In this document: one piece after another, positions 1 through 45,175 of the stretch
Numbering within the stretch: position 1 is the first letter of the stretch
Layout: every line of letters begins with the position of its first letter
NCBI GenBank assembly: GCA_017537515.1
Contig: JAFYKO010000082.1
Location: forward strand, 1-45,175
Source: Clostridia bacterium
GTDB taxonomy: Bacteria > Bacillota > Clostridia > Christensenellales > UBA1242
Direction of reading: 5' to 3'
Length of the DNA: 45,175 nucleotides
Notes under the pieces: generated by a model
Seen by the model: only the letters and a program-made list of their open reading frames with translations
Databases searched by the model: none
Told to the model about the DNA's origin: nothing
Program-made: the position numbers and the translations under genes

Positions 1-1010
1 ACCATTGTGTTAAGTTGTTGAAGCTTTCCAACGCTGTGGATCATAAATGCGTTGTCAACACTTCCGTCTCCAGTGTTCGAGTTTTTGAGGTGAGGCAAGT
101 TTTTGTAAGCTTCACCACTGAATGACAAGAAGCCATAGTTTGTTGTTATGTCATAAGCAAATTTTTTGCTTGCTTTTGAGTTTGAAAGGAAGATATCTTT
201 TGGATTCTCTTCGCTGACTTCAATCATTGTTGACATTGTGTTTGTGTCAGATTCGATACCGTTGTCATCATAAGTTCCAGTTGTGTAAAGGTCATAATGA
301 CAATCTGTTGTTGAGTTATCTCCAAACACCCCAGAGCCCACTGAACCATTGTTTTGTGTTATTGCAGAGGTGTATGATGAATAGATTTTTCCGTTTGCAC
401 TTCCTTGTCCAAACGCATAAGAATCTAGGGCATTAACCGAACCAGTTGTGTAAGAGTTGTTGATAATTCCGTCATTAAGTCCCACAAATGCACCTGCAAT
501 TGCAGTTGTTTTGACATCAACATCTGTTGCTGAATCCAAGATTTGTCCACCATTTACGCCGACAAGTCCGCCGGTGTAAACATCAGAAAGGCTGTTTTGA
601 ATTCCAATAACTTGGAACTTCTCTGGGCCTTCGCTTTCGGTTGCGTTGCAAGAGTAGATTGTGCCAAGGTTAATGTTTGCGAGAGTTCCTGAACCAGTTG
701 CAACTGTGCCAGATTTACTGTAAACCGTTGTTGTGTGGGTGCTTAGGCTATTTGCAACAACTTTAACGCCCGCAACAACTGAATTTGCGTCGACACTTGC
801 AAAGAGTGCGTCGCTTGCAATTCTTGTTTCGAATCCGTCGCCAACAAAGTGTGCGTTTTTGAGACTGATATTTTTCATCACGTCTTGCGAAAGAGATTCA
901 GTCAAAACAAAGAATGTTTTTCTTCCGTTGTTATCGCTTTCAAACCATTTTTTGTTTTGGTTGAAGTTTGAATTTGTAAGTTGAATTGGGGCGAGTTTTG
1001 AGCCTTCATA
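1..1010 (-). repeat. GLUG-type beta-helix module 5 (truncated by window edge)
   Basis: Begins YEGSKLAPIQLTNSNF and contains YTGGLVGVNGGQILDS and IAGAFVGLNDGIINNSYTTG. Still open at nt 3. Confidence 0.45.
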
Positions 1011-4000
1011 AACTTCAACATTTTCTTCATAGTCATCGAGTTGTGTTTTGTAGTCTACGATTACACTTGCGAGTGTTGGAAGAGTTTCGTCCAAGCCGTT
1101 GTTTGTATAGAAATACACGTTTTCAGTTTGGAGGCCGTTGACAAGGTCTGTTTCGTTGTAGTCAAGGCAAAGTGTAAGTTGATTTGAGTAATAGTTCTTA
1201 GCGTCAGAGTCAGTAAGTGTGCCGTTGCTTGAACCTACAACTGCATTGATATTCATATTTTCAGTAATATCACTGCTTGCAGATGTGATTGTACAAACGC
1301 TGTAGTTTGTGTTGAGGTGTGTTGCACTTGAACCCTTGCCGAGGATTCCTCCAAAATAACTTGGTTTGTCGTTTTCCGTCATATTTGCAGATACGTGAAT
1401 ATCTCCATATGACAAGTTTTTGGTTAGGGTTTTTCTAAGTTCGTAAGAACCGCTTGTGTTTGAATTTCCTACAATTCCGCCAACGTACATCGCTTCGCCA
1501 CTCTTAACCAATACGCTTCCGCCAAACACAGTGCCAATTATTTCAACTGCGTTTACGTTTGAAACAGAGGTTCTTGAGCCTACAATTCCGCCAACAAGTC
1601 CGCCGACGTTTACGTTTGAGCCATCAATAGTGATTCGGCCAATATATTTTGCGTCATAATCCATATTCCCAAGAATAAGTGAACTTGAAGTTGTATTGAA
1701 CAAGCCAATCATACCACCGACATTTGCAAAGCCTGAAAGGTTTGTATTTGAGTTTGTGTAAGTTAATGAAGTTCTTGAAATTGCGTTTGTGATTTTAAGG
1801 TCGCCATTAACCACGCCGACGAAACCGCCAATATTTGTTTGCCCACTTGTTGCCTTAACGTTGATTGTTCCAAATGTTTCTATATTGTCAATTCCTTCAA
1901 TGCCTATGGCTGAACCAATAAGCATACCAGCATTGACTTTTTCGGCAGTCAAGGCCATATCCACATCGACAACAACAAACGCATCTGTTTTGACAGTTGC
2001 ACCGTTTGTGAGGCTTGTGCTTGTGTTGGATTTTCCAACAATACCGCCGATATTTGCTTCGCCTATGTTTGCATTTTCGCTTGCAGTTATTGCACCAACG
2101 ATATTAAGTCTTGAATCTGTTGAAACACGTTGGAAAGACACAGTCAAGTTGTTTGCTTCGCCGAAAAGCAAGCCCGCATTGTATCTTTCGATGTTGCCTC
2201 GGTTTTGGACGTTGATAACAAGACCGTTGTTTATGCCATTGTAAGAGCTGTCAGGGGTGTAGGTTTGTTTAGGGTTGGTTGTGTTTGCCACGCCCACGCC
2301 CTTAACTCTTTCACTTGTTGCAGAAATGGTTGTATAAGCAAGCATAACTGCCCCGTCCGCACTTCCGGCAATGCTTCCAACAGAAAGGTTTTTGATAGGG
2401 TGATTGTTTGCATTTATGACAATGTCATTGAGTGTTGAGTTTGGAGAGTTAACAAACCCGCTTGACATATAGGCTGTTACATCTCCGATTTGCATATTTG
2501 CACTGCTGACTGTTTCAATCTTGCCCGCAAGCATACCGACGCTTACATCTGTTTCTGAAAGGTCTTCGCTTGCGAGAGCGGTTACTGAACAGTTTACGAA
2601 TGTAATATTTGAAATATATCCGCCTGAAATTTTGTTTGCAAGAATTCCCACGTTATTGAAACCTTCGCTTAGGCTTGCAGTTATGTGGCAATTTGAGATT
2701 GTGAGATTTTCAAACGAAGATTGAGTTGCTGTGTTTGTTATACTTGAAGAAGTTGGAATTGCTTGGGTGTTTGAAGAGCCAAGGTTTTTGAAAGTCAAGT
2801 TGTAGATTTTTGCATTTTGTATGCTTTCAAAGAATGGCACTGCAAGGCCTTCAAAGCCAAAACCATAATTCATAGTATTGTCAAGACCTTTAAGCACGCC
2901 TGTGAATACAATGCTTGAAAAGTCAATACCGCTTGTAACGAGATAAGAGCCAATATTTATGATTGGTTTAACTGGGGATTCCGCCGCACGTACAATAAAT
3001 GTTGCTGAAGGGAATTGAATTATCTTTTGAAGGTCTTCCGCTTTGTCAATATAGAATAGGTTTGTATCACTAAACATAACAAGTTTTGGAAGAAGTTCGG
3101 TTGTGTATCTCACCCAATAATTTGGGTCCCAGTCTGATTGCAAGAAGTATTGGTCCATAGTAACACCATTATAAGAAGATGTGCTTAGTTCATAAAGCGG
3201 TGTTATTGATTGTTTCGCTTGAATCATATCATAGTATGAGCCAGTGTTGAGTTTTGCAAAAGATTTTTTGAGAGAAACCTCTTCGCCTTTTTTCTTGCCG
3301 TTGAATTTCACAGTCGTAACTGCAAACATATCATCACTACCAACCGCACAAGTTATGCTTGGAAGGTTGTAGCCACTGTATGAAGGATTGAGACTTACAA
3401 CTTCGCCGTTTACTCTTGCAACGTTGTCGATGTATTCTGGTGCGACATAAGATTGAAGAAGGCTGGAACCAGTGAGGGCAAACACGCTGTAAGTGTTTTG
3501 TGGGATTGTGAAGCTTCCATTGTCTTCAACAAGACCCCAGAAGTTGACTGCGTTGACTTTGTTGAAAGCAAGTTTTCTTCCAAAGTCAATATAGCCTGCA
3601 ATACCGCCCGCACCCGCTTTTTCAGCATCTGACGCCTTCACGTCGCCAAACGCATAAACTTCATTGAGGGAGATTTGATATTTGCTTGCATTCAAAAGTC
3701 CAGGGATTTGTCCAACCACGCCACCGGCATAGGTTGCGTATTTGGAAATTACATTGACTTTCGAATAAGCGTGAGTTATCTTACCAGTTGTCATAAGGCC
3801 GACAAGTCCACCAATTGCAAGAGGTTTGTTTTGACTTGTTGACTCAAACAATGTGAGGTTTCCCCTTTCAACTTCGGTTGAAGCTGGGTTTTGATAATAT
3901 AATGGAATATCGCTTTCAATTTGGTTTTGAAGTGCGAGTTCGTGCTGAGCCCTAAGCATATCAAGGTCGCCATAGTTTTCGCCGACAATACCACCCGCAT

Positions 4001-7000
4001 AGAATTTATCCGCAATTATTTTTTGCGTAAGGGTGTTTGAAAGTTCGAGAGTCGCATCCTTCATAAATGTACGAGGCCCCATATATCCTATCACGCCACC
4101 AGCGGTTGAGCCTGATATAACCATTGAACCTTCTGTTTTAAGGAATAAAAGGTGTGGGGTTTTCATTGCCTGGTCGTAGGTGTATGTATTTGAATAGCCA
4201 AGTCCATAAATATCTGCAACGCCGATGATTCCGCCTGCGTATGAAACATAAGCATTTAGGTTTATGATTTCGCTGTTGTTTCTCGAGAATCCTTGACTGC
4301 TTGAAGGAACCTTGTATTCTGCAGTAACTGAAATGTTGGTTGCGGTGATGTTTTTCACTTCACTGTCGCCTTGAACAATACCCGCAAGGGCACCGACAAT
4401 ATTACGCCCAGTTACATTTGAGTTTTGAGTTTGAGAACCCGCCATAAGTGAGATGTTTATGAGTTTTGAGTCGTAAACGCTTCCGGCAATAGCACCTACG
4501 TTTTGTGCTTTTCCGGCTGAAACAAGAATTACGTTTACATTCATATTCATAATAATAGCGTTTTGTTCAAGCTTTGCGAAAAGTCCATAGTTTAAAACTG
4601 ATGTGTCTGCACTTGCAGTAAGGTCAAGCCCGCTTATTGTAAACATATTTCCGTCCACAATACCGCCTTTAAGTGTCTTGTCTGTGGAACCAATCTTTCC
4701 ACTTTGTGTGCTTGGGATATCGTTGAAATTGATGTCGCTGATAAGCCTATAATTTCCATAAACTTCTGTTTGTGAGCGATATTTTTCAACTGCGGTGCTT
4801 TGCAGTGTTGTGAATCCTCCAAAGGCCATATTGTATTCGTCAGCGTTTTTGATGATTATTGGATTGATTTTGCTTCCGTATTCATAGCCTTCTGTGTATG
4901 GGAGGTTGTAAGATTCGATTTCGTTTGTAACCGCATTTCTTGTAACGTTTGCAAGGTATCTATTTGAAACTGCAATTTGATTTGCACTTACAAGGTCAAC
5001 GCCATAAGCAGTTGCATACCAAACACCATTCACAGAGTTTGTGTCATCAGAGAATGCAAAACCATAGAAATATTCGGTGTTGTCTGGTTCTTGAATACGC
5101 TTGATTGAAACGTTTTGGTCGAGGTCTGTATAAGAATCGCCTTCAAGAACAGATGATGCGTAATAATACGAGTTTTTGATTGTTCCTGTGTTTTGTTTTT
5201 GGTTGTTTTCGTCAACGCCGAGGAATGCTGTTTGAGTGTTCTTTGCGTTTTCAATTTTGCTTGCGGTGTAGCATCTCTCAATCTCGCCAGAGTTGATGTA
5301 TGCAAAACCTGCTGTAAACCTTCCACTCTCATAAGGCGAGGTTGTATTTCCAGTTCCGCTTGCAAGCATAATATTTGAATATGAATCGCCAATATCCCCG
5401 CTGTTTGTGTAAACAAATCCTGCACTTATGCTTGAGGTTGATATTCCGCCACCGCTGAGGCTGTATTCGGCATTGCCAACGCCCTTAACATAAGAGGTGT
5501 GTATTTGCCCAGAGTTTTGTCCAACAAATCCTGCTGTGCGTGTTTCGATTCCGCTTGCGGTGTTGTTTGTTATTTGTCCATTTGCAAAATATGAGCTTGC
5601 AATATTGCCACGATTTTCATAAACAAAACCTGCTATATTGCCCTGTCCAGCAATACTGAACACTGATAGAGGGATGTCGTTTGAATTTACTTTGTGAAGC
5701 ATATTCCCGCCAACACGAGAGTTGGAGATGTTTCCTTCATTGTAAACCACGAAGCCAGCGATTGTGCTTGTGATAAGGCTTGAAATATTTCCGCTTGAAT
5801 AAGAAGCGACAATGCCAGAAGTTCCAAGTTCTGGGGTTGTTTTGTCGGCATTGAACGCAACCACTTCGCAGTTGTAGATTATGCCATAGTTTGTGATTGC
5901 AAGGCCGGCGATGTTTACACTTCTTGTAACTGAAGTATTGACGCTGACAAGTCCCGCGTGATAAATATTGACAGTCAAGTTTTTGAGGATTGTATCCGCA
6001 TTGACAGTTTCAAACAATGCAAAGTTTTCAACTTGAGTTGCACTTGAATCATCGTAACTCATAATATTGATTGTGAAGTTATTTCCGTCAAGGCTTTTGA
6101 TTGCGTTGGTGGTTTGTGGGGTGTAGTCCTCAAGATAAAGGTCGGTCATAAGGATATAGTTTTCTGGTGTGTTGCCTTGAATTGCATCATAGAATCCCGC
6201 TTCGTTTTCGATAATAAGTGGCGTATCTTCGTCGCTGTATTTCACTACAGTTATTGTGAAGTTAAAGTTGATTTCGGTTGTGTAGTATCTTGACTCAGCG
6301 TTTGGATATTGCACTTGGAGTTTGAAAACAAGTTTCACTGGGTTTGTGGTTGTTGCTATACCCGTAATTGAAATTTTCCCCGTTGTTTCGTCAACGTTTA
6401 TTGTGAAGTATGAGTTTGAGTTTATTGTTCCATCATTTGACACGATAGATGATGTACTTCCATCGCCATTAACATAATACAAATTGCCAAGGAAACTTTT
6501 TGCCTTATAGTTGTTTGTATTTACAACATAATCCCCGAATGTGCCAAGGTCTGATTTCTTTTCGTAATAGAAGTTTTGAATAAATTGATTGAATGCATCA
6601 TTTCCGCCTTGGTTTTGATTGCCGTTGAAGTCGAATTGAAGATTTGTGTCAAGTCCGACATATGTTGTAAGGTTTGTTTTGTCGAGTTTGTCAGTGAGGA
6701 GGGTTATCTCATCAATCACAAAGTCGACAATTCCAAGAGCCATTGTTGTTGTTTTTGTTTGTTGCTTCCCATTTTCTTTCCACGAAATTACCGCTTCAAT
6801 TGTAACGTAGTTTGCGTTGTGTAAAATCTCCAAAGTTTCGCCAACATAAAGGTCGTAAGTTATGGTTTTAAGGATAGAAGAAGGAAGCTCCTCAATTGTT
6901 TGGTTTGCGTATGTGATATAGTTTCCTACACTGCTGATTGATGTGTCAACTCCCGTAAAGAAAAGGTTTTCAAGGGTTTGGTCTTTTTCAAGGGTTACAA

Positions 7001-10000
7001 CAAGTTTTTGTGTTGTACCTCGAGCCACGTTGTCAACCTCTCGTCCGTCTGGGTTGTAGACTGCAATATCCGCTCCTTCAAGATATTGAACAATAAGATT
7101 GAATGGAATTGTTTTGACTGCAACTTGGTTTTTGATTGCACTTATTTGGATATTGAAAACAACGTCTTGATTGGTTGTGAGAGGGACAAATGTGCTGATG
7201 TAGATTATATTTTGATTGTCAACATTGCTTTCATCAAGAGAGTAGGCGTTGTAGACTATTATTCCATCTTCAAAAATAGCATAATTGTTGTTGTTTCGAG
7301 TGAAGAGCCCGTTTGTTTCTTTCTTCATAAGCCCAAAGGTAAGGTTGCCATTTGCACCGTTTTGAGCCGAATAAGTTACGGTGATATAATCATAATCTGC
7401 GTAGTCTGGGAAGAGATTTATTTTCAAAAGCCCTTCTTCTCCAGGAGAAAGAACGCTTGTTGAAGTGCCTGAGTATGAGTGGTATACAATATTTTTCTTG
7501 CTTGTGCTGTCGTAAACTAGGTTTTTGTCAATAAGTGTATAATGACTTGCGTTTATGCTTGTTATCTCTTGTGAATTTATCACAACTGAGAAGTCTTCAA
7601 ACACAAGGTCTGTGCCGATAGTCTCAGCGTTTCCAAGAGAAGATTTTGCGTAGGCGAGGAGTTTGAGTTCTGTTCCCACATTTCCGTTTGAAGTTGTGTT
7701 TTGGTCGAAGTCATAGTTTTTATACTCACTTTTAACTTCAAGTGAGATTCTGTAATAATGTTTAAAGTAAACTGCTTCGTCTATATTTTGTGTCTTTTGG
7801 GTTAGGTCAATTTTGCTTGTGAAATATTCTGAAGAGATGTATTGGGTTTGTATATCAAAAATGTCTTCAAATTCTTGGCTGTCCACTATTATTGCAAGAC
7901 TTTCATTTGCTGGTGCTATGTCAGAAAGAATGAAGCCTTCAACAATAATTTCACCACTTGGTTGCATTGTAAATTCAGATTGATTTACGTCCACCACGTC
8001 TGCACCCTTATAGAAGTTAAGGAAGAACGAGCCAGAGAAATTGTTTCCGAGAATCTCGTTGATTGCAGTCTTTTCTGCACTGCTTAAAGAATCTGAAACA
8101 ACTGAAAGTGCGTATTCCACCTCAAACAAATCAAGTCCAAAATCTTCATAAAGTTTGATTGTGTTTATTGTTGCGGTGAGGTTTTTGCCACTAATGTAAG
8201 AATCAAGGTCTTCTTGGAATGAAAGTTGATATTTGTTTTCATCAATAAGCACATAATTTTGGTCGAGAATTATTGAATTTTGAAGTAATGCCGTAAGTGA
8301 GAAGTTGTTGTTTGTCTTTATTTTTAAGTTTGAGTTATCCCCAAATTCAACACCATTTTGCATTAGTTTGAAATCGAGAATTGGGTTTATGGTGTAGATT
8401 TCAAAAGTTTGAGATATTGTGCTGTCGTATTTTGAGAAAAGAGTAAGTGTTGCACTGCCTTTGCCGGTTATTTGCACGCCATTTGCAAAGACTGCAATAA
8501 CTTTTGAGTCAGAGCTTATACCCCTAAGACCTACAAGGCTTTCGGTTGTCCCGAGAAGTTCTTCAAAAGTTATGAAGTTTAGGTCTGAAAGAGCATAGAT
8601 TTCTTGCAATGTCAACGAACCACTGGTTGAATAGTGGAAAATCACGCTTTTTCCTTGGATGCTGAAAATATTGTCAGCGTTTGCAAGGGTATTTGAAATG
8701 CTTTCAAGTGGTATTTCTAAGACAATACCTTTGAAATAAGGAAGTCCAAAGTTTTGCTCTGAATCCAACGCCCAAACTTCTGCATAATTTAGGTTGCGGA
8801 TTTCTGTGTATTCATTATTTTGTATATAAGTTCCGCTTGCGTTTTGGTTGTCAGTTCTGAAAACCAAATAAGCATTTTTGATGTATGAAAGGTTGGTTGC
8901 ATTGCCAGTAAAGGAGGTCAAATCATTTGCATATCCAAAGGTTTTATCAATGTTTCCGCCTGTGAGATTTCCAACAAGAACACCGACATTTTGCCCGCTG
9001 ATAACTTCAAGCCCGATATAGTTTTTAGGGTCTGCATTTTCTGACGCATAAGATTGGAAGTAAGAGTTTTTGAGTGTTCCCGCAGTCATTTCGCCGACAA
9101 GACCACCAACAAAAGATGTTCCGCTTATTTTTGCGTAAGTGGTTGTATTTGAAGAGTTGTAGTTGTAAACTTCAACTTTTGAGCCAAAAATATCGCCAGT
9201 ATTCAAGCCAACAAGACCACCAACAACTGCGTTTGAGGTTGACTCGACACCACCAAAGAAGGCAGAGTCTGTTATTTTTCCATAATTTTCAGCAACCAAG
9301 CCACCGACATATCCCACATCTTCGGACGCTTTAAGGATTGTATAATTTCCAGCAGAATTGAAGCTTTCAACAGTTACATTTTCAATGCTTCCCTTATTTT
9401 TGTTTGCAAGAACACTGTTTCCTGCAATTTCTCCAGCAGTGTTTGTGATAATGAGGTCTGCAACCTTGCCCGAAAGGGTGATTTCGCTAAACAAAGTTTT
9501 TGAAGTTTGGATTGTTGCAATTTCATTGCTTCCGATAAGAGCCCCATAAAGCCCACCACTAAGTGCACCATTAAACACAAAGTCGCCTGGATTGATTGCG
9601 GTTACGTCTTGCATAAGCACATAATGTTTGTCAAGTTCAGTGATTTGAGAGAGGTTGTTGACTCTGTAAGCGGTCGCTCGAGAATTTCCGTCAGCGATTG
9701 TGATTGGGATATAAACCGCCACATCGTTTTCGCCAGCAACGTATCCAGTTGGGGTGTATCTATCTGCAGGGGCAATTCGAATAATCCCCGCACCACCGTT
9801 TATTCGACTTCCGTCAACGGTTATGTAGCCCGCTTCTCTGTTTACGGTTATTGCATCGCTTTCTGTGTATGCATCAGGCAAGAACTCGAAGACAAGTTCG
9901 CTGTTGAATGGTTCGATATTGCTTTTGCCTATCTGAACTTCCGCTGTTATTGGACGAGTTAGGTCTTTGCCTGAGTTGTCGAGTTGAAGGTATATACCTT

Positions 10001-12593
10001 GTTGAAGATTGACATCCAAAACTGCGATTTTTTCAACTTGTTGAGCTTTTTTGATTTCAACTTTTAGGGTAAGGGTGTAGGTCTTTCCAAACTCTTGGAC
10101 TTTTGCAACAAAGAAGAATGTCCGAGATGCCACACTGTGATACTTGGTCTCCCCACCTTCTTCGTAAGCCTCGGTTGTACTGTGGGCCTTGATTGCCACT
10201 TCGCCGTCCTCAAACACAAAGTTGTAAACATTTTTTCCGCCAAGGGTGAAATCGAAGCCATAATTTGAAGTCCATTCAATGTTTGAGTATGTTGCATCTT
10301 CATTGATGTAGACAAATGCTCTGCCTTCGGAATAATCCATATCATTTACGCCAAGTGTTTCGGCAGAATAGAGAGTAAGCGAAGTTTTTGAAAGTGCAAA
10401 GCCGTCAACTGGGATATACACTTCAACAAAGAAATATGTTTTGAAACTTACTGATTGTTTGCTTTCGCCATTCAATTCGTATCCGAAAATAGTGGCTTCT
10501 ATGCAAGTTTTTCCGCAGTCAAGGCCATAAATCTCGCTCATACCTGAAAGATAACTTGCTTGGACAATATCAGACTCTGACCCGAATGTAAGGTTTTGCA
10601 TATTATTGAAGATTGCAAGGTGCATAAAGTTTTGGTATTCACTTGCATATGCGTTTTCATAATCTGACAATAAGGTGTCTGAATATCCATATGAGATAGA
10701 TGTTGCACCGGTGATATTTTTGGTAAGGGTGATTGACGTGCCTTGCTTAATGGCCACGCTGAATTGCAAGTTGACTGTATTTGAGAAGTTTGAAATCACT
10801 TGCATATTTCCAACAGCGGTGCTTCCTTGTGGGGTTGGAACTGAAAGTTTTATATCTTTTAGTGTCAATTCTTCAAACACTTCAACCCTGAGGCTTGCAG
10901 AGAATCCATTTGCACTTCTTATCACAAGAATTCCATCAGCACTGACTTTGCCTTTAACTGAAGATATTTGGAAGGTATAATTGTTTGCTTGTATACGAGT
11001 AATACTCTTCGAATCGGCTGTAAACGCATCCCCGCTTGTCATAATCTCAACGCTGTTGCCTTCGTCATTGTCGATAAAGAAGCTAACGCTTTGCGTCATA
11101 ACTTCGTTTGATGTGAGATAGACAACCTTATTTCCGTCTTGGTCGATTTGTGTGCCGTTGATTTCGAGGTTGAGTGTACCTTGAGTTGCGTCAAGGAAGA
11201 GTGTTTTTGAGATTGCTGGGTTGACTTTTGCAAAAATCTTGATAGCACCATTTGATGCTGACGTAGAGTTTGCCTTAACAAAAATTGCTTCACCGCCTAC
11301 AAACTCATATTGGTCGTCTGTGAAGATAATTTCTTCAGCAAACCCGAATGCGTTTTTCTTATAGAATGTATATTCACTTGAACCGGTTTGGAGTTCCAAA
11401 ATAAGAACTCTTTGGTCTTCTGGAATTGCAGAAGGGGTTACTTCAGTATCGATTTGGAGACCTATTTTTGAACCATAATACTCGTGATAAACCACTGCAG
11501 TATTGGATGCTGGAACGAGGCCGTCAGTTAAAAGTTGAATTGATTTAATTGCGTCATGGGTTTCAATCTTGAAAGATTGAGATGTGTAGGTGTAGCCATA
11601 AACATCATAAGACATAACGAAATAAACCTCGTCATTGCCTGAAAGTTGTGTTGAAGTGAGAGTAAAGACAAAACGTGTTTTGTCATTGTTTTGAGATTTT
11701 GTGCTTGAAACAAATTCTACTATTTCACTTTCGGTTTTGAGTGTGCTTTTCACATAAGGAATGATTGATACAGACTCGCTGGTGCTGAGTTCTATTATAA
11801 AATCAACTGACTTTGTGTCTGCAATATTTTTGGTGAGAGAAATAGTTCTTGTAAGGTCGATTTCGCCTGCTGTTTGAGAATAATTTGCACTATACTCAAC
11901 CACAGAAGAAATTGGTTCGAGGACGTCAAGAGTTATAAAAGTCGAGATATTTGGCTTGTCCACGCTTGTTGCTTTGAGGGTTATTTGATTGAAAGCATAA
12001 TCATCGGTGATTGTGAGGACGCCATTAGAAAGGTTTACTCCGCTTGCGAGTTCATCAAGAAGCGAGAATTCGACAACTTGTTGTGTTGTGTTTGCCGGGC
12101 TGTATTGAATAAGTTTGTATGAATTCAAGGCTTTTGGTTCGCCACGAACGACATAGAGATTTTTAGAGTCGGTTGTTGAATACATAGCGGAAACTGGCAC
12201 TTCAACATTGACATAGAAAGACACAGTCTTGTTGCCTTCAAGGGTTGTTACGGTGATAACCGCATTTTGACAAACGCCATTTGCTGTAAGCGTTATTGCA
12301 GTTGCGTTTCCGTCCTCAAAGGCGGTTTCAACGGTTATGTAGGCGTTATTTGAAGAGACGCTAATATCTTTGCTGATTCCCTTATCACCTTTTACATAAG
12401 CGTAAATTGTCTCTGTTGTTGAGACGCCATTTTCGAGATATAAAACAACCGTCGCACCGTCATTTGACAATGAGACAGAAATGTTTTTGTTTGAATCGCA
12501 CGCCGTAAAGCCAAATGCGAGCAAAACAAAAATCAACACAAACGAAAGTTTGCTTAAAATCGACTTAAAACTAATGTGTGAAAATAAACTCAT
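1..12593 (-). CDS. Giant cell-surface lipoprotein, N-terminally complete, C-terminus beyond the left window edge (at least 4197 codons); Ig-like domain arrays interleaved with five GLUG-type beta-helix modules
   Basis: ATG at 12591-12593 (minus) lies 7 nt after a GAGAGG Shine-Dalgarno core. Hand translation in this frame (top base of each codon = 2 mod 3) gives no stop down to nt 3, base-by-base verified at about 11790-12593, 9603-9701, 6003-6059 and 3-68. It is missing from the ORF track only because it has no stop inside the window. Every minus-strand ORF the track lists in 1-12593 is in another frame (end coordinate = 1 mod 3). Protein starts MSLFSHISFKSILSKLSFVLIFVLLAFGFTAC. Confidence 0.85.
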   Translation of the reverse strand, partial: MSLFSHISFKSILSKLSFVLIFVLLAFGFTACDSNKNISVSLSNDGATVVLYLENGVSTTETIYAYVKGDKGISKDISVSSNNAYITVETAFEDGNATAITLTANGVCQNAVITVTTLEGNKTVSFYVNVEVPVSAMYSTTDSKNLYVVRGEPKALNSYKLIQYSPANTTQQVVEFSLLDELASGVNLSNGVLTITDDYAFNQITLKATSVDKPNISTFITLDVLEPISSVVEYSANYSQTAGEIDLTRTISLTKNIADTKSVDFIIELSTSESVSIIPYVKSTLKTESEIVEFVSSTKSQNNDKTRFVFTLTSTQLSGNDEVYFVMSYDVYGYTYTSQSFKIETHDAIKSIQLLTDGLVPASNTAVVYHEYYGSKIGLQIDTEVTPSAIPEDQRVLILELQTGSSEYTFYKKNAFGFAEEIIFTDDQYEFVGGEAIFVKANSTSASNGAIKIFAKVNPAISKTLFLDATQGTLNLEINGTQIDQDGNKVVYLTSNEVMTQSVSFFIDNDEGNSVEIMTSGDAFTADSKSITRIQANNYTFQISSVKGKVSADGILVIRSANGFSASLRVEVFEELTLKDIKLSVPTPQGSTAVGNMQVISNFSNTVNLQFSVAIKQGTSITLTKNITGATSISYGYSDTLLSDYENAYASEYQNFMHLAIFNNMQNLTFGSESDIVQASYLSGMSEIYGLDCGKTCIEATIFGYELNGESKQSVSFKTYFFVEVYIPVDGFALSKTSLTLYSAETLGVNDMDYSEGRAFVYINEDATYSNIEWTSNYGFDFTLGGKNVYNFVFEDGEVAIKAHSTTEAYEEGGETKYHSVASRTFFFVAKVQEFGKTYTLTLKVEIKKAQQVEKIAVLDVNLQQGIYLQLDNSGKDLTRPITAEVQIGKSNIEPFNSELVFEFLPDAYTESDAITVNREAGYITVDGSRINGGAGIIRIAPADRYTPTGYVAGENDVAVYIPITIADGNSRATAYRVNNLSQITELDKHYVLMQDVTAINPGDFVFNGALSGGLYGALIGSNEIATIQTSKTLFSEITLSGKVADLIITNTAGEIAGNSVLANKNKGSIENVTVESFNSAGNYTILKASEDVGYVGGLVAENYGKITDSAFFGGVESTSNAVVGGLVGLNTGDIFGSKVEVYNYNSSNTTTYAKISGTSFVGGLVGEMTAGTLKNSYFQSYASENADPKNYIGLEVISGQNVGVLVGNLTGGNIDKTFGYANDLTSFTGNATNLSYIKNAYLVFRTDNQNASGTYIQNNEYTEIRNLNYAEVWALDSEQNFGLPYFKGIVLEIPLESISNTLANADNIFSIQGKSVIFHYSTSGSLTLQEIYALSDLNFITFEELLGTTESLVGLRGISSDSKVIAVFANGVQITGKGSATLTLFSKYDSTISQTFEIYTINPILDFKLMQNGVEFGDNSNLKIKTNNNFSLTALLQNSIILDQNYVLIDENKYQLSFQEDLDSYISGKNLTATINTIKLYEDFGLDLFEVEYALSVVSDSLSSAEKTAINEILGNNFSGSFFLNFYKGADVVDVNQSEFTMQPSGEIIVEGFILSDIAPANESLAIIVDSQEFEDIFDIQTQYISSEYFTSKIDLTQKTQNIDEAVYFKHYYRISLEVKSEYKNYDFDQNTTSNGNVGTELKLLAYAKSSLGNAETIGTDLVFEDFSVVINSQEITSINASHYTLIDKNLVYDSTSKKNIVYHSYSGTSTSVLSPGEEGLLKINLFPDYADYDYITVTYSAQNGANGNLTFGLMKKETNGLFTRNNNNYAIFEDGIIVYNAYSLDESNVDNQNIIYISTFVPLTTNQDVVFNIQISAIKNQVAVKTIPFNLIVQYLEGADIAVYNPDGREVDNVARGTTQKLVVTLEKDQTLENLFFTGVDTSISSVGNYITYANQTIEELPSSILKTITYDLYVGETLEILHNANYVTIEAVISWKENGKQQTKTTTMALGIVDFVIDEITLLTDKLDKTNLTTYVGLDTNLQFDFNGNQNQGGNDAFNQFIQNFYYEKKSDLGTFGDYVVNTNNYKAKSFLGNLYYVNGDGSTSSIVSNDGTINSNSYFTINVDETTGKISITGIATTTNPVKLVFKLQVQYPNAESRYYTTEINFNFTITVVKYSDEDTPLIIENEAGFYDAIQGNTPENYILMTDLYLEDYTPQTTNAIKSLDGNNFTINIMSYDDSSATQVENFALFETVNADTILKNLTVNIYHAGLVSVNTSVTRSVNIAGLAITNYGIIYNCEVVAFNADKTTPELGTSGIVASYSSGNISSLITSTIAGFVVYNEGNISNSRVGGNMLHKVNSNDIPLSVFSIAGQGNIAGFVYENRGNIASSYFANGQITNNTASGIETRTAGFVGQNSGQIHTSYVKGVGNAEYSLSGGGISTSSISAGFVYTNSGDIGDSYSNIMLASGTGNTTSPYESGRFTAGFAYINSGEIERCYTASKIENAKNTQTAFLGVDENNQKQNTGTIKNSYYYASSVLEGDSYTDLDQNVSIKRIQEPDNTEYFYGFAFSDDTNSVNGVWYATAYGVDLVSANQIAVSNRYLANVTRNAVTNEIESYNLPYTEGYEYGSKINPIIIKNADEYNMAFGGFTTLQSTAVEKYRSQTEVYGNYRLISDINFNDIPSTQSGKIGSTDKTLKGGIVDGNMFTISGLDLTASADTSVLNYGLFAKLEQNAIIMNMNVNVILVSAGKAQNVGAIAGSVYDSKLINISLMAGSQTQNSNVTGRNIVGALAGIVQGDSEVKNITATNISVTAEYKVPSSSQGFSRNNSEIINLNAYVSYAGGIIGVADIYGLGYSNTYTYDQAMKTPHLLFLKTEGSMVISGSTAGGVIGYMGPRTFMKDATLELSNTLTQKIIADKFYAGGIVGENYGDLDMLRAQHELALQNQIESDIPLYYQNPASTEVERGNLTLFESTSQNKPLAIGGLVGLMTTGKITHAYSKVNVISKYATYAGGVVGQIPGLLNASKYQISLNEVYAFGDVKASDAEKAGAGGIAGYIDFGRKLAFNKVNAVNFWGLVEDNGSFTIPQNTYSVFALTGSSLLQSYVAPEYIDNVARVNGEVVSLNPSYSGYNLPSITCAVGSDDMFAVTTVKFNGKKKGEEVSLKKSFAKLNTGSYYDMIQAKQSITPLYELSTSSYNGVTMDQYFLQSDWDPNYWVRYTTELLPKLVMFSDTNLFYIDKAEDLQKIIQFPSATFIVRAAESPVKPIINIGSYLVTSGIDFSSIVFTGVLKGLDNTMNYGFGFEGLAVPFFESIQNAKIYNLTFKNLGSSNTQAIPTSSSITNTATQSSFENLTISNCHITASLSEGFNNVGILANKISGGYISNITFVNCSVTALASEDLSETDVSVGMLAGKIETVSSANMQIGDVTAYMSSGFVNSPNSTLNDIVINANNHPIKNLSVGSIAGSADGAVMLAYTTISATSERVKGVGVANTTNPKQTYTPDSSYNGINNGLVINVQNRGNIERYNAGLLFGEANNLTVSFQRVSTDSRLNIVGAITASENANIGEANIGGIVGKSNTSTSLTNGATVKTDAFVVVDVDMALTAEKVNAGMLIGSAIGIEGIDNIETFGTINVKATSGQTNIGGFVGVVNGDLKITNAISRTSLTYTNSNTNLSGFANVGGMIGLFNTTSSSLILGNMDYDAKYIGRITIDGSNVNVGGLVGGIVGSRTSVSNVNAVEIIGTVFGGSVLVKSGEAMYVGGIVGNSNTSGSYELRKTLTKNLSYGDIHVSANMTENDKPSYFGGILGKGSSATHLNTNYSVCTITSASSDITENMNINAVVGSSNGTLTDSDAKNYYSNQLTLCLDYNETDLVNGLQTENVYFYTNNGLDETLPTLASVIVDYKTQLDDYEENVEVYEGSKLAPIQLTNSNFNQNKKWFESDNNGRKTFFVLTESLSQDVMKNISLKNAHFVGDGFETRIASDALFASVDANSVVAGVKVVANSLSTHTTTVYSKSGTVATGSGTLANINLGTIYSCNATESEGPEKFQVIGIQNSLSDVYTGGLVGVNGGQILDSATDVDVKTTAIAGAFVGLNDGIINNSYTTGSVNALDSYAFGQGSANGKIYSSYTSAITQNNGSVGSGVFGDNSTTDCHYDLYTTGTYDDNGIESDTNTMSTMIEVSEENPKDIFLSNSKASKKFAYDITTNYGFLSFSGEAYKNLPHLKNSNTGDGSVDNAFMIHSVGKLQQLNTM
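1060..3065 (-). repeat. GLUG-type beta-helix module 4
   Basis: Head: NLFYIDKAEDLQKIIQFPSATFIV...AVPFFESIQNAKIYNLTF. Turns: NVGILANKISGGYI, SVGMLAGKIE, SVGSIAGSADG, NIGGIVGKSNTS, NIGGFVGVVNGD, NVGGMIGLFN, NVGGLVGGIVGS, YVGGIVGNSNTSG, YFGGILGKGS. Confidence 0.5.
3085..4868 (-). repeat. GLUG-type beta-helix module 3
   Basis: Head: NPIIIKNADEYNMAF...YGNYRLISDINFNDI...GGIVDGNMFTISGLDL. Turns: NVGAIAGSVYDS, IVGALAGIVQGD, YAGGIIGVADIYG, TAGGVIGYMG, YAGGIVGENYGD, AIGGLVGLMTTGKI, YAGGVVGQIPG, GAGGIAGYIDFG. Cap: SDWDPNYWVRYTTELLPKL. Confidence 0.55.
4985..6235 (-). repeat. GLUG-type beta-helix module 2
   Basis: Head: DTPLIIENEAGFYDAIQGNTPENYILMTDLYL...LDGNNFTINI. Turns: NIAGLAITNYGIIYN, TIAGFVVYNEGNISNS, NIAGFVYENRGNIASS, RTAGFVGQNSGQI, ISAGFVYTNSGDIGDS, FTAGFAYINSGEIERC. 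Cap: NGVWYATAYGVDL. Confidence 0.55.
6236..8730 (-). repeat. Second array of Ig-like beta-sandwich domains in the giant protein
   Basis: Segments such as ISSDSKVIAVFANGVQITGKGSATLTLFS resemble Big_2 domains. No G-L-x-G turns here. Boundaries approximate. Confidence 0.4.
8731..9680 (-). repeat. GLUG-type beta-helix module 1 of the giant protein
   Basis: Head: RVNNLSQITELDKHYVLMQDV. Repeated G-L-x-G turns: ALSGGLYGALIG, VGYVGGLVAENYGKI, AVVGGLVGLNTGDI, SFVGGLVGEMTAG, NVGVLVGNLTGG. Cap: NYAEVWALDSEQNFGLPYF. Confidence 0.55.
9681..12497 (-). repeat. Array of beta-sandwich (bacterial Ig-like, Big_2-type) domains, N-terminal third of the giant protein
   Basis: About 90-100 aa periodic segments rich in T/S/V/N with motifs such as ITLTANGVCQNAVITVTT and ITLKATSVDKPNISTFITLDV, typical of Ig-like group 2 domains. 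Boundaries approximate. Confidence 0.4.
12498..12593 (-). other. Lipoprotein signal peptide of the giant ORF (lipobox F-T-A-C, Cys32)
   Basis: Basic N-region (K10, K15), hydrophobic core FVLIFVLLAFGF, then TAC with Cys codon tgc at 12498-12500 (minus). Confidence 0.6.
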
Positions 12594-12631
12594 TTTTCTT
12601 CCTCTCTGCGAAATTTTCAATTTCTACTAGA

Positions 12632-12661
12632 ATTATAGCATTTTTCGACATTAAAAGTCAA
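12632..12661 (-). promoter_or_regulatory. Sigma-A-type promoter of the giant gene (TTGACT - 18 nt - TGcTATAAT)
   Basis: Minus strand reads TTGACT (12656-12661), an 18-nt spacer ending TGc, then TATAAT (12632-12637). This leaves an approx 30-nt leader containing GAGAGGAAG before ATG 12593. Confidence 0.5.
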
Positions 12662-12933
12662 TTAAAAATACTATGTATTTTATATAAATAACAAAAAATT
12701 TCACAAATTTTTTGGCATTGAAGAAAAATTTCAAAATCTCTCTAAGAAAAACCGCAAAACTTTTCTTGTTTTATTATCCCCAAAATTCTTTCAAAAATAA
12801 CCAAAAATTTATTTTTTAAACAAAAATTTGAATAAAAAAATAAAAAACACATAAAAAATTGGATTTTTTGCATTTTTTGAGTATTTTTTATTAAATTATT
12901 TAAATTTCTGCTTTTGCAAGGTGAAGGTGGTTT

Positions 12934-13674
12934 CTAATTCTGGTCGTCGGTTTTTAAGACCTTGTCAAAAAGGTTGTACCTCTCTGTATGGCATAAACTT
13001 GCGTGTAAGCTTCTTTTGAAACCTGGATTTTTTTCGGCAAGGTCAGATAAGACGAGTTTCACTTTTTCCCTTTCGGTTGTTTTGTTTGCGGGACAACAAC
13101 TGTCCACAATCGGCAAACCTTCACACTGAGCAAGGATGTCATTCTCCCAAATATACAAGAATGGACGAATCACCCACAAAGACGCCCTCGAGAGGTATGT
13201 TTTTGGCCAAAAGGTGCTAAGGCGGTTTTCTCTTGAAACGCACATAAAGAATGTTTCTATAAAATCATCGGCGTGATGCCCAAGGGCAACCTTATTGCAA
13301 CCAAGCTCTTTTGCCTTGGAATTAAGCACGCCTCGGCGAAGATTTGCACACAAAGCACAAGGGTTTTTCTCTTTCCTCACATCAAACACAATCTCTTTTA
13401 TGGCAGTTTGGACAACAACAAACTCAACGCCTAGTTCTTCGCAAAACTTTTCAATTTTTGAGTAGTCTGTATTTCCAAAAACATCAACAGCAATAGCGAC
13501 AATTTCAAAATCAAACTTGACTTGCTTTCTATACTGCGACAGACACAAAAGAAGCGTAAGGCTGTCTTTTCCACCAGACACCCCAACCGCAACCTTATCT
13601 CCTTCTTCAAGCATAGAATATTCTTTGATTGCCCTATGCATTGCAGACACCATTTTTTTGTTTGCTTTTTTCAT
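12934..13674 (-). CDS. ttcA: PP-loop ATPase, TtcA-family tRNA 2-thiocytidine synthetase-like
   Basis: Carries SGGKDS PP-loop, CALCANLRRG (matches the TtcA C-x-x-C-x-x-L-R-R-G motif), GHHADD, and a second Cys pair DSCCP. The start is placed at ATG 13672-13674 because a consensus promoter lies inside the longer track ORF (to 13716). Confidence 0.75.
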   Translation of the reverse strand: MKKANKKMVSAMHRAIKEYSMLEEGDKVAVGVSGGKDSLTLLLCLSQYRKQVKFDFEIVAIAVDVFGNTDYSKIEKFCEELGVEFVVVQTAIKEIVFDVRKEKNPCALCANLRRGVLNSKAKELGCNKVALGHHADDFIETFFMCVSRENRLSTFWPKTYLSRASLWVIRPFLYIWENDILAQCEGLPIVDSCCPANKTTEREKVKLVLSDLAEKNPGFKRSLHASLCHTERYNLFDKVLKTDDQN

Positions 13675-13681
13675 AAGAATA

Positions 13682-13710
13682 ATTATATCAAACTCTACGA
13701 CATTTTGCAA
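13682..13710 (-). promoter_or_regulatory. Consensus promoter abutting the ttcA-like start (TTGCAA - 17 - TGaTATAAT - 7 nt - ATG); leaderless-type
   Basis: Minus strand: TTGCAA (13705-13710), 17-nt spacer ending TGa, TATAAT (13682-13687), tattctt, ATG (13674). No Shine-Dalgarno. Confidence 0.5.
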
Positions 13711-13851
13711 GCCCATTTTTCAAACGCAAACACACTCTAAGATGATAAAATTAATATTTTAACAAAAAATTAAATAAAAAATAATAAAAAATGATTTTTT
13801 TATTAAAATTTAATATTTTTTTATAAGTTTTTTAATTTTTTGTTTATATAA

Positions 13852-14100
13852 TTATTTATCTTTCCATTTGTTTTTTGTAGCCTCGCCACCTCGAAGGTGC
13901 TTTTCCTTAAAATTCTTTTGAAGAATTCTGTCCACTTTTTCAAAGAGTCTTGGGTCAATCAGTGGAAGCTTTTTTGACACGTCGTTGTGAACGGTGCTTT
14001 TACTTATCCCATAAACCACAGCGGTTTGCCTAACTGTTTTGCCGGTCTTTAAAATATATCTCCCAAGCGAGATTGCTCGTTGTCTTTTTACAAAATCCAT
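13852..14100 (-). CDS. spoIIID: Stage III sporulation protein D (SpoIIID), mother-cell HTH transcription factor
   Basis: 82 aa. GISKSTVHNDVSKKLPLIDPRLFEKV and HLRGGEATKNKWK match the conserved SpoIIID HTH and basic C-terminal motifs. SD is GAGAGG. Confidence 0.9.
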   Translation of the reverse strand: MDFVKRQRAISLGRYILKTGKTVRQTAVVYGISKSTVHNDVSKKLPLIDPRLFEKVDRILQKNFKEKHLRGGEATKNKWKDK

Positions 14101-14245
14101 ATAATACCTCTCAATATTTTTGACATAGGCAAAGGGCTTGCCTAGATGCCATATCTAGGGTATTTATATGAAGAAGAAAATAAAAAAAGAACAACTTTGA
14201 GCCGAATTTGTCAAAATTGTTCGATTTTTAAAGTTTTTTGAATTT

Positions 14246-14476
14246 TTACGCTTTTTTACCGTCAATCATATCAGCAATTTCTCTGATGGTTGTCAACTTT
14301 GAAGTTTCTTCATCTGTGATAACAACACCAAATTCATCTTCCAATGTCATAAGCATTTCAACAACGTCAAGTGAATCAGCACCAAGGTCCTCAATCAATT
14401 TTGCGTCGTCCGCAATGCTTTCAACTGGTTTGTTAAGTTGAACGGAAACAAGTTTTTTTACTTTATCAATTGTCAT
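14246..14476 (-). CDS. acpP: Acyl carrier protein
   Basis: DLGADSLDVVEMLMTLEDEFG carries the phosphopantetheine-Ser motif. The start is set at ATG 14474-14476, preceded by GGAGG. The track ORF extends to 14542 through the RBS. Confidence 0.85.
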   Translation of the reverse strand: MTIDKVKKLVSVQLNKPVESIADDAKLIEDLGADSLDVVEMLMTLEDEFGVVITDEETSKLTTIREIADMIDGKKA

Positions 14477-14586
14477 AAGATCCTCCACTTCTGGCCTTTG
14501 AAAAGCCATTGATTTAAAAAACAGCCTATTGAAATTCAACAAACTGATTTTTAACTACGAAACACATTTCATAGTTAATATAGGAT

Positions 14587-14615
14587 ATTATAACACATTC
14601 ATTTTTATTTGTAAA
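14587..14615 (-). promoter_or_regulatory. Sigma-A-type promoter for acpP (TTTACA - 17 - TGtTATAAT)
   Basis: Minus strand: TTTACA (14610-14615), 17-nt spacer, TATAAT (14587-14592). This gives an approx 100-nt leader. Confidence 0.4.
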
Positions 14616-14805
14616 CTTATTTTTAAATTTTCTTTCGTTTAGCAAAAATCGACCACTCAAAATAGTTTATTTATCTTTCTTGGTTTTAAAGATTGTTTTT
14701 TTAATAAATACAATAATTTTTTTGCTTAATTTTTAATTAAAAATAATATTTTTTCAATTTTTTTATATTATTTTAATAATTTTTTTAGGGTTTTAATAAA
14801 ATTAA

Positions 14806-15396
14806 TTATTTATTTTGAAGTTCAAGATAGTTTGCAGGGTCAATACTTTTTCCATCTTCAATCATTTTGAAGTGCAAATGTTTTCCGTCAGAAGATTCAG
14901 CAGTTGCGGTTTTGTCAACCTCGCCAAGTTGGTCGCCTTTTTTGATTTCATCGCCAACTTTAACTAAAACATCATTGGAAAGTGAACTGTAAACACTTTG
15001 CAATTTGTCGCTGTGCTTTACAGTAATTGAAACACCGTCGATTGAGTTTTCAGATACGTTTGTTACAACTCCGTCAGCAACCGAATACACCTTCAAATCA
15101 GTTGATGTAAGGTCAATTCCGTCGTGGAATTCCCATCTTCCAAGAGTTGAGTTGAGAAATAATTCATTGAGAGAATAATCTTTAATAAGTGTTGCATTTT
15201 CCATTGGCATTCCAAATGTCAAAACAGTTGTACTGGTCTCGACACTTTGCTCGTTGTCATTAACCTTAACTTGTGATGAGTGTGCACCCGCAACAATAAT
15301 CGTAACCGCCATTGCAAGAACCAACACACCCGCAACACAGTAGGTCCCATACTTCTTCATAAAAGATGTGAATTTGTTTTTGTTTTCGTTTTGCAT
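14806..15396 (-). CDS. spoIIQ: Membrane-anchored M23/LytM peptidase-domain protein, probable SpoIIQ
   Basis: N-terminal TM (YCVAGVLVLAMAVTIIVAGA), then a LytM domain with HDGIDL (HxxxD) and HLHF (HxH). It neighbours spoIIID, as spoIIQ does in Clostridioides difficile. SD is GAGGAGG. Confidence 0.55.
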   Translation of the reverse strand: MQNENKNKFTSFMKKYGTYCVAGVLVLAMAVTIIVAGAHSSQVKVNDNEQSVETSTTVLTFGMPMENATLIKDYSLNELFLNSTLGRWEFHDGIDLTSTDLKVYSVADGVVTNVSENSIDGVSITVKHSDKLQSVYSSLSNDVLVKVGDEIKKGDQLGEVDKTATAESSDGKHLHFKMIEDGKSIDPANYLELQNK

Positions 15397-15591
15397 ACTT
15401 TTTTCCTCCTCGGCGAAAGTGTAGACAATGCATTAATTTTTTAATCACAACCATCAAAAAAACACAAAAAAATAAATAATTTTTCATTTTTTGCTGTCAT
15501 TTTTAATATTTTTAATTGTTTTTTATTATTTTTGTAAAAACATTTTTCATTATTATGTTTAAAAAACAAAAAACTTGTCAATAACATTGTT

Positions 15592-16050
15592 ATGAAAAAA
15601 TTGATTTGTCTTGGGTTTGTTATGCTATTAGTCACCCTTTCCACTTTCAACAATAGTTTTGGGATGTACATATTTTCTTTATCAACCGACCTTGGAGTTT
15701 ACTTCTATCTTGACGAGGCACCCGCTAGCTACATTGGAGAATGTATCAAGAATGGAGAGGGGTATATTTTGAAAACAACTGCAGATTTTGCAAAAGAAAA
15801 CTTTTCAAATTTAAGCGGATGTTATGGCTTCTCAGTGGAGGTTGATAAAAACAAAACCACAACCAAAAATCTTCTTGACAAAATCACCATAACCAAAACC
15901 GAAAAAATTGACAACTTGCAAATTTTTTATGGAGTCGCAAGTGGACTACCCTTCTCAACAATTATTGAAAACAAAAAGGTCAATATCCAAATTGCAATAT
16001 CCGAATCAAAAATAATTCTTGGCTCTCCAATAATTTTGGGAAGTTATTAA
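15592..16050 (+). CDS. Small secreted protein of unknown function (possibly YwmB/DUF1779-like)
   Basis: Signal peptide MKKLICLGFVMLLVTLSTFNNSFG. The C-terminal ...KIILGSPIILGSY resembles, from memory only, the YwmB-family C-terminus. No obvious SD. Confidence 0.55.
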   Translation: MKKLICLGFVMLLVTLSTFNNSFGMYIFSLSTDLGVYFYLDEAPASYIGECIKNGEGYILKTTADFAKENFSNLSGCYGFSVEVDKNKTTTKNLLDKITITKTEKIDNLQIFYGVASGLPFSTIIENKKVNIQIAISESKIILGSPIILGSY

Positions 16051-16155
16051 AAACTTTTTTTTATTTTAAATAATTAATTAAAAATAGCTCAAAAATCTTA
16101 TTTTTTATTAAAATATAATTATTTTTATTAATCTTTTTTAAATATTTTTTGTTTT

Positions 16156-16758
16156 TTATAAATTTTCTATTTTCCAAATACTTTCAAAATTTGAGTCCGC
16201 TGGAAGGGTTTCGAAAGTTATTATTATTAAATAAATATTATTTGAAGAAAGTTTTGCATCCTCGGTTGGAGTGCTTATTTTTTTAATAAACTGCACAGTG
16301 AGATTTGGCGTCAATGTGTCGTTGTAGTAATAATACCCGTCGTTTTTCTTCGCCCACTCTGTAGTGGTTTCCAAAGGAATTGAAACAAGATTGTTGTATT
16401 CGTCATACAAAAATGCTTTCGCTCGAAGCTTTGCATCACGTTCTGTGGGTTTAAGGCTTACGCTTGCAAGTTGATTTACACCAAAATTTGGAAGAAGCGA
16501 ACCATAAAAATACAAGGTTTGAGAAATTGAGCCATTGTCCGTTATGGTGAGTTGCATATCTGTTCCAAGTGGTTTGAGGCCCGTATGTTCGGGGGCGTTT
16601 GGAACAAGGGGATTTTTCAAGAACAAACCTATTGACGCCAAAAACAACACCGAAAGGAGAACCACAAAAAAGATATACCAACCCTCTTTTTGTTTGGAAA
16701 TTCCCCCATTGTTTGCCACCTCAGGTTTTTCAAGTTCCTGTTTTTCGACCTTTCTCAT
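16156..16758 (-). CDS. Type-II membrane-anchored beta-rich protein, unknown function
   Basis: ATG at 16756-16758 gives MRKVEKQELEKPE..., followed by TM WYIFFVVLLSVLFLASIGLFL and an extracytoplasmic beta-rich domain. The track ORF (to 17016) overlaps the upstream gene by about 150 nt and that extension has a Lys/Arg-rich, non-coding look. Confidence 0.5.
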   Translation of the reverse strand: MRKVEKQELEKPEVANNGGISKQKEGWYIFFVVLLSVLFLASIGLFLKNPLVPNAPEHTGLKPLGTDMQLTITDNGSISQTLYFYGSLLPNFGVNQLASVSLKPTERDAKLRAKAFLYDEYNNLVSIPLETTTEWAKKNDGYYYYNDTLTPNLTVQFIKKISTPTEDAKLSSNNIYLIIITFETLPADSNFESIWKIENL

Positions 16759-16861
16759 ATATTTATTATTTGAATCTTGAAGTTTTTTATACAAATGTCT
16801 ATACTGGGCCAATCGATTTTTGTTATAACGACAAAAAAACAAGCATCTCTGCTTGCTTGAT

Positions 16862-18178
16862 TTAAAATATTGTGTTTTTGGGTTTGATTTTATCTTGATT
16901 AAATTCGTGCAGTTTTTCTTCGGTGAAATTGATACTCTCCGCTTCAAGTTCCCATTTCTTCTTAAGCCATTTATACTTTTTATTGCCGATGACATTGTCG
17001 TAGACAAGCACCACAAGTCCTTGTAGGATGTAGATATAGTATGTCATAAATCTCCACAATAGGAGAGCCCACGTGAGCATAACATTATTTGAGAACACCA
17101 TCGCAAAAAGAGCTGTAAATGAAAGTTCATTGACGCCCGTTCCGCCTGGAAGTGGCACGAAGCTTGCAGCCATATCAATAAGCATTGAAAGAAGAAGGAG
17201 CGTGAAATACATCGAAAAATCGAAATAACCAATCAGGCAACTGTACACAAAGAATGGAAGAGAATAATGCATTATCCACACAATCATAGTGATTGCTATT
17301 TGCCCGAGGAATGACCAAATTCTTCTTGCATAGTTTTTGATTGTAACTTGAAAGTCTGTTACTATCTTAATAACTTGGTTGTATCGTTTTTCATAGTCTT
17401 TTATGATTTTTATCTTTTGCAAGAATTTTAATGCCCAGACAACCAATTTTTTTCCAAGTCGTTGGTTGACAGAAAGCAAAAGCACGCCTACCATTATCAT
17501 TGCATTTGCCGCCCAGCCGATAATACTAAGCGGACGGATATAATTGAAGTTTGGGCCAAGGTCAACAAAGAAACTAGCAAAAATCGCAATTGTCCAAAGC
17601 GAAGACATACAAATTGTTTGCACAACGTATTTCCCCATTGGCACCGAGATTGCGGAAGAGGCGTTAAGCCCACGTTTTGTCATATAGAAGATTTGGAATG
17701 GTTGCCCACCGCTTGCCATTGGTGTGATTGAGTCATAATATCTGCCATAAGCGTGTGTTTTGTAAGCTAAAAAAGGCCTCGAGCGTCCTGTCGATTGTCT
17801 GATGAGGATATTCATTCTTAGGGATTCTAGTATTTGCATTGCACACCATACGTACAACATTATAAGCAGGACTTCAAACGAAAAAGTGGAGTTGAGAAGT
17901 GTCGAAATTGACATATCCTCTGATTGCCCAATCTGAATGCCGAGTATCACGCCGATAACAACAAGGTTAAGAAGAAAGAAAATGAGATTTACATATTTGT
18001 TTTTCTTTGTTTTTTGTTTTGCAACGGTTTGGGCCGCTTGGTCAATATCTTTTCGAAAGTGTTTTTTGATTGTTGAAAGAAAAAGCTTAGTGCCTTGTTT
18101 TGTATTTTCGACACTATGTGGCTTTAATAATTTTATTTTTTTATAAATCTTAAACTTTCTATTCTTTTTCATCAACAA
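16862..18178 (-). CDS. Polytopic membrane protein, flippase-like / lysyl-phosphatidylglycerol-synthase TM-domain (UPF0104) family
   Basis: About 8 predicted TM helices and an ASGGQPFQIFYM motif typical of the family. TTG at 18178 or ATG at 18172. Confidence 0.65.
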   Translation of the reverse strand: MLMKKNRKFKIYKKIKLLKPHSVENTKQGTKLFLSTIKKHFRKDIDQAAQTVAKQKTKKNKYVNLIFFLLNLVVIGVILGIQIGQSEDMSISTLLNSTFSFEVLLIMLYVWCAMQILESLRMNILIRQSTGRSRPFLAYKTHAYGRYYDSITPMASGGQPFQIFYMTKRGLNASSAISVPMGKYVVQTICMSSLWTIAIFASFFVDLGPNFNYIRPLSIIGWAANAMIMVGVLLLSVNQRLGKKLVVWALKFLQKIKIIKDYEKRYNQVIKIVTDFQVTIKNYARRIWSFLGQIAITMIVWIMHYSLPFFVYSCLIGYFDFSMYFTLLLLSMLIDMAASFVPLPGGTGVNELSFTALFAMVFSNNVMLTWALLLWRFMTYYIYILQGLVVLVYDNVIGNKKYKWLKKKWELEAESINFTEEKLHEFNQDKIKPKNTIF

Positions 18179-18206
18179 TATTTTCTTATCTTTTTAGTTT
18201 TTATTT

Positions 18207-18236
18207 GAAAAATTTGACGCCGTTCTTAGCGTCAAA
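18207..18236 (-). terminator. Intrinsic terminator after the PrsA-like gene
   Basis: Minus strand: TTTGACGC - 8 nt - GCGTCAAA followed by TTTTTC. Confidence 0.5.
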
Positions 18237-18292
18237 AGTTTCTTATTTTAGTCTTACCCAAAACTTGCAAAAATTGCAGTAATAGGGATTTT

Positions 18293-20038
18293 TTAGTACA
18301 ACGCTGAAATGTTTTTTGGATAAGTTGTAATTTTTGCATCATCTTTTAGTGCGTTGAGATTTAGGGTTTGAAGATATGCAATATCATCGCTTACAAGTTT
18401 TTCATACACAAGGTCAAAGATTGTTTTTGTGTTGAACTCGGTGAGTTTGAATGTTTGAATTCTTTCAATATTTGCTTCAAGAGTTTCGCCGGTTGCGTTT
18501 GTGAGTGAAAATGACTCAAAGTTGTTTTCATTTATTTCAAATACATTTTCAACAGCACCTGCATAAAACAAGATGTGAATCCCGTATTCACTTTCAACAT
18601 CGCTGTGTGGGAGGCTGAGATACTCGTCATAATTCCACAAGATGTCACCAAAGTTTCCGTTGCCTTCGTCATAAAGTTCTCTTGCAACGTTTGTGAAGCT
18701 TTTTACCATTTTGCGGTCTTCAGTGCCTACGATATATTCATATTCTGCGTTTTTGTTTCCGTCATCTTCGTTGTAATCAAACATATAGTCTCGGAAGATT
18801 TCCATTTTTTGTTCTGCGGATTTGCCTTCAATGTCGTTTTGGATTCTGTCATAAAGTTCGCTGACTGTCATTGAAGTTGCTTCACCATTGAGTTTAACTT
18901 TTGTTGCGTCAATAATTTTTCTGCGTTCTGCGTTAATAACATTTGGGTCTTCGCCGGCTTTGAGTGCGTTGTCAAGGTCGGTGAGTGCTTCTTTTTGTGC
19001 ATCGGTGAATTTAACCAAAATATGGCTTACGTAAAAATATTCGCCGAGGTCAAATTTGTCTTCATCAAGAACATAATTCATACTTGCACGATTTGAAAGA
19101 ATGTCAGACTTGAATGTGCTTGTGTCGATGCTGTATTTGGTGTAAGAGTGTTTCATACTTTCTTGAAGATAATAGAACACATCATTGACACTTATGCTTG
19201 ATTTGCCAATTTCGCCTTGAAGATATTCACTGTAAAGTTCAAGATAGGCATTGTCTTTCATAATATTGTAGACACGTTTGATTTCGTTTTCCCAAACTTT
19301 CACATCTTTTGTGCTTTTGCCCTTAGATTTTGCATAGTCTTTAAGGTCGTTCATATAACGTTTTTGTGCTTCTTTCAAAACTGTGCTTGAATCCACTTTG
19401 TCTGCGTATGCAGATTTGATTGAAGTTATTGTTGCACTTTCGTCATCCACATAAGTGTGGTTGATTGTTGGATTTTCTTCTTTGTCAAGAACGTGGATAT
19501 ACCATTCGCCATCTTGACCTTGAATTATTTCAGCTTGTTTTTCATATTCTTCAAAAGTTTTCGCAGTTGACTCTTCTTCTGTTATTTCACTTGGAGTTGT
19601 GAGGTCCCAATCTTTTATAACTGCGGATTCATAATCAGCCAAGATTTGAAGAAGGCTGTCGTAAGTGTTTTCCCAAACTTTGTTGTAGTATTCGTCCTTT
19701 TCTGCATTGGTGGTCAAGATTTCGCCATTTGCAATAAGTCTTGAAGTCTCATTGATTGTGATTTCTTGGTTGATGAGGTGGTCAACAAGATAGTTTACTG
19801 CTGATTTGCCGGTTTTCCCACTGTTTGAAAGGGTTTCCCCATATCGGTTTTGTGCTTGGATAAGCTCTTCTCTTGTGATTGTAACGGTGTGTTTCTTTCC
19901 GTTGTCGAGGGTGTACTGTATCTGTGCGATTGGTGCAGAAAGATATTTTGCATTGTTGAGTGCAAACAAATCGCAACCTGCAAAAGCAAATGCAACACAG
20001 AAAATCATTGAAAGTACGATTGCAAATTTCTTCTTCAT
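18293..20038 (-). CDS. Extended PrsA/PpiC-type (parvulin) foldase lipoprotein
   Basis: Lipobox AFAGC. Parvulin landmarks SHILVKF ... YGIHILFY. Sits downstream of mfd as in many Clostridia. SD is AGGAG. Confidence 0.65.
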   Translation of the reverse strand: MKKKFAIVLSMIFCVAFAFAGCDLFALNNAKYLSAPIAQIQYTLDNGKKHTVTITREELIQAQNRYGETLSNSGKTGKSAVNYLVDHLINQEITINETSRLIANGEILTTNAEKDEYYNKVWENTYDSLLQILADYESAVIKDWDLTTPSEITEEESTAKTFEEYEKQAEIIQGQDGEWYIHVLDKEENPTINHTYVDDESATITSIKSAYADKVDSSTVLKEAQKRYMNDLKDYAKSKGKSTKDVKVWENEIKRVYNIMKDNAYLELYSEYLQGEIGKSSISVNDVFYYLQESMKHSYTKYSIDTSTFKSDILSNRASMNYVLDEDKFDLGEYFYVSHILVKFTDAQKEALTDLDNALKAGEDPNVINAERRKIIDATKVKLNGEATSMTVSELYDRIQNDIEGKSAEQKMEIFRDYMFDYNEDDGNKNAEYEYIVGTEDRKMVKSFTNVARELYDEGNGNFGDILWNYDEYLSLPHSDVESEYGIHILFYAGAVENVFEINENNFESFSLTNATGETLEANIERIQTFKLTEFNTKTIFDLVYEKLVSDDIAYLQTLNLNALKDDAKITTYPKNISALY

Positions 20039-20088
20039 TGTTTCTCCTAAATTTGTTTTTTGTGCCCTTTTGAGCGTTTGATAGGTTA

Positions 20089-20117
20089 ATTATATACGAA
20101 TATATCAAAAAAATCAA
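20089..20117 (-). promoter_or_regulatory. Consensus sigma-A promoter of the PrsA-like gene (TTGATT - 17 - TATAAT)
   Basis: Minus strand: TTGATT (20112-20117), 17-nt spacer, TATAAT (20089-20094). Confidence 0.5.
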
Positions 20118-20191
20118 CTATTTTTGCACAATTCATTTTTAGTGCTTTGATTATTTTTGTCTTGCGGGTTTTTTTGTGGTGTTCAGGCTTC

Positions 20192-20247
20192 GGGGCGGGC
20201 TCGCCCGCAGTGCGTCTCCGACGCACCGCTCGGGCGACCTCCGCCCC
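20192..20247. repeat. GC-rich three-tier palindromic element A (56 nt, 46/56 G+C)
   Basis: Pairings: GGGGCGG/CCGCCCC, TCGCCCG/CGGGCGA, GTGCGTC-tcc-GACGCAC, giving 21 bp with two small internal loops. Begins 6 nt after the mfd stop. Confidence 0.7.
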
Positions 20248-20253
20248 TCCCCC

Positions 20254-23200
20254 TCACTCCCAAACTTTTTCATTTAAAAGCATATTGAGTTTTTCTTCAT
20301 TCGAACCATCATTCTCAATAATTTTTTCCAATTTGTCATAAAAATATATCACAAATTGTTTATTGTTTATGACAATTCTTCTCGCATTCTTCTTTTGTGC
20401 GATGTGTTTTACAAGCCCAAGCGTAAGAAGGTTTTCAACTTCTTTTGGTGGCTTTCCATAAAGCCCGATAAGGTTGTTTCTTATGCTTTCAATAGAAAAC
20501 TGCGAGGTTATATCACTCACTTCGGTGATAAGTTTTATTCTGTCTTCCTCTATTCCTATATAACTTTCTGGCACAAAAGCATCAACTGCAATATCCAGCT
20601 TGACTTCTCTTGCATTTTCTGACTTTTCGCCTTTGACCTCTTTCACGGCAAGGTGCAAGAGTTTGTAATACAAATCATAACCGACTTTAAGCATATTTCC
20701 GTGCTGTTGTTTTCCAAGAACATTACCCGCACCACGAATATCAAGGTCGGCAAGGGCGATTTTGTACCCACTTCCAAGTGCAGTGTTTTCCATAAGTGCA
20801 GAGAGTCTGTTGTAGGCATCGTTTGTAAGTTGCTTATCGCCCGAAAAGGTAAGATAAGCATATGCAGTCCTATTTGAACGCCCTATTCTCCCCCTTATTT
20901 GATAAAGTTGCGAAAGTCCCAGTTTGTCAGCGTCAATAACAATAAGCGTGTTGGCTGTTGGGAGGTTAATGCCATTCTCAATCAAAGTTGTTGAAACCAA
21001 AATATCGTATTCGTGTGCATAAAGCTTTAAAATGCTATCCTCAAGGAGTTTTTGACTGAGTCTGCCATGAGTTACGCCAATTCTTGCGTTAGGAATAAGG
21101 CTTTTGACGTACGTTGCAAAGTCGTAAATGGTGTCTATACGGTTGTAAATAATCAAAATTTGCCCGTTTCTTGCTAGTTCTTGTTTGCTTGCCTCAACAA
21201 GAATCTCTTCACTGAATGGAGTTACAAACGTTTGAACCGGCTGTCTTTCTTTTGGTGGAGTGTCAATAATAGAAATATCTCGAATTCCCGAAAGCGACAT
21301 ATGAAGAGTGCGAGGAATTGGTGTTGCTGAAAGCGAAAGAACGTCAATATCGCATTTCAAGTTTTTGATTTTTTCCTTGTCCTCAACGCCAAACCTCTGC
21401 TCCTCATCAAGAACCAAAAGGCCCAAATCTTTGAACTTAACCTTATCGCTTAGAAGTTTATGAGTTCCGCAAACAAGGTTGATTTCCCCATTTTCAAGGC
21501 CGGAAAGAACATCTTTTTCCTCTGTCCCTTTCATAAGTCTGTTGAATCTTGCAATCTTAACCATAAACCCACTGAATCTGTTTTTGCAAGTCTGGAAATG
21601 TTGCTCTGCCAGAATGGTTGTAGGGCATAAAAACGCAACTTGTTTTCCGCTTAAAATTGCTTTGTATATGGCCCGAATTGCCACTTCGGTTTTTCCAAAC
21701 CCGACATCTCCGCAGACAAGTCTATCCATAATTCTTGTGCTTTCCATATCGGCTTTTATGTCGGCGATAGCCCTTGCTTGGTCGGGTGTTTCGTCATAAG
21801 GAAATGCCTCTTCAAACTGTTCCATCAAATAGTCGTCTTTGTTGTAAACAAACCCTTTTGACTGTTCTCTTTTTGCATAAAGTTTGACAAGGTCAAATGC
21901 AAGTTCTTTTACATTCTTATAAACCTTTTCCTTAACCCTTGCAAACTCCACGCCTCCAAGTTTGTTTAGTTTTGGTGCAGTTTCGCTTGTGTGATAGGAA
22001 GATAGCATATCCGCTTGGTCGCTTGGTAAATAAAATCTATCCCCGCCCGCATATTCGAGAATGAAATAATCTTTCAATGCACCGTTAAGGCTGAGTTTTT
22101 CAAGCCCAACGCATTTGCCAACACCGTGAGTTTCGTGGACAACATACTCCCCAATTTTTGGAACAAACAAGGCATTCTTGGATTTCGTAAGTGTGTTTTT
22201 TTCTTTCTTGAAAACGTCGTAAGTTCCAATAAGCACAGCATTTGAGTCAAGAAGATTTGCAGAATATGGAAGGAAGTCTGTTTCCAAATGTATTTTTGTT
22301 TTTTGCTTTGTGCTTAAAAATTGCTCTGAAAAGAACCGCTCCAAGATTTCTTTGTTTTTCTCGTTTTTGCAAAATATAAAAACTTCTTTTCCGCAGTCTG
22401 TGTGGTATTTTATGTCATTAAGCATTTCTTTGAAATCATAGACATAATTTTTTGATTGAAGAATACTAAAATTCAAAAAGTCTTCAACATCAAAAAAGGT
22501 TTTCCCAACAATGCTTGAAAATGCGGTTATCCCAGCATTTGTCTTCAATACATTTTCAAATTCTTTTATGCTAGAAATATCTGCATAATTTTTGGCGATG
22601 TCATAAATTTGTTTTGGTTCGTCAAAAAATACTTTGTCAGCCAAATCCAAGATATTGAAAAACCTTTTAGAATCAGTATTTTTGACATTTTCGGGTGTGA
22701 ATTTTAGGTCAAATACATTTATTTTTTCAACATTTTTAATAAACCTTTTTTCAAGTGCAGAAATTTCTGAAATTTTTTCAAGTAGGGTATCAAAAAATTC
22801 AAGTTTGAAAATATTTTCCCCGCCGATAGGAAAAATTTGAAGCGTGTCGCCCTTGATTGTGTATTGCCCTTTTGAGGCAACAAATTCTGTGCGGGTGTAT
22901 CCCATTTCAGTCAATTTCTTAGATAAATTTGCAAGGTCATAATCTTTGTCTTTTTCACAAGTAAGTGAACCTTGAAGGATTGTTTTGAGGCTTGGAGTTT
23001 TTTGGAAGAGTGCATCCGGGGATGCAAAGATAATATCAATCTCACCAAGCAAAAATTTGTTGACGGCCTCCACAAAATCAGCTTTAAGGTTGTTATCTAC
23101 AAGGCCAAGTGCGTTTTCAAATGCTGTTGTAATAAACCTCGACTTCAAACCCATTGCCGAAGTCATTTGTGCAATCTTGGTGCTTGAAGCTAGGTCCCTT

Positions 23201-23349
23201 GAAACAAAAACTCCCGCCTTTCCGCAAAGTGCAAGAAAAAGACCTTTGAGTTCTGTATTTAACCCAAAGACCATTTGGTTTGTTTTGTTTTCTATGTTTT
23301 TTTGAAACTGCTCAAGTTTCTTATTTCCAATTAATTCAATCAAATTCAT
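20254..23349 (-). CDS. mfd: Transcription-repair coupling factor Mfd
   Basis: RNAP-interacting domain (GEYVVHETHGVGK), helicase motifs GDVGFGKTEVA, DEEQRFGV, SATPIPRT, QIRGRIGRS, and a TRG-type motif. Confidence 0.95.
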   Translation of the reverse strand: MNLIELIGNKKLEQFQKNIENKTNQMVFGLNTELKGLFLALCGKAGVFVSRDLASSTKIAQMTSAMGLKSRFITTAFENALGLVDNNLKADFVEAVNKFLLGEIDIIFASPDALFQKTPSLKTILQGSLTCEKDKDYDLANLSKKLTEMGYTRTEFVASKGQYTIKGDTLQIFPIGGENIFKLEFFDTLLEKISEISALEKRFIKNVEKINVFDLKFTPENVKNTDSKRFFNILDLADKVFFDEPKQIYDIAKNYADISSIKEFENVLKTNAGITAFSSIVGKTFFDVEDFLNFSILQSKNYVYDFKEMLNDIKYHTDCGKEVFIFCKNEKNKEILERFFSEQFLSTKQKTKIHLETDFLPYSANLLDSNAVLIGTYDVFKKEKNTLTKSKNALFVPKIGEYVVHETHGVGKCVGLEKLSLNGALKDYFILEYAGGDRFYLPSDQADMLSSYHTSETAPKLNKLGGVEFARVKEKVYKNVKELAFDLVKLYAKREQSKGFVYNKDDYLMEQFEEAFPYDETPDQARAIADIKADMESTRIMDRLVCGDVGFGKTEVAIRAIYKAILSGKQVAFLCPTTILAEQHFQTCKNRFSGFMVKIARFNRLMKGTEEKDVLSGLENGEINLVCGTHKLLSDKVKFKDLGLLVLDEEQRFGVEDKEKIKNLKCDIDVLSLSATPIPRTLHMSLSGIRDISIIDTPPKERQPVQTFVTPFSEEILVEASKQELARNGQILIIYNRIDTIYDFATYVKSLIPNARIGVTHGRLSQKLLEDSILKLYAHEYDILVSTTLIENGINLPTANTLIVIDADKLGLSQLYQIRGRIGRSNRTAYAYLTFSGDKQLTNDAYNRLSALMENTALGSGYKIALADLDIRGAGNVLGKQQHGNMLKVGYDLYYKLLHLAVKEVKGEKSENAREVKLDIAVDAFVPESYIGIEEDRIKLITEVSDITSQFSIESIRNNLIGLYGKPPKEVENLLTLGLVKHIAQKKNARRIVINNKQFVIYFYDKLEKIIENDGSNEEKLNMLLNEKVWE

Positions 23350-23364
23350 TTCAGTTTTATTAAA

Positions 23365-23892
23365 TCACATTTCCTCTAATTTGTCAAGAAGGAACTCCAC
23401 GACTTCGTCAATTACCTTCTCCAAAACCTCGGCATTTTCCCCTTTTATTTTGGAAAGCACATAATCTGCAAGGTCTTGTCCATTTTCGGGCCTGCCGATA
23501 CCAATTCTAAGGCGTGGAAAATCCGAACCAATATTTTGGACTATGTTTCTCATACCATTATGCGTGCCACCGCTTCCGCCTGTCTTGAAACGATACGTCC
23601 CAATAGGAAGGTCTATATCATCGACAACAACCAAAATATCATTGTTTTTGAGTTTGAATTTGTTTTTAAAACTCTGTGCAGAAGACCCGCTGAGGTTCAT
23701 ATAGGTTTTAGGTTTTGCGACGAGTATTTTTGTATCATTCAAATAAAACTCCCCGACACTTGCGTGGCAATAGGTTTTTGAAAACTTAAACTCGCACTTC
23801 TCTGCAAGTTTATCCATAACCATAAAGCCAATGTTGTGGTATGTGTTGTCATATCTTTTTTCTGGGTTTCCAAGTCCGATTAATAACTTCAT
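23365..23892 (-). CDS. pth: Peptidyl-tRNA hydrolase
   Basis: MKLLIGLGNPEKRYDNTYHNIGF ... GGSGGTHNGMRNI, full-length Pth signature. Confidence 0.95.
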   Translation of the reverse strand: MKLLIGLGNPEKRYDNTYHNIGFMVMDKLAEKCEFKFSKTYCHASVGEFYLNDTKILVAKPKTYMNLSGSSAQSFKNKFKLKNNDILVVVDDIDLPIGTYRFKTGGSGGTHNGMRNIVQNIGSDFPRLRIGIGRPENGQDLADYVLSKIKGENAEVLEKVIDEVVEFLLDKLEEM

Positions 23893-23905
23893 ATTTTCAC
23901 CTATT

Positions 23906-24682
23906 TTAAGTAATGTTTTTTCCGTTTAGTATTTTATCTCTTTCAATCTTTGCGTTTTGAAGAAAGCTGTTTTGAATTGTGCAACTTTCTTTTATGATTG
24001 AGTTTTCAATTCTGTTTCCGCTGTAAAGTCTTGTGCCTCTTCCGATAAAGGTTTTGCCTCCAATAGAGTTGTTTTCGTAAATCTCAACTCCGCCTTCGAT
24101 TATGCAATCGACGCCAATAAACACCGTTTGAGTGTCGTGAAATAATACACCATTTTGCATATGAAAGTCAAGTATGCGTTTTTTCATTGTCTGGCAGACA
24201 GTTGCAAATGTGGCTGGATTTTCGACGATAAAGAAGTCGTCCTCTCCAAACTCATTCGTGATTGCACCTTGAATCATACTTTCTTGACGTAAGTATTCTG
24301 TATTAAAAACATATCCACGCCTTAGCTTCATTGCATTGATGCCCTTTGCTTTTGCGTAAGCCAGAATTTCATTTACGGTTGTCTTTTTAATAAGTGGCGT
24401 GTCGCTGTAAAGCACAAGGGTGTAGGGTTTGTTGTTCAGCATTGGTTTGACAATGCCAATAACATCTGATTCTGGTGTGCAAAAAGTGGTTTTTATTTCA
24501 TAATCCGAAGAAGCAAGTTCGACATACTTCCACATTTTCTTACCACAAATTTCGAGGTCAAACGGCCTTGCATTGCCCCTAAAAGCGGGGTTTTTGTTGA
24601 GCAAAATTATGACAAGAACATCTTCATCTGTGTATTTTGCCTTTTCAACCTCTGTTATGGTTTCCTCTAAAAAAACTGCCAT
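23906..24682 (-). CDS. Truncated, degenerate GlmU-like protein (nucleotidyltransferase fold plus a few left-handed beta-helix turns)
   Basis: Aligns by eye with GlmU: ICGKKMWKYV ~ VCGKPMVEHV, YSDTPLI ~ CGDTPLL, HMQNGVLFHD ~ HMQNGVTLID. However LxxGxGTRM is replaced by LLNKNPAFRGNA, and the acetyltransferase half is missing (258 aa vs approx 450). Confidence 0.6.
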   Translation of the reverse strand: MAVFLEETITEVEKAKYTDEDVLVIILLNKNPAFRGNARPFDLEICGKKMWKYVELASSDYEIKTTFCTPESDVIGIVKPMLNNKPYTLVLYSDTPLIKKTTVNEILAYAKAKGINAMKLRRGYVFNTEYLRQESMIQGAITNEFGEDDFFIVENPATFATVCQTMKKRILDFHMQNGVLFHDTQTVFIGVDCIIEGGVEIYENNSIGGKTFIGRGTRLYSGNRIENSIIKESCTIQNSFLQNAKIERDKILNGKNIT

Positions 24683-24710
24683 AAATTCACCACCTTTTTT
24701 TAAATGTAAA

Positions 24711-25784
24711 TTATTTCAATAATTTTTCTTTGGCTTTCGCCTCTGCGTCTTCGTCGGAAATGCTTGGGTTTTGACGGATGATATCCGCTTTTGCTTTGAG
24801 GAGCCAAACTTTGTTGTGTTTTTTCTCTGGAAGTTCGTTTGCAAAAGCTTGATAAAACTCCTCTCTGCTTTTTTCATAAAGTTCAAGTTTTTCTGAGATT
24901 TCTTCTTCCCACAATATAATTGCAATATCTTCCTTGTCCTCTTGTGGGCTTATGTCATACAAATACGCCTTCTCCTCTGGTGCGAGGTATTGGGCAAGTT
25001 TGAAGTCTTTTGTGTCGAGGTCGTGGATTGTTGCCTTTCTGCGAAGAAGGGCACTGACTGTACTACAAAATCTCATTTCTTTAATGAAGCTTACAATTTG
25101 AGTTATCACCATCAATGCAACTGGAAGCAAGAATACAATAATCAGTCCAATAGGTGTTGCGATATAAGAAAGAATTGTTGATATAAATGGCGTTTGTCCG
25201 CCGTATTCTGCCACGACAAAATCATCACGAACATAAACATCGTCTGCGTCGTTGTCGTTGCTGTCGCCGAGTGTTTCAAAATATTTGTTTCCATAATCAT
25301 CAAAATAGATGTTTATGATTCTATGGAAAACAAGAATGGCACCCGCATCAATAGCATCCTGTCTTGTCCAACGGTCCTTCTTGTGTGGGTCTGGGTTGTT
25401 TGGTGCAACCCAAGTTTCAGGGTCTGTTATTGTATGACTTGCCTTGAAGTCTGGACTTGCGTCAATTTGAAATTGAAATGATTGGTCATAAGGGTCGCAG
25501 AAGTTGTAATAGAATACAATAATATCTCCGACTTTGAGGTCTTTTTTGCTTGCGTCAACTTCTTTAATAAACACAAAGTCGCCGATATCAAAGCCACCAT
25601 CGACCATACTCCCCGTTTGCACAACAGCGAAATTATAGCCAAAAAAGGACTTCATTTCGTTGTCCTTTTTCCCGATATTCATAATGATAGAAACCACAAT
25701 CATTCCTAAAAGTGCAATATAGATTGTGTAAAAAATTATGCTTTTGATTGATTTTTTCTTTTTTTCTGGTTGAATTTGAGACAT
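24711..25784 (-). CDS. SipW/ER-type (S26B) signal peptidase I paralog 1 with internal insertion and C-terminal cytoplasmic tail
   Basis: N-terminal TM, TGSM (Ser), GDIIVF, FHRI (His), LGDSNDNDAD (Asp), second TM, then an approx 130-aa charged tail. Confidence 0.65.
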   Translation of the reverse strand: MSQIQPEKKKKSIKSIIFYTIYIALLGMIVVSIIMNIGKKDNEMKSFFGYNFAVVQTGSMVDGGFDIGDFVFIKEVDASKKDLKVGDIIVFYYNFCDPYDQSFQFQIDASPDFKASHTITDPETWVAPNNPDPHKKDRWTRQDAIDAGAILVFHRIINIYFDDYGNKYFETLGDSNDNDADDVYVRDDFVVAEYGGQTPFISTILSYIATPIGLIIVFLLPVALMVITQIVSFIKEMRFCSTVSALLRRKATIHDLDTKDFKLAQYLAPEEKAYLYDISPQEDKEDIAIILWEEEISEKLELYEKSREEFYQAFANELPEKKHNKVWLLKAKADIIRQNPSISDEDAEAKAKEKLLK

Positions 25785-25808
25785 ATTTTTCCTATCTTGA
25801 TTTAAAAA

Positions 25809-27098
25809 TTATTTTTTATCTTGAGTGTCAGAGTTTGAAGAGCCTTTTGATTTTTTGCTCTTAGTTTTCTTTTCTTTTGGTTTTTCCTCTTGCACGCTTT
25901 CTGGTTCTGCTGGGTTTGTTTCCACAACCTCGCTTTCAGCACTAGCTTCTTTGTCGTCAACCTTTTTCTTGCGTTTAAGAGGGTTGACAACCATTTTTTG
26001 ACGTTCTTGTTCGATGCTCCAATCTTGCCAAGCTTTGTTGATTTTCTTTTTAATTCTTTTTCGTTTTGTGCTGTCTATGAAATAGGTCCAATAAGCAACT
26101 GGGTCATCGTCAAACTCTTGAGAGACTCGTGCAATATCTTGATACCTATCAACTTCTTTTTCTTTTCCGTTTTTGAGGTAGCCCCATAAGAATTCACGTA
26201 CTTCCCGCCTATCTGCTGGCTCGGAAGTGGCATAGAACCACACTTTGTCGGCAAGCTCCATATCAAGTCCAATGTTTGCCTTAATACTCTCGTCGCTGTC
26301 AAAACGTATAAGCCGACGAAGAACACGTTTTTCAACAAGGATTCTGCTTATTTGTTCAATAATTGAGAAGAGGATACAGAGGGTAAGAATTGCAAGCGGT
26401 GCAACCACAAGGGCAATCATACCCGTAGGGGTTGCCACGAAACTGAAGAAGCCTCGAATAAATGGAGCTGTGTAGATGTATTTTCCTACAACATAATCTT
26501 CGCAGATATAATTCGTTTCTGGTCCGCCGTTGGTTGGGTTGCCCGGGGTTCCGTCGCCCTGAGTTTCATAGAAGAGTGTCCCATCGGATTTGATGAAGAC
26601 ATTGACAATCCTATGGAAATAAAGTCTGTCTGCACGTGCGTTTATTTCGTCAACGGTTTTTCTATCGCCGGTGCGTTCTTCGGCCCTCAAGGTTTTGTAG
26701 GTGCTTGAATCAAATGGAGTCTTTTCTTTTGTGTCTCTGTCATAAGATTGGATAAGCGTTAGTTCTGCTTGAAGTTCAGACTTTGCCCCGTCGCACGCAC
26801 TGTCGTAATAATAATAGAAACCAATAATATCTCCCGCCCTAAGTTCGCCCGCACTTGTTTTGCCAAGGAAGACAATGTCTTTGACTTTGAAGCCGGAGTT
26901 TGTCATACTGCCCGATTTTATACTGACCATAGAAACCCCAAAAATGCTTGGAACCTTGCCTGACTGCTTGTCTGCATAAATTGCAAAACAGCACAAAAGG
27001 CACATTATGATAATAGGATAAAATAGGATATCTCCAATAATTCCTAGGATTGAATATATATTATGTTTTCTTTTTCCACTTTCTATATTTTTAGCCAT
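25809..27098 (-). CDS. SipW/ER-type (S26B) signal peptidase I paralog 2 with insertion and long K/E-rich tail
   Basis: N-terminal TM, SGSM, GDIIGF, FHRI, QGDGTPGN, second TM, then an approx 190-aa tail. The first ATG is at 27096-27098. The track start at 27116 is a TTG inside the promoter -10 region. Confidence 0.65.
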   Translation of the reverse strand: MAKNIESGKRKHNIYSILGIIGDILFYPIIIMCLLCCFAIYADKQSGKVPSIFGVSMVSIKSGSMTNSGFKVKDIVFLGKTSAGELRAGDIIGFYYYYDSACDGAKSELQAELTLIQSYDRDTKEKTPFDSSTYKTLRAEERTGDRKTVDEINARADRLYFHRIVNVFIKSDGTLFYETQGDGTPGNPTNGGPETNYICEDYVVGKYIYTAPFIRGFFSFVATPTGMIALVVAPLAILTLCILFSIIEQISRILVEKRVLRRLIRFDSDESIKANIGLDMELADKVWFYATSEPADRREVREFLWGYLKNGKEKEVDRYQDIARVSQEFDDDPVAYWTYFIDSTKRKRIKKKINKAWQDWSIEQERQKMVVNPLKRKKKVDDKEASAESEVVETNPAEPESVQEEKPKEKKTKSKKSKGSSNSDTQDKK

Positions 27099-27104
27099 AA
27101 TTAT

Positions 27105-27134
27105 ATTATGCCACAAATAACAAAAAAAAGTAAA
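27105..27134 (-). promoter_or_regulatory. Extended -10 promoter abutting the ATG of signal peptidase paralog 2 (TTTACT - 18 - TGgCATAAT - 6 nt - ATG)
   Basis: Minus strand: CATAAT (27105-27110) preceded by TGg, ataatt, ATG 27098. No SD. The -35 lies inside an AT-rich hairpin AGTAAA-N7-TTTACT followed by T8. Confidence 0.4.
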
Positions 27135-27264
27135 GCGTTTTTTTACTTTTTTTTTAATTTTTTATGCAATTTTATGATTTTTGGGCTTTTTTGCCAAGGT
27201 TTTATTGAGTTTTATTGCCAAAAATGTATACTTTAAACAACCTCCAGCCATAAAAACCTAAAAA

Positions 27265-29268
27265 TTATTTCAAATCAAAAAGGAATAATTTATGCAATGC
27301 CCTTGTGCAAGCAATATATTTTGTGTTTTTGTATAGATAATCTTTGGCAATGTCTTTGTTTTCGACAAAAATAACTGCATCAAATTCGAGGCCTTTTGAA
27401 AAACAAGTTGGAATAACAGATATTTTCGAATTGTTTTCCCCGCTACTTTCATCAATAATTTCAAGCCTTATTTTGTCTTGAAGTTCGCCAAAAATTTTGA
27501 GGCCATCGGCTATGGTTGGCGTAATAATTGCTATTTTGCTGTATTTTTCAGTTAGGCTATTTATTTTTTCAAGCAATTCTTTTTTGGATTTTATTTTTTC
27601 AACCTCTTCGCCCTCACGATTGAAATTGTTGACATTTTGAAGGTTGATTATTTCTTGATTGTGTCTTGCAATTTGAACCGTACTGCGATAGGTTGTTGCA
27701 AGTTTAAAGAGTTTTGTGTTGCCTATAAGTTCGCATAAGTTGTTAAGGTATGTGTGGTCGAGGTGTTTTTCAAATGTTTGATAGATATCCCCAAGGATTG
27801 TTTTGTTTGCTGGATAGATTTTGCACAAAAGCGACATTGCAACAGGTGAATAGTCTTGCATTTCGTCAATTATGATATGCTTAAAACTCTTGTCGGTTTC
27901 AACCCCAAGAATAAAGTCTTTGACATACAACAGTCCTGCAACATCTTCGTAACCCACAAAAACTGTGTTTGCCTTGCCCTTAACGCACCTAAACGGCAAA
28001 CCTATTGCCGAAAGGAAATCGGCGTAAATGTCGACAATGTTTGTGTTTTCAAGCATAGAATAAAGAACTTGTTTGACTCTTTTGAAAACCGGTTTTTCTT
28101 CTTTTTTGGAAACATCTAAGCGGTCTACGACATAATCCGCAATCCATTCAATACGTGTTGCGGGGGCTTTGTTTGCATAGTTCTCACTGTAAAGTCTGTT
28201 TATCTCCTCCGCACTGACTGTGCCGTTTGTTATCTTTATGTCTTGTGCCTTAAACGAGAGTTTTGCAAGGTTGTCAAGATATGTTTTAAGATTTTCAAAA
28301 AACTCAAAACTTCCCTTGTAGGCAACTTCGCTTGCTCTGTCTTTATCCCCAAGAAGAAGCGCTTCAATCATCTGACTTTTTGGTTCAAACCTTGCAATGC
28401 CTTGAAGTTCTGAGGATGCAATTTCATCAAATGTAATTTTCGGCGTATTTTCTTCGCCAAGTTCTGGAAGGACATCGCTTATATAATCCGAAAATAAACT
28501 GCTTGGGCTTACCACAAGAATATCTTTTGCTTTTATCTTGTTTTTGTATAAAAGGTAGGCAATTCTATGAAGTGCGATTGAGGTTTTTCCGCTTCCCGCA
28601 ACACCTTGAACAATCACATTTTCGCCTTCTTCCGCACGAATAATCTTGTTTTGTTCTGCTTGAATGGTTGCAACAATGTTTCGCATTTTGCTGTCCGCAT
28701 CCCCGCCAAGTGTTTCTCTTAAAATTTCATCGCCAATTGTAAGGTTTGAATCAAATGCGTATACCAGTTTTTTGTGGTCGGCTTTGTACTGGCGTTTGAT
28801 TGTTATCTTTCCTTCAAACGTTTGCCCTTCTGCAACGTACGACGAATTGCCGAGTTCAAAGTCATAATACATAGATGACAAAGGTGCTCGCCAGTCCAAA
28901 ACAAGAGGGATTTCAATTCCTGCTTTGAACACGTGAGATATGCCGATATAATATGCATATGGCTTTGTTTCGTCGTCGCATTGAAAATCTATTCTTCCAA
29001 AATATGCAGACTCTCTTTGACGTTCAAGAAGTGCTTTTGTGGATGTTAGTTCCAAAAACTTGAGTTGAATTTGCTCCATCAAATTTCTTTGAGTTGCAAT
29101 TTCTTCTGCGTCCATTTCATAATACGAGTCAGCCATAAATTTGCTGAGTTCTCTTATCTCTTTTTCGCCTTGATAAATTGCGTTGTTGATTCTTTCCAAC
29201 GCTTTTTCAATGGTGTCAACTGTACCATTAAGGTACCTTTCTTCGCTTTTAAAATCTTCCTTATTCAT
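27265..29268 (-). CDS. helD: HelD-type UvrD/Rep-family helicase (RNA polymerase recycling factor)
   Basis: Coiled-coil N-terminus with YFGRIDF...YYIGISHV, Walker A GVAGSGKTSIALHRIAYLLY, and DEMQDYS. Confidence 0.85.
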   Translation of the reverse strand: MNKEDFKSEERYLNGTVDTIEKALERINNAIYQGEKEIRELSKFMADSYYEMDAEEIATQRNLMEQIQLKFLELTSTKALLERQRESAYFGRIDFQCDDETKPYAYYIGISHVFKAGIEIPLVLDWRAPLSSMYYDFELGNSSYVAEGQTFEGKITIKRQYKADHKKLVYAFDSNLTIGDEILRETLGGDADSKMRNIVATIQAEQNKIIRAEEGENVIVQGVAGSGKTSIALHRIAYLLYKNKIKAKDILVVSPSSLFSDYISDVLPELGEENTPKITFDEIASSELQGIARFEPKSQMIEALLLGDKDRASEVAYKGSFEFFENLKTYLDNLAKLSFKAQDIKITNGTVSAEEINRLYSENYANKAPATRIEWIADYVVDRLDVSKKEEKPVFKRVKQVLYSMLENTNIVDIYADFLSAIGLPFRCVKGKANTVFVGYEDVAGLLYVKDFILGVETDKSFKHIIIDEMQDYSPVAMSLLCKIYPANKTILGDIYQTFEKHLDHTYLNNLCELIGNTKLFKLATTYRSTVQIARHNQEIINLQNVNNFNREGEEVEKIKSKKELLEKINSLTEKYSKIAIITPTIADGLKIFGELQDKIRLEIIDESSGENNSKISVIPTCFSKGLEFDAVIFVENKDIAKDYLYKNTKYIACTRALHKLFLFDLK

Positions 29269-29344
29269 TTTTCCTCGTTTGCTAAAAAATATGATTATTG
29301 GTGTATTTTTCCTTTTAATTCAATAAAAGGTTTTTGTCTTTACA

Positions 29345-29377
29345 AATATTAAAATTCGCAAAGAGTGTGTGCGAATT
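29345..29377 (-). terminator. Probable intrinsic terminator after the lipoprotein gene
   Basis: Minus strand: AATTCGCA - 9 nt - TGCGAATT followed by a TTAATATTTG T-rich tail. Confidence 0.4.
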
Positions 29378-29387
29378 TCAAAAATTA

Positions 29388-30635
29388 TTATCTGCCCGCA
29401 ACGGAGCAAGTTGTTTCAGTGTCTTTGAATTTGAATTGGTATGTTTTTGTGGTTGCAGAACGTTCTGCGTTTGTGATTTTTGTGAATGACTGTTCTTTGT
29501 CATTTTTGAATATGTCTTCTATGCTTTCAATCTTATGGCTTCCGTTTTTGTATTTGAGTTTACCATTTGAGCCACCGTTGTAAATAAGAAGTTCTGCAGT
29601 TGTAACTGTTGTGCCTTCTTTTGCGTTGTAGTTGGCCATTATATTTCCATCTTTAAGCATAAAGAATTCAAGTTTGTTTGATATTTGGTTTGTAATGACT
29701 TGTTCGCCCTTGAAAAATCCGGTGTCGTTGTAGGCCTTAATGTTTTTGTAAGTTCCGATAAGCTCAGAGCTTGAAAAGTCGTATTCATAGTTTTTGAGTG
29801 AGTTTGGGGTGAAGACGTAAGGCAAAGTGTTCATATCCGTACATTCAGAGAATGTGATAATTTTCCTAATTTTCCCCGTTGAAGAATCTGTTTTGAAGTT
29901 GACTTCTTTTTTGGCAAGGTTGCCATTTTGAAGTTGATATATAATAGTTATAACTTTCCCATCATCATCCCTCATTATTTCAAGATAATCACCCATTTCA
30001 ATAGAACCCGTCAACATTTCAGGGACTTCGGCTTGTGTTGGATAGACAAATTCAGAATAAACTTCAACTTGATAGTCGTTTGCTGGAGAGACTTTGTATT
30101 TAAGTGCAAGGCCCATACTTTTTATGATTGTCTCAACGCTTAGTTTGTCGGTTGTGTATCCTGGAGTCTTGACAACTGGTTGTGGAAGTGGTGAGTTTTG
30201 GTCAAGCGAATGAATGTTTGAGCTGTAATAATAAATATAAGCTTTTGAATTTGCGTTGTCGCTGTTTGTAAGTGAAAGAGTAAAGTCAGAAAGCGTTGTG
30301 GAAACGTTTGAAAGGTTGTAACTCCAAACCGCACGATTGTTGATTCTCATATCAAGAGCAGGCATTATGAACGTAAAGTTCTTGTTGATATTATTAATCA
30401 AATTCCAACCAAAAGTCAATTTTTGGCTTGCGTCAGTGTTAAGGCTTTGAGTGAACTCCGTCGAAAGATTTTCAAACGCCCTTACATCATCTGTAAATTC
30501 AATAACATTGTCATAGATGAGTTTTCCAGGTTCAAAACTTTGTGTTTTGAGTTTTATTTTTTCGCCTCCGCAACCCACAAGCAAGATGCACGGCAAAATT
30601 GCAAGTGCCAAGGCATATTTTATTATTTTTTTCAT
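29388..30635 (-). CDS. Lipoprotein of unknown function
   Basis: MKKIIKYALALAILPCILLVGCGGEK (lipobox LVGC). SD is AAGGAAGGGA. No recognisable catalytic motif. Confidence 0.75.
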   Translation of the reverse strand: MKKIIKYALALAILPCILLVGCGGEKIKLKTQSFEPGKLIYDNVIEFTDDVRAFENLSTEFTQSLNTDASQKLTFGWNLINNINKNFTFIMPALDMRINNRAVWSYNLSNVSTTLSDFTLSLTNSDNANSKAYIYYYSSNIHSLDQNSPLPQPVVKTPGYTTDKLSVETIIKSMGLALKYKVSPANDYQVEVYSEFVYPTQAEVPEMLTGSIEMGDYLEIMRDDDGKVITIIYQLQNGNLAKKEVNFKTDSSTGKIRKIITFSECTDMNTLPYVFTPNSLKNYEYDFSSSELIGTYKNIKAYNDTGFFKGEQVITNQISNKLEFFMLKDGNIMANYNAKEGTTVTTAELLIYNGGSNGKLKYKNGSHKIESIEDIFKNDKEQSFTKITNAERSATTKTYQFKFKDTETTCSVAGR

Positions 30636-30668
30636 TTTTCCCTTCCTTAATTTTTTTTAAATATTTTA

Positions 30669-31652
30669 TTAAATCTTGCTAGTCAACTCTTTCAGTATTT
30701 TTTTAAGAACAACCCTTTCTTCTTCGTCAAGGGTTTTATCTTTTTCAAGCAGAACCAAAACAAAAAGGTTTTCTCTTGGGAGTGTCTTTGGAATTCCCTC
30801 TGTTTGGCAAAAGTTTGAGATTTCGTGTTTTGTCGGCTTTGTAAATCGGCTTAAGGCGGTTTTGTTCATTTCAATTTCGAGGCGACCAAGTTCGTGAGAA
30901 ATCAAGCTTTCGTCGTCGTATTGGAGGATGTTGGTTAGCGTTAAATAAGCCCCATAAAAATTCTTTTTCTTTTCGTAATACTCCGCTAAGTGGAAATAAA
31001 ACTCAATCATATGGGCTTTTGTGTAGGCAACTTCATAGCATTCATACAAAGCGTTTTTGTATTTCTCAAGGTTTTTGTCTTTCAACATTTCGGCTTTAAG
31101 CATAAGCGAATCAAAGTTGCAAGGGTTGAGCTTCAAGGCTTCTGCAACTGCCTTCTCTGCGTCTTGTTTTCTTCCCATTTGAAGGTAAATCTCTGCTTTT
31201 AAGTTGAGGTAATACGGGCGACGAGACAAGATGTAGCCTTCTTCTTTTTTTGTTTTGAGGTTCTTTTTAAAAATAATCTCTGCTTCGAGAATTGTGGAAG
31301 TGTAATACACAGTTTTTGAAAGGTTTTTGGGATGTGCGTAAACCTCCACTGCGTCAATAACCTCCAAAAGTTCAAGAGCTTTTTCAAATTTTCCTTCATA
31401 AACAAATGCATCAATTTTGTTTAAGAGTCTGTCGGGGTTGATGACATCGCTTTCGTTGAGGCCGTTTTCCAAAAGTATGTTGTAAAGCGTCACACCTAGG
31501 AGTGCGACATCATCTGCATCGGCCCCGTTTTCACGAAGGCGATGGATTGATGAAATCAACATTTCTTTGTCAACACCCACTTGTCCGGTCAATTTTTCGA
31601 GGACTTTTTCAACCTCGCTTTTGTTTTGGATAGATTCTTTTTTGTTTTTCAT
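30669..31652 (-). CDS. TPR-repeat protein
   Basis: Helical repeats with A/Y/L periodicity (KAEIYLQMGRKQDAEKAVAEALKLNP...). ATG at 31650-31652. The track start at 31679 is a TTG lying within the promoter. Confidence 0.7.
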   Translation of the reverse strand: MKNKKESIQNKSEVEKVLEKLTGQVGVDKEMLISSIHRLRENGADADDVALLGVTLYNILLENGLNESDVINPDRLLNKIDAFVYEGKFEKALELLEVIDAVEVYAHPKNLSKTVYYTSTILEAEIIFKKNLKTKKEEGYILSRRPYYLNLKAEIYLQMGRKQDAEKAVAEALKLNPCNFDSLMLKAEMLKDKNLEKYKNALYECYEVAYTKAHMIEFYFHLAEYYEKKKNFYGAYLTLTNILQYDDESLISHELGRLEIEMNKTALSRFTKPTKHEISNFCQTEGIPKTLPRENLFVLVLLEKDKTLDEEERVVLKKILKELTSKI

Positions 31653-31658
31653 AACTAT

Positions 31659-31687
31659 ATAATACCACAAATAAACCAAAACTACAA
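31659..31687 (-). promoter_or_regulatory. Promoter abutting the TPR gene ATG (TTGTAG - 17 - TGgTATTAT - 6 nt - ATG); leaderless-type
   Basis: Minus strand: TTGTAG (31682-31687), 17-nt spacer ending TGg, TATTAT (31659-31664), atagtt, ATG 31652. Confidence 0.5.
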
Positions 31688-31795
31688 CGAATTTTTTTGT
31701 TTTGTGGTTTTTTTTTGAATTTCCCCATCAAAATTTGCGAAAAAATAAAAAATAAGCAATAAAAACGAAAAAAATAGTTGATTATTTATTTTAAA

Positions 31796-33313
31796 ATGTG
31801 TTATCATAAAAATATGATAGTATTAGTAGTTATGGACGGAGTGGGGCTCCGCAAGAATAAAGAGTTTAATGCAGTTAAACTCGCAAATACCCCAAATCTT
31901 AAAAAATTTAAATGGCATTACCCTTACACCACCCTAAAAGCCAGCGGAAATGCAGTTGGGCTTTCTGAGGGAGTTATAGGTAACAGTGAAGCCGGACACC
32001 TCACAATCGGTTGTGGGCGTCCAATCAAACAACCACTTGAAATTATTAACTCTGCAATCGCAGATGGCTCATTCAAGAAAAATGAAGCACTTCTTGGAGC
32101 AATTTCTCACGCAAAAGAAAACGGAAGTGCTTTGCACATAGTCTCTATGCTTTCAACTGGAAGTGTTCACAGCAGTTTTGAGCAAACAAAAGCGACAATC
32201 AATCTCGCAATCGCACACAAAACCCCGCACATTTACCTCCACTGCATTTTGGACGGAAGAGACAGCGAAATCAACGCCGGCATTGACTCTGTGAGAGAAC
32301 TTTTGGCAACTTATGCAAACACCTCTTGCAGAATTTCAAGCATAATCGGACGTGCGTATGCAATGGACAGAGAGGAAAACTGGGAACGCACAGAAAAGGC
32401 GTACAACCTCTTTGCCCGTGGCCGAGGAAAAAGAACTGAAAATCCAGTCGCTGTGCTTCAAGCAAGTTATTCTCGTGGGGTTTATGACGAGTTTGTTGAA
32501 CCAATCAAGGTTGCGGGCGGAATGGCCATAAAATGCAACGATAGTGTCATTTTCACAAACCTTAGAAAAGACCGCTCTCGCCAGCTTCTTGCGCCGTTTT
32601 TATTTGATGACTTCGACAAGTTTGAAACAACTTATCTTAACAATATGTATATAGCTTCATTTGTTGAGTACGACGACGACTTTGCACCTTATGTCAATGT
32701 TGCTTTTGACACAGAGACTCCGCAAAACACCCTCGGAGGCGTTATATCGCATTATGGACGCAATCAAATCCGCATAACCGAAACAACCAAGTTCCCGCAC
32801 GTAACTTATTATTTTAATGGCGGAATTGACGAACCTTACGCCGGAGAATCAAGGGTTATGGTGCCTACAATGAATGAAATAAACTTTGCAAAAGCCCCAA
32901 AAATGAGAGCGGGCGAAATAACTCTTCAAACCCTTGAAGCAATTTCTTCAAATATGTACGACTTCATTCTTGTCAACCTTTCAAACTGCGATATGGTTGG
33001 CCACACTGCGGACCTCGACGCAACCATAACTGCTGTTGAAATGGTCGATAAGTGCGTTGGAGCAATCGCAGAGGCAACAATTAAGGCTGGTGGTGAATGC
33101 ATTGTTACATCAGACCACGGAAACGCCGAAGAACTTTTGGAAAACGGAAGACCAAAAACCTCACACACCACAAACCCTGTTCCGCTTTTCCTTGTAACCA
33201 AAAAACGCAGAAAACTTAAAAAAGGGCTTGGGCTTTCAAGCATTGCTCCGACAATTCTTGAAATGCTTGGGCTCCCAATCCCAGAGGAAATGGACGAAAG
33301 TCTGCTTAAATAA
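31796..33313 (+). CDS. gpmI: 2,3-bisphosphoglycerate-independent phosphoglycerate mutase
   Basis: VVMDGVGL, GNSEAGH, GxxHS, MDRxxxWxR, and the C-terminal TSDHGNAE motif. Start is ATG 31796 or 31814 (the track uses TTG 31778). Confidence 0.9.
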   Translation: MCYHKNMIVLVVMDGVGLRKNKEFNAVKLANTPNLKKFKWHYPYTTLKASGNAVGLSEGVIGNSEAGHLTIGCGRPIKQPLEIINSAIADGSFKKNEALLGAISHAKENGSALHIVSMLSTGSVHSSFEQTKATINLAIAHKTPHIYLHCILDGRDSEINAGIDSVRELLATYANTSCRISSIIGRAYAMDREENWERTEKAYNLFARGRGKRTENPVAVLQASYSRGVYDEFVEPIKVAGGMAIKCNDSVIFTNLRKDRSRQLLAPFLFDDFDKFETTYLNNMYIASFVEYDDDFAPYVNVAFDTETPQNTLGGVISHYGRNQIRITETTKFPHVTYYFNGGIDEPYAGESRVMVPTMNEINFAKAPKMRAGEITLQTLEAISSNMYDFILVNLSNCDMVGHTADLDATITAVEMVDKCVGAIAEATIKAGGECIVTSDHGNAEELLENGRPKTSHTTNPVPLFLVTKKRRKLKKGLGLSSIAPTILEMLGLPIPEEMDESLLK

Positions 33314-33432
33314 CTTTCGCCTCGCTACGCTAAGCAAGAATATTCCTCGGCGGTGGTTCGGGCAGAATAAAGCACAAAAAATCACACATACTATTTTTGA
33401 AGAAGCGGAATAATATAATAAAAGGAAACAAT

Positions 33433-34452
33433 ATGAAAAAAATTAAAGTTGGAATCAATGGATTCGGAAGAATCGGCAGAATACTGCTTCGCATAATCAG
33501 TGAACGCCCGAATATGGAGGTTGTCGCAATCAACAATCCGGGCCTAGTGCCAGAGTATGCAAAATACAACTTCACACACGACACAATTCACGGTAGGTTT
33601 AAGGGCAAATGCGAAGTCAAAAACGGGGATTTAGTTGTCAACGGAAAAAGAATCAAAATTCTTGGCGGACAAACCCCAAACGACATTCCTTGGAATGAAT
33701 ATGGCGTGGATTATGTCTTTGACGCAACCGGAAAGTTTAAGTCAAAAGCAGAACTCCAGGGCCATCTTGAAAACGGGGCAAAAAAGGTTGTCCTAACCGC
33801 TCCCGGAGATAGTGATATTCCTATGTTTGTTTATGGCGTCAACCACGACACCTACACGCAAGATATGGACATAGTTTCAAACGCAAGTTGCACAACAAAC
33901 TGCCTTGCACCTCTCACAAAAGTTATTGACGACGCTTTCGGCATTGAAGAGGCCCTAATGACAACCGTCCATTCTGCAACAAGTTCTCAAAAGGTTGTCG
34001 ACAGTTCAAGCAAAAAGGATTATCGTGGCGGTCGTGCCGCAAGCTACAATATCATCCCTTCGGCAACGGGGGCGGCAAAAGCAGTTGGGGTTGTAATTCC
34101 TCACCTAAAAGGCAAAATCACTGGTATGAGTTTCAGAGTGCCAACGCTTAATGTAAGTGTTGTTGACTTAACCGCAAAACTTAAAAAACCAACGGACTAT
34201 GACAAAATAGTCAGCGTTATGAAAAAAGCAGAAAAAGGTGCGTTTAATGGAATTATCGGAACAACCGACGAACCCGCAGTTTCTTCTGATTTTATCAGTG
34301 AACCTCGCACTTGTATGTTTGATATCACTGCGGGGATTATGCTTTCGCCAACGTTTGTAAAGCTTGTTGCGTGGTATGACAACGAGTGGGGTTATTCTGA
34401 AATGACAATCAAAATGCTGGAACATATCCACTCAGTTTCTGCCAAAAAATAA
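33433..34452 (+). CDS. gap: Glyceraldehyde-3-phosphate dehydrogenase
   Basis: MKKIKVGINGFGRIGR, active site SNASCTTNCLAP, and WYDNEWGYS. AAAGGAAA SD before ATG 33433. Confidence 0.95.
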   Translation: MKKIKVGINGFGRIGRILLRIISERPNMEVVAINNPGLVPEYAKYNFTHDTIHGRFKGKCEVKNGDLVVNGKRIKILGGQTPNDIPWNEYGVDYVFDATGKFKSKAELQGHLENGAKKVVLTAPGDSDIPMFVYGVNHDTYTQDMDIVSNASCTTNCLAPLTKVIDDAFGIEEALMTTVHSATSSQKVVDSSSKKDYRGGRAASYNIIPSATGAAKAVGVVIPHLKGKITGMSFRVPTLNVSVVDLTAKLKKPTDYDKIVSVMKKAEKGAFNGIIGTTDEPAVSSDFISEPRTCMFDITAGIMLSPTFVKLVAWYDNEWGYSEMTIKMLEHIHSVSAKK

Positions 34453-34483
34453 AAAACACCCCTCAAAAAAGAGGTATGAAAAC

Positions 34484-34505
34484 GCCAAAAATCTTGGCTT
34501 TTTTT
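34484..34505. terminator. Short bidirectional terminator between convergent gap and HIT genes
   Basis: GCCAA-aaatc-TTGGC followed by T7 on the plus strand, with an A-rich run on the other side. Confidence 0.4.
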
Positions 34506-34905
34506 AATTTATCTTCAAAACCTTTGCAAGTTTTTCAAAATCTGAGTTTTGTTTTTCTTTGTTTGGGAAAACTGAAAACGGGTCGCCCGCACGTCTTGGG
34601 ATAATGTGTATATGAAGGTGGAAAACGCTTTGCTCTGCACAAACTCCATTTGCGTTTAAGATATTCACACCATCAAAAAAACATTTTTCAGTGTAGTGTT
34701 TTGCAACCTTCTGCACTGTTTGAAAAACTGCGTTTATTGTTTCCTCGTCAGCGTCAAAAAGGTTTGTGCAATGTTTTTTTGGTATGACAAGTGTATGCCC
34801 CAAAAAGTCGTCGGCAATATCCAAAAATGCAAGTGTTTTTTCATCCTCATAAATCTTGTGTGCAGGGATTTCCCCGTTTATTATTTTACAAAAAATACAG
34901 TCCAT
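34504..34905 (-). CDS. HIT-family nucleotide hydrolase/transferase
   Basis: Histidine triad HLHIHIIPR. N-terminal CIFCKII. Confidence 0.9.
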   Translation of the reverse strand: MDCIFCKIINGEIPAHKIYEDEKTLAFLDIADDFLGHTLVIPKKHCTNLFDADEETINAVFQTVQKVAKHYTEKCFFDGVNILNANGVCAEQSVFHLHIHIIPRRAGDPFSVFPNKEKQNSDFEKLAKVLKIN

Positions 34906-34937
34906 AATATATTTTTCCGCTTTTTTGCGGTCTCCTT

Positions 34938-35624
34938 TTAATTTGCTTTTTCTAAACTATCCTTATCCAATATCGCGGGCAAAATTGTTTTGATGTTGTC
35001 AATATCTACATATGCTTCGTGCCAAATTGTTTTGTTGTTCGGGTCGGTGTCCTCGGGATTTACGCAGATGGTTTTTGCACCGGTTGTAAACACCCATTCA
35101 TCGTTGGAACCATTGCCGACAAAAACCGCATCTTTGGGGCTGATTTTGTTTGCGTTGATGTAGTTTTGAATATAGACCGCTTTGCCTTTATAGTCATACT
35201 CAGTTGCGTAAATCTTGTCAAGAGTGCCATCCTCTGTGAAAAAGACTTCGTTTGCTGTGATTTTTTCAACAAATTTAAGTGCGTCGCCAAGTGCAAGACG
35301 AATTATTTCAGTTATGCCACCGCTTACAATTTGAATACGCCAGCCATTTGCTCGCAAGGTTTCAAATGCTTCATAAACCCCGCCAATAAGCTTTGTATTT
35401 CTCGCAACTTCTTCAAAATCGCTTCTCAAGAAGTTGTATTTTTTTAGTTTGGCAATAGTAAGCTCGCACCATTCTTTATAGTCTATTTCTTCGTTTATGA
35501 ACATTTGATAAAGTTCGCCCGTAACTTCCGCACCGTTACGCCTTAAAATTCCATTGATGTTTATCCACGTAGGCAAGCAGTCTTTTGTAAGCGTGCCGTC
35601 AAAATCAAAAAATACTGTTTTCAT
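34938..35624 (-). CDS. HAD-IB family phosphatase (phosphoserine-phosphatase-like)
   Basis: FFDFDGTLT motif I, VSGG motif II, GNGSNDE motif IV. Confidence 0.8.
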   Translation of the reverse strand: MKTVFFDFDGTLTKDCLPTWININGILRRNGAEVTGELYQMFINEEIDYKEWCELTIAKLKKYNFLRSDFEEVARNTKLIGGVYEAFETLRANGWRIQIVSGGITEIIRLALGDALKFVEKITANEVFFTEDGTLDKIYATEYDYKGKAVYIQNYINANKISPKDAVFVGNGSNDEWVFTTGAKTICVNPEDTDPNNKTIWHEAYVDIDNIKTILPAILDKDSLEKAN

Positions 35625-35643
35625 AAGTCTGTTCCTTTTGTGT

Positions 35644-36891
35644 TTATTCTGCGTCCTCTATAAAATCCAAAAATGTTGTGTCGCTGTCCGAGTCGGTTAT
35701 TGTTGAGACGTTTTTGAGTTTTCTTTCAATTGTGCGGGATTTTTTTGTTGCGAATTCTATTGTGTTTGACGCCTCTGCGAGTTTCTTTTGAGTTTTTGCC
35801 AACAAGTCAACAAACTTGCCAAACTCTTGTTTAAACACTCCAAGAAGTTGATAAATCTCACTGCTACGTTTTTCAATAGAAAGTGTCTTAAAACCAAGTT
35901 GGAGGCTGTTGAGAAGTGCTGTTATAGTTGTCGGCCCGCAGACAATAACCTTGAATTCTCGTTGCAAGGATTCTGAAAGCCCCGTCCTTCTCAACACTTC
36001 GGCATAAAGCCCTTCGGTTGCGAGATACATTATTGCAAAGTCTGTTGTCTTTGGAAGTGAGATGTATTTTTCTTTAATGCTTTTTGCGTCTTCTTTTATG
36101 CGTCTTTCAAGTTTTTTGAGTGCGTTTTCCACATCGTCCTGGTCGCCCCTTTCACTTGCATCAACAACTCTTTGATAGTCCTCAATCGGGAATTTTGCAT
36201 CAATTGGAAGATAAACATTTTCTTCGTCTTTTCCCGGAAGAATAACTGCGAAATCCACTCTTTCCCCGTTGCCTTTTATATCGACTTGTTCACTGAATTG
36301 CTCATTTGCAAGCATTTGTTGTAAAATGTTTCCGAGTTGCACTTCGCCCCACGTTCCTCTGGCTTTGACGTTTGTAAGCACTCTTTTTAAGTCCCCAACG
36401 CCGTTTGCAAGTGTTTTCATCTCGCCAAGTCCCTCATAAACAGACTGCAATCGTTGGTTTATGACATTAAAACTTTCCGTCAATCTTCTTTCAAGTGATA
36501 CGTTGAGTTTTTCGTCGACCGTTTGACGCATTTCATCAAGTTTGCGTTCGTTGTCTTGTTGGAGCTTTGTAAGCCCTTGCGAAAGAACATCTGTTGCACG
36601 ATTAAGTTTTTCGTCGTTTGTACGAAGGATGTTTTCAAGGCGTGTTTGTATGTGTGAAAACTCTTGCTTTTGCAAATAATTTTGCTGGGCGATTGTGTTT
36701 AGGACTGTTTCGTTGTAGGCCTTAATGTTGTCCATTTGCATTTTTGACAAGCGTTCGTTGAGTTCGTTTTGACGCTTAAAATGTGCCTCCGTTTGAACCT
36801 CTTGCCCGCCTTTTGTCTTTTTGAAAAGTATAATAAAATTGGTTATTAAGACAAGTGCAAGAAGGGCAATAATTATGATTTCAAAAGTCAT
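35644..36891 (-). CDS. rmuC: DNA recombination protein RmuC
   Basis: N-terminal TM, long coiled coil, and a C-terminal RmuC nuclease-like core (RGTWGE...DAKFP...FAIMYL). Confidence 0.85.
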   Translation of the reverse strand: MTFEIIIIALLALVLITNFIILFKKTKGGQEVQTEAHFKRQNELNERLSKMQMDNIKAYNETVLNTIAQQNYLQKQEFSHIQTRLENILRTNDEKLNRATDVLSQGLTKLQQDNERKLDEMRQTVDEKLNVSLERRLTESFNVINQRLQSVYEGLGEMKTLANGVGDLKRVLTNVKARGTWGEVQLGNILQQMLANEQFSEQVDIKGNGERVDFAVILPGKDEENVYLPIDAKFPIEDYQRVVDASERGDQDDVENALKKLERRIKEDAKSIKEKYISLPKTTDFAIMYLATEGLYAEVLRRTGLSESLQREFKVIVCGPTTITALLNSLQLGFKTLSIEKRSSEIYQLLGVFKQEFGKFVDLLAKTQKKLAEASNTIEFATKKSRTIERKLKNVSTITDSDSDTTFLDFIEDAE

Positions 36892-36952
36892 TTTTTCTCC
36901 TTTAAAAAATTATGATAAATTTTAAAAAAACTTTATTTGTGGGATTTTTCTT

Positions 36953-38206
36953 TTATTTGTGAGTGAGTGTATTTTTCTTTATCTCGGCAATAAGTGTTTC
37001 TTTTTCGTTTTGAATTTCGCCGTCAAAAACCTTCTCCAAAAGCTCATACAACACTGCGTTGTATTTCTTTTCTGGAATATCCGGACATTCACGTTTGATA
37101 TCGTTGCCGTTGATTTCAAGTTCTTTGAGTGAAATTGGAAGCTGGTGTTTAATTATGTAAGATTGGAAGAATTTGTATTTTGAATAAAGTTTCTTGGATT
37201 TTGCAATCAAGAGTTGGCCTATTCTGTCGAAATAGTTGAAGTATTTGAAGAAATAATGCTTGTTGTTCATTTTGTTTAGTGCGTCATAATATCCGCAAAT
37301 AATATGGTTTGTGAGAGTTATAAATGACGTTGGCTGATTGAATCCGTTTTTACCGAGTAGGTCTTTTATGAAATACTCAATGCAATCTGGGTTTATGGTG
37401 TCAATGATATCAATCAAAAGGCCATAGAGTGCGTTTTCCACATCAAGCTTTTTGACCATTTTAAGCCTTACTCTGCTTGCTGGAACGTGAAAATACTGCC
37501 AAATTCTTAGGTCGTTAAAATAAGATAAACCTTGCACGTTGGCGTCTTTTTGGGATACTGGATAACGCTTTGGAGATGTGAGAATTGAGATAAGTTCACT
37601 GAACTTTCTGTAAGGCGAAATATCCGCAAGAAGGCTTGTATTTTTCTTTGCTGTTGTAAATGTGGCATAGTCTATCTTGAAATTTAATTCGCTGGCTTGA
37701 CGAACCATTCTGAGGATTCTCACGCCGTCGTGGGCGAGAACATAGCCCGGAACTTCGACTGTTCTTATCACGCCGTTTTTGAGGTCGAGAAGTCCAGAAT
37801 AGACATCAATTATTTTCTCCGTTAAGATTTCATAATACAGTGCATTGACTGTAAAATCCCGTCGCATTGCGTCTTCTCGAAGGTCGTCCACATAGTCCAC
37901 ACTTGCAACGTTATGCATCCCGCCTGAATAATAATTGTCTTTTCTGAATGTTGTGTGCTCATAGACTTCATCACCGCATTTTATCTTGACTGCTCCAAGC
38001 TCTGGAAATTTTTCAACAACTTCAAACTTTGTGTTTTTGAGTATGGAAGAAATTTTTTCTGGAGAAAGGCGGCTTGCAATGTCGATATCCGTCGCACTGA
38101 AACCAAGAAGCGAGTTTCTCACATACCCGCCAACAACAAACAACTGCCCGTATTTTGCGAACCTTTCAGCAAGTTCACGAAGGTTTTCACTAACTTTTAT
38201 TTTCAT
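36953..38206 (-). CDS. cca: CCA-adding tRNA nucleotidyltransferase / poly(A) polymerase-family protein
   Basis: Head-domain motif GGYVRNSLLG...DIDI, plus RRDFTVNALYY. Confidence 0.8.
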   Translation of the reverse strand: MKIKVSENLRELAERFAKYGQLFVVGGYVRNSLLGFSATDIDIASRLSPEKISSILKNTKFEVVEKFPELGAVKIKCGDEVYEHTTFRKDNYYSGGMHNVASVDYVDDLREDAMRRDFTVNALYYEILTEKIIDVYSGLLDLKNGVIRTVEVPGYVLAHDGVRILRMVRQASELNFKIDYATFTTAKKNTSLLADISPYRKFSELISILTSPKRYPVSQKDANVQGLSYFNDLRIWQYFHVPASRVRLKMVKKLDVENALYGLLIDIIDTINPDCIEYFIKDLLGKNGFNQPTSFITLTNHIICGYYDALNKMNNKHYFFKYFNYFDRIGQLLIAKSKKLYSKYKFFQSYIIKHQLPISLKELEINGNDIKRECPDIPEKKYNAVLYELLEKVFDGEIQNEKETLIAEIKKNTLTHK

Positions 38207-38212
38207 AATTAT

Positions 38213-38241
38213 ATAATAGCATTATTTTTTGATTTAGGCAA
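38213..38241 (-). promoter_or_regulatory. Promoter abutting the cca ATG (TTGCCT - 17 - TGcTATTAT - 6 nt - ATG); leaderless-type
   Basis: Minus strand: TTGCCT (38236-38241), 17-nt spacer ending TGc, TATTAT (38213-38218), ataatt, ATG 38206. No SD. Confidence 0.5.
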
Positions 38242-38294
38242 TTAATTTTGGTTTTTTATAAAAAAAGTTTTTTTAGAAGTGTTGAAAGGGAAAA

Positions 38295-38354
38295 GCGGGT
38301 CGGGCGGGCATGCAGGGCGACGCAGTCGCCCGCAGGATGCCCACGCCGACCCGC
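38295..38354 (-). terminator. GC-rich three-tier palindromic element B (60 nt, 48/60 G+C), probable spoIIE terminator
   Basis: Pairings: GCGGGTCGG/CCGACCCGC, GGGCAT/ATGCCC, GGGCGAC-gca-GTCGCCC. On the minus strand the stem is followed directly by TTTTCCCTTTC. Confidence 0.55.
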
Positions 38355-38449
38355 GTCCCTCCTCTAACACTTTTAAAACCCCTTTAAAAACCTCAAAAGC
38401 CTCCTTATCAAAAACAAACCCAGTGCAATAAAAATAAAAGTAACTAAAA

Positions 38450-40747
38450 TCACATTCCACCTCCACTTGTGCTAAATATTTTTGCAACAATAACTGTCAT
38501 ATCATCCTTTGCCCCGCCCGAAAGATGTAGGGCTTTTTCTATGAGGCTCTCTGCAAGTGTTTGAGGGTTGAGGCTTGTTTGGTTGTTGAGAAAGTCCGCC
38601 AACGCATCTTCGCTTTGGAAACTATCACTTATGCCATCGGTAAACATAAAAATAAAATCCCCATTTGAAATAACTTTTTTGACTATCATCGGCGAAACTT
38701 CTTGCACAATTCCAAGAGGCAACGCCCCGCCCGAAACCTCTTCCATTCTCTCTTTGTGTTTCAGAAAGCTTTGCGGAGCCCCCATTTTGATAAAATCGCA
38801 AACGCCAAGCCTTGTATCAATAACGCAGACATCGAGAGCAGAAAAAATCTCATCTCGGTTGAGGCTGAGAAGTTTGTTTATGCTTGAAAGAATAATATCG
38901 TTGTCAAATCCCGCCTTATAAAAGTTTTCCACAAGCCCAATCGCAAGACTGCTTGTCTTTTCCGCCTTCTCTCCGCTTCCCATTCCGTCGCAGAGTGCAA
39001 GCAGAAATTTATCCTCGGAGATTCGGATTATTGAATAACAATCTCCACTGACTCGGCTTGTAGCTTTTGGGCAACTCGCCGTCCCAAACACCGCATCAAA
39101 CCTCGGTGCAGTTTTCATAGTAATCACATTCCACCCCGCAATTTTTGAAGATTCAACGGAAACAACCGCCATTTCGTGCTTACACACATCACTTACGACC
39201 TCCACAATCTTTTGTTTTTCTGAATCGTTTTTTCTGACAATCAGCGTTGCACTCACAACATCGGCATTCTGCTCATAAACCACAACATCACTGCAAACGA
39301 TGTTGTTGTAAGAGAGTTCAGAAATAATTGCCTCCTCTCTTCCGCAGTCAAAAGAGACGTTGCGTTTAACCTCACCCGCAAGGTCTTTCATTATCTTTGA
39401 CACTCCCGAAAGTTGTTCGGCAATAAGCACTCGGCTTGCGTCGATATTGCTTAAAACTCCCGCATAATTTCTGTATTGCAGGCATAATTGGTTGACCGTT
39501 GCGACGATACTTGACACCCTACTGCATCGAGTTGTCAAGAATGGCGGAACTTCCAACAGCGAGGTTTTCCCACGCTCCAAGGCACTGTTTATGAGATTGT
39601 CAAAAACTGAATATGTTTCCTCCACGCACTGTCTGTGGCAGGTGTGTCGCTCTGGGCAACTTGCACAAATCTTTTCCCGCACCTCGCCCGCAAGAAAGTT
39701 TTTCACCTCGCCTTTTGTCATTCCGCTTTTTATCATCGACCTGAACACATAATCCATCTCGCCAAACACTTCGCCAAGTTCGAGAAGTCTTTTGCATAAA
39801 CTTTCACGACTTCGATTGACAACATTTCGCATTGCCATTGTCGAGGATGAAAGGTTGCAAAAGTTCCTTATCTTTTCGAGAAGTTTTTTAGGCAAGGCAA
39901 CATAGGCTATTGCACTTATCACAACAGGCAAGAGGCTGTGGAGACCATAAACTCCGTAGAGGTTGAGATAAAATCCCAAAACTATTTCCACGCCTATGAT
40001 TGCAACAGCCCTAAACACTCTCTTTTGTGTCCTAAAACAACTTACAACCAACGCCCAAATGACAAGTGGGGCAAGGCTTAAGGCACTTGCAGATGCAAGC
40101 ATATCGCCTAGTCCCATAACGCACGACACAAGGAGAGTTGTTGACATATTGAAAACACTTGAAGAGATAAGGACAACAAAACTTGCAAAGAGTTTGAAAA
40201 CACTTAATCCAAATATTTCTAGGTTTGAAAGCCCGCAAAACAAAGCACATAGAATGCTTAGGGCGGAGATTATTTCAACTAGGTTGAGTTTATACAAAAG
40301 CCCCCGAACAAGCAAAATTGAGAGTATTTCTTTTCCGGCTAGGCAAAAGATTATGCTTGCAATGAGTGAGAGCAGGGGCAAGAAAATCTCGGCGTTTATG
40401 AAGTATTCCGCAAGCACGCCCCCAAGGCCCGACACAAACGCATACACGCAAAAAAGTGGGAGATTGATTGGCTTTTCAAGTTTGGAGTGCAAGGCAAAAA
40501 TAAGAGAACTGGCAACGACTGCAACCAGGCTGGAAATTATGGTTATATCATTAAAATCTGCAAGAAGGCTTGCGGTTATGTAAAGCGGGGCAAGAAAATA
40601 AAACTTCTGCCCGCTCCAAATTAGGGCAAAATACAGCCCAAACGCAAAAGGCGAAAACGTGTTTCCAATTTTTGCACAAGACAGTGTGAACAAAAGAAAA
40701 AAGAAAAATATGTATTTGAGAACTGATAAAACTTTTGCTTGTTGCAT
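38450..40747 (-). CDS. spoIIE: Stage II sporulation protein E (SpoIIE), polytopic PP2C phosphatase
   Basis: About 10 N-terminal TM helices, a central regulatory region, and a C-terminal PP2C domain (GDCYSI...CDGMGSG...DGISD). Confidence 0.9.
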   Translation of the reverse strand: MQQAKVLSVLKYIFFFFLLFTLSCAKIGNTFSPFAFGLYFALIWSGQKFYFLAPLYITASLLADFNDITIISSLVAVVASSLIFALHSKLEKPINLPLFCVYAFVSGLGGVLAEYFINAEIFLPLLSLIASIIFCLAGKEILSILLVRGLLYKLNLVEIISALSILCALFCGLSNLEIFGLSVFKLFASFVVLISSSVFNMSTTLLVSCVMGLGDMLASASALSLAPLVIWALVVSCFRTQKRVFRAVAIIGVEIVLGFYLNLYGVYGLHSLLPVVISAIAYVALPKKLLEKIRNFCNLSSSTMAMRNVVNRSRESLCKRLLELGEVFGEMDYVFRSMIKSGMTKGEVKNFLAGEVREKICASCPERHTCHRQCVEETYSVFDNLINSALERGKTSLLEVPPFLTTRCSRVSSIVATVNQLCLQYRNYAGVLSNIDASRVLIAEQLSGVSKIMKDLAGEVKRNVSFDCGREEAIISELSYNNIVCSDVVVYEQNADVVSATLIVRKNDSEKQKIVEVVSDVCKHEMAVVSVESSKIAGWNVITMKTAPRFDAVFGTASCPKATSRVSGDCYSIIRISEDKFLLALCDGMGSGEKAEKTSSLAIGLVENFYKAGFDNDIILSSINKLLSLNRDEIFSALDVCVIDTRLGVCDFIKMGAPQSFLKHKERMEEVSGGALPLGIVQEVSPMIVKKVISNGDFIFMFTDGISDSFQSEDALADFLNNQTSLNPQTLAESLIEKALHLSGGAKDDMTVIVAKIFSTSGGGM

Positions 40748-40794
40748 TTTTGCTCCTTTTGTCTTAATAATAAATCAAAAAAAGGAGTTTTTAC

Positions 40795-40834
40795 AACAAA
40801 AAAAGAACGTGTTTATTTGTAGAAATAACACGTT
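40795..40834 (-). terminator. Intrinsic terminator upstream of spoIIE (ends the 40853-41689 gene)
   Basis: Minus strand: ACGTGTTATTT-cta-c-AAATAAACACGT (one bulge) followed by TCTTTTTTTGTT. Confidence 0.5.
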
Positions 40835-40852
40835 TTTAGAGGTTTTTTTGTC

Positions 40853-41689
40853 TTATTTGCTTTTTGGATATTGTCTTGTTTCGATTGCGTCATCACGCTT
40901 AAAATGTATTGCACCCACACGACTGACGTTGTAGATATCCAAAGCGTGGAAAAGCGACATTGCAACGCTTGTTACTGCAACAAGCAAAACAACAAGGGTT
41001 GTGATAAATGTCCAAGTTATTTTTGCTCCAAAAACAATGGCAAGGACCAGCGTAAGGACAAAAACAAAGGCGTAGATTCCCGACTTAATTAGGGGTTTTT
41101 TGTAGCTGTTTTTTGGAAACTTGGTTTTCTTTATGTCCATTTCGACGTATCTGACGTTGAGTGCAAGCCATCTGTTAAGTTTGGACATAAGATTTACATT
41201 CGTATTCCTAAGAAGCGTTTGGGCTTGGGAAGAAAAATACTGAATTCCAATATCTCCTTCATAATGTCTGAAATTGAAAAACGTTTTGCAAAGAGAGTTT
41301 CCAATATCTGAAAAGAACTTTTTGATTCCCTTTTTTTCGCCTCGTTTTTTAAGCATAACAACATCATAGCCCTGCATTGCCTCGGTGAGTATTGCATCGA
41401 CTGTGTTTTCAGAAAAGTTTTTTGTGTTGTTTCGGACAAGAAGTAAGCTATCTGCGGGCATATTTTTGACAGAGTATTCAATCATTGTCTCTTCGCTTGT
41501 GCCGACTGAAAATATATCCAGACTTATTGGGAAAGCAAATCTCTTTCTTTTTGAAAACTCTTCAACGATTGGGTGATTCTTTTCGCAAGCAATTTTAAGC
41601 GAAAAATCTTTTGCAATCGTGTTTTTTAGAGTTGTTTCAATTTCTTTTATTGTCGTATTTTTGTCTGTGATTGAAAAAAATATAATCAT
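40853..41689 (-). CDS. Membrane protein of unknown function (cytoplasmic domain faintly GT-A-like, two C-terminal TM helices)
   Basis: 278 aa. SD is GAAGAGG. C-terminal TMs are IYAFVFVLTLVLAIVFGA and FITTLVVLLVAVTSVAMSLF. No DxD motif seen. Confidence 0.6.
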   Translation of the reverse strand: MIIFFSITDKNTTIKEIETTLKNTIAKDFSLKIACEKNHPIVEEFSKRKRFAFPISLDIFSVGTSEETMIEYSVKNMPADSLLLVRNNTKNFSENTVDAILTEAMQGYDVVMLKKRGEKKGIKKFFSDIGNSLCKTFFNFRHYEGDIGIQYFSSQAQTLLRNTNVNLMSKLNRWLALNVRYVEMDIKKTKFPKNSYKKPLIKSGIYAFVFVLTLVLAIVFGAKITWTFITTLVVLLVAVTSVAMSLFHALDIYNVSRVGAIHFKRDDAIETRQYPKSK

Positions 41690-41721
41690 TTCTTAAACCT
41701 CTTCAATTTTCTCCTACGGGG

Positions 41722-41810
41722 GGGGGCGGGCGGTAAAGTGCGAAAGCACTTTACAGCACGTCGCCTTGCGACGTGCCGCTGCGTTTTTCAAAACGCATTC
41801 GCCCGCCCCC
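41722..41810. other. GC-rich four-way-junction element C (89 nt): 10-bp G/C closing stem enclosing three hairpins
   Basis: Closing stem: GGGGGCGGGC (41722-41731) pairs with GCCCGCCCCC (41801-41810). Inside: TAAAGTGC-gaaa-GCACTTTA, CACGTCGC-ctt-GCGACGTG, GCGTTT-ttca-AAACGC. Preceded by a G9 run (41718-41726) and followed by T6 on the plus strand. Confidence 0.7.
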
Positions 41811-41827
41811 GTTTTTTCGTAATGCAG

Positions 41828-42250
41828 TTATTCGCTGAACTTCTTAATACGATTCAAGTGCCTGCCTTTTTCGAAATCGGTTGTAAGAAAAACTTTTATC
41901 ATTCCAACCGCCTTACGTTTCGAAAGCTTGCCCGAAAGCACAAGCACATTTGCGTCGTTGTGTCGTCTTGCGAGGCTTGCTTGTTGCTTGTCTTTGCAGA
42001 GGCCCGCACGAATTTTTGGGTTTCGGTTTGCAACCATACTCATCCCAATACCCGTTCCGCATATAAAAATGCCAACATTTTGAGGGTTTTCGAGGACTCT
42101 TGCACATCCGCTAACTGCATAGTCCGGATAGTCCACTCTATCTTTTGAGTAGCACCCAACATCGATTGTTGTAATGTTTTCTGCGTTGAAAAACTCCTTT
42201 ATTTTTTCTTTAAGTTCATAACCATTGTGGTCGCACGCTAAAATTATCAT
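41828..42250 (-). CDS. rpiB: Ribose-5-phosphate isomerase B
   Basis: MIILACDHNGYELK ... ICGTGIGMSMVANR, RpiB/LacAB signature. Confidence 0.9.
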   Translation of the reverse strand: MIILACDHNGYELKEKIKEFFNAENITTIDVGCYSKDRVDYPDYAVSGCARVLENPQNVGIFICGTGIGMSMVANRNPKIRAGLCKDKQQASLARRHNDANVLVLSGKLSKRKAVGMIKVFLTTDFEKGRHLNRIKKFSE

Positions 42251-42315
42251 AACATACTCCTTTTATTAGATTAATAGCATAATTTAATATCATTTGCAAG
42301 CCTTTTTTAAGGTTT

Positions 42316-43260
42316 TCACTCCAAATTTTTTGCAATTTTTTCAATCTTTTTGAATTTGTGATAAATCGCACTTTTTGTCATAGGCGTGAGAGAGAGTTTT
42401 AGAAGCTCGTCCAAACTTTCCTCGGGGTTTGCAATTCTAAGCAGTGCAACTTCTTGGAGGTCTTCGGGCAGTTGGTCGAGGCCTATGCGGTCGCTGATTG
42501 TGTTGATTGCATGCCTTTGACTTATGCTTGCTTCAACCACTTTTGAAATATTGGCATTCACGCAGTTGACTTCACGATTTATCTTATTTCTAAGTTCTCT
42601 AAGCGTCAACTCGTCTTGAAGTTTTATCACGCTTTCGTGTGCGTCAAGAATTGCGAGAAGGTCGCAGACTTGCGAGGATTCTTTTATATAAATAACATAA
42701 TGGTTTTTGCGTTTAACGCCCCTTGGAGTTAGGTCAAAATGTGCAAGAACCTCGGCTGTTATTTGCAAAAGGTCGTGAGATTTTGAAACAAATTCCATAT
42801 CATAACCCGTTGTAGTTCTGCCGGGGTCGTCGAGGCGAATACCACTTGTTCCGCATCCCAAAAACATACCTTTGAGAAAGGCACGCCGACACTGGTCGCA
42901 CTCAAATATACTTTCGTCAATGGTGTTAATATCAAACTCTCCCGTTGGCTGAATAAGTCTAAAATCGGTCAACATTTGATGGGTGTAGGCTGGTGGAAGA
43001 ACGACTTTATAATAACTCGTCTTGTGAATTTTGTAGCCGGTTGAATTTTCAAGTTCGGCTTCGGTGCGATAAAGCGATTTGAACAGTTCGTTTGCAAACT
43101 CATAAGTTTTTTCAACGTCAGTTGTAAACGACATTTTTTGCGTCTTTTCGTCATACTCCCCGCAAGCACGCAGAAGCCCGCTGAAAAAAGCAAACCTACA
43201 ACAATTTTCTGTGATTGGGACGTTCAAAATCTGTCCTTTAACATCTTTTGCAAAGCTCAT
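42316..43260 (-). CDS. whiA: DNA-binding protein WhiA
   Basis: Degenerate LAGLIDADG-type N-domains (FLKGMFLGCG) and a C-terminal HTH (SKSAIYHKFKKI). Confidence 0.9.
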   Translation of the reverse strand: MSFAKDVKGQILNVPITENCCRFAFFSGLLRACGEYDEKTQKMSFTTDVEKTYEFANELFKSLYRTEAELENSTGYKIHKTSYYKVVLPPAYTHQMLTDFRLIQPTGEFDINTIDESIFECDQCRRAFLKGMFLGCGTSGIRLDDPGRTTTGYDMEFVSKSHDLLQITAEVLAHFDLTPRGVKRKNHYVIYIKESSQVCDLLAILDAHESVIKLQDELTLRELRNKINREVNCVNANISKVVEASISQRHAINTISDRIGLDQLPEDLQEVALLRIANPEESLDELLKLSLTPMTKSAIYHKFKKIEKIAKNLE

Positions 43261-43291
43261 TTTTTCTCCTTGTTGTCTTTTTGTATTTTTT

Positions 43292-44005
43292 TTATTTCAA
43301 ATTGAAAATGTTTTCTTTTGGAATATTGTATTTTTCTACAATCTCAAACACCTTTGGGGTTTGTCCAATTTTTTGCGGTTCGTGTGCGTCGCTGTTTATG
43401 ACAAACTTAACGCCAAGGTCAACCATAAGGCGAATTTCCTCTTCAGAAAAGCACATTTTGCTTTCGTTGAGTTCAATCAGTGTGCCTTTTTCAATGGCCT
43501 TTTTTGCAACCCTTTCAACATCGAAAGGCATCCCGTATTTTGGGTGTGTGATAATGTCGATTGGATACTTGTCCAATGCATTCAAAATACAAGTTGTATT
43601 TCTCTCAATTTGATTTTTTGAGGCTTTTTTTCTTAGAATGTTTGGCAAGAAGAATGTGAAAAAGTCCTTTGTTTTGCATTTTACAAACCTATGCATTCCA
43701 ACAAGAATAATATCCAAGTTTTCAATATCTTGTGGGGTTAGGTCGATATCTCCATTTGGAGAAGTAAAGTTTGCCTCTGCCCCTATGAGAATCTTTATAT
43801 TTGACTCACGCTCTGCAATCTTTGCTTCCTCTCGCATTTGCGTAAGTGCTTCTCTTTTCATAGCGTAAAGCCTATGGCCATAGCCGTGGTCAGTTATGGC
43901 AAGTTCTTCAAGCCCGGCTTTTTTGGCATTCAAGGCGTTTTCCATTATTGTGCCTTTGCCGTGGCTGTATATACTGTGTGTGTGATAGTCCCCTCTGAGT
44001 TTCAA
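43292..44005 (-). CDS. PHP-domain metal-dependent phosphoesterase
   Basis: DYHTHSIYSHG, ITDHG, and a C-terminal SDAHEP motif. TTG start with AAGGTAGGAA SD. Confidence 0.8.
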   Translation of the reverse strand: MKLRGDYHTHSIYSHGKGTIMENALNAKKAGLEELAITDHGYGHRLYAMKREALTQMREEAKIAERESNIKILIGAEANFTSPNGDIDLTPQDIENLDIILVGMHRFVKCKTKDFFTFFLPNILRKKASKNQIERNTTCILNALDKYPIDIITHPKYGMPFDVERVAKKAIEKGTLIELNESKMCFSEEEIRLMVDLGVKFVINSDAHEPQKIGQTPKVFEIVEKYNIPKENIFNLK

Positions 44006-44128
44006 TTTTTATTCCTACCTTTTAATTCTTCAAATTGTTTTAAGGTTTTTCCAAAAACCTTTTCAGCACAGATTTTTGAGACTATTGGACTTAATTTTTT
44101 TTTTGAAATTTTTTCATCAATACGGATT

Positions 44129-44992
44129 TTAATCAACAAGAATAAGTTCTTCTTCCAAAACAATTCCCGTTTCAGCAAAAACCTTGGTTTTTATTTTGTC
44201 GATAAGGCGTGCGATGTCGCTTGCGGTTGCATTGCCGGTGTTTACAATAAACCCTGCGTGTTTTTCGGAAACCATTGCCCCGCCTTCTCGAAGGCCTTTA
44301 AGTCCGAGTTTGTCTATTATCTCTGCTGGAACAACACCTTCAGACCGCTTGAAAACGCTTCCTGCATTTGCAAACCCTTGAGGTTGCGAAGAAAAGCGTT
44401 TTTGGAGATAAAGTTGCTGTTTATTTATTATAACATTTTTTTTGCTTTTTGCAACAACAAACCACACTTTTGTTATAAAATAATTTTTCAGACTGGACTT
44501 GCGATAGGAAAAAGAAATCTCGTTTTTGTGCAAAATTTTTAAACTTCCGTCTTGAAAAACCTCGACTTTTTCCACATAACTCCCTATTTCATCACCAAAC
44601 GCCCCTGCGTTCATAATCACTGCTCCGCCGACGCTTGCGGGAATCCCTGCACAAAACTCGAGGCCTCCCAGTTCTTTTTCGGCACAAAAGATGTGCATAT
44701 CGTCAAACCTAACCCCGCATTCGCATTCGAGAAGTAGTTTTTCCTCGCCGTCCGCTTCTTCGCTATAAAAACGCATACCCTTAAGTTTTTTGGTTGATAT
44801 AACAAGACCATCAAAGCCATTATCAGAAAACAATGTTTTTGTTCCGTTGCCCAAGACATAGAGTTTTCCCGAATGGAATTTGACGAGGTTGCAAAACTCT
44901 TTTATGTCTTCAACTTCGCAATAAAAAGAGGCTTTTCCACCACATTTGAATGAGGTTTCTTCGGATATTTTATAGTTTGTTTGAATTTTCAT
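44129..44992 (-). CDS. murB: UDP-N-acetylenolpyruvoylglucosamine reductase
   Basis: FAD-binding N-domain (FKCGGKA, GNGTKTLF), AGSVFK, and the C-terminal MurB domain. Confidence 0.9.
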   Translation of the reverse strand: MKIQTNYKISEETSFKCGGKASFYCEVEDIKEFCNLVKFHSGKLYVLGNGTKTLFSDNGFDGLVISTKKLKGMRFYSEEADGEEKLLLECECGVRFDDMHIFCAEKELGGLEFCAGIPASVGGAVIMNAGAFGDEIGSYVEKVEVFQDGSLKILHKNEISFSYRKSSLKNYFITKVWFVVAKSKKNVIINKQQLYLQKRFSSQPQGFANAGSVFKRSEGVVPAEIIDKLGLKGLREGGAMVSEKHAGFIVNTGNATASDIARLIDKIKTKVFAETGIVLEEELILVD

Positions 44993-45103
44993 AAAAATTT
45001 TATATGAAAAATTGTAAATTTTGTTGCAAAATGTATTTTTTTGTAGTATATTATAAATAACCTAGTCCTTTGGGTTTGGGTAATCTTATAAGGAGGGAGC
45101 TCT

Positions 45104-45175
45104 ATGAAAAACTGGCTTTGGCCTATTGCACTTATGGCAAGTACTGTTGTTGTGATTGTCAGCCTATTCTTGAAC
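45104..45175 (+). CDS. 5' end of a membrane/secreted protein gene (truncated by window edge)
   Basis: AAGGAGGGAG SD 4 nt before ATG 45104. Encodes MKNWLWPIALMASTVVVIVSLFLN, a hydrophobic helix. Confidence 0.5.
   Translation, partial: MKNWLWPIALMASTVVVIVSLFLN

Follow-up and report, generated by a model that had tools for sequence, protein, structure and literature searches.

A colinear family of giant lipobox-bearing proteins with Ig-like and GLUG beta-helix modules in uncultured gut Clostridia

Results

The first 12.6 kb of the window (the whole 45,175-nt stretch of Clostridia DNA analysed here) carries a single minus-strand reading frame, hereafter gene 1. Translation from the ATG at 12593-12591 to nt 3 gives 4197 codons with zero stops (no TAA, TAG or TGA in frame), as the original prediction, which was made from the sequence alone, had claimed. 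The remaining five frames of the same 12.6 kb contain 176-282 stops each, with a longest open run of 173 aa; at a per-codon stop probability of 0.063, calculated from the local base composition, the chance of an open frame of this length is ~1e-119. An in-frame stop lies three codons 5' of the ATG. The start is preceded by a putative Shine-Dalgarno sequence, GAGAGG (12606-12601, minus strand; 7 nt 5' of the ATG, read from the sequence), and by a candidate σ70-type promoter at 12661-12632 (minus strand), identified by consensus match alone: TTGACT, 18 nt and TG-n-TATAAT, that is, 11 of 12 matches with an extended −10 element.

The ORF list for positions 1-12593 holds no entry longer than 161 aa, and this apparent gap arises because the lister, by its own description, leaves out any ORF that continues past the end of the source; gene 1 has no stop inside the window. 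All ten of the listed minus-strand ORFs end at 1 mod 3, whereas the frame of gene 1 is 2 mod 3, so they are off-frame, as had been proposed. A complete allele from another assembly of the same species (P0054) encodes 5522 aa and is identical to the window product at 4163 of 4198 residues (99%) without a gap. The window therefore lacks the final 1325 codons: its partial coding sequence (3-12593, minus strand; codons 1-4197 of 5522) exits at the left end and makes up the first 76%, counted from the 5' end, of a chromosomal gene with 5,522 codons, which turns the earlier estimate of at least 4197 codons into an exact length. The description of the gene as uncalled is correct for the ORF track only, as a partial 4198-aa product of the same contig is present in NCBI nr; the expectation that such genes would be fragmented in assemblies was borne out, with many relatives being partial and lying at contig ends.

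Several lines of evidence establish gene 1 as real and native and show that purifying selection acts on it. Its codon usage follows that of 24 neighbouring genes (RSCU r = 0.935), and its GC3 lies within 1 SD of theirs. Within the species, 13 of 16 SNPs in gene 1 are synonymous and 3 are non-synonymous, 13 of the 16 fall at codon position 3, and SNP density is 0.7-1.6 per kb, compared with 5.8-7.8 in the flanks. Three independent same-species assemblies agree at 99.6-100% over the parts that they cover. BLAST found no internal repeats in the protein, the DNA of gene 1 has no repeats of ≥25 nt except two weak pairs, and no tandem repeats were found in the full-length allele; on these results we reject an artefact of repeat collapse. 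A chimeric or collapsed assembly, the possibility that the original prediction had itself raised, is thus unlikely, given the lack of long repeats and the agreement of three independent assemblies. A scan of JGI metagenomes for a same-species contig extending the window, and an Rfam scan of the window, returned no match.

The N-terminus of the gene 1 product, MSLFSHISFKSILSKLSFVLIFVLLAFGFTAC followed by DS, fits a PROSITE-style lipobox pattern, with a signal peptide at aa 1-31 and the lipobox FGFTA-C ending at Cys32 (12498-12593, minus strand; Cys32 codon 12498-12500). We scored as a lipoprotein signal any signal peptide that ends in a lipobox ([LVI..][ASTVI..][GAS]-C) and has the Cys about 15-35 residues into the protein. 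The pattern {DERK}(6)-[LIVMFWSTAG](2)-[LIVMFYSTAGCQ]-[AGS]-C matches FVLLAFGFTAC here and is also found in eight of eight relatives; the Cys32 column is invariant in the eight-sequence full-length alignment, in agreement with the predicted lipoprotein signal peptide, and a lipobox is also present in the distant giants L016-L018, L022 and L024 and in gene 2 (see below). The rule of a positive n-region (Lys or Arg in the first ~7 residues) holds for all eight relatives but fails in the window protein, whose first Lys is residue 10; this is a minor deviation, as K10 and K15 lie ahead of the hydrophobic core.

The N-terminal signal is the sole strongly hydrophobic segment of the gene 1 product and the sole one common to all members of the family. 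The 5522-aa allele has no C-terminal hydrophobic segment, and no member has a C-terminal transmembrane segment; in one subclade, two members carry a single additional hydrophobic segment near residue 4900-4960, which in P0010 lies near residue 4943, ~650 aa before the C-terminus, and comes without an LPXTG motif. No LPXTG sorting signal occurs in the complete allele or in seven complete relatives, which leads us to reject sortase anchoring and supports the proposal of an N-terminal lipid anchor in place of a C-terminal sortase signal.

After Cys32 comes a putative membrane-proximal stalk of roughly nine to ten Ig-like beta-sandwich domains (aa 33-985; 9639-12497, minus strand), which places the predicted Ig-like arrays in the N-terminal ~950 aa. 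An AlphaFold2 model built from a 20-sequence alignment is all-beta, with a mean pLDDT of 87.9 and a pTM of 0.45; Foldseek against the PDB retrieves tandem Ig-like arrays, among them the S-layer proteins Sap and SbsB, the Ig-like domains of PrgB, and invasin (E 1e-7 to 1e-25). The same segment has no Pfam match and no PDB sequence match.

The Ig-like array is followed by a first predicted GLUG beta-helix module (aa 986-1290; 8724-9638, minus strand). When the whole 4197-aa protein was scanned at once against Pfam and NCBIfam, no families were returned, so that whole-protein hmmscan missed the sole Pfam signal of gene 1, GLUG (PF07581); scanned as 500-aa slices, the product exceeds the GLUG gathering score of 20.5 bits at aa 1001-1500 (E 1.5e-6, 28.7 bits) and again at aa 2501-3000, the two passing slices of the window part scoring 28.7 and 21.8 bits. 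GGLVG motifs lie at aa 1125 and 1163, and this first module is weakly similar to the later ones. Next comes a conserved middle region of ~820 aa (aa 1291-2110; 6264-8723, minus strand), with 25-40% identity in the family, no Pfam match, no PDB profile match and no profile-profile similarity to the N-terminal Ig-like array; it could conceal an activity.

The best-conserved part, the family core, comprises two GLUG-type right-handed beta-helices (aa 2111-3020; 3534-6263, minus strand), with 45-57% identity across the eight full-length members and 25-36% with distant members. Its AlphaFold2 model (aa 2100-3020; pLDDT 86.5, pTM 0.89) is made of short periodic strands, and the top Foldseek match is 3N6Z (E 4e-5), followed by the IgA1 proteases 6XJA, 6XJB and 7UVK (probability 1.00). 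Gly and Asn make up most of the invariant columns, as is usual in the ladders of structural solenoids. The predicted G-L-x-G beta-helix modules are accordingly GLUG beta-helices at the GG[LIV][VI]G regions, with the sliced Pfam scans, AlphaFold and Foldseek in agreement. A match to Peptidase_M26_N in the segment after the core (aa 3021-4197) remained below threshold (E 4.5e-5, 23.2 bits against a 27.7-bit cutoff); together with the IgA1-protease fold match of the core (probability 1.00, TM 0.14-0.19), it marks a likeness that goes no further than the GLUG solenoid.

The remainder of the window product (aa 3021-4197; 3-3533, minus strand) consists of a less conserved linker and then, as judged from motifs and hhalign, more GLUG beta-helix modules, with onsets near aa 3170 and 3870. 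GG[LIVM][VI]G motifs occur at aa 3516-3748 and 4008, hhalign aligns this C-terminal window region with the core (probability 93.7%, E 2e-7), and an orthologue fragment (P0001) is 72% identical here; the window stops at the onset of the next GLUG module. In the full allele, the part beyond the window adds about 18 more GLUG repeats of ~35 residues (Pfam GLUG at 35.9 and 23.3 bits) and then an aromatic-rich tip of ~320 aa (aa 5201-5522). The tip is the least conserved part of the protein and is detectable in two relatives only; such rapid change is expected of a ligand-facing end.

An exhaustive HMMER search with aa 33-990 gave 22 matches among 1.84 billion cluster representatives. Seven of them are full-length (4719-5763 aa), and each aligns as a single colinear HSP over aa 1-4195 at 30-44% identity. 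A GTDB genome scan with the family alignment did return relatives, and gene 1 is syntenic in roughly 20 species-level MAGs of gut Clostridia, with fixed neighbours: an M23 peptidase, SpoIIID, a PP-loop gene, an LPG-synthase-like gene and mfd. The hosts are uncultured gut Clostridia of animals and humans, Christensenella-like or Ca. Caccopulliclostridium where named. Gene 1 thus represents a rare family of colinear 4,700-5,800-aa proteins confined to uncultured gut Clostridia. It had originally been called an accessory feature, a label that does not hold for a gene found at the same chromosomal position in many species-level MAGs and colinear throughout. Downstream of gene 1, at a distance of 510 nt, lies gene 2, a paralogous lipoprotein gene of 3220 aa; at 16.6 kb for gene 1 and 9.7 kb for gene 2, the two genes occupy about 26 kb.

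Other searches found little. Given the N-terminal 1000 aa, a word-seeded homologue search returned no match; given the C-terminal 1000 aa, it returned one 968-aa fragment only. The single sequence gave no match in a GTDB genome scan, and neither the whole protein nor four regional alignments gave one when the PDB was searched by sequence and by profile. The family has neither a Pfam family of its own nor a PDB relative by sequence, its members are called "hypothetical protein" where they are named at all, and the literature that we searched holds no description of these giant proteins.

Discussion

The architecture of the gene 1 product, from which the original prediction had proposed an adhesin or S-layer-like surface protein, suggests that it is probably a lipid-anchored fibrillar adhesin. 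The precursor would be exported by Sec, Lgt would attach diacylglycerol to Cys32, and Lsp would cut before Cys32; neither lgt nor lspA lies in the window. After this processing, the lipidated N-terminus would hold the protein on the outside of the cytoplasmic membrane. The cell would be a spore-former and, as we assume from the Clostridia assignment and the sporulation gene context, monoderm. The Ig-like array may then serve as a stalk that carries the remainder through and beyond the wall, and the serial beta-helices with their fast-evolving distal tip may make up a rigid fibril with an extended length of very roughly 100 nm, whose surfaces would bind glycans, other cells or material from the host. 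We predict no catalytic activity for the protein. The literature supports this reading: membrane-bound proteins with GLUG motifs in gut methanogens have been proposed as adhesins (PMC9723798), GLUG repeats have been described as solenoids akin to 3N6Z (PMC4021314), and bacterial proteins of >5000 aa, NRPS and PKS aside, are mostly attachment or surface proteins (PMC11573180).

The GLUG solenoid proteins Bacteroides BACOVA_03286 (PDB 3N6Z) and the streptococcal M26 N-domain (6XJA, 6XJB, 7UVK) share with the gene 1 product the repeat motif and the right-handed beta-helix, and they are surface proteins of host-associated bacteria, as the gene 1 product is predicted to be. The gene 1 product differs from them in lacking the M26 catalytic domain and HEXXH, in having a lipobox instead of LPXTG, and in being 4-15 times longer, with at least 5-6 serial helices; its identity to the PDB entries is 12-15%. 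Apilactobacillus kunkeei offers a parallel at the level of gene organization: in this small-genome, host-associated member of the Bacillota, the consecutive genes Giant1-5 encode extracellular proteins of 3,000-8,000 aa, with beta-solenoid domains, an elongated predicted shape, a fixed chromosomal position and a proposed role in adhesion (PMC12863079). Those proteins run from an N-terminal SRRP-like beta-solenoid through an alpha-helical, alanine-rich rod to a C-terminal SH3b-like wall-binding domain (PMC12863079). The loci are alike in their consecutive giant genes, beta-solenoids and fixed position, whereas the modelled regions of gene 1 are all-beta, its lipobox and Ig-like stalk are N-terminal and its helices are of the GLUG type; the sliced scans gave no SH3b Pfam match, and the homology searches gave no homologue of the A. 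kunkeei family.

Tandem Ig-like stalks that project a functional region are also found in PrgB, MSCRAMM-type adhesins and the Ig arrays of invasin and intimin, and PrgB and invasin are among the fold matches of gene 1. A sortase substrate is attached by its C-terminus, which leaves the N-terminus on display. Compared with the sortase-anchored adhesins, the polarity of the gene 1 product would be reversed, with the stalk next to the N-terminal lipid anchor and the functional region C-terminal.

Classical adhesin genes are frequently strain-variable; the lineage-wide synteny, strict colinearity and low within-species polymorphism of gene 1 are unusual for such an adhesin and fit a structural role in the envelope at least as well. 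It is therefore worth considering that gene 1 and gene 2 together form a constitutive, lipid-tethered fibrillar coat, S-layer-like and part of the basic cell architecture of the lineage, a reading that we regard as unlikely but rank second. The gene pair is conserved across the lineage and keeps the same place in the chromosome, with genes of the cell envelope and of sporulation alongside, gene 1 is colinear over more than 4000 aa and little polymorphic within the species, its promoter is near consensus, and the bacterial fold matches of its Ig-like array include the S-layer proteins Sap of B. anthracis and SbsB of G. stearothermophilus (Foldseek E about 1e-15), which likewise build chains of Ig-like beta-sandwiches on the surface of Bacillota. 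Those matches, however, are generic to tandem Ig-like domains, with NUP210, cadherins and titin scoring similarly; the gene 1 product is 5-7 times larger than Sap and SbsB and has no SLH domain, and known S-layer proteins as a whole are 5-10 times smaller. Pfam slices covering all of gene 1 and the first 3163 aa of gene 2 contained no SLH, CWB2 or other domain for S-layer anchoring or lattice formation; SLH was seen only in weak, GLUG-level matches such as P0040. The fast-evolving distal tip also fits ligand recognition better than lattice contacts.

A more specific proposal, to which we give about the same limited credence, concerns the tandem pair of ~5,500 and ~3,200 aa, both built on the plan of Ig-like stalk and GLUG helices: the two proteins, both lipoproteins, might constitute a lineage-defining envelope system of uncultured Christensenella-like gut Clostridia that has escaped notice so far, a two-component layer of fibrils tethered by membrane lipid that replaces the sortase- or SLH-anchored surface usual in Bacillota. 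If so, each colinear module would have a fixed structural or binding role, unlike those of a strain-variable adhesin.

We consider it improbable that the protein is instead a series of beta-helix enzymes tethered to the surface and active on carbohydrates, resembling polysaccharide lyases or glycoside hydrolases, with catalytic residues in the core that act on dietary or host glycans. The core is the most conserved part of the family and contains invariant acidic and basic residues (e.g., D2123, D2151, D2403, R2425, E2586, D2846, E2850, H2884 and E2893), and the Foldseek list continues below the IgA1-type helices with GH55, GH87, PL6, fucoidan lyase, RbmB and phage tailspike depolymerases. These fold matches, however, are weak (E 4.5e-3 to 0.3, TM 0.1-0.27), at a level that any right-handed beta-helix should give; the top-ranked 3N6Z and N-terminal domain of IgA1 protease are non-catalytic helices; the invariant columns are mostly the Gly and Asn of solenoid ladders; and neither the whole-protein nor the sliced scans found a CAZy-type Pfam family.

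A polymorphic-toxin or CDI giant, whose variable C-terminal tip would be a toxin for neighbouring cells, is very improbable. The poorly conserved ~320-aa tip and the long beta-helical filament, roughly of the shape of a CdiA or FhaB stalk, would suit such a protein, but we reject this identity because the downstream gene is a giant paralogue of 3220 aa and not a small immunity gene. In addition, the Pfam scans, which included the C-terminal 1325 aa, showed no toxin, Rhs, LXG or pre-toxin domain, the neighbourhood has no genes for two-partner or type VII secretion, and the protein is 99% identical within the species, with 35 differing residues among 4197 compared and none after residue 4166.

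Even less credible is an M26 IgA1-protease-like surface metalloprotease, to which the sub-threshold Peptidase_M26_N matches and the probability-1.00 fold matches to the IgA1 proteases of S. pneumoniae and G. haemolysans might point. The matches are limited to the beta-helical N-terminal domain of those enzymes; Pfam did not find Peptidase_M26_C, an LPXTG motif is lacking, and HEXXH occurs in neither the window product nor the 5522-aa allele and is missing from six of seven relatives, its single occurrence not being conserved. With both HEXXH and the catalytic domain absent, this identity is effectively refuted. Least likely of all, to the point of being negligible, is a non-functional gene 1 (a chance frame, a pseudogene, or a chimeric or collapsed assembly): its position at a contig edge and the fragmentary state of many public copies might raise that suspicion, but the ~1e-119 chance, three to four concordant independent assemblies, colinear orthologues in ~20 species, a SNP pattern of purifying selection and the absence of long repeats all speak against it.

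Giant surface proteins are a known kind, and the lipobox, Ig-like domains and GLUG beta-helices are known parts; the novelty is the family itself. Genes of this type are systematically under-annotated, because their domains emerge only in sliced scans, word-seeded searches miss giants, ORF listers drop contig ends and most assemblies break inside them. For the adhesin that we favour, an N-terminal lipid anchor on a fibril of >5,000 aa in a monoderm would be of opposite polarity to the textbook sortase-anchored adhesin. The genomes that carry the gene pair are probably small, and with ~26 kb kept at one locus across about 20 species, the pair would likely dominate the cell surface of the lineage.

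Results

On four lines of evidence, the giant gene (window 3–12593, minus strand) is a real, native gene. Read from 12593 to 3, its frame holds 4197 codons without a stop, compared with 176–282 stops in each other frame of the same stretch; at the local base composition, the chance of an open frame this long is ~1e-119, and the single reading frame of at least 4197 codons put forward in the original prediction is confirmed. The ORF track does list nothing longer than 161 aa across 1–12593, and its ten minus-strand ORFs are off-frame as proposed, all ending at 1 mod 3 vs. 2 mod 3 for the giant frame; because the ORF lister drops ORFs running off the source sequence, the region looked empty. The gene can be called “uncalled” in that track only, as NCBI nr already holds the window's partial product (P0002, 4198 aa). 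The expected initiation signals are found as well: a promoter at 12661–12632 (TTGACT, 18-nt spacer and TG-extended TATAAT; 11/12 consensus matches) and GAGAGG at the Shine-Dalgarno position 7 nt 5′ of the ATG, with an in-frame stop 3 codons 5′ of the same ATG. The 340-nt spacer 5′ of the gene (12594–12933) is very AT-rich, and the 600 nt that include it (12400–13000) contain 9 promoter-like sites vs. 3.2 ± 1.8 expected from shuffles.

Codon usage matches that of the 24 other window genes (RSCU r = 0.935; GC3 0.365 vs. 0.387 ± 0.028). Against two other same-species assemblies (L001 and L002, 99.6% identical), the window shows 16 SNPs inside the gene, 13 of them synonymous and 13 at codon position 3. 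Within the species, SNP density is 0.7–1.6 per kb in the giant gene (5347–12593) and several-fold higher, 5.8–7.8, in the adjoining housekeeping genes and spacers (12594–23715), the reverse of the usual pattern for surface proteins.

The true stop lies beyond the window's left edge. P0054 (5522 aa; Logan and ENA assemblies) shares a cluster of at least 90% identity with P0002 and aligns gap-free to the window product, with 4163 of 4198 residues identical; it is the complete same-species allele, the last 1325 codons of which are absent from the window. Repeat collapse is not a concern, since we found no internal protein repeats in the window product by BLAST, no long DNA repeats in the window part of the gene and no tandem repeats in the complete allele, where repetition is limited to ~30-nt stretches, 61–84% identical, coding for the GGxVG motif.

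Word-seeded homologue searches were nearly fruitless and returned nothing longer than 1738 aa, so that the giants were visible only to exhaustive HMMER and cluster look-up. Searching aa 33–990 against 1.84 billion cluster representatives matched only 22 proteins, seven of them complete (4719–5763 aa). All seven are essentially colinear with the window product from residue 1 to ~4195 (in one HSP each, except P0010, which takes two consecutive ones), at 44% identity for P0003, ~39% for P0005, P0007 and P0008, and 30–32% for P0010, P0011 and P0013, and extend 483–1505 aa past the aligned part. Every family member with a name is a “hypothetical protein”. A family-alignment scan of GTDB species representatives gave ~20 loci, all in MAGs from uncultured Clostridia of the gut, whose sources include goat colon, yak omasum, chicken, rabbit and human samples; from NCBI names where given (“Christensenella sp. 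UBA5489/UBA6345”, “Ca. Caccopulliclostridium gallistercoris”), not from phylogeny, we infer that they belong to Christensenellales.

The giant gene codes for a precursor of the secretory type that combines a conserved lipobox with an Ig-like array and serial GLUG beta-helices and has no other anchor; none of the assignable regions showed a recognizable catalytic domain. Residues 1–32 (MSLFSHISFKSILSKLSFVLIFVLLAFGFTAC) conform to the PROSITE-type lipobox rule, as in all relatives, with a first Lys at residue 10 as the sole deviation in the giant protein; Cys32 is invariant across the family alignment, in support of the predicted lipoprotein signal peptide. LPXTG is absent throughout the 5522-aa allele and the complete relatives, which also lack a further hydrophobic segment apart from a subclade-specific stretch; these sequence features favor, as anticipated, an N-terminal lipid over a C-terminal sortase signal. 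The stretch, strongly hydrophobic and transmembrane-like, lies ~650 aa before the C-terminus in P0010 (~aa 4943–4961) and the ORF of the related locus L014 (~aa 4908–4940); it marks one subclade and is absent from the window's clade.

The AlphaFold2 model of aa 33–985 (20-row alignment; mean pLDDT 87.9, pTM 0.45) is all-beta with ~95-residue units. Foldseek matches it to proteins with Ig-like domains in tandem: NUP210, ciliary central-apparatus chains, cadherins and, from bacteria, the S-layer proteins Sap and SbsB, PrgB Ig-like domains and invasin. A first GLUG module follows at aa 986–1290 (Pfam 28.7 bits vs. a 20.5 cutoff), and then a conserved segment, aa 1291–2110, that matched nothing in Pfam or PDB and showed no similarity to the Ig-like array in profile comparison. 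The core (aa 2111–3020), common even to the most distant members and 45–57% identical among close ones, is modeled with short periodic strands (pLDDT 86.5, pTM 0.89); 3N6Z is its best Foldseek match (E 4e-5), with IgA1 proteases 6XJA, 6XJB and 7UVK at probability 1.00, and generic right-handed beta-helix enzymes and tailspikes weaker (E ≥4.5e-3). Further GLUG modules homologous to the core (hhalign probability 93.7%) occupy aa 3021–4197, and ~18 more GG[LIV][VA]G repeats at ~35-residue spacing (Pfam GLUG E 7e-9) occupy aa 4298–5200 of P0054, which ends in a repeat-free tip of ~320 aa that is rich in aromatic residues; across the family, conservation is lowest in this tip. The models and profiles thus agree with the predicted Ig-like arrays and beta-helix modules; the Glug motif, as suspected, scores above the Pfam gathering score, in 500-aa slices only, hmmscan of the whole 4197-aa protein giving no family.

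Outside the giant gene, the window carries ordinary core-chromosome genes of a probably spore-forming member of the Clostridia (SpoIIE, SpoIIID, WhiA, MurB, Mfd, Pth, GapA, iPGM, RmuC and CCA-adding enzyme). Scans of the window detected neither tRNA genes nor Rfam families. Judged by gene order, the giant gene is lineage-core and syntenic rather than the accessory feature originally described, since the same upstream neighbors recur in the ~20 loci: mfd, a 570–580-aa ORF, an LPG-synthase-like gene, a YwmB/SpoIIT-like 152-aa ORF, an M23 peptidase, ACP, SpoIIID and a PP-loop gene. The adjoining PP-loop ATPase gene (TilS/TtcA-like; 12934–13716, minus strand) has the orientation of the giant gene in the window, L001 and the same-species contig L034, and is inverted in the relatives' loci L006, L007, L011–L015 and L033.

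A second lipoprotein giant, gene 2, lies 3′ of the giant gene, after ~0.3–0.5 kb, in every relative whose sequence continues: L033 (27155–36869, 3281 aa) and the downstream parts of L006, L007, L011, L012, L014, L015 and L024. L034 reads ACP, SpoIIID, PP-loop ATPase, giant gene (5522 aa), a 510-nt spacer and gene 2 (19244–28733, 3220 aa), which places gene 2 beyond the window's left edge. Gene 2 has a lipobox of its own, is Ig-like at the N-terminus and carries a core of the GLUG type; with 25% identity between the two cores over ~900 aa (E 3e-32) and 30% between the N-terminal domains, it is, on sequence comparison, a distant paralogue of the giant gene. The very AT-rich L034 spacer contains a GC-rich, near-perfect hairpin (18922–18991; RNAfold -48 kcal/mol) with no Rfam match and no copy in the window or other loci.

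Discussion

What is new here is a rare family of giant lipoproteins, unannotated and restricted to one lineage, that occurs as a tandem pair. Giant surface proteins of beta-helices and Ig-like domains are unsurprising in themselves, but the finding is firmly supported and gives a way into the surface biology of a gut lineage not yet cultured. GLUG solenoids (3N6Z, the IgA1-protease N-terminal domain) and Ig-like stalks are the closest known parts. The closest system in concept, the A. kunkeei Giant1-5 cluster, shares no homology with the giant protein and differs in anchor and domain plan (N-terminal solenoid, alpha-helical rod, SH3b; PMC12863079). The anchoring polarity of the giant protein is the reverse of that of sortase-anchored adhesins.

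By analogy with similar architectures, the giant protein is probably a lipid-tethered adhesive fibril: the lipidated N-terminal Cys, processed by the Sec/Lgt/Lsp pathway, would anchor it in the outer leaflet of the cytoplasmic membrane, with the Ig-like array as a stalk crossing the wall and the helices and tip as a long, rigid fibril binding something extracellular. Its length may be on the order of 100 nm, a rough estimate assuming ~4 nm per Ig-like domain and ~0.48 nm per ~30-residue helix coil. An adhesin role has been proposed for GLUG-motif proteins of gut methanogens (PMC9723798), and bacterial proteins >5000 aa, NRPS/PKS aside, are mostly attachment or surface proteins (PMC11573180).

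The main rival, that the gene pair builds a constitutive structural coat, is favored by the synteny across the lineage, the strict colinearity and the low polymorphism, and we consider it rather unlikely. An array of glycan-active enzymes is more improbable still: its enzyme-like fold matches are weak; it retains a slim chance because 820 residues have no assigned fold and the core carries invariant acidic residues. M26 protease, CDI/toxin and artefact readings were rejected on tested features; for the M26 protease, no conserved HEXXH occurs in the allele or complete relatives.

Sporulation-related genes flank the locus, namely SpoIIID, the M23 peptidase (14806–15396) and the YwmB/SpoIIT-like ORF (15592–16050), all within 13717–16050, and SpoIIE (38450–40747); they make the organism a probable endospore former, though related MAGs bear Christensenella-type names. 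Four ORFs of 357–581 aa (18293–20038, 24711–25784, 25809–27116 and 29388–30635) have no match in Pfam; among them, the 581-aa ORF is conserved in relatives, where it is syntenic with the giant locus (40–43% identity in L007, L008 and L009).

What the first reader, a model, noticed from the sequence alone, without database searches (positions are those of the whole stretch)
41722..41810. 89-nt four-way-junction element (10-bp G/C closing stem plus three hairpins) in the rpiB - membrane-protein spacer, flanked by G9 and T6
The closing stem pairs GGGGGCGGGC with GCCCGCCCCC. It encloses three perfect hairpins: an 8-bp stem with GAAA tetraloop, an 8-bp stem with CTT loop, and a 6-bp stem with TTCA loop. 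These are joined by 2-5-nt linkers. The topology is cloverleaf-like but the dimensions are not tRNA. It fills almost the whole 138-nt spacer, 17 nt after the rpiB stop and 32 nt before the next ATG, so it is co-transcribed within an operon on the minus strand. On the plus strand it is followed by GTTTTTT. A perfect TATAAT (41681-41686) lies about 35 nt upstream. It could therefore instead be the 3' part of an approx 125-nt antisense RNA covering the RBS and start of gene 40853-41689. The preceding G9 homopolymer (41718-41726) can slip and change the closing-stem register. The arms resemble those of elements A and B (CGTCGC/GCGACG, GGGCGG). I know of no described RNA family or repeat with this shape.
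Basis: seen in the sequence. Interest (0 to 1): 0.7.

Follow-up and report, generated by a model that had tools for sequence, protein, structure and literature searches.

The report
GC-rich four-way-junction intergenic repeat copy
The 89-nt cloverleaf-shaped element between rpiB and the next gene is real, but it is one copy of a small, species-specific family of GC-rich folded repeats scattered through the spacers of an uncultured ruminant-gut Clostridia genome, and not a dedicated regulator of this operon.

Summary
The structure exists as described. It has an 11-bp G/C closing stem and three perfect hairpins of 9, 9 and 7-8 bp. It folds at about -65 to -68 kcal/mol on either strand (z about -7), roughly 8 SD beyond the window background. 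There is no Rfam or tRNA match.

It is not a locus-specific RNA. Orthologous rpiB-to-gene spacers in relatives are only 10-25 nt and lack it. Its first 33 nt (5' closing arm plus hairpin 1) recur on other contigs of the same gut metagenomes with unrelated flanks, at about 2-7x depth. A full second copy (D) lies about 5 kb away in a 98.6%-identical strain. D has the same closing stem and hairpin 1, but arms 2 and 3 have a different sequence and still form hairpins. D is absent from another strain.

Two further GC-rich hairpin elements in the window (A, B) share the octamer GGGCGGGC. The G tract is 8 or 9 in different strains.

Best reading: a new family of small interspersed structured repeats, comparable to BOX, BIME or MITE elements. 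This copy is tolerated in the orientation that keeps its T-run off the mRNA. Any RNA effects are inferred. The antisense-sRNA idea is unsupported. Interest is modest.

The parts
41722..41732 (+). 5' arm of the closing stem, GGGGGCGGGCG. Identical in paralogue D.
41733..41754 (+). Hairpin 1, GTAAAGTGC-GAAA-GCACTTTAC (9 bp). Sequence-conserved in all other copies; the loop is GAAC in D.
41723..41755 (+). The 33-nt module that is multi-copy in the same metagenomes. Depth is 1.9-7.4x that of the flanks, and it lies on contigs with at least 5 different 5' flanks.
41756..41776 (+). Hairpin 2, GCACGTCGC-CTT-GCGACGTGC (9 bp). Unique to this copy; D-type copies carry ATGCGTCC-NNN-GGACGCAT here.
41780..41797 (+). 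Hairpin 3, TGCGTTTT-TC-AAAACGCA (7-8 bp). Unique to this copy; D carries CACGAGGCG-TC-GCCTCGTG.
41800..41810 (+). 3' arm of the closing stem, CGCCCGCCCCC. Identical in D.
41718..41726 (+). G9 homopolymer (C9 in the mRNA). It is 8 or 9 long in different strains and samples. The first four G are unpaired.
41811..41817 (+). GTTTTTT directly after the closing stem. This gives a terminator-like arrangement only on the + strand, which is antisense to the genes.
41828..42250 (-). rpiB (LacAB_rpiB), the upstream gene of the spacer.
40853..41689 (-). 278-aa protein without a Pfam match and with a hydrophobic C-terminus, the downstream gene. In relatives it starts 10-25 nt after rpiB.
38296..38355 (-). 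Element B, a GC-rich long hairpin after spoIIE. On the mRNA strand it is followed by UUUUCCCUUU, which is terminator-like. It shares GGGCGGGC and has a roughly 85% paralogue elsewhere.
20193..20250 (-). Element A, a GC-rich long hairpin that starts at the stop codon of mfd (TRCF). It shares GGGCGGGC and is single copy.

Best explanation
Element C is one copy of a small, lineage-specific family of GC-rich structured interspersed repeats. The host is an uncultured, spore-forming Clostridia bacterium from ruminant guts.

The family unit is a four-way junction. Its terminal inverted arms (GGGGCGGGCG / CGCCCGCCCC) and first hairpin are conserved in sequence. The other two arms can be entirely different sequences as long as they are hairpins.

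The element entered the rpiB-downstream spacer after this species split from its nearest sampled relatives. How it got there, by transposition in trans or by recombination, is inferred and unknown.

At this locus it is carried passively in the polycistronic mRNA as a very stable junction without a following U-run, so transcription reads through to the 278-aa gene. The opposite orientation would place stem plus U6 in the mRNA and would be polar.

Likely side effects, all inferred: a barrier to 3'-5' exonucleases that stabilises the upstream whiA-rpiB segment, some uncoupling of the downstream gene, and termination of any antisense transcription on the + strand.
For: Shown:
1. The structure is real and exceptional.
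2. It is absent from orthologous spacers. L011 has a 25-nt spacer; L013, L014 and L024-L026 have 10-nt spacers. No comparable structure occurs in 14.8 kb of L011.
3. It is present in at least 8 independent assemblies of the same species.
4. Positions 41722/3-41755 lie on additional contigs with unrelated flanks. Depth ratios are 7.4, 5.3, 2.8 and 1.9 in four samples. All those copies continue into a different hairpin 2 and hairpin 3.
5. Full paralogue D at L001:5546-5640 folds into the same four-way junction (the covariance model scores it 54 bits, E 1.6e-8). Twenty closing-stem and hairpin-1 pairs are identical. Eleven hairpin-2 and hairpin-3 pairs are changed on both sides, and only 2 are broken (pooled counts).
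6. D, together with its surroundings, is missing in strain L006: the spacer is 61 nt against 415 nt.
7. A and B share GGGCGGGC, and B also has a paralogue.
8. No Rfam, tRNA, phage, plasmid or GTDB match.

Inferred:
- Orientation logic. The U-run is only on the antisense strand. All four elements have the same orientation relative to the upstream gene.
- The mRNA effects, by analogy with BIME, BOX and ERIC elements (PMC3049150).
Against: - Copy number is low, about 3-7 per genome for this subfamily, unlike classic REP or BOX families.
- No target-site duplication is visible at C, and no empty-site allele of C was found.
- No transposase or recombinase lies in the 45-kb window or the 7 kb beyond it.
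- The only presence/absence polymorphism (D) involves a larger, complex indel rather than a clean excision.
- The perfect hairpins in arms 2 and 3, with unrelated sequences in C and D, would also fit a selected functional RNA family.
- No transcript data exist: only runs of unknown type were found.
- Other copies are known only from contig pieces and 30-nt loose ends, not full sequences.
Confidence: 0.66

Rival explanations
1. A family of functional structured RNAs, or protein-binding RNA or ssDNA modules. The conserved closing stem plus hairpin 1 would be a recognition site, and arms 2 and 3 would be kept as hairpins by selection. C would then be a working paralogue rather than selfish DNA.
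For: - Architecture is conserved between C and D, with 11 double-sided pair changes and perfect stems.
- Strain differences between the window and L001 fall only in loops, linkers and flanks. The two stem changes in L005 are G.U-compatible on the + strand.
- In D and A the gene-sense strand folds about 10 kcal/mol better through G.U pairs.
Against: - The element is restricted to one species, and relatives at 65% identity or less lack anything like it.
- It evolves at about the neutral rate of the flanks, 1.5-2.5%.
- Strand preference is inconsistent: C is slightly better on the + strand.
- No shared promoter or terminator is seen among copies.
- D is dispensable in strain L006.
Confidence: 0.15
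2. A locus-specific cis-regulatory element of the rpiB / 278-aa-gene operon, such as an attenuator, a processing site or a stabiliser, acquired and kept for that purpose.
For: - It fills an intercistronic spacer inside a co-oriented gene string. The downstream gene keeps its own GAGG ribosome-binding site.
- It is conserved in all sampled strains of the species.
- Such effects are documented for BIME, ERIC and BOX insertions (PMC3049150).
Against: - The same genes are 10-25 nt apart in all sampled relatives, so no such regulation is ancestral.
- The same module occurs at unrelated loci.
- No U-tract follows it on the mRNA strand, so there is no intrinsic attenuation signal.
- It matches no riboswitch or leader family.
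Confidence: 0.12
3. An independent + strand small RNA, antisense to the start of the 278-aa gene. It would start downstream of the TATAAT at 41681-41686 and end at the closing stem plus U6.
For: - A perfect TATAAT lies 35 nt upstream, and the stem plus GTTTTTT is terminator-like on the + strand.
- The GAAA tetraloop of hairpin 1 reads as GNRA on the + strand.
Against: - No -35 lies at 16-18 nt, and the promoter scan reports no + strand site there.
- The TATAAT is made by codons 1-4 of the gene.
- Paralogue D has neither the T-run nor this upstream sequence, and its loop is GAAC.
- No RNA data exist.
Confidence: 0.05
4. An assembly or sequencing artefact, either a chimeric palindrome or an adapter-like hairpin.
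For: - Short-read contigs often break at the element (L003, L004, L008, L010, L023).
- One contig (L010) diverges inside it.
Against: The same sequence, with small natural variants, appears in independent assemblies from several studies and hosts, including contigs of 8-45 kb that span it.
Confidence: 0.01

Closest known systems
BOX elements of Streptococcus pneumoniae (boxA-boxB(n)-boxC modular repeats)
   Same: - Small interspersed intergenic repeats in a low-GC Firmicute.
- Terminal modules pair with each other to close the structure, and internal modules form their own hairpins and vary between copies.
- Tightly folded when co-transcribed and able to alter expression of neighbouring genes (PMC3049150, read).
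   Different: - No sequence relation was tested or expected.
- BOX has over 100 copies per genome, against about 3-7 for this subfamily.
- BOX modules are conserved sequences, whereas here arms 2 and 3 are unrelated between C and D.
- This element is strongly GC-rich and is a compact 89-nt four-way junction.
REP / BIME / REPIN elements (with RAYT transposases)
   Same: - GC-rich extragenic palindromes located after genes and between genes of operons.
- Mosaic combinations of hairpin units.
- Known to act as mRNA stabilisers or attenuators (PMC2817692, PMC3049150; otherwise my own knowledge).
   Different: - REPs are single 20-40-nt imperfect palindromes, present in hundreds of copies, with a conserved GTAG-type head and an associated RAYT gene.
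- None of this is shown here, and copy number is low.
- The CTAC next to the G tract is in the wrong position and could be chance.
Bacterial MITEs (Correia, RUP, ERIC, Nezha)
   Same: - Non-coding, with perfect 10-11-bp terminal inverted repeats.
- Several copies with different flanks, restricted to one lineage, with presence/absence differences between strains.
   Different: - MITEs are usually AT-rich long hairpins with a target-site duplication and a cognate IS element.
- No duplication is visible at C, and a possible CTC at D is unproven.
- No IS element is known.
GC clusters, double-hairpin elements and repetitive hairpin-forming elements of fungal and sponge mitochondrial genomes
   Same: Short GC-rich hairpin or multi-hairpin units that proliferate in the spacers of an AT-rich genome and differ between close relatives (PMC2800124 and the hits; otherwise my own knowledge).
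   Different: - They occur in organelle genomes, not bacterial ones.
- There is no sequence relation.
- Their mechanism of spread is equally unknown, so this is an analogy only.
Intrinsic (Rho-independent) terminators, and SPRITE
   Same: A G/C stem is followed directly by T6 on the + strand. Sibling element B has stem plus UUUUCCCUUU on the mRNA strand after spoIIE.
   Different: - On the transcribed (-) strand, C is followed by CCCCGUAGGAG, not a U-run.
- It is a branched junction rather than a simple hairpin.

Membership tests
Any Rfam 15 RNA family (riboswitches, ribozymes including the twister-sister and hairpin four-way junctions, sRNAs, leaders) | Covariance-model score at or above the family's gathering threshold | tested here: not met
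   One search gave 0 hits in the whole window. In one search the best hit was 18.5 bits (mir-483, gathering score 60), and all hits had E >= 0.13.
tRNA / tmRNA / tRNA-like | Cloverleaf with tRNA dimensions and conserved D and T loops | tested here: not met
   ARAGORN found none in the window. The Rfam tRNA model did not hit at E <= 10. The stems are 11, 9, 9 and 7 bp.
Small interspersed repeat (generic) | Several copies in one genome at unrelated loci | tested here: met
   The 33-nt module lies on extra contigs with at least 5 different 5' flanks, at depth ratios of 1.9-7.4. Full copy D lies at L001:5546-5640.
Small interspersed repeat (generic) | Lineage-restricted, and absent from orthologous sites of relatives | tested here: met
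   Spacers are 10-25 nt in L011, L013, L014 and L024-L026. No hits in GTDB genomes, JGI metagenomes (one unrelated hit), viral contigs, phages or plasmids.
MITE | Terminal inverted repeats | tested here: met
   GGGG(G)CGGGCG and CGCCCGCCCC(C) are perfect, 10-11 bp, and identical in C and D.
MITE | Target-site duplication flanking the element | tested here: inconclusive
   None is seen at C, whose flanks are CTAC(GGGG) and GTTTTTT. D is flanked by ..CCTC and CTCC.., a possible CTC duplication. The 3' flanks of the other copies could not be obtained.
MITE | Cognate transposase or IS element with matching ends | not testable with these tools
   No transposase lies in the window or L001. The rest of the genome is not available.
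REP / RAYT system | Short imperfect palindrome with a conserved tetranucleotide head, in over 100 copies, with REPs flanking a RAYT gene | tested here: not met
   Copy number is about 3-7. The unit is a branched 89-nt junction. No RAYT gene is in view, and the whole genome could not be tested.
BOX-like modular repeat | Conserved terminal modules that pair, with variable internal hairpin modules | tested here: met
   Comparison of C with D: the closing stem and hairpin 1 are identical, and hairpins 2 and 3 are replaced. This shows the same architecture only. Sequence membership in BOX was not tested and is not claimed.
Intrinsic terminator of the rpiB transcript | Stable stem followed by a U-rich tract on the transcribed strand | tested here: not met
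   The - strand reads ...CGCCCGCCCCCCCCCGUAGGAG. The U6 is on the + strand only.
Integron attC site | Single bulged hairpin with RYYYAAC and GTTRRRY ends, next to an integrase or cassette array | tested here: not met
   The ends do not fit (AAAAAAC / GTTTTTT), the structure is branched, and no integrase is nearby.

The most novel reading that the evidence does not exclude
The four-way junction is a structure-specific recognition module, as RNA or as extruded or single-stranded DNA, for a dedicated protein such as a structure-guided transposase or recombinase, or an RNA-binding protein. The invariant closing stem plus hairpin 1 would be the binding site, and arms 2 and 3 would be free to vary as long as they remain hairpins. 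That would make it a new class of structured mobile element or ncRNA. It may be linked to the general spread of GC-rich mini-hairpins in this lineage's spacers.
Probability: 0.15. Interest if true: 0.65.

Novelty: new member of a known kind. Interest (0 to 1): 0.33.

Why it matters
This is a worked example of a striking, highly significant 'novel RNA structure' in an AT-rich genome that turns out to be a copy of a young, species-specific repeat. Screens that look for ncRNAs in GC-rich intergenic regions need to recognise such cases.

The family itself has some interest, for three reasons:
- Its topology is conserved while two of its arms are swapped for unrelated hairpins.
- It sits in a deep, unrepresented Clostridia lineage. 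The best GTDB WhiA match is about 30% identical.
- Together with elements A and B and the hairpin clusters next to the window, it shows GC-rich palindromes spreading in bacterial spacers much as GC clusters do in fungal mitochondria.

If a mobilising or binding protein exists, the system could show how structure rather than sequence is recognised.

Tried and rejected
- Rfam at gathering threshold and at E <= 10 gave nothing.
- ARAGORN found nothing.
- blastn of the element against phage and plasmid collections gave nothing meaningful.
- The exact hairpin-1 22-mer had 0 hits in 596 Gb of GTDB genomes.
- The same 22-mer had 1 hit in JGI metagenomes (L015). There it sits inside a repeat derived from a tRNA 3' end in an unrelated organism. 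I judged this a possible chance match, with about 0.06-0.3 expected for a 9-bp, 4-nt-loop hairpin, and did not use it as evidence.
- The 18-mer had no hit in viral contigs.
- A WhiA-based scan of GTDB returned only relatives about 30% identical, with no element.
- MAFFT could not align C with D. I instead built a covariance model from the C variants and let it align D.
- The pooled pair counts mix both strands and L015, so they overstate covariation. I rely on the direct comparison of C with D.
- Searches for RNA runs found only runs of unknown type, so there is no transcript evidence.
- The T-box idea for the hairpin cluster upstream of the aaRS gene in L001 got no Rfam support.
- attC, REP/RAYT, tRNA-like, ribozyme, tracrRNA/omega-RNA and retron readings were considered and dropped. 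Their defining features or partner genes are missing.

Full report
**The observation**

The sequence at 41718-41817 reads G9, then CGGGCG, then three perfect hairpins, then CGCCCGCCCCC and GTTTTTT.

- The closing stem can be drawn with 11 pairs (41722-41732 with 41800-41810).
- Linkers are 0-3 nt.
- The genes on both sides are on the minus strand: rpiB at 41828-42250 and a 278-aa protein without a Pfam match at 40853-41689.
- The spacer is 138 nt, with 17 nt on the rpiB side of the element and 32 nt on the other side.

As RNA, the minimum-energy fold is the four-way junction on either strand. The + strand gives -68.1 kcal/mol (z -7.6) and the - strand gives -65.0 (z -6.7). DNA parameters give the same fold.

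A sliding 110-nt fold of the whole 45-kb window has mean -21.3 and sd 5.6 kcal/mol. Only three places fall below -60: this element (C), element A at about 20193-20250, and element B at about 38296-38355. The next best value is -37.7. These three places also hold the only perfect GC-rich hairpins in the window with stems of at least 7 bp.

**What it is not**

- No Rfam family reaches threshold anywhere in the window. With permissive settings the best score over the element is 18.5 bits, for an animal microRNA model.
- ARAGORN finds no tRNA or tmRNA.
- Phage and plasmid collections hold nothing similar.

**Context and host**

- The gene string is murB, a PHP-domain gene, whiA, rpiB, the 278-aa gene, spoIIE, a CCA/poly(A) polymerase-family gene, rmuC and so on. 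Germination genes (gerA) lie nearby.
- The window is 38% GC.
- The same sequence occurs in sheep, goat, bovine and other gut metagenomes.
- The 278-aa protein has only five homologue clusters among 5.8 billion proteins, none from NCBI genomes.
- The best WhiA matches among 185,579 GTDB species are about 30% identical, from Lachnospiraceae, Acutalibacteraceae and Clostridia MAGs.
- The host is therefore an uncultured, spore-forming Clostridia lineage that has no reference genome.

**The element is a recent insertion at this locus**

Eight independent assemblies of the same species, 97.5-99.8% identical to the window, carry the element with small differences.

| Strain | Differences from the window |
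|---|---|
| L001-L004 | A C tract of 8 instead of 9, one extra T in the hairpin-3 loop, one linker change and one flank change. None of these lies in a stem. |
| L005 | Two stem changes (41782 and 41804, both C to T). Both leave G.U on the + strand. |

Every sampled relative that still has rpiB directly followed by the orthologous gene has almost no spacer:

| Locus | Identity of the downstream protein | Spacer |
|---|---|---|
| L011 | 65% (WhiA 82%, RpiB 91%) | 25 nt |
| L013, L014, L024-L026 | about 45% | 10 nt |

L011 shows no structure below -36 kcal/mol in 14.8 kb. A 70% relative (L012) has different GC hairpins upstream of the gene, but its contig is cut there.

**The element is one copy of a repeat family**

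I laid the contigs of four gut metagenomes on the region. Positions 41722/3 to 41755, which are the 5' closing arm plus hairpin 1, also lie on other contigs whose flanks are unrelated to this locus.

- Summed depth there is 7.4, 5.3, 2.8 and 1.9 times that of the flanks.
- All these other copies continue into ATGCGTCC-(GCA/GAA/AAA)-GGACGCAT and then CACGAGGCG. That is a different hairpin 2 and hairpin 3.
- They have at least five different upstream flanks. Most of these end in ATCCAAMCTC.

One such copy is fully readable. This is copy D at L001:5546-5640, about 5 kb beyond the right end of the window, in a strain 98.55% identical to it. It lies between the convergent gerA and a 225-aa gene.

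D reads GGGGCGGGCG, GTAAAGTGC-GAAC-GCACTTTAC, A, ATGCGACC-AAA-GGACGCAT, CA, CACGAGGCG-TC-GCCTCGTG, T, CGCCCGCCCC.

- It folds into the same four-way junction on both strands (-59.9 and -70.8 kcal/mol, z -8.4 and -7.4).
- A covariance model built only from the C variants finds it at 54 bits, E 1.6e-8.

In the model's alignment:

- The closing stem and hairpin 1 are identical between C and D, 20 pairs in all.
- In hairpins 2 and 3, 11 pairs differ on both sides yet still pair, 3 are unchanged and 2 are broken.
- The pooled tool count (96% of cells paired, 26 pairs with double-sided changes, 0 of 500 shuffles as high) points the same way. It is inflated, because it includes reverse-strand matches and an unrelated hit.

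Whether arms 2 and 3 diverged by compensatory change or were replaced as whole modules cannot be decided from two sequence types.

D is missing in strain L006, where the gerA-downstream spacer is 61 nt instead of 415 nt. The difference is a complex indel. In L001, D is nested inside a composite palindrome of about 340 nt, bounded by inverted arrays of the heptad GAGTTAG.

**Relation to A and B**

- The octamer GGGCGGGC occurs four times in the window, only in A, B and C, against 0.27 expected.
- A follows the stop codon of mfd, and B follows spoIIE.
- Both fold as long three-helix hairpins, not junctions.
- Their central hairpins resemble hairpin 2 of C: GTGCGTC-TCC-GACGCAC and GGGCGAC-GCA-GTCGCCC.
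- B has a paralogue about 85% identical elsewhere in the same metagenomes. A is single copy.
- B is followed by UUUUCCCUUU on the mRNA strand, so it looks like the spoIIE terminator.
- The 7 kb of L001 beyond the window holds further clusters of short GC-rich hairpins.
- This lineage therefore carries several low-copy families of GC-rich palindromic elements in otherwise AT-rich spacers.

**How it most likely works**

What is shown: C is a lineage-specific insertion of a multi-copy structured repeat.

The rest is inferred.

- The perfect 10-11-bp terminal inverted arms, the copies at unrelated sites and the strain polymorphism fit a non-autonomous mobile element, or one spread by recombination. 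No target duplication, empty C site or transposase was found.
- On the transcribed (-) strand the junction is followed by CCCCGUAGGAG, not a U-run. RNA polymerase should therefore read through, and the downstream gene keeps its own GAGG ribosome-binding site.
- The T6 lies on the antisense strand. An insertion in the other orientation would have put stem plus U6 between two formerly coupled genes. The observed orientation is the one selection would tolerate.
- All four elements (A, B, C, D) have the same orientation relative to the upstream gene. With only four cases this is weak.
- By analogy with BIME, ERIC, Correia and BOX elements (PMC3049150), a -65 kcal/mol junction in the mRNA could block 3'-5' exonucleases and change the relative expression of the flanking genes. 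On the + strand it would stop antisense transcription.

- The antisense-sRNA idea rests on the TATAAT at 41681-41686. This is simply the reverse complement of codons 1-4 of the 278-aa gene. It has no usable -35, and the promoter scan does not report it. D shares neither the upstream sequence nor the T-run.
- The G tract does vary between 8 and 9. Only five of its G residues pair, and the CGGGCG core fixes the register, so slippage should not re-register the stem.

**Comparison with known systems, and novelty**

- In architecture the closest analogue is the pneumococcal BOX element, which has pairing terminal modules and variable internal hairpin modules. In genomic behaviour it resembles REP/BIME elements and MITEs. 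In its GC-rich-in-AT-rich character it resembles mitochondrial GC clusters and hairpin elements.
- It fails the defining features of REP/RAYT systems (copy number, unit shape), of intrinsic terminators on the mRNA strand, of attC sites, of tRNA-like elements and of every Rfam family.
- I therefore file it as a new, undescribed family of a known general kind, small interspersed structured repeats. It is not a new regulatory RNA class.
- About 15% probability remains that the conserved junction is a true recognition structure for a dedicated protein or a functional RNA family, which would be more interesting.

**Limits**

- The other copies are known only from contig pieces and 30-nt loose ends.
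- No reference genome and no RNA data exist for this organism.

Noticed in passing
window 3-12623 (- strand): A stop-free reading frame of at least 4207 codons that runs off the start of the window. This suggests a giant protein gene. It was not characterised.
   Followed up: no
L001:5473-5506, 5737-5813 and 3672-3704 (same species, just beyond the right end of the window): Arrays of the heptad GAGTTAG and its complement, rich in GGAG and CUCC. Two inverted arrays bracket copy D in a composite palindrome of about 340 nt (-200.6 kcal/mol, z -14). Strain L006 lacks this composite.
   Followed up: partly
L001:750-980: Seven consecutive short GC-rich hairpins lie between gerAC and a class-I aminoacyl-tRNA synthetase gene (-51.5 kcal/mol). 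A T-box leader would be expected there, but no Rfam family matches.
   Followed up: partly
L001:3420-3530 and 3780-3895: More GC-rich hairpin clusters lie in the divergent spacer between the spore permease gene and gerA. They include CCGTCGC-AAT-GCGACGG, which resembles hairpin 2 of element C, and TTGCGAC-AAC-GTCGCAA followed by T10.
   Followed up: no
L010:614-797 (corresponds to window 41779/41780): A 797-nt contig with an identical rpiB follows element C through the rpiB-side closing arm and hairpin 3. It then diverges at the linker between hairpins 3 and 2 into an unrelated gene start (MFGYVKIYKPELKVKDYE). This is either a rearrangement at the element or a chimeric assembly.
   Followed up: partly
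L015:695-809 (unrelated JGI metagenome contig): The identical 22-nt hairpin 1 sequence appears as a 25-nt insertion in a second copy of a repeat derived from a tRNA 3' end, closed by a 9-bp stem. The element-C model scores it 25.9 bits. It may be a chance match, with about 0.06-0.3 expected.
   Followed up: partly
window 38288-38333 (element B): A second contig in two metagenomes carries a copy of B's 5' half about 85% identical to it. The flanks are different (GTTTTTTTATGGAGG before it, TGTGGTCCCACGCCGTCCCGCCGTTTTGGA after it), so B also belongs to a small repeat family.
   Followed up: partly
window 34482-34541 versus L001:17767-19188: Strain L001 carries an extra segment of about 1.4 kb, with a histidine-phosphatase-family gene, that the window lacks.
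   Followed up: no
L012:1-104 (relative at 70% identity): The spacer upstream of the orthologous gene holds different GC hairpins (GCGGGC-TT-GCCCGC and GCGC-GAA-GCGC) in an AT-rich context. The contig ends there, so this spacer may be a recurrent landing site.
   Followed up: partly
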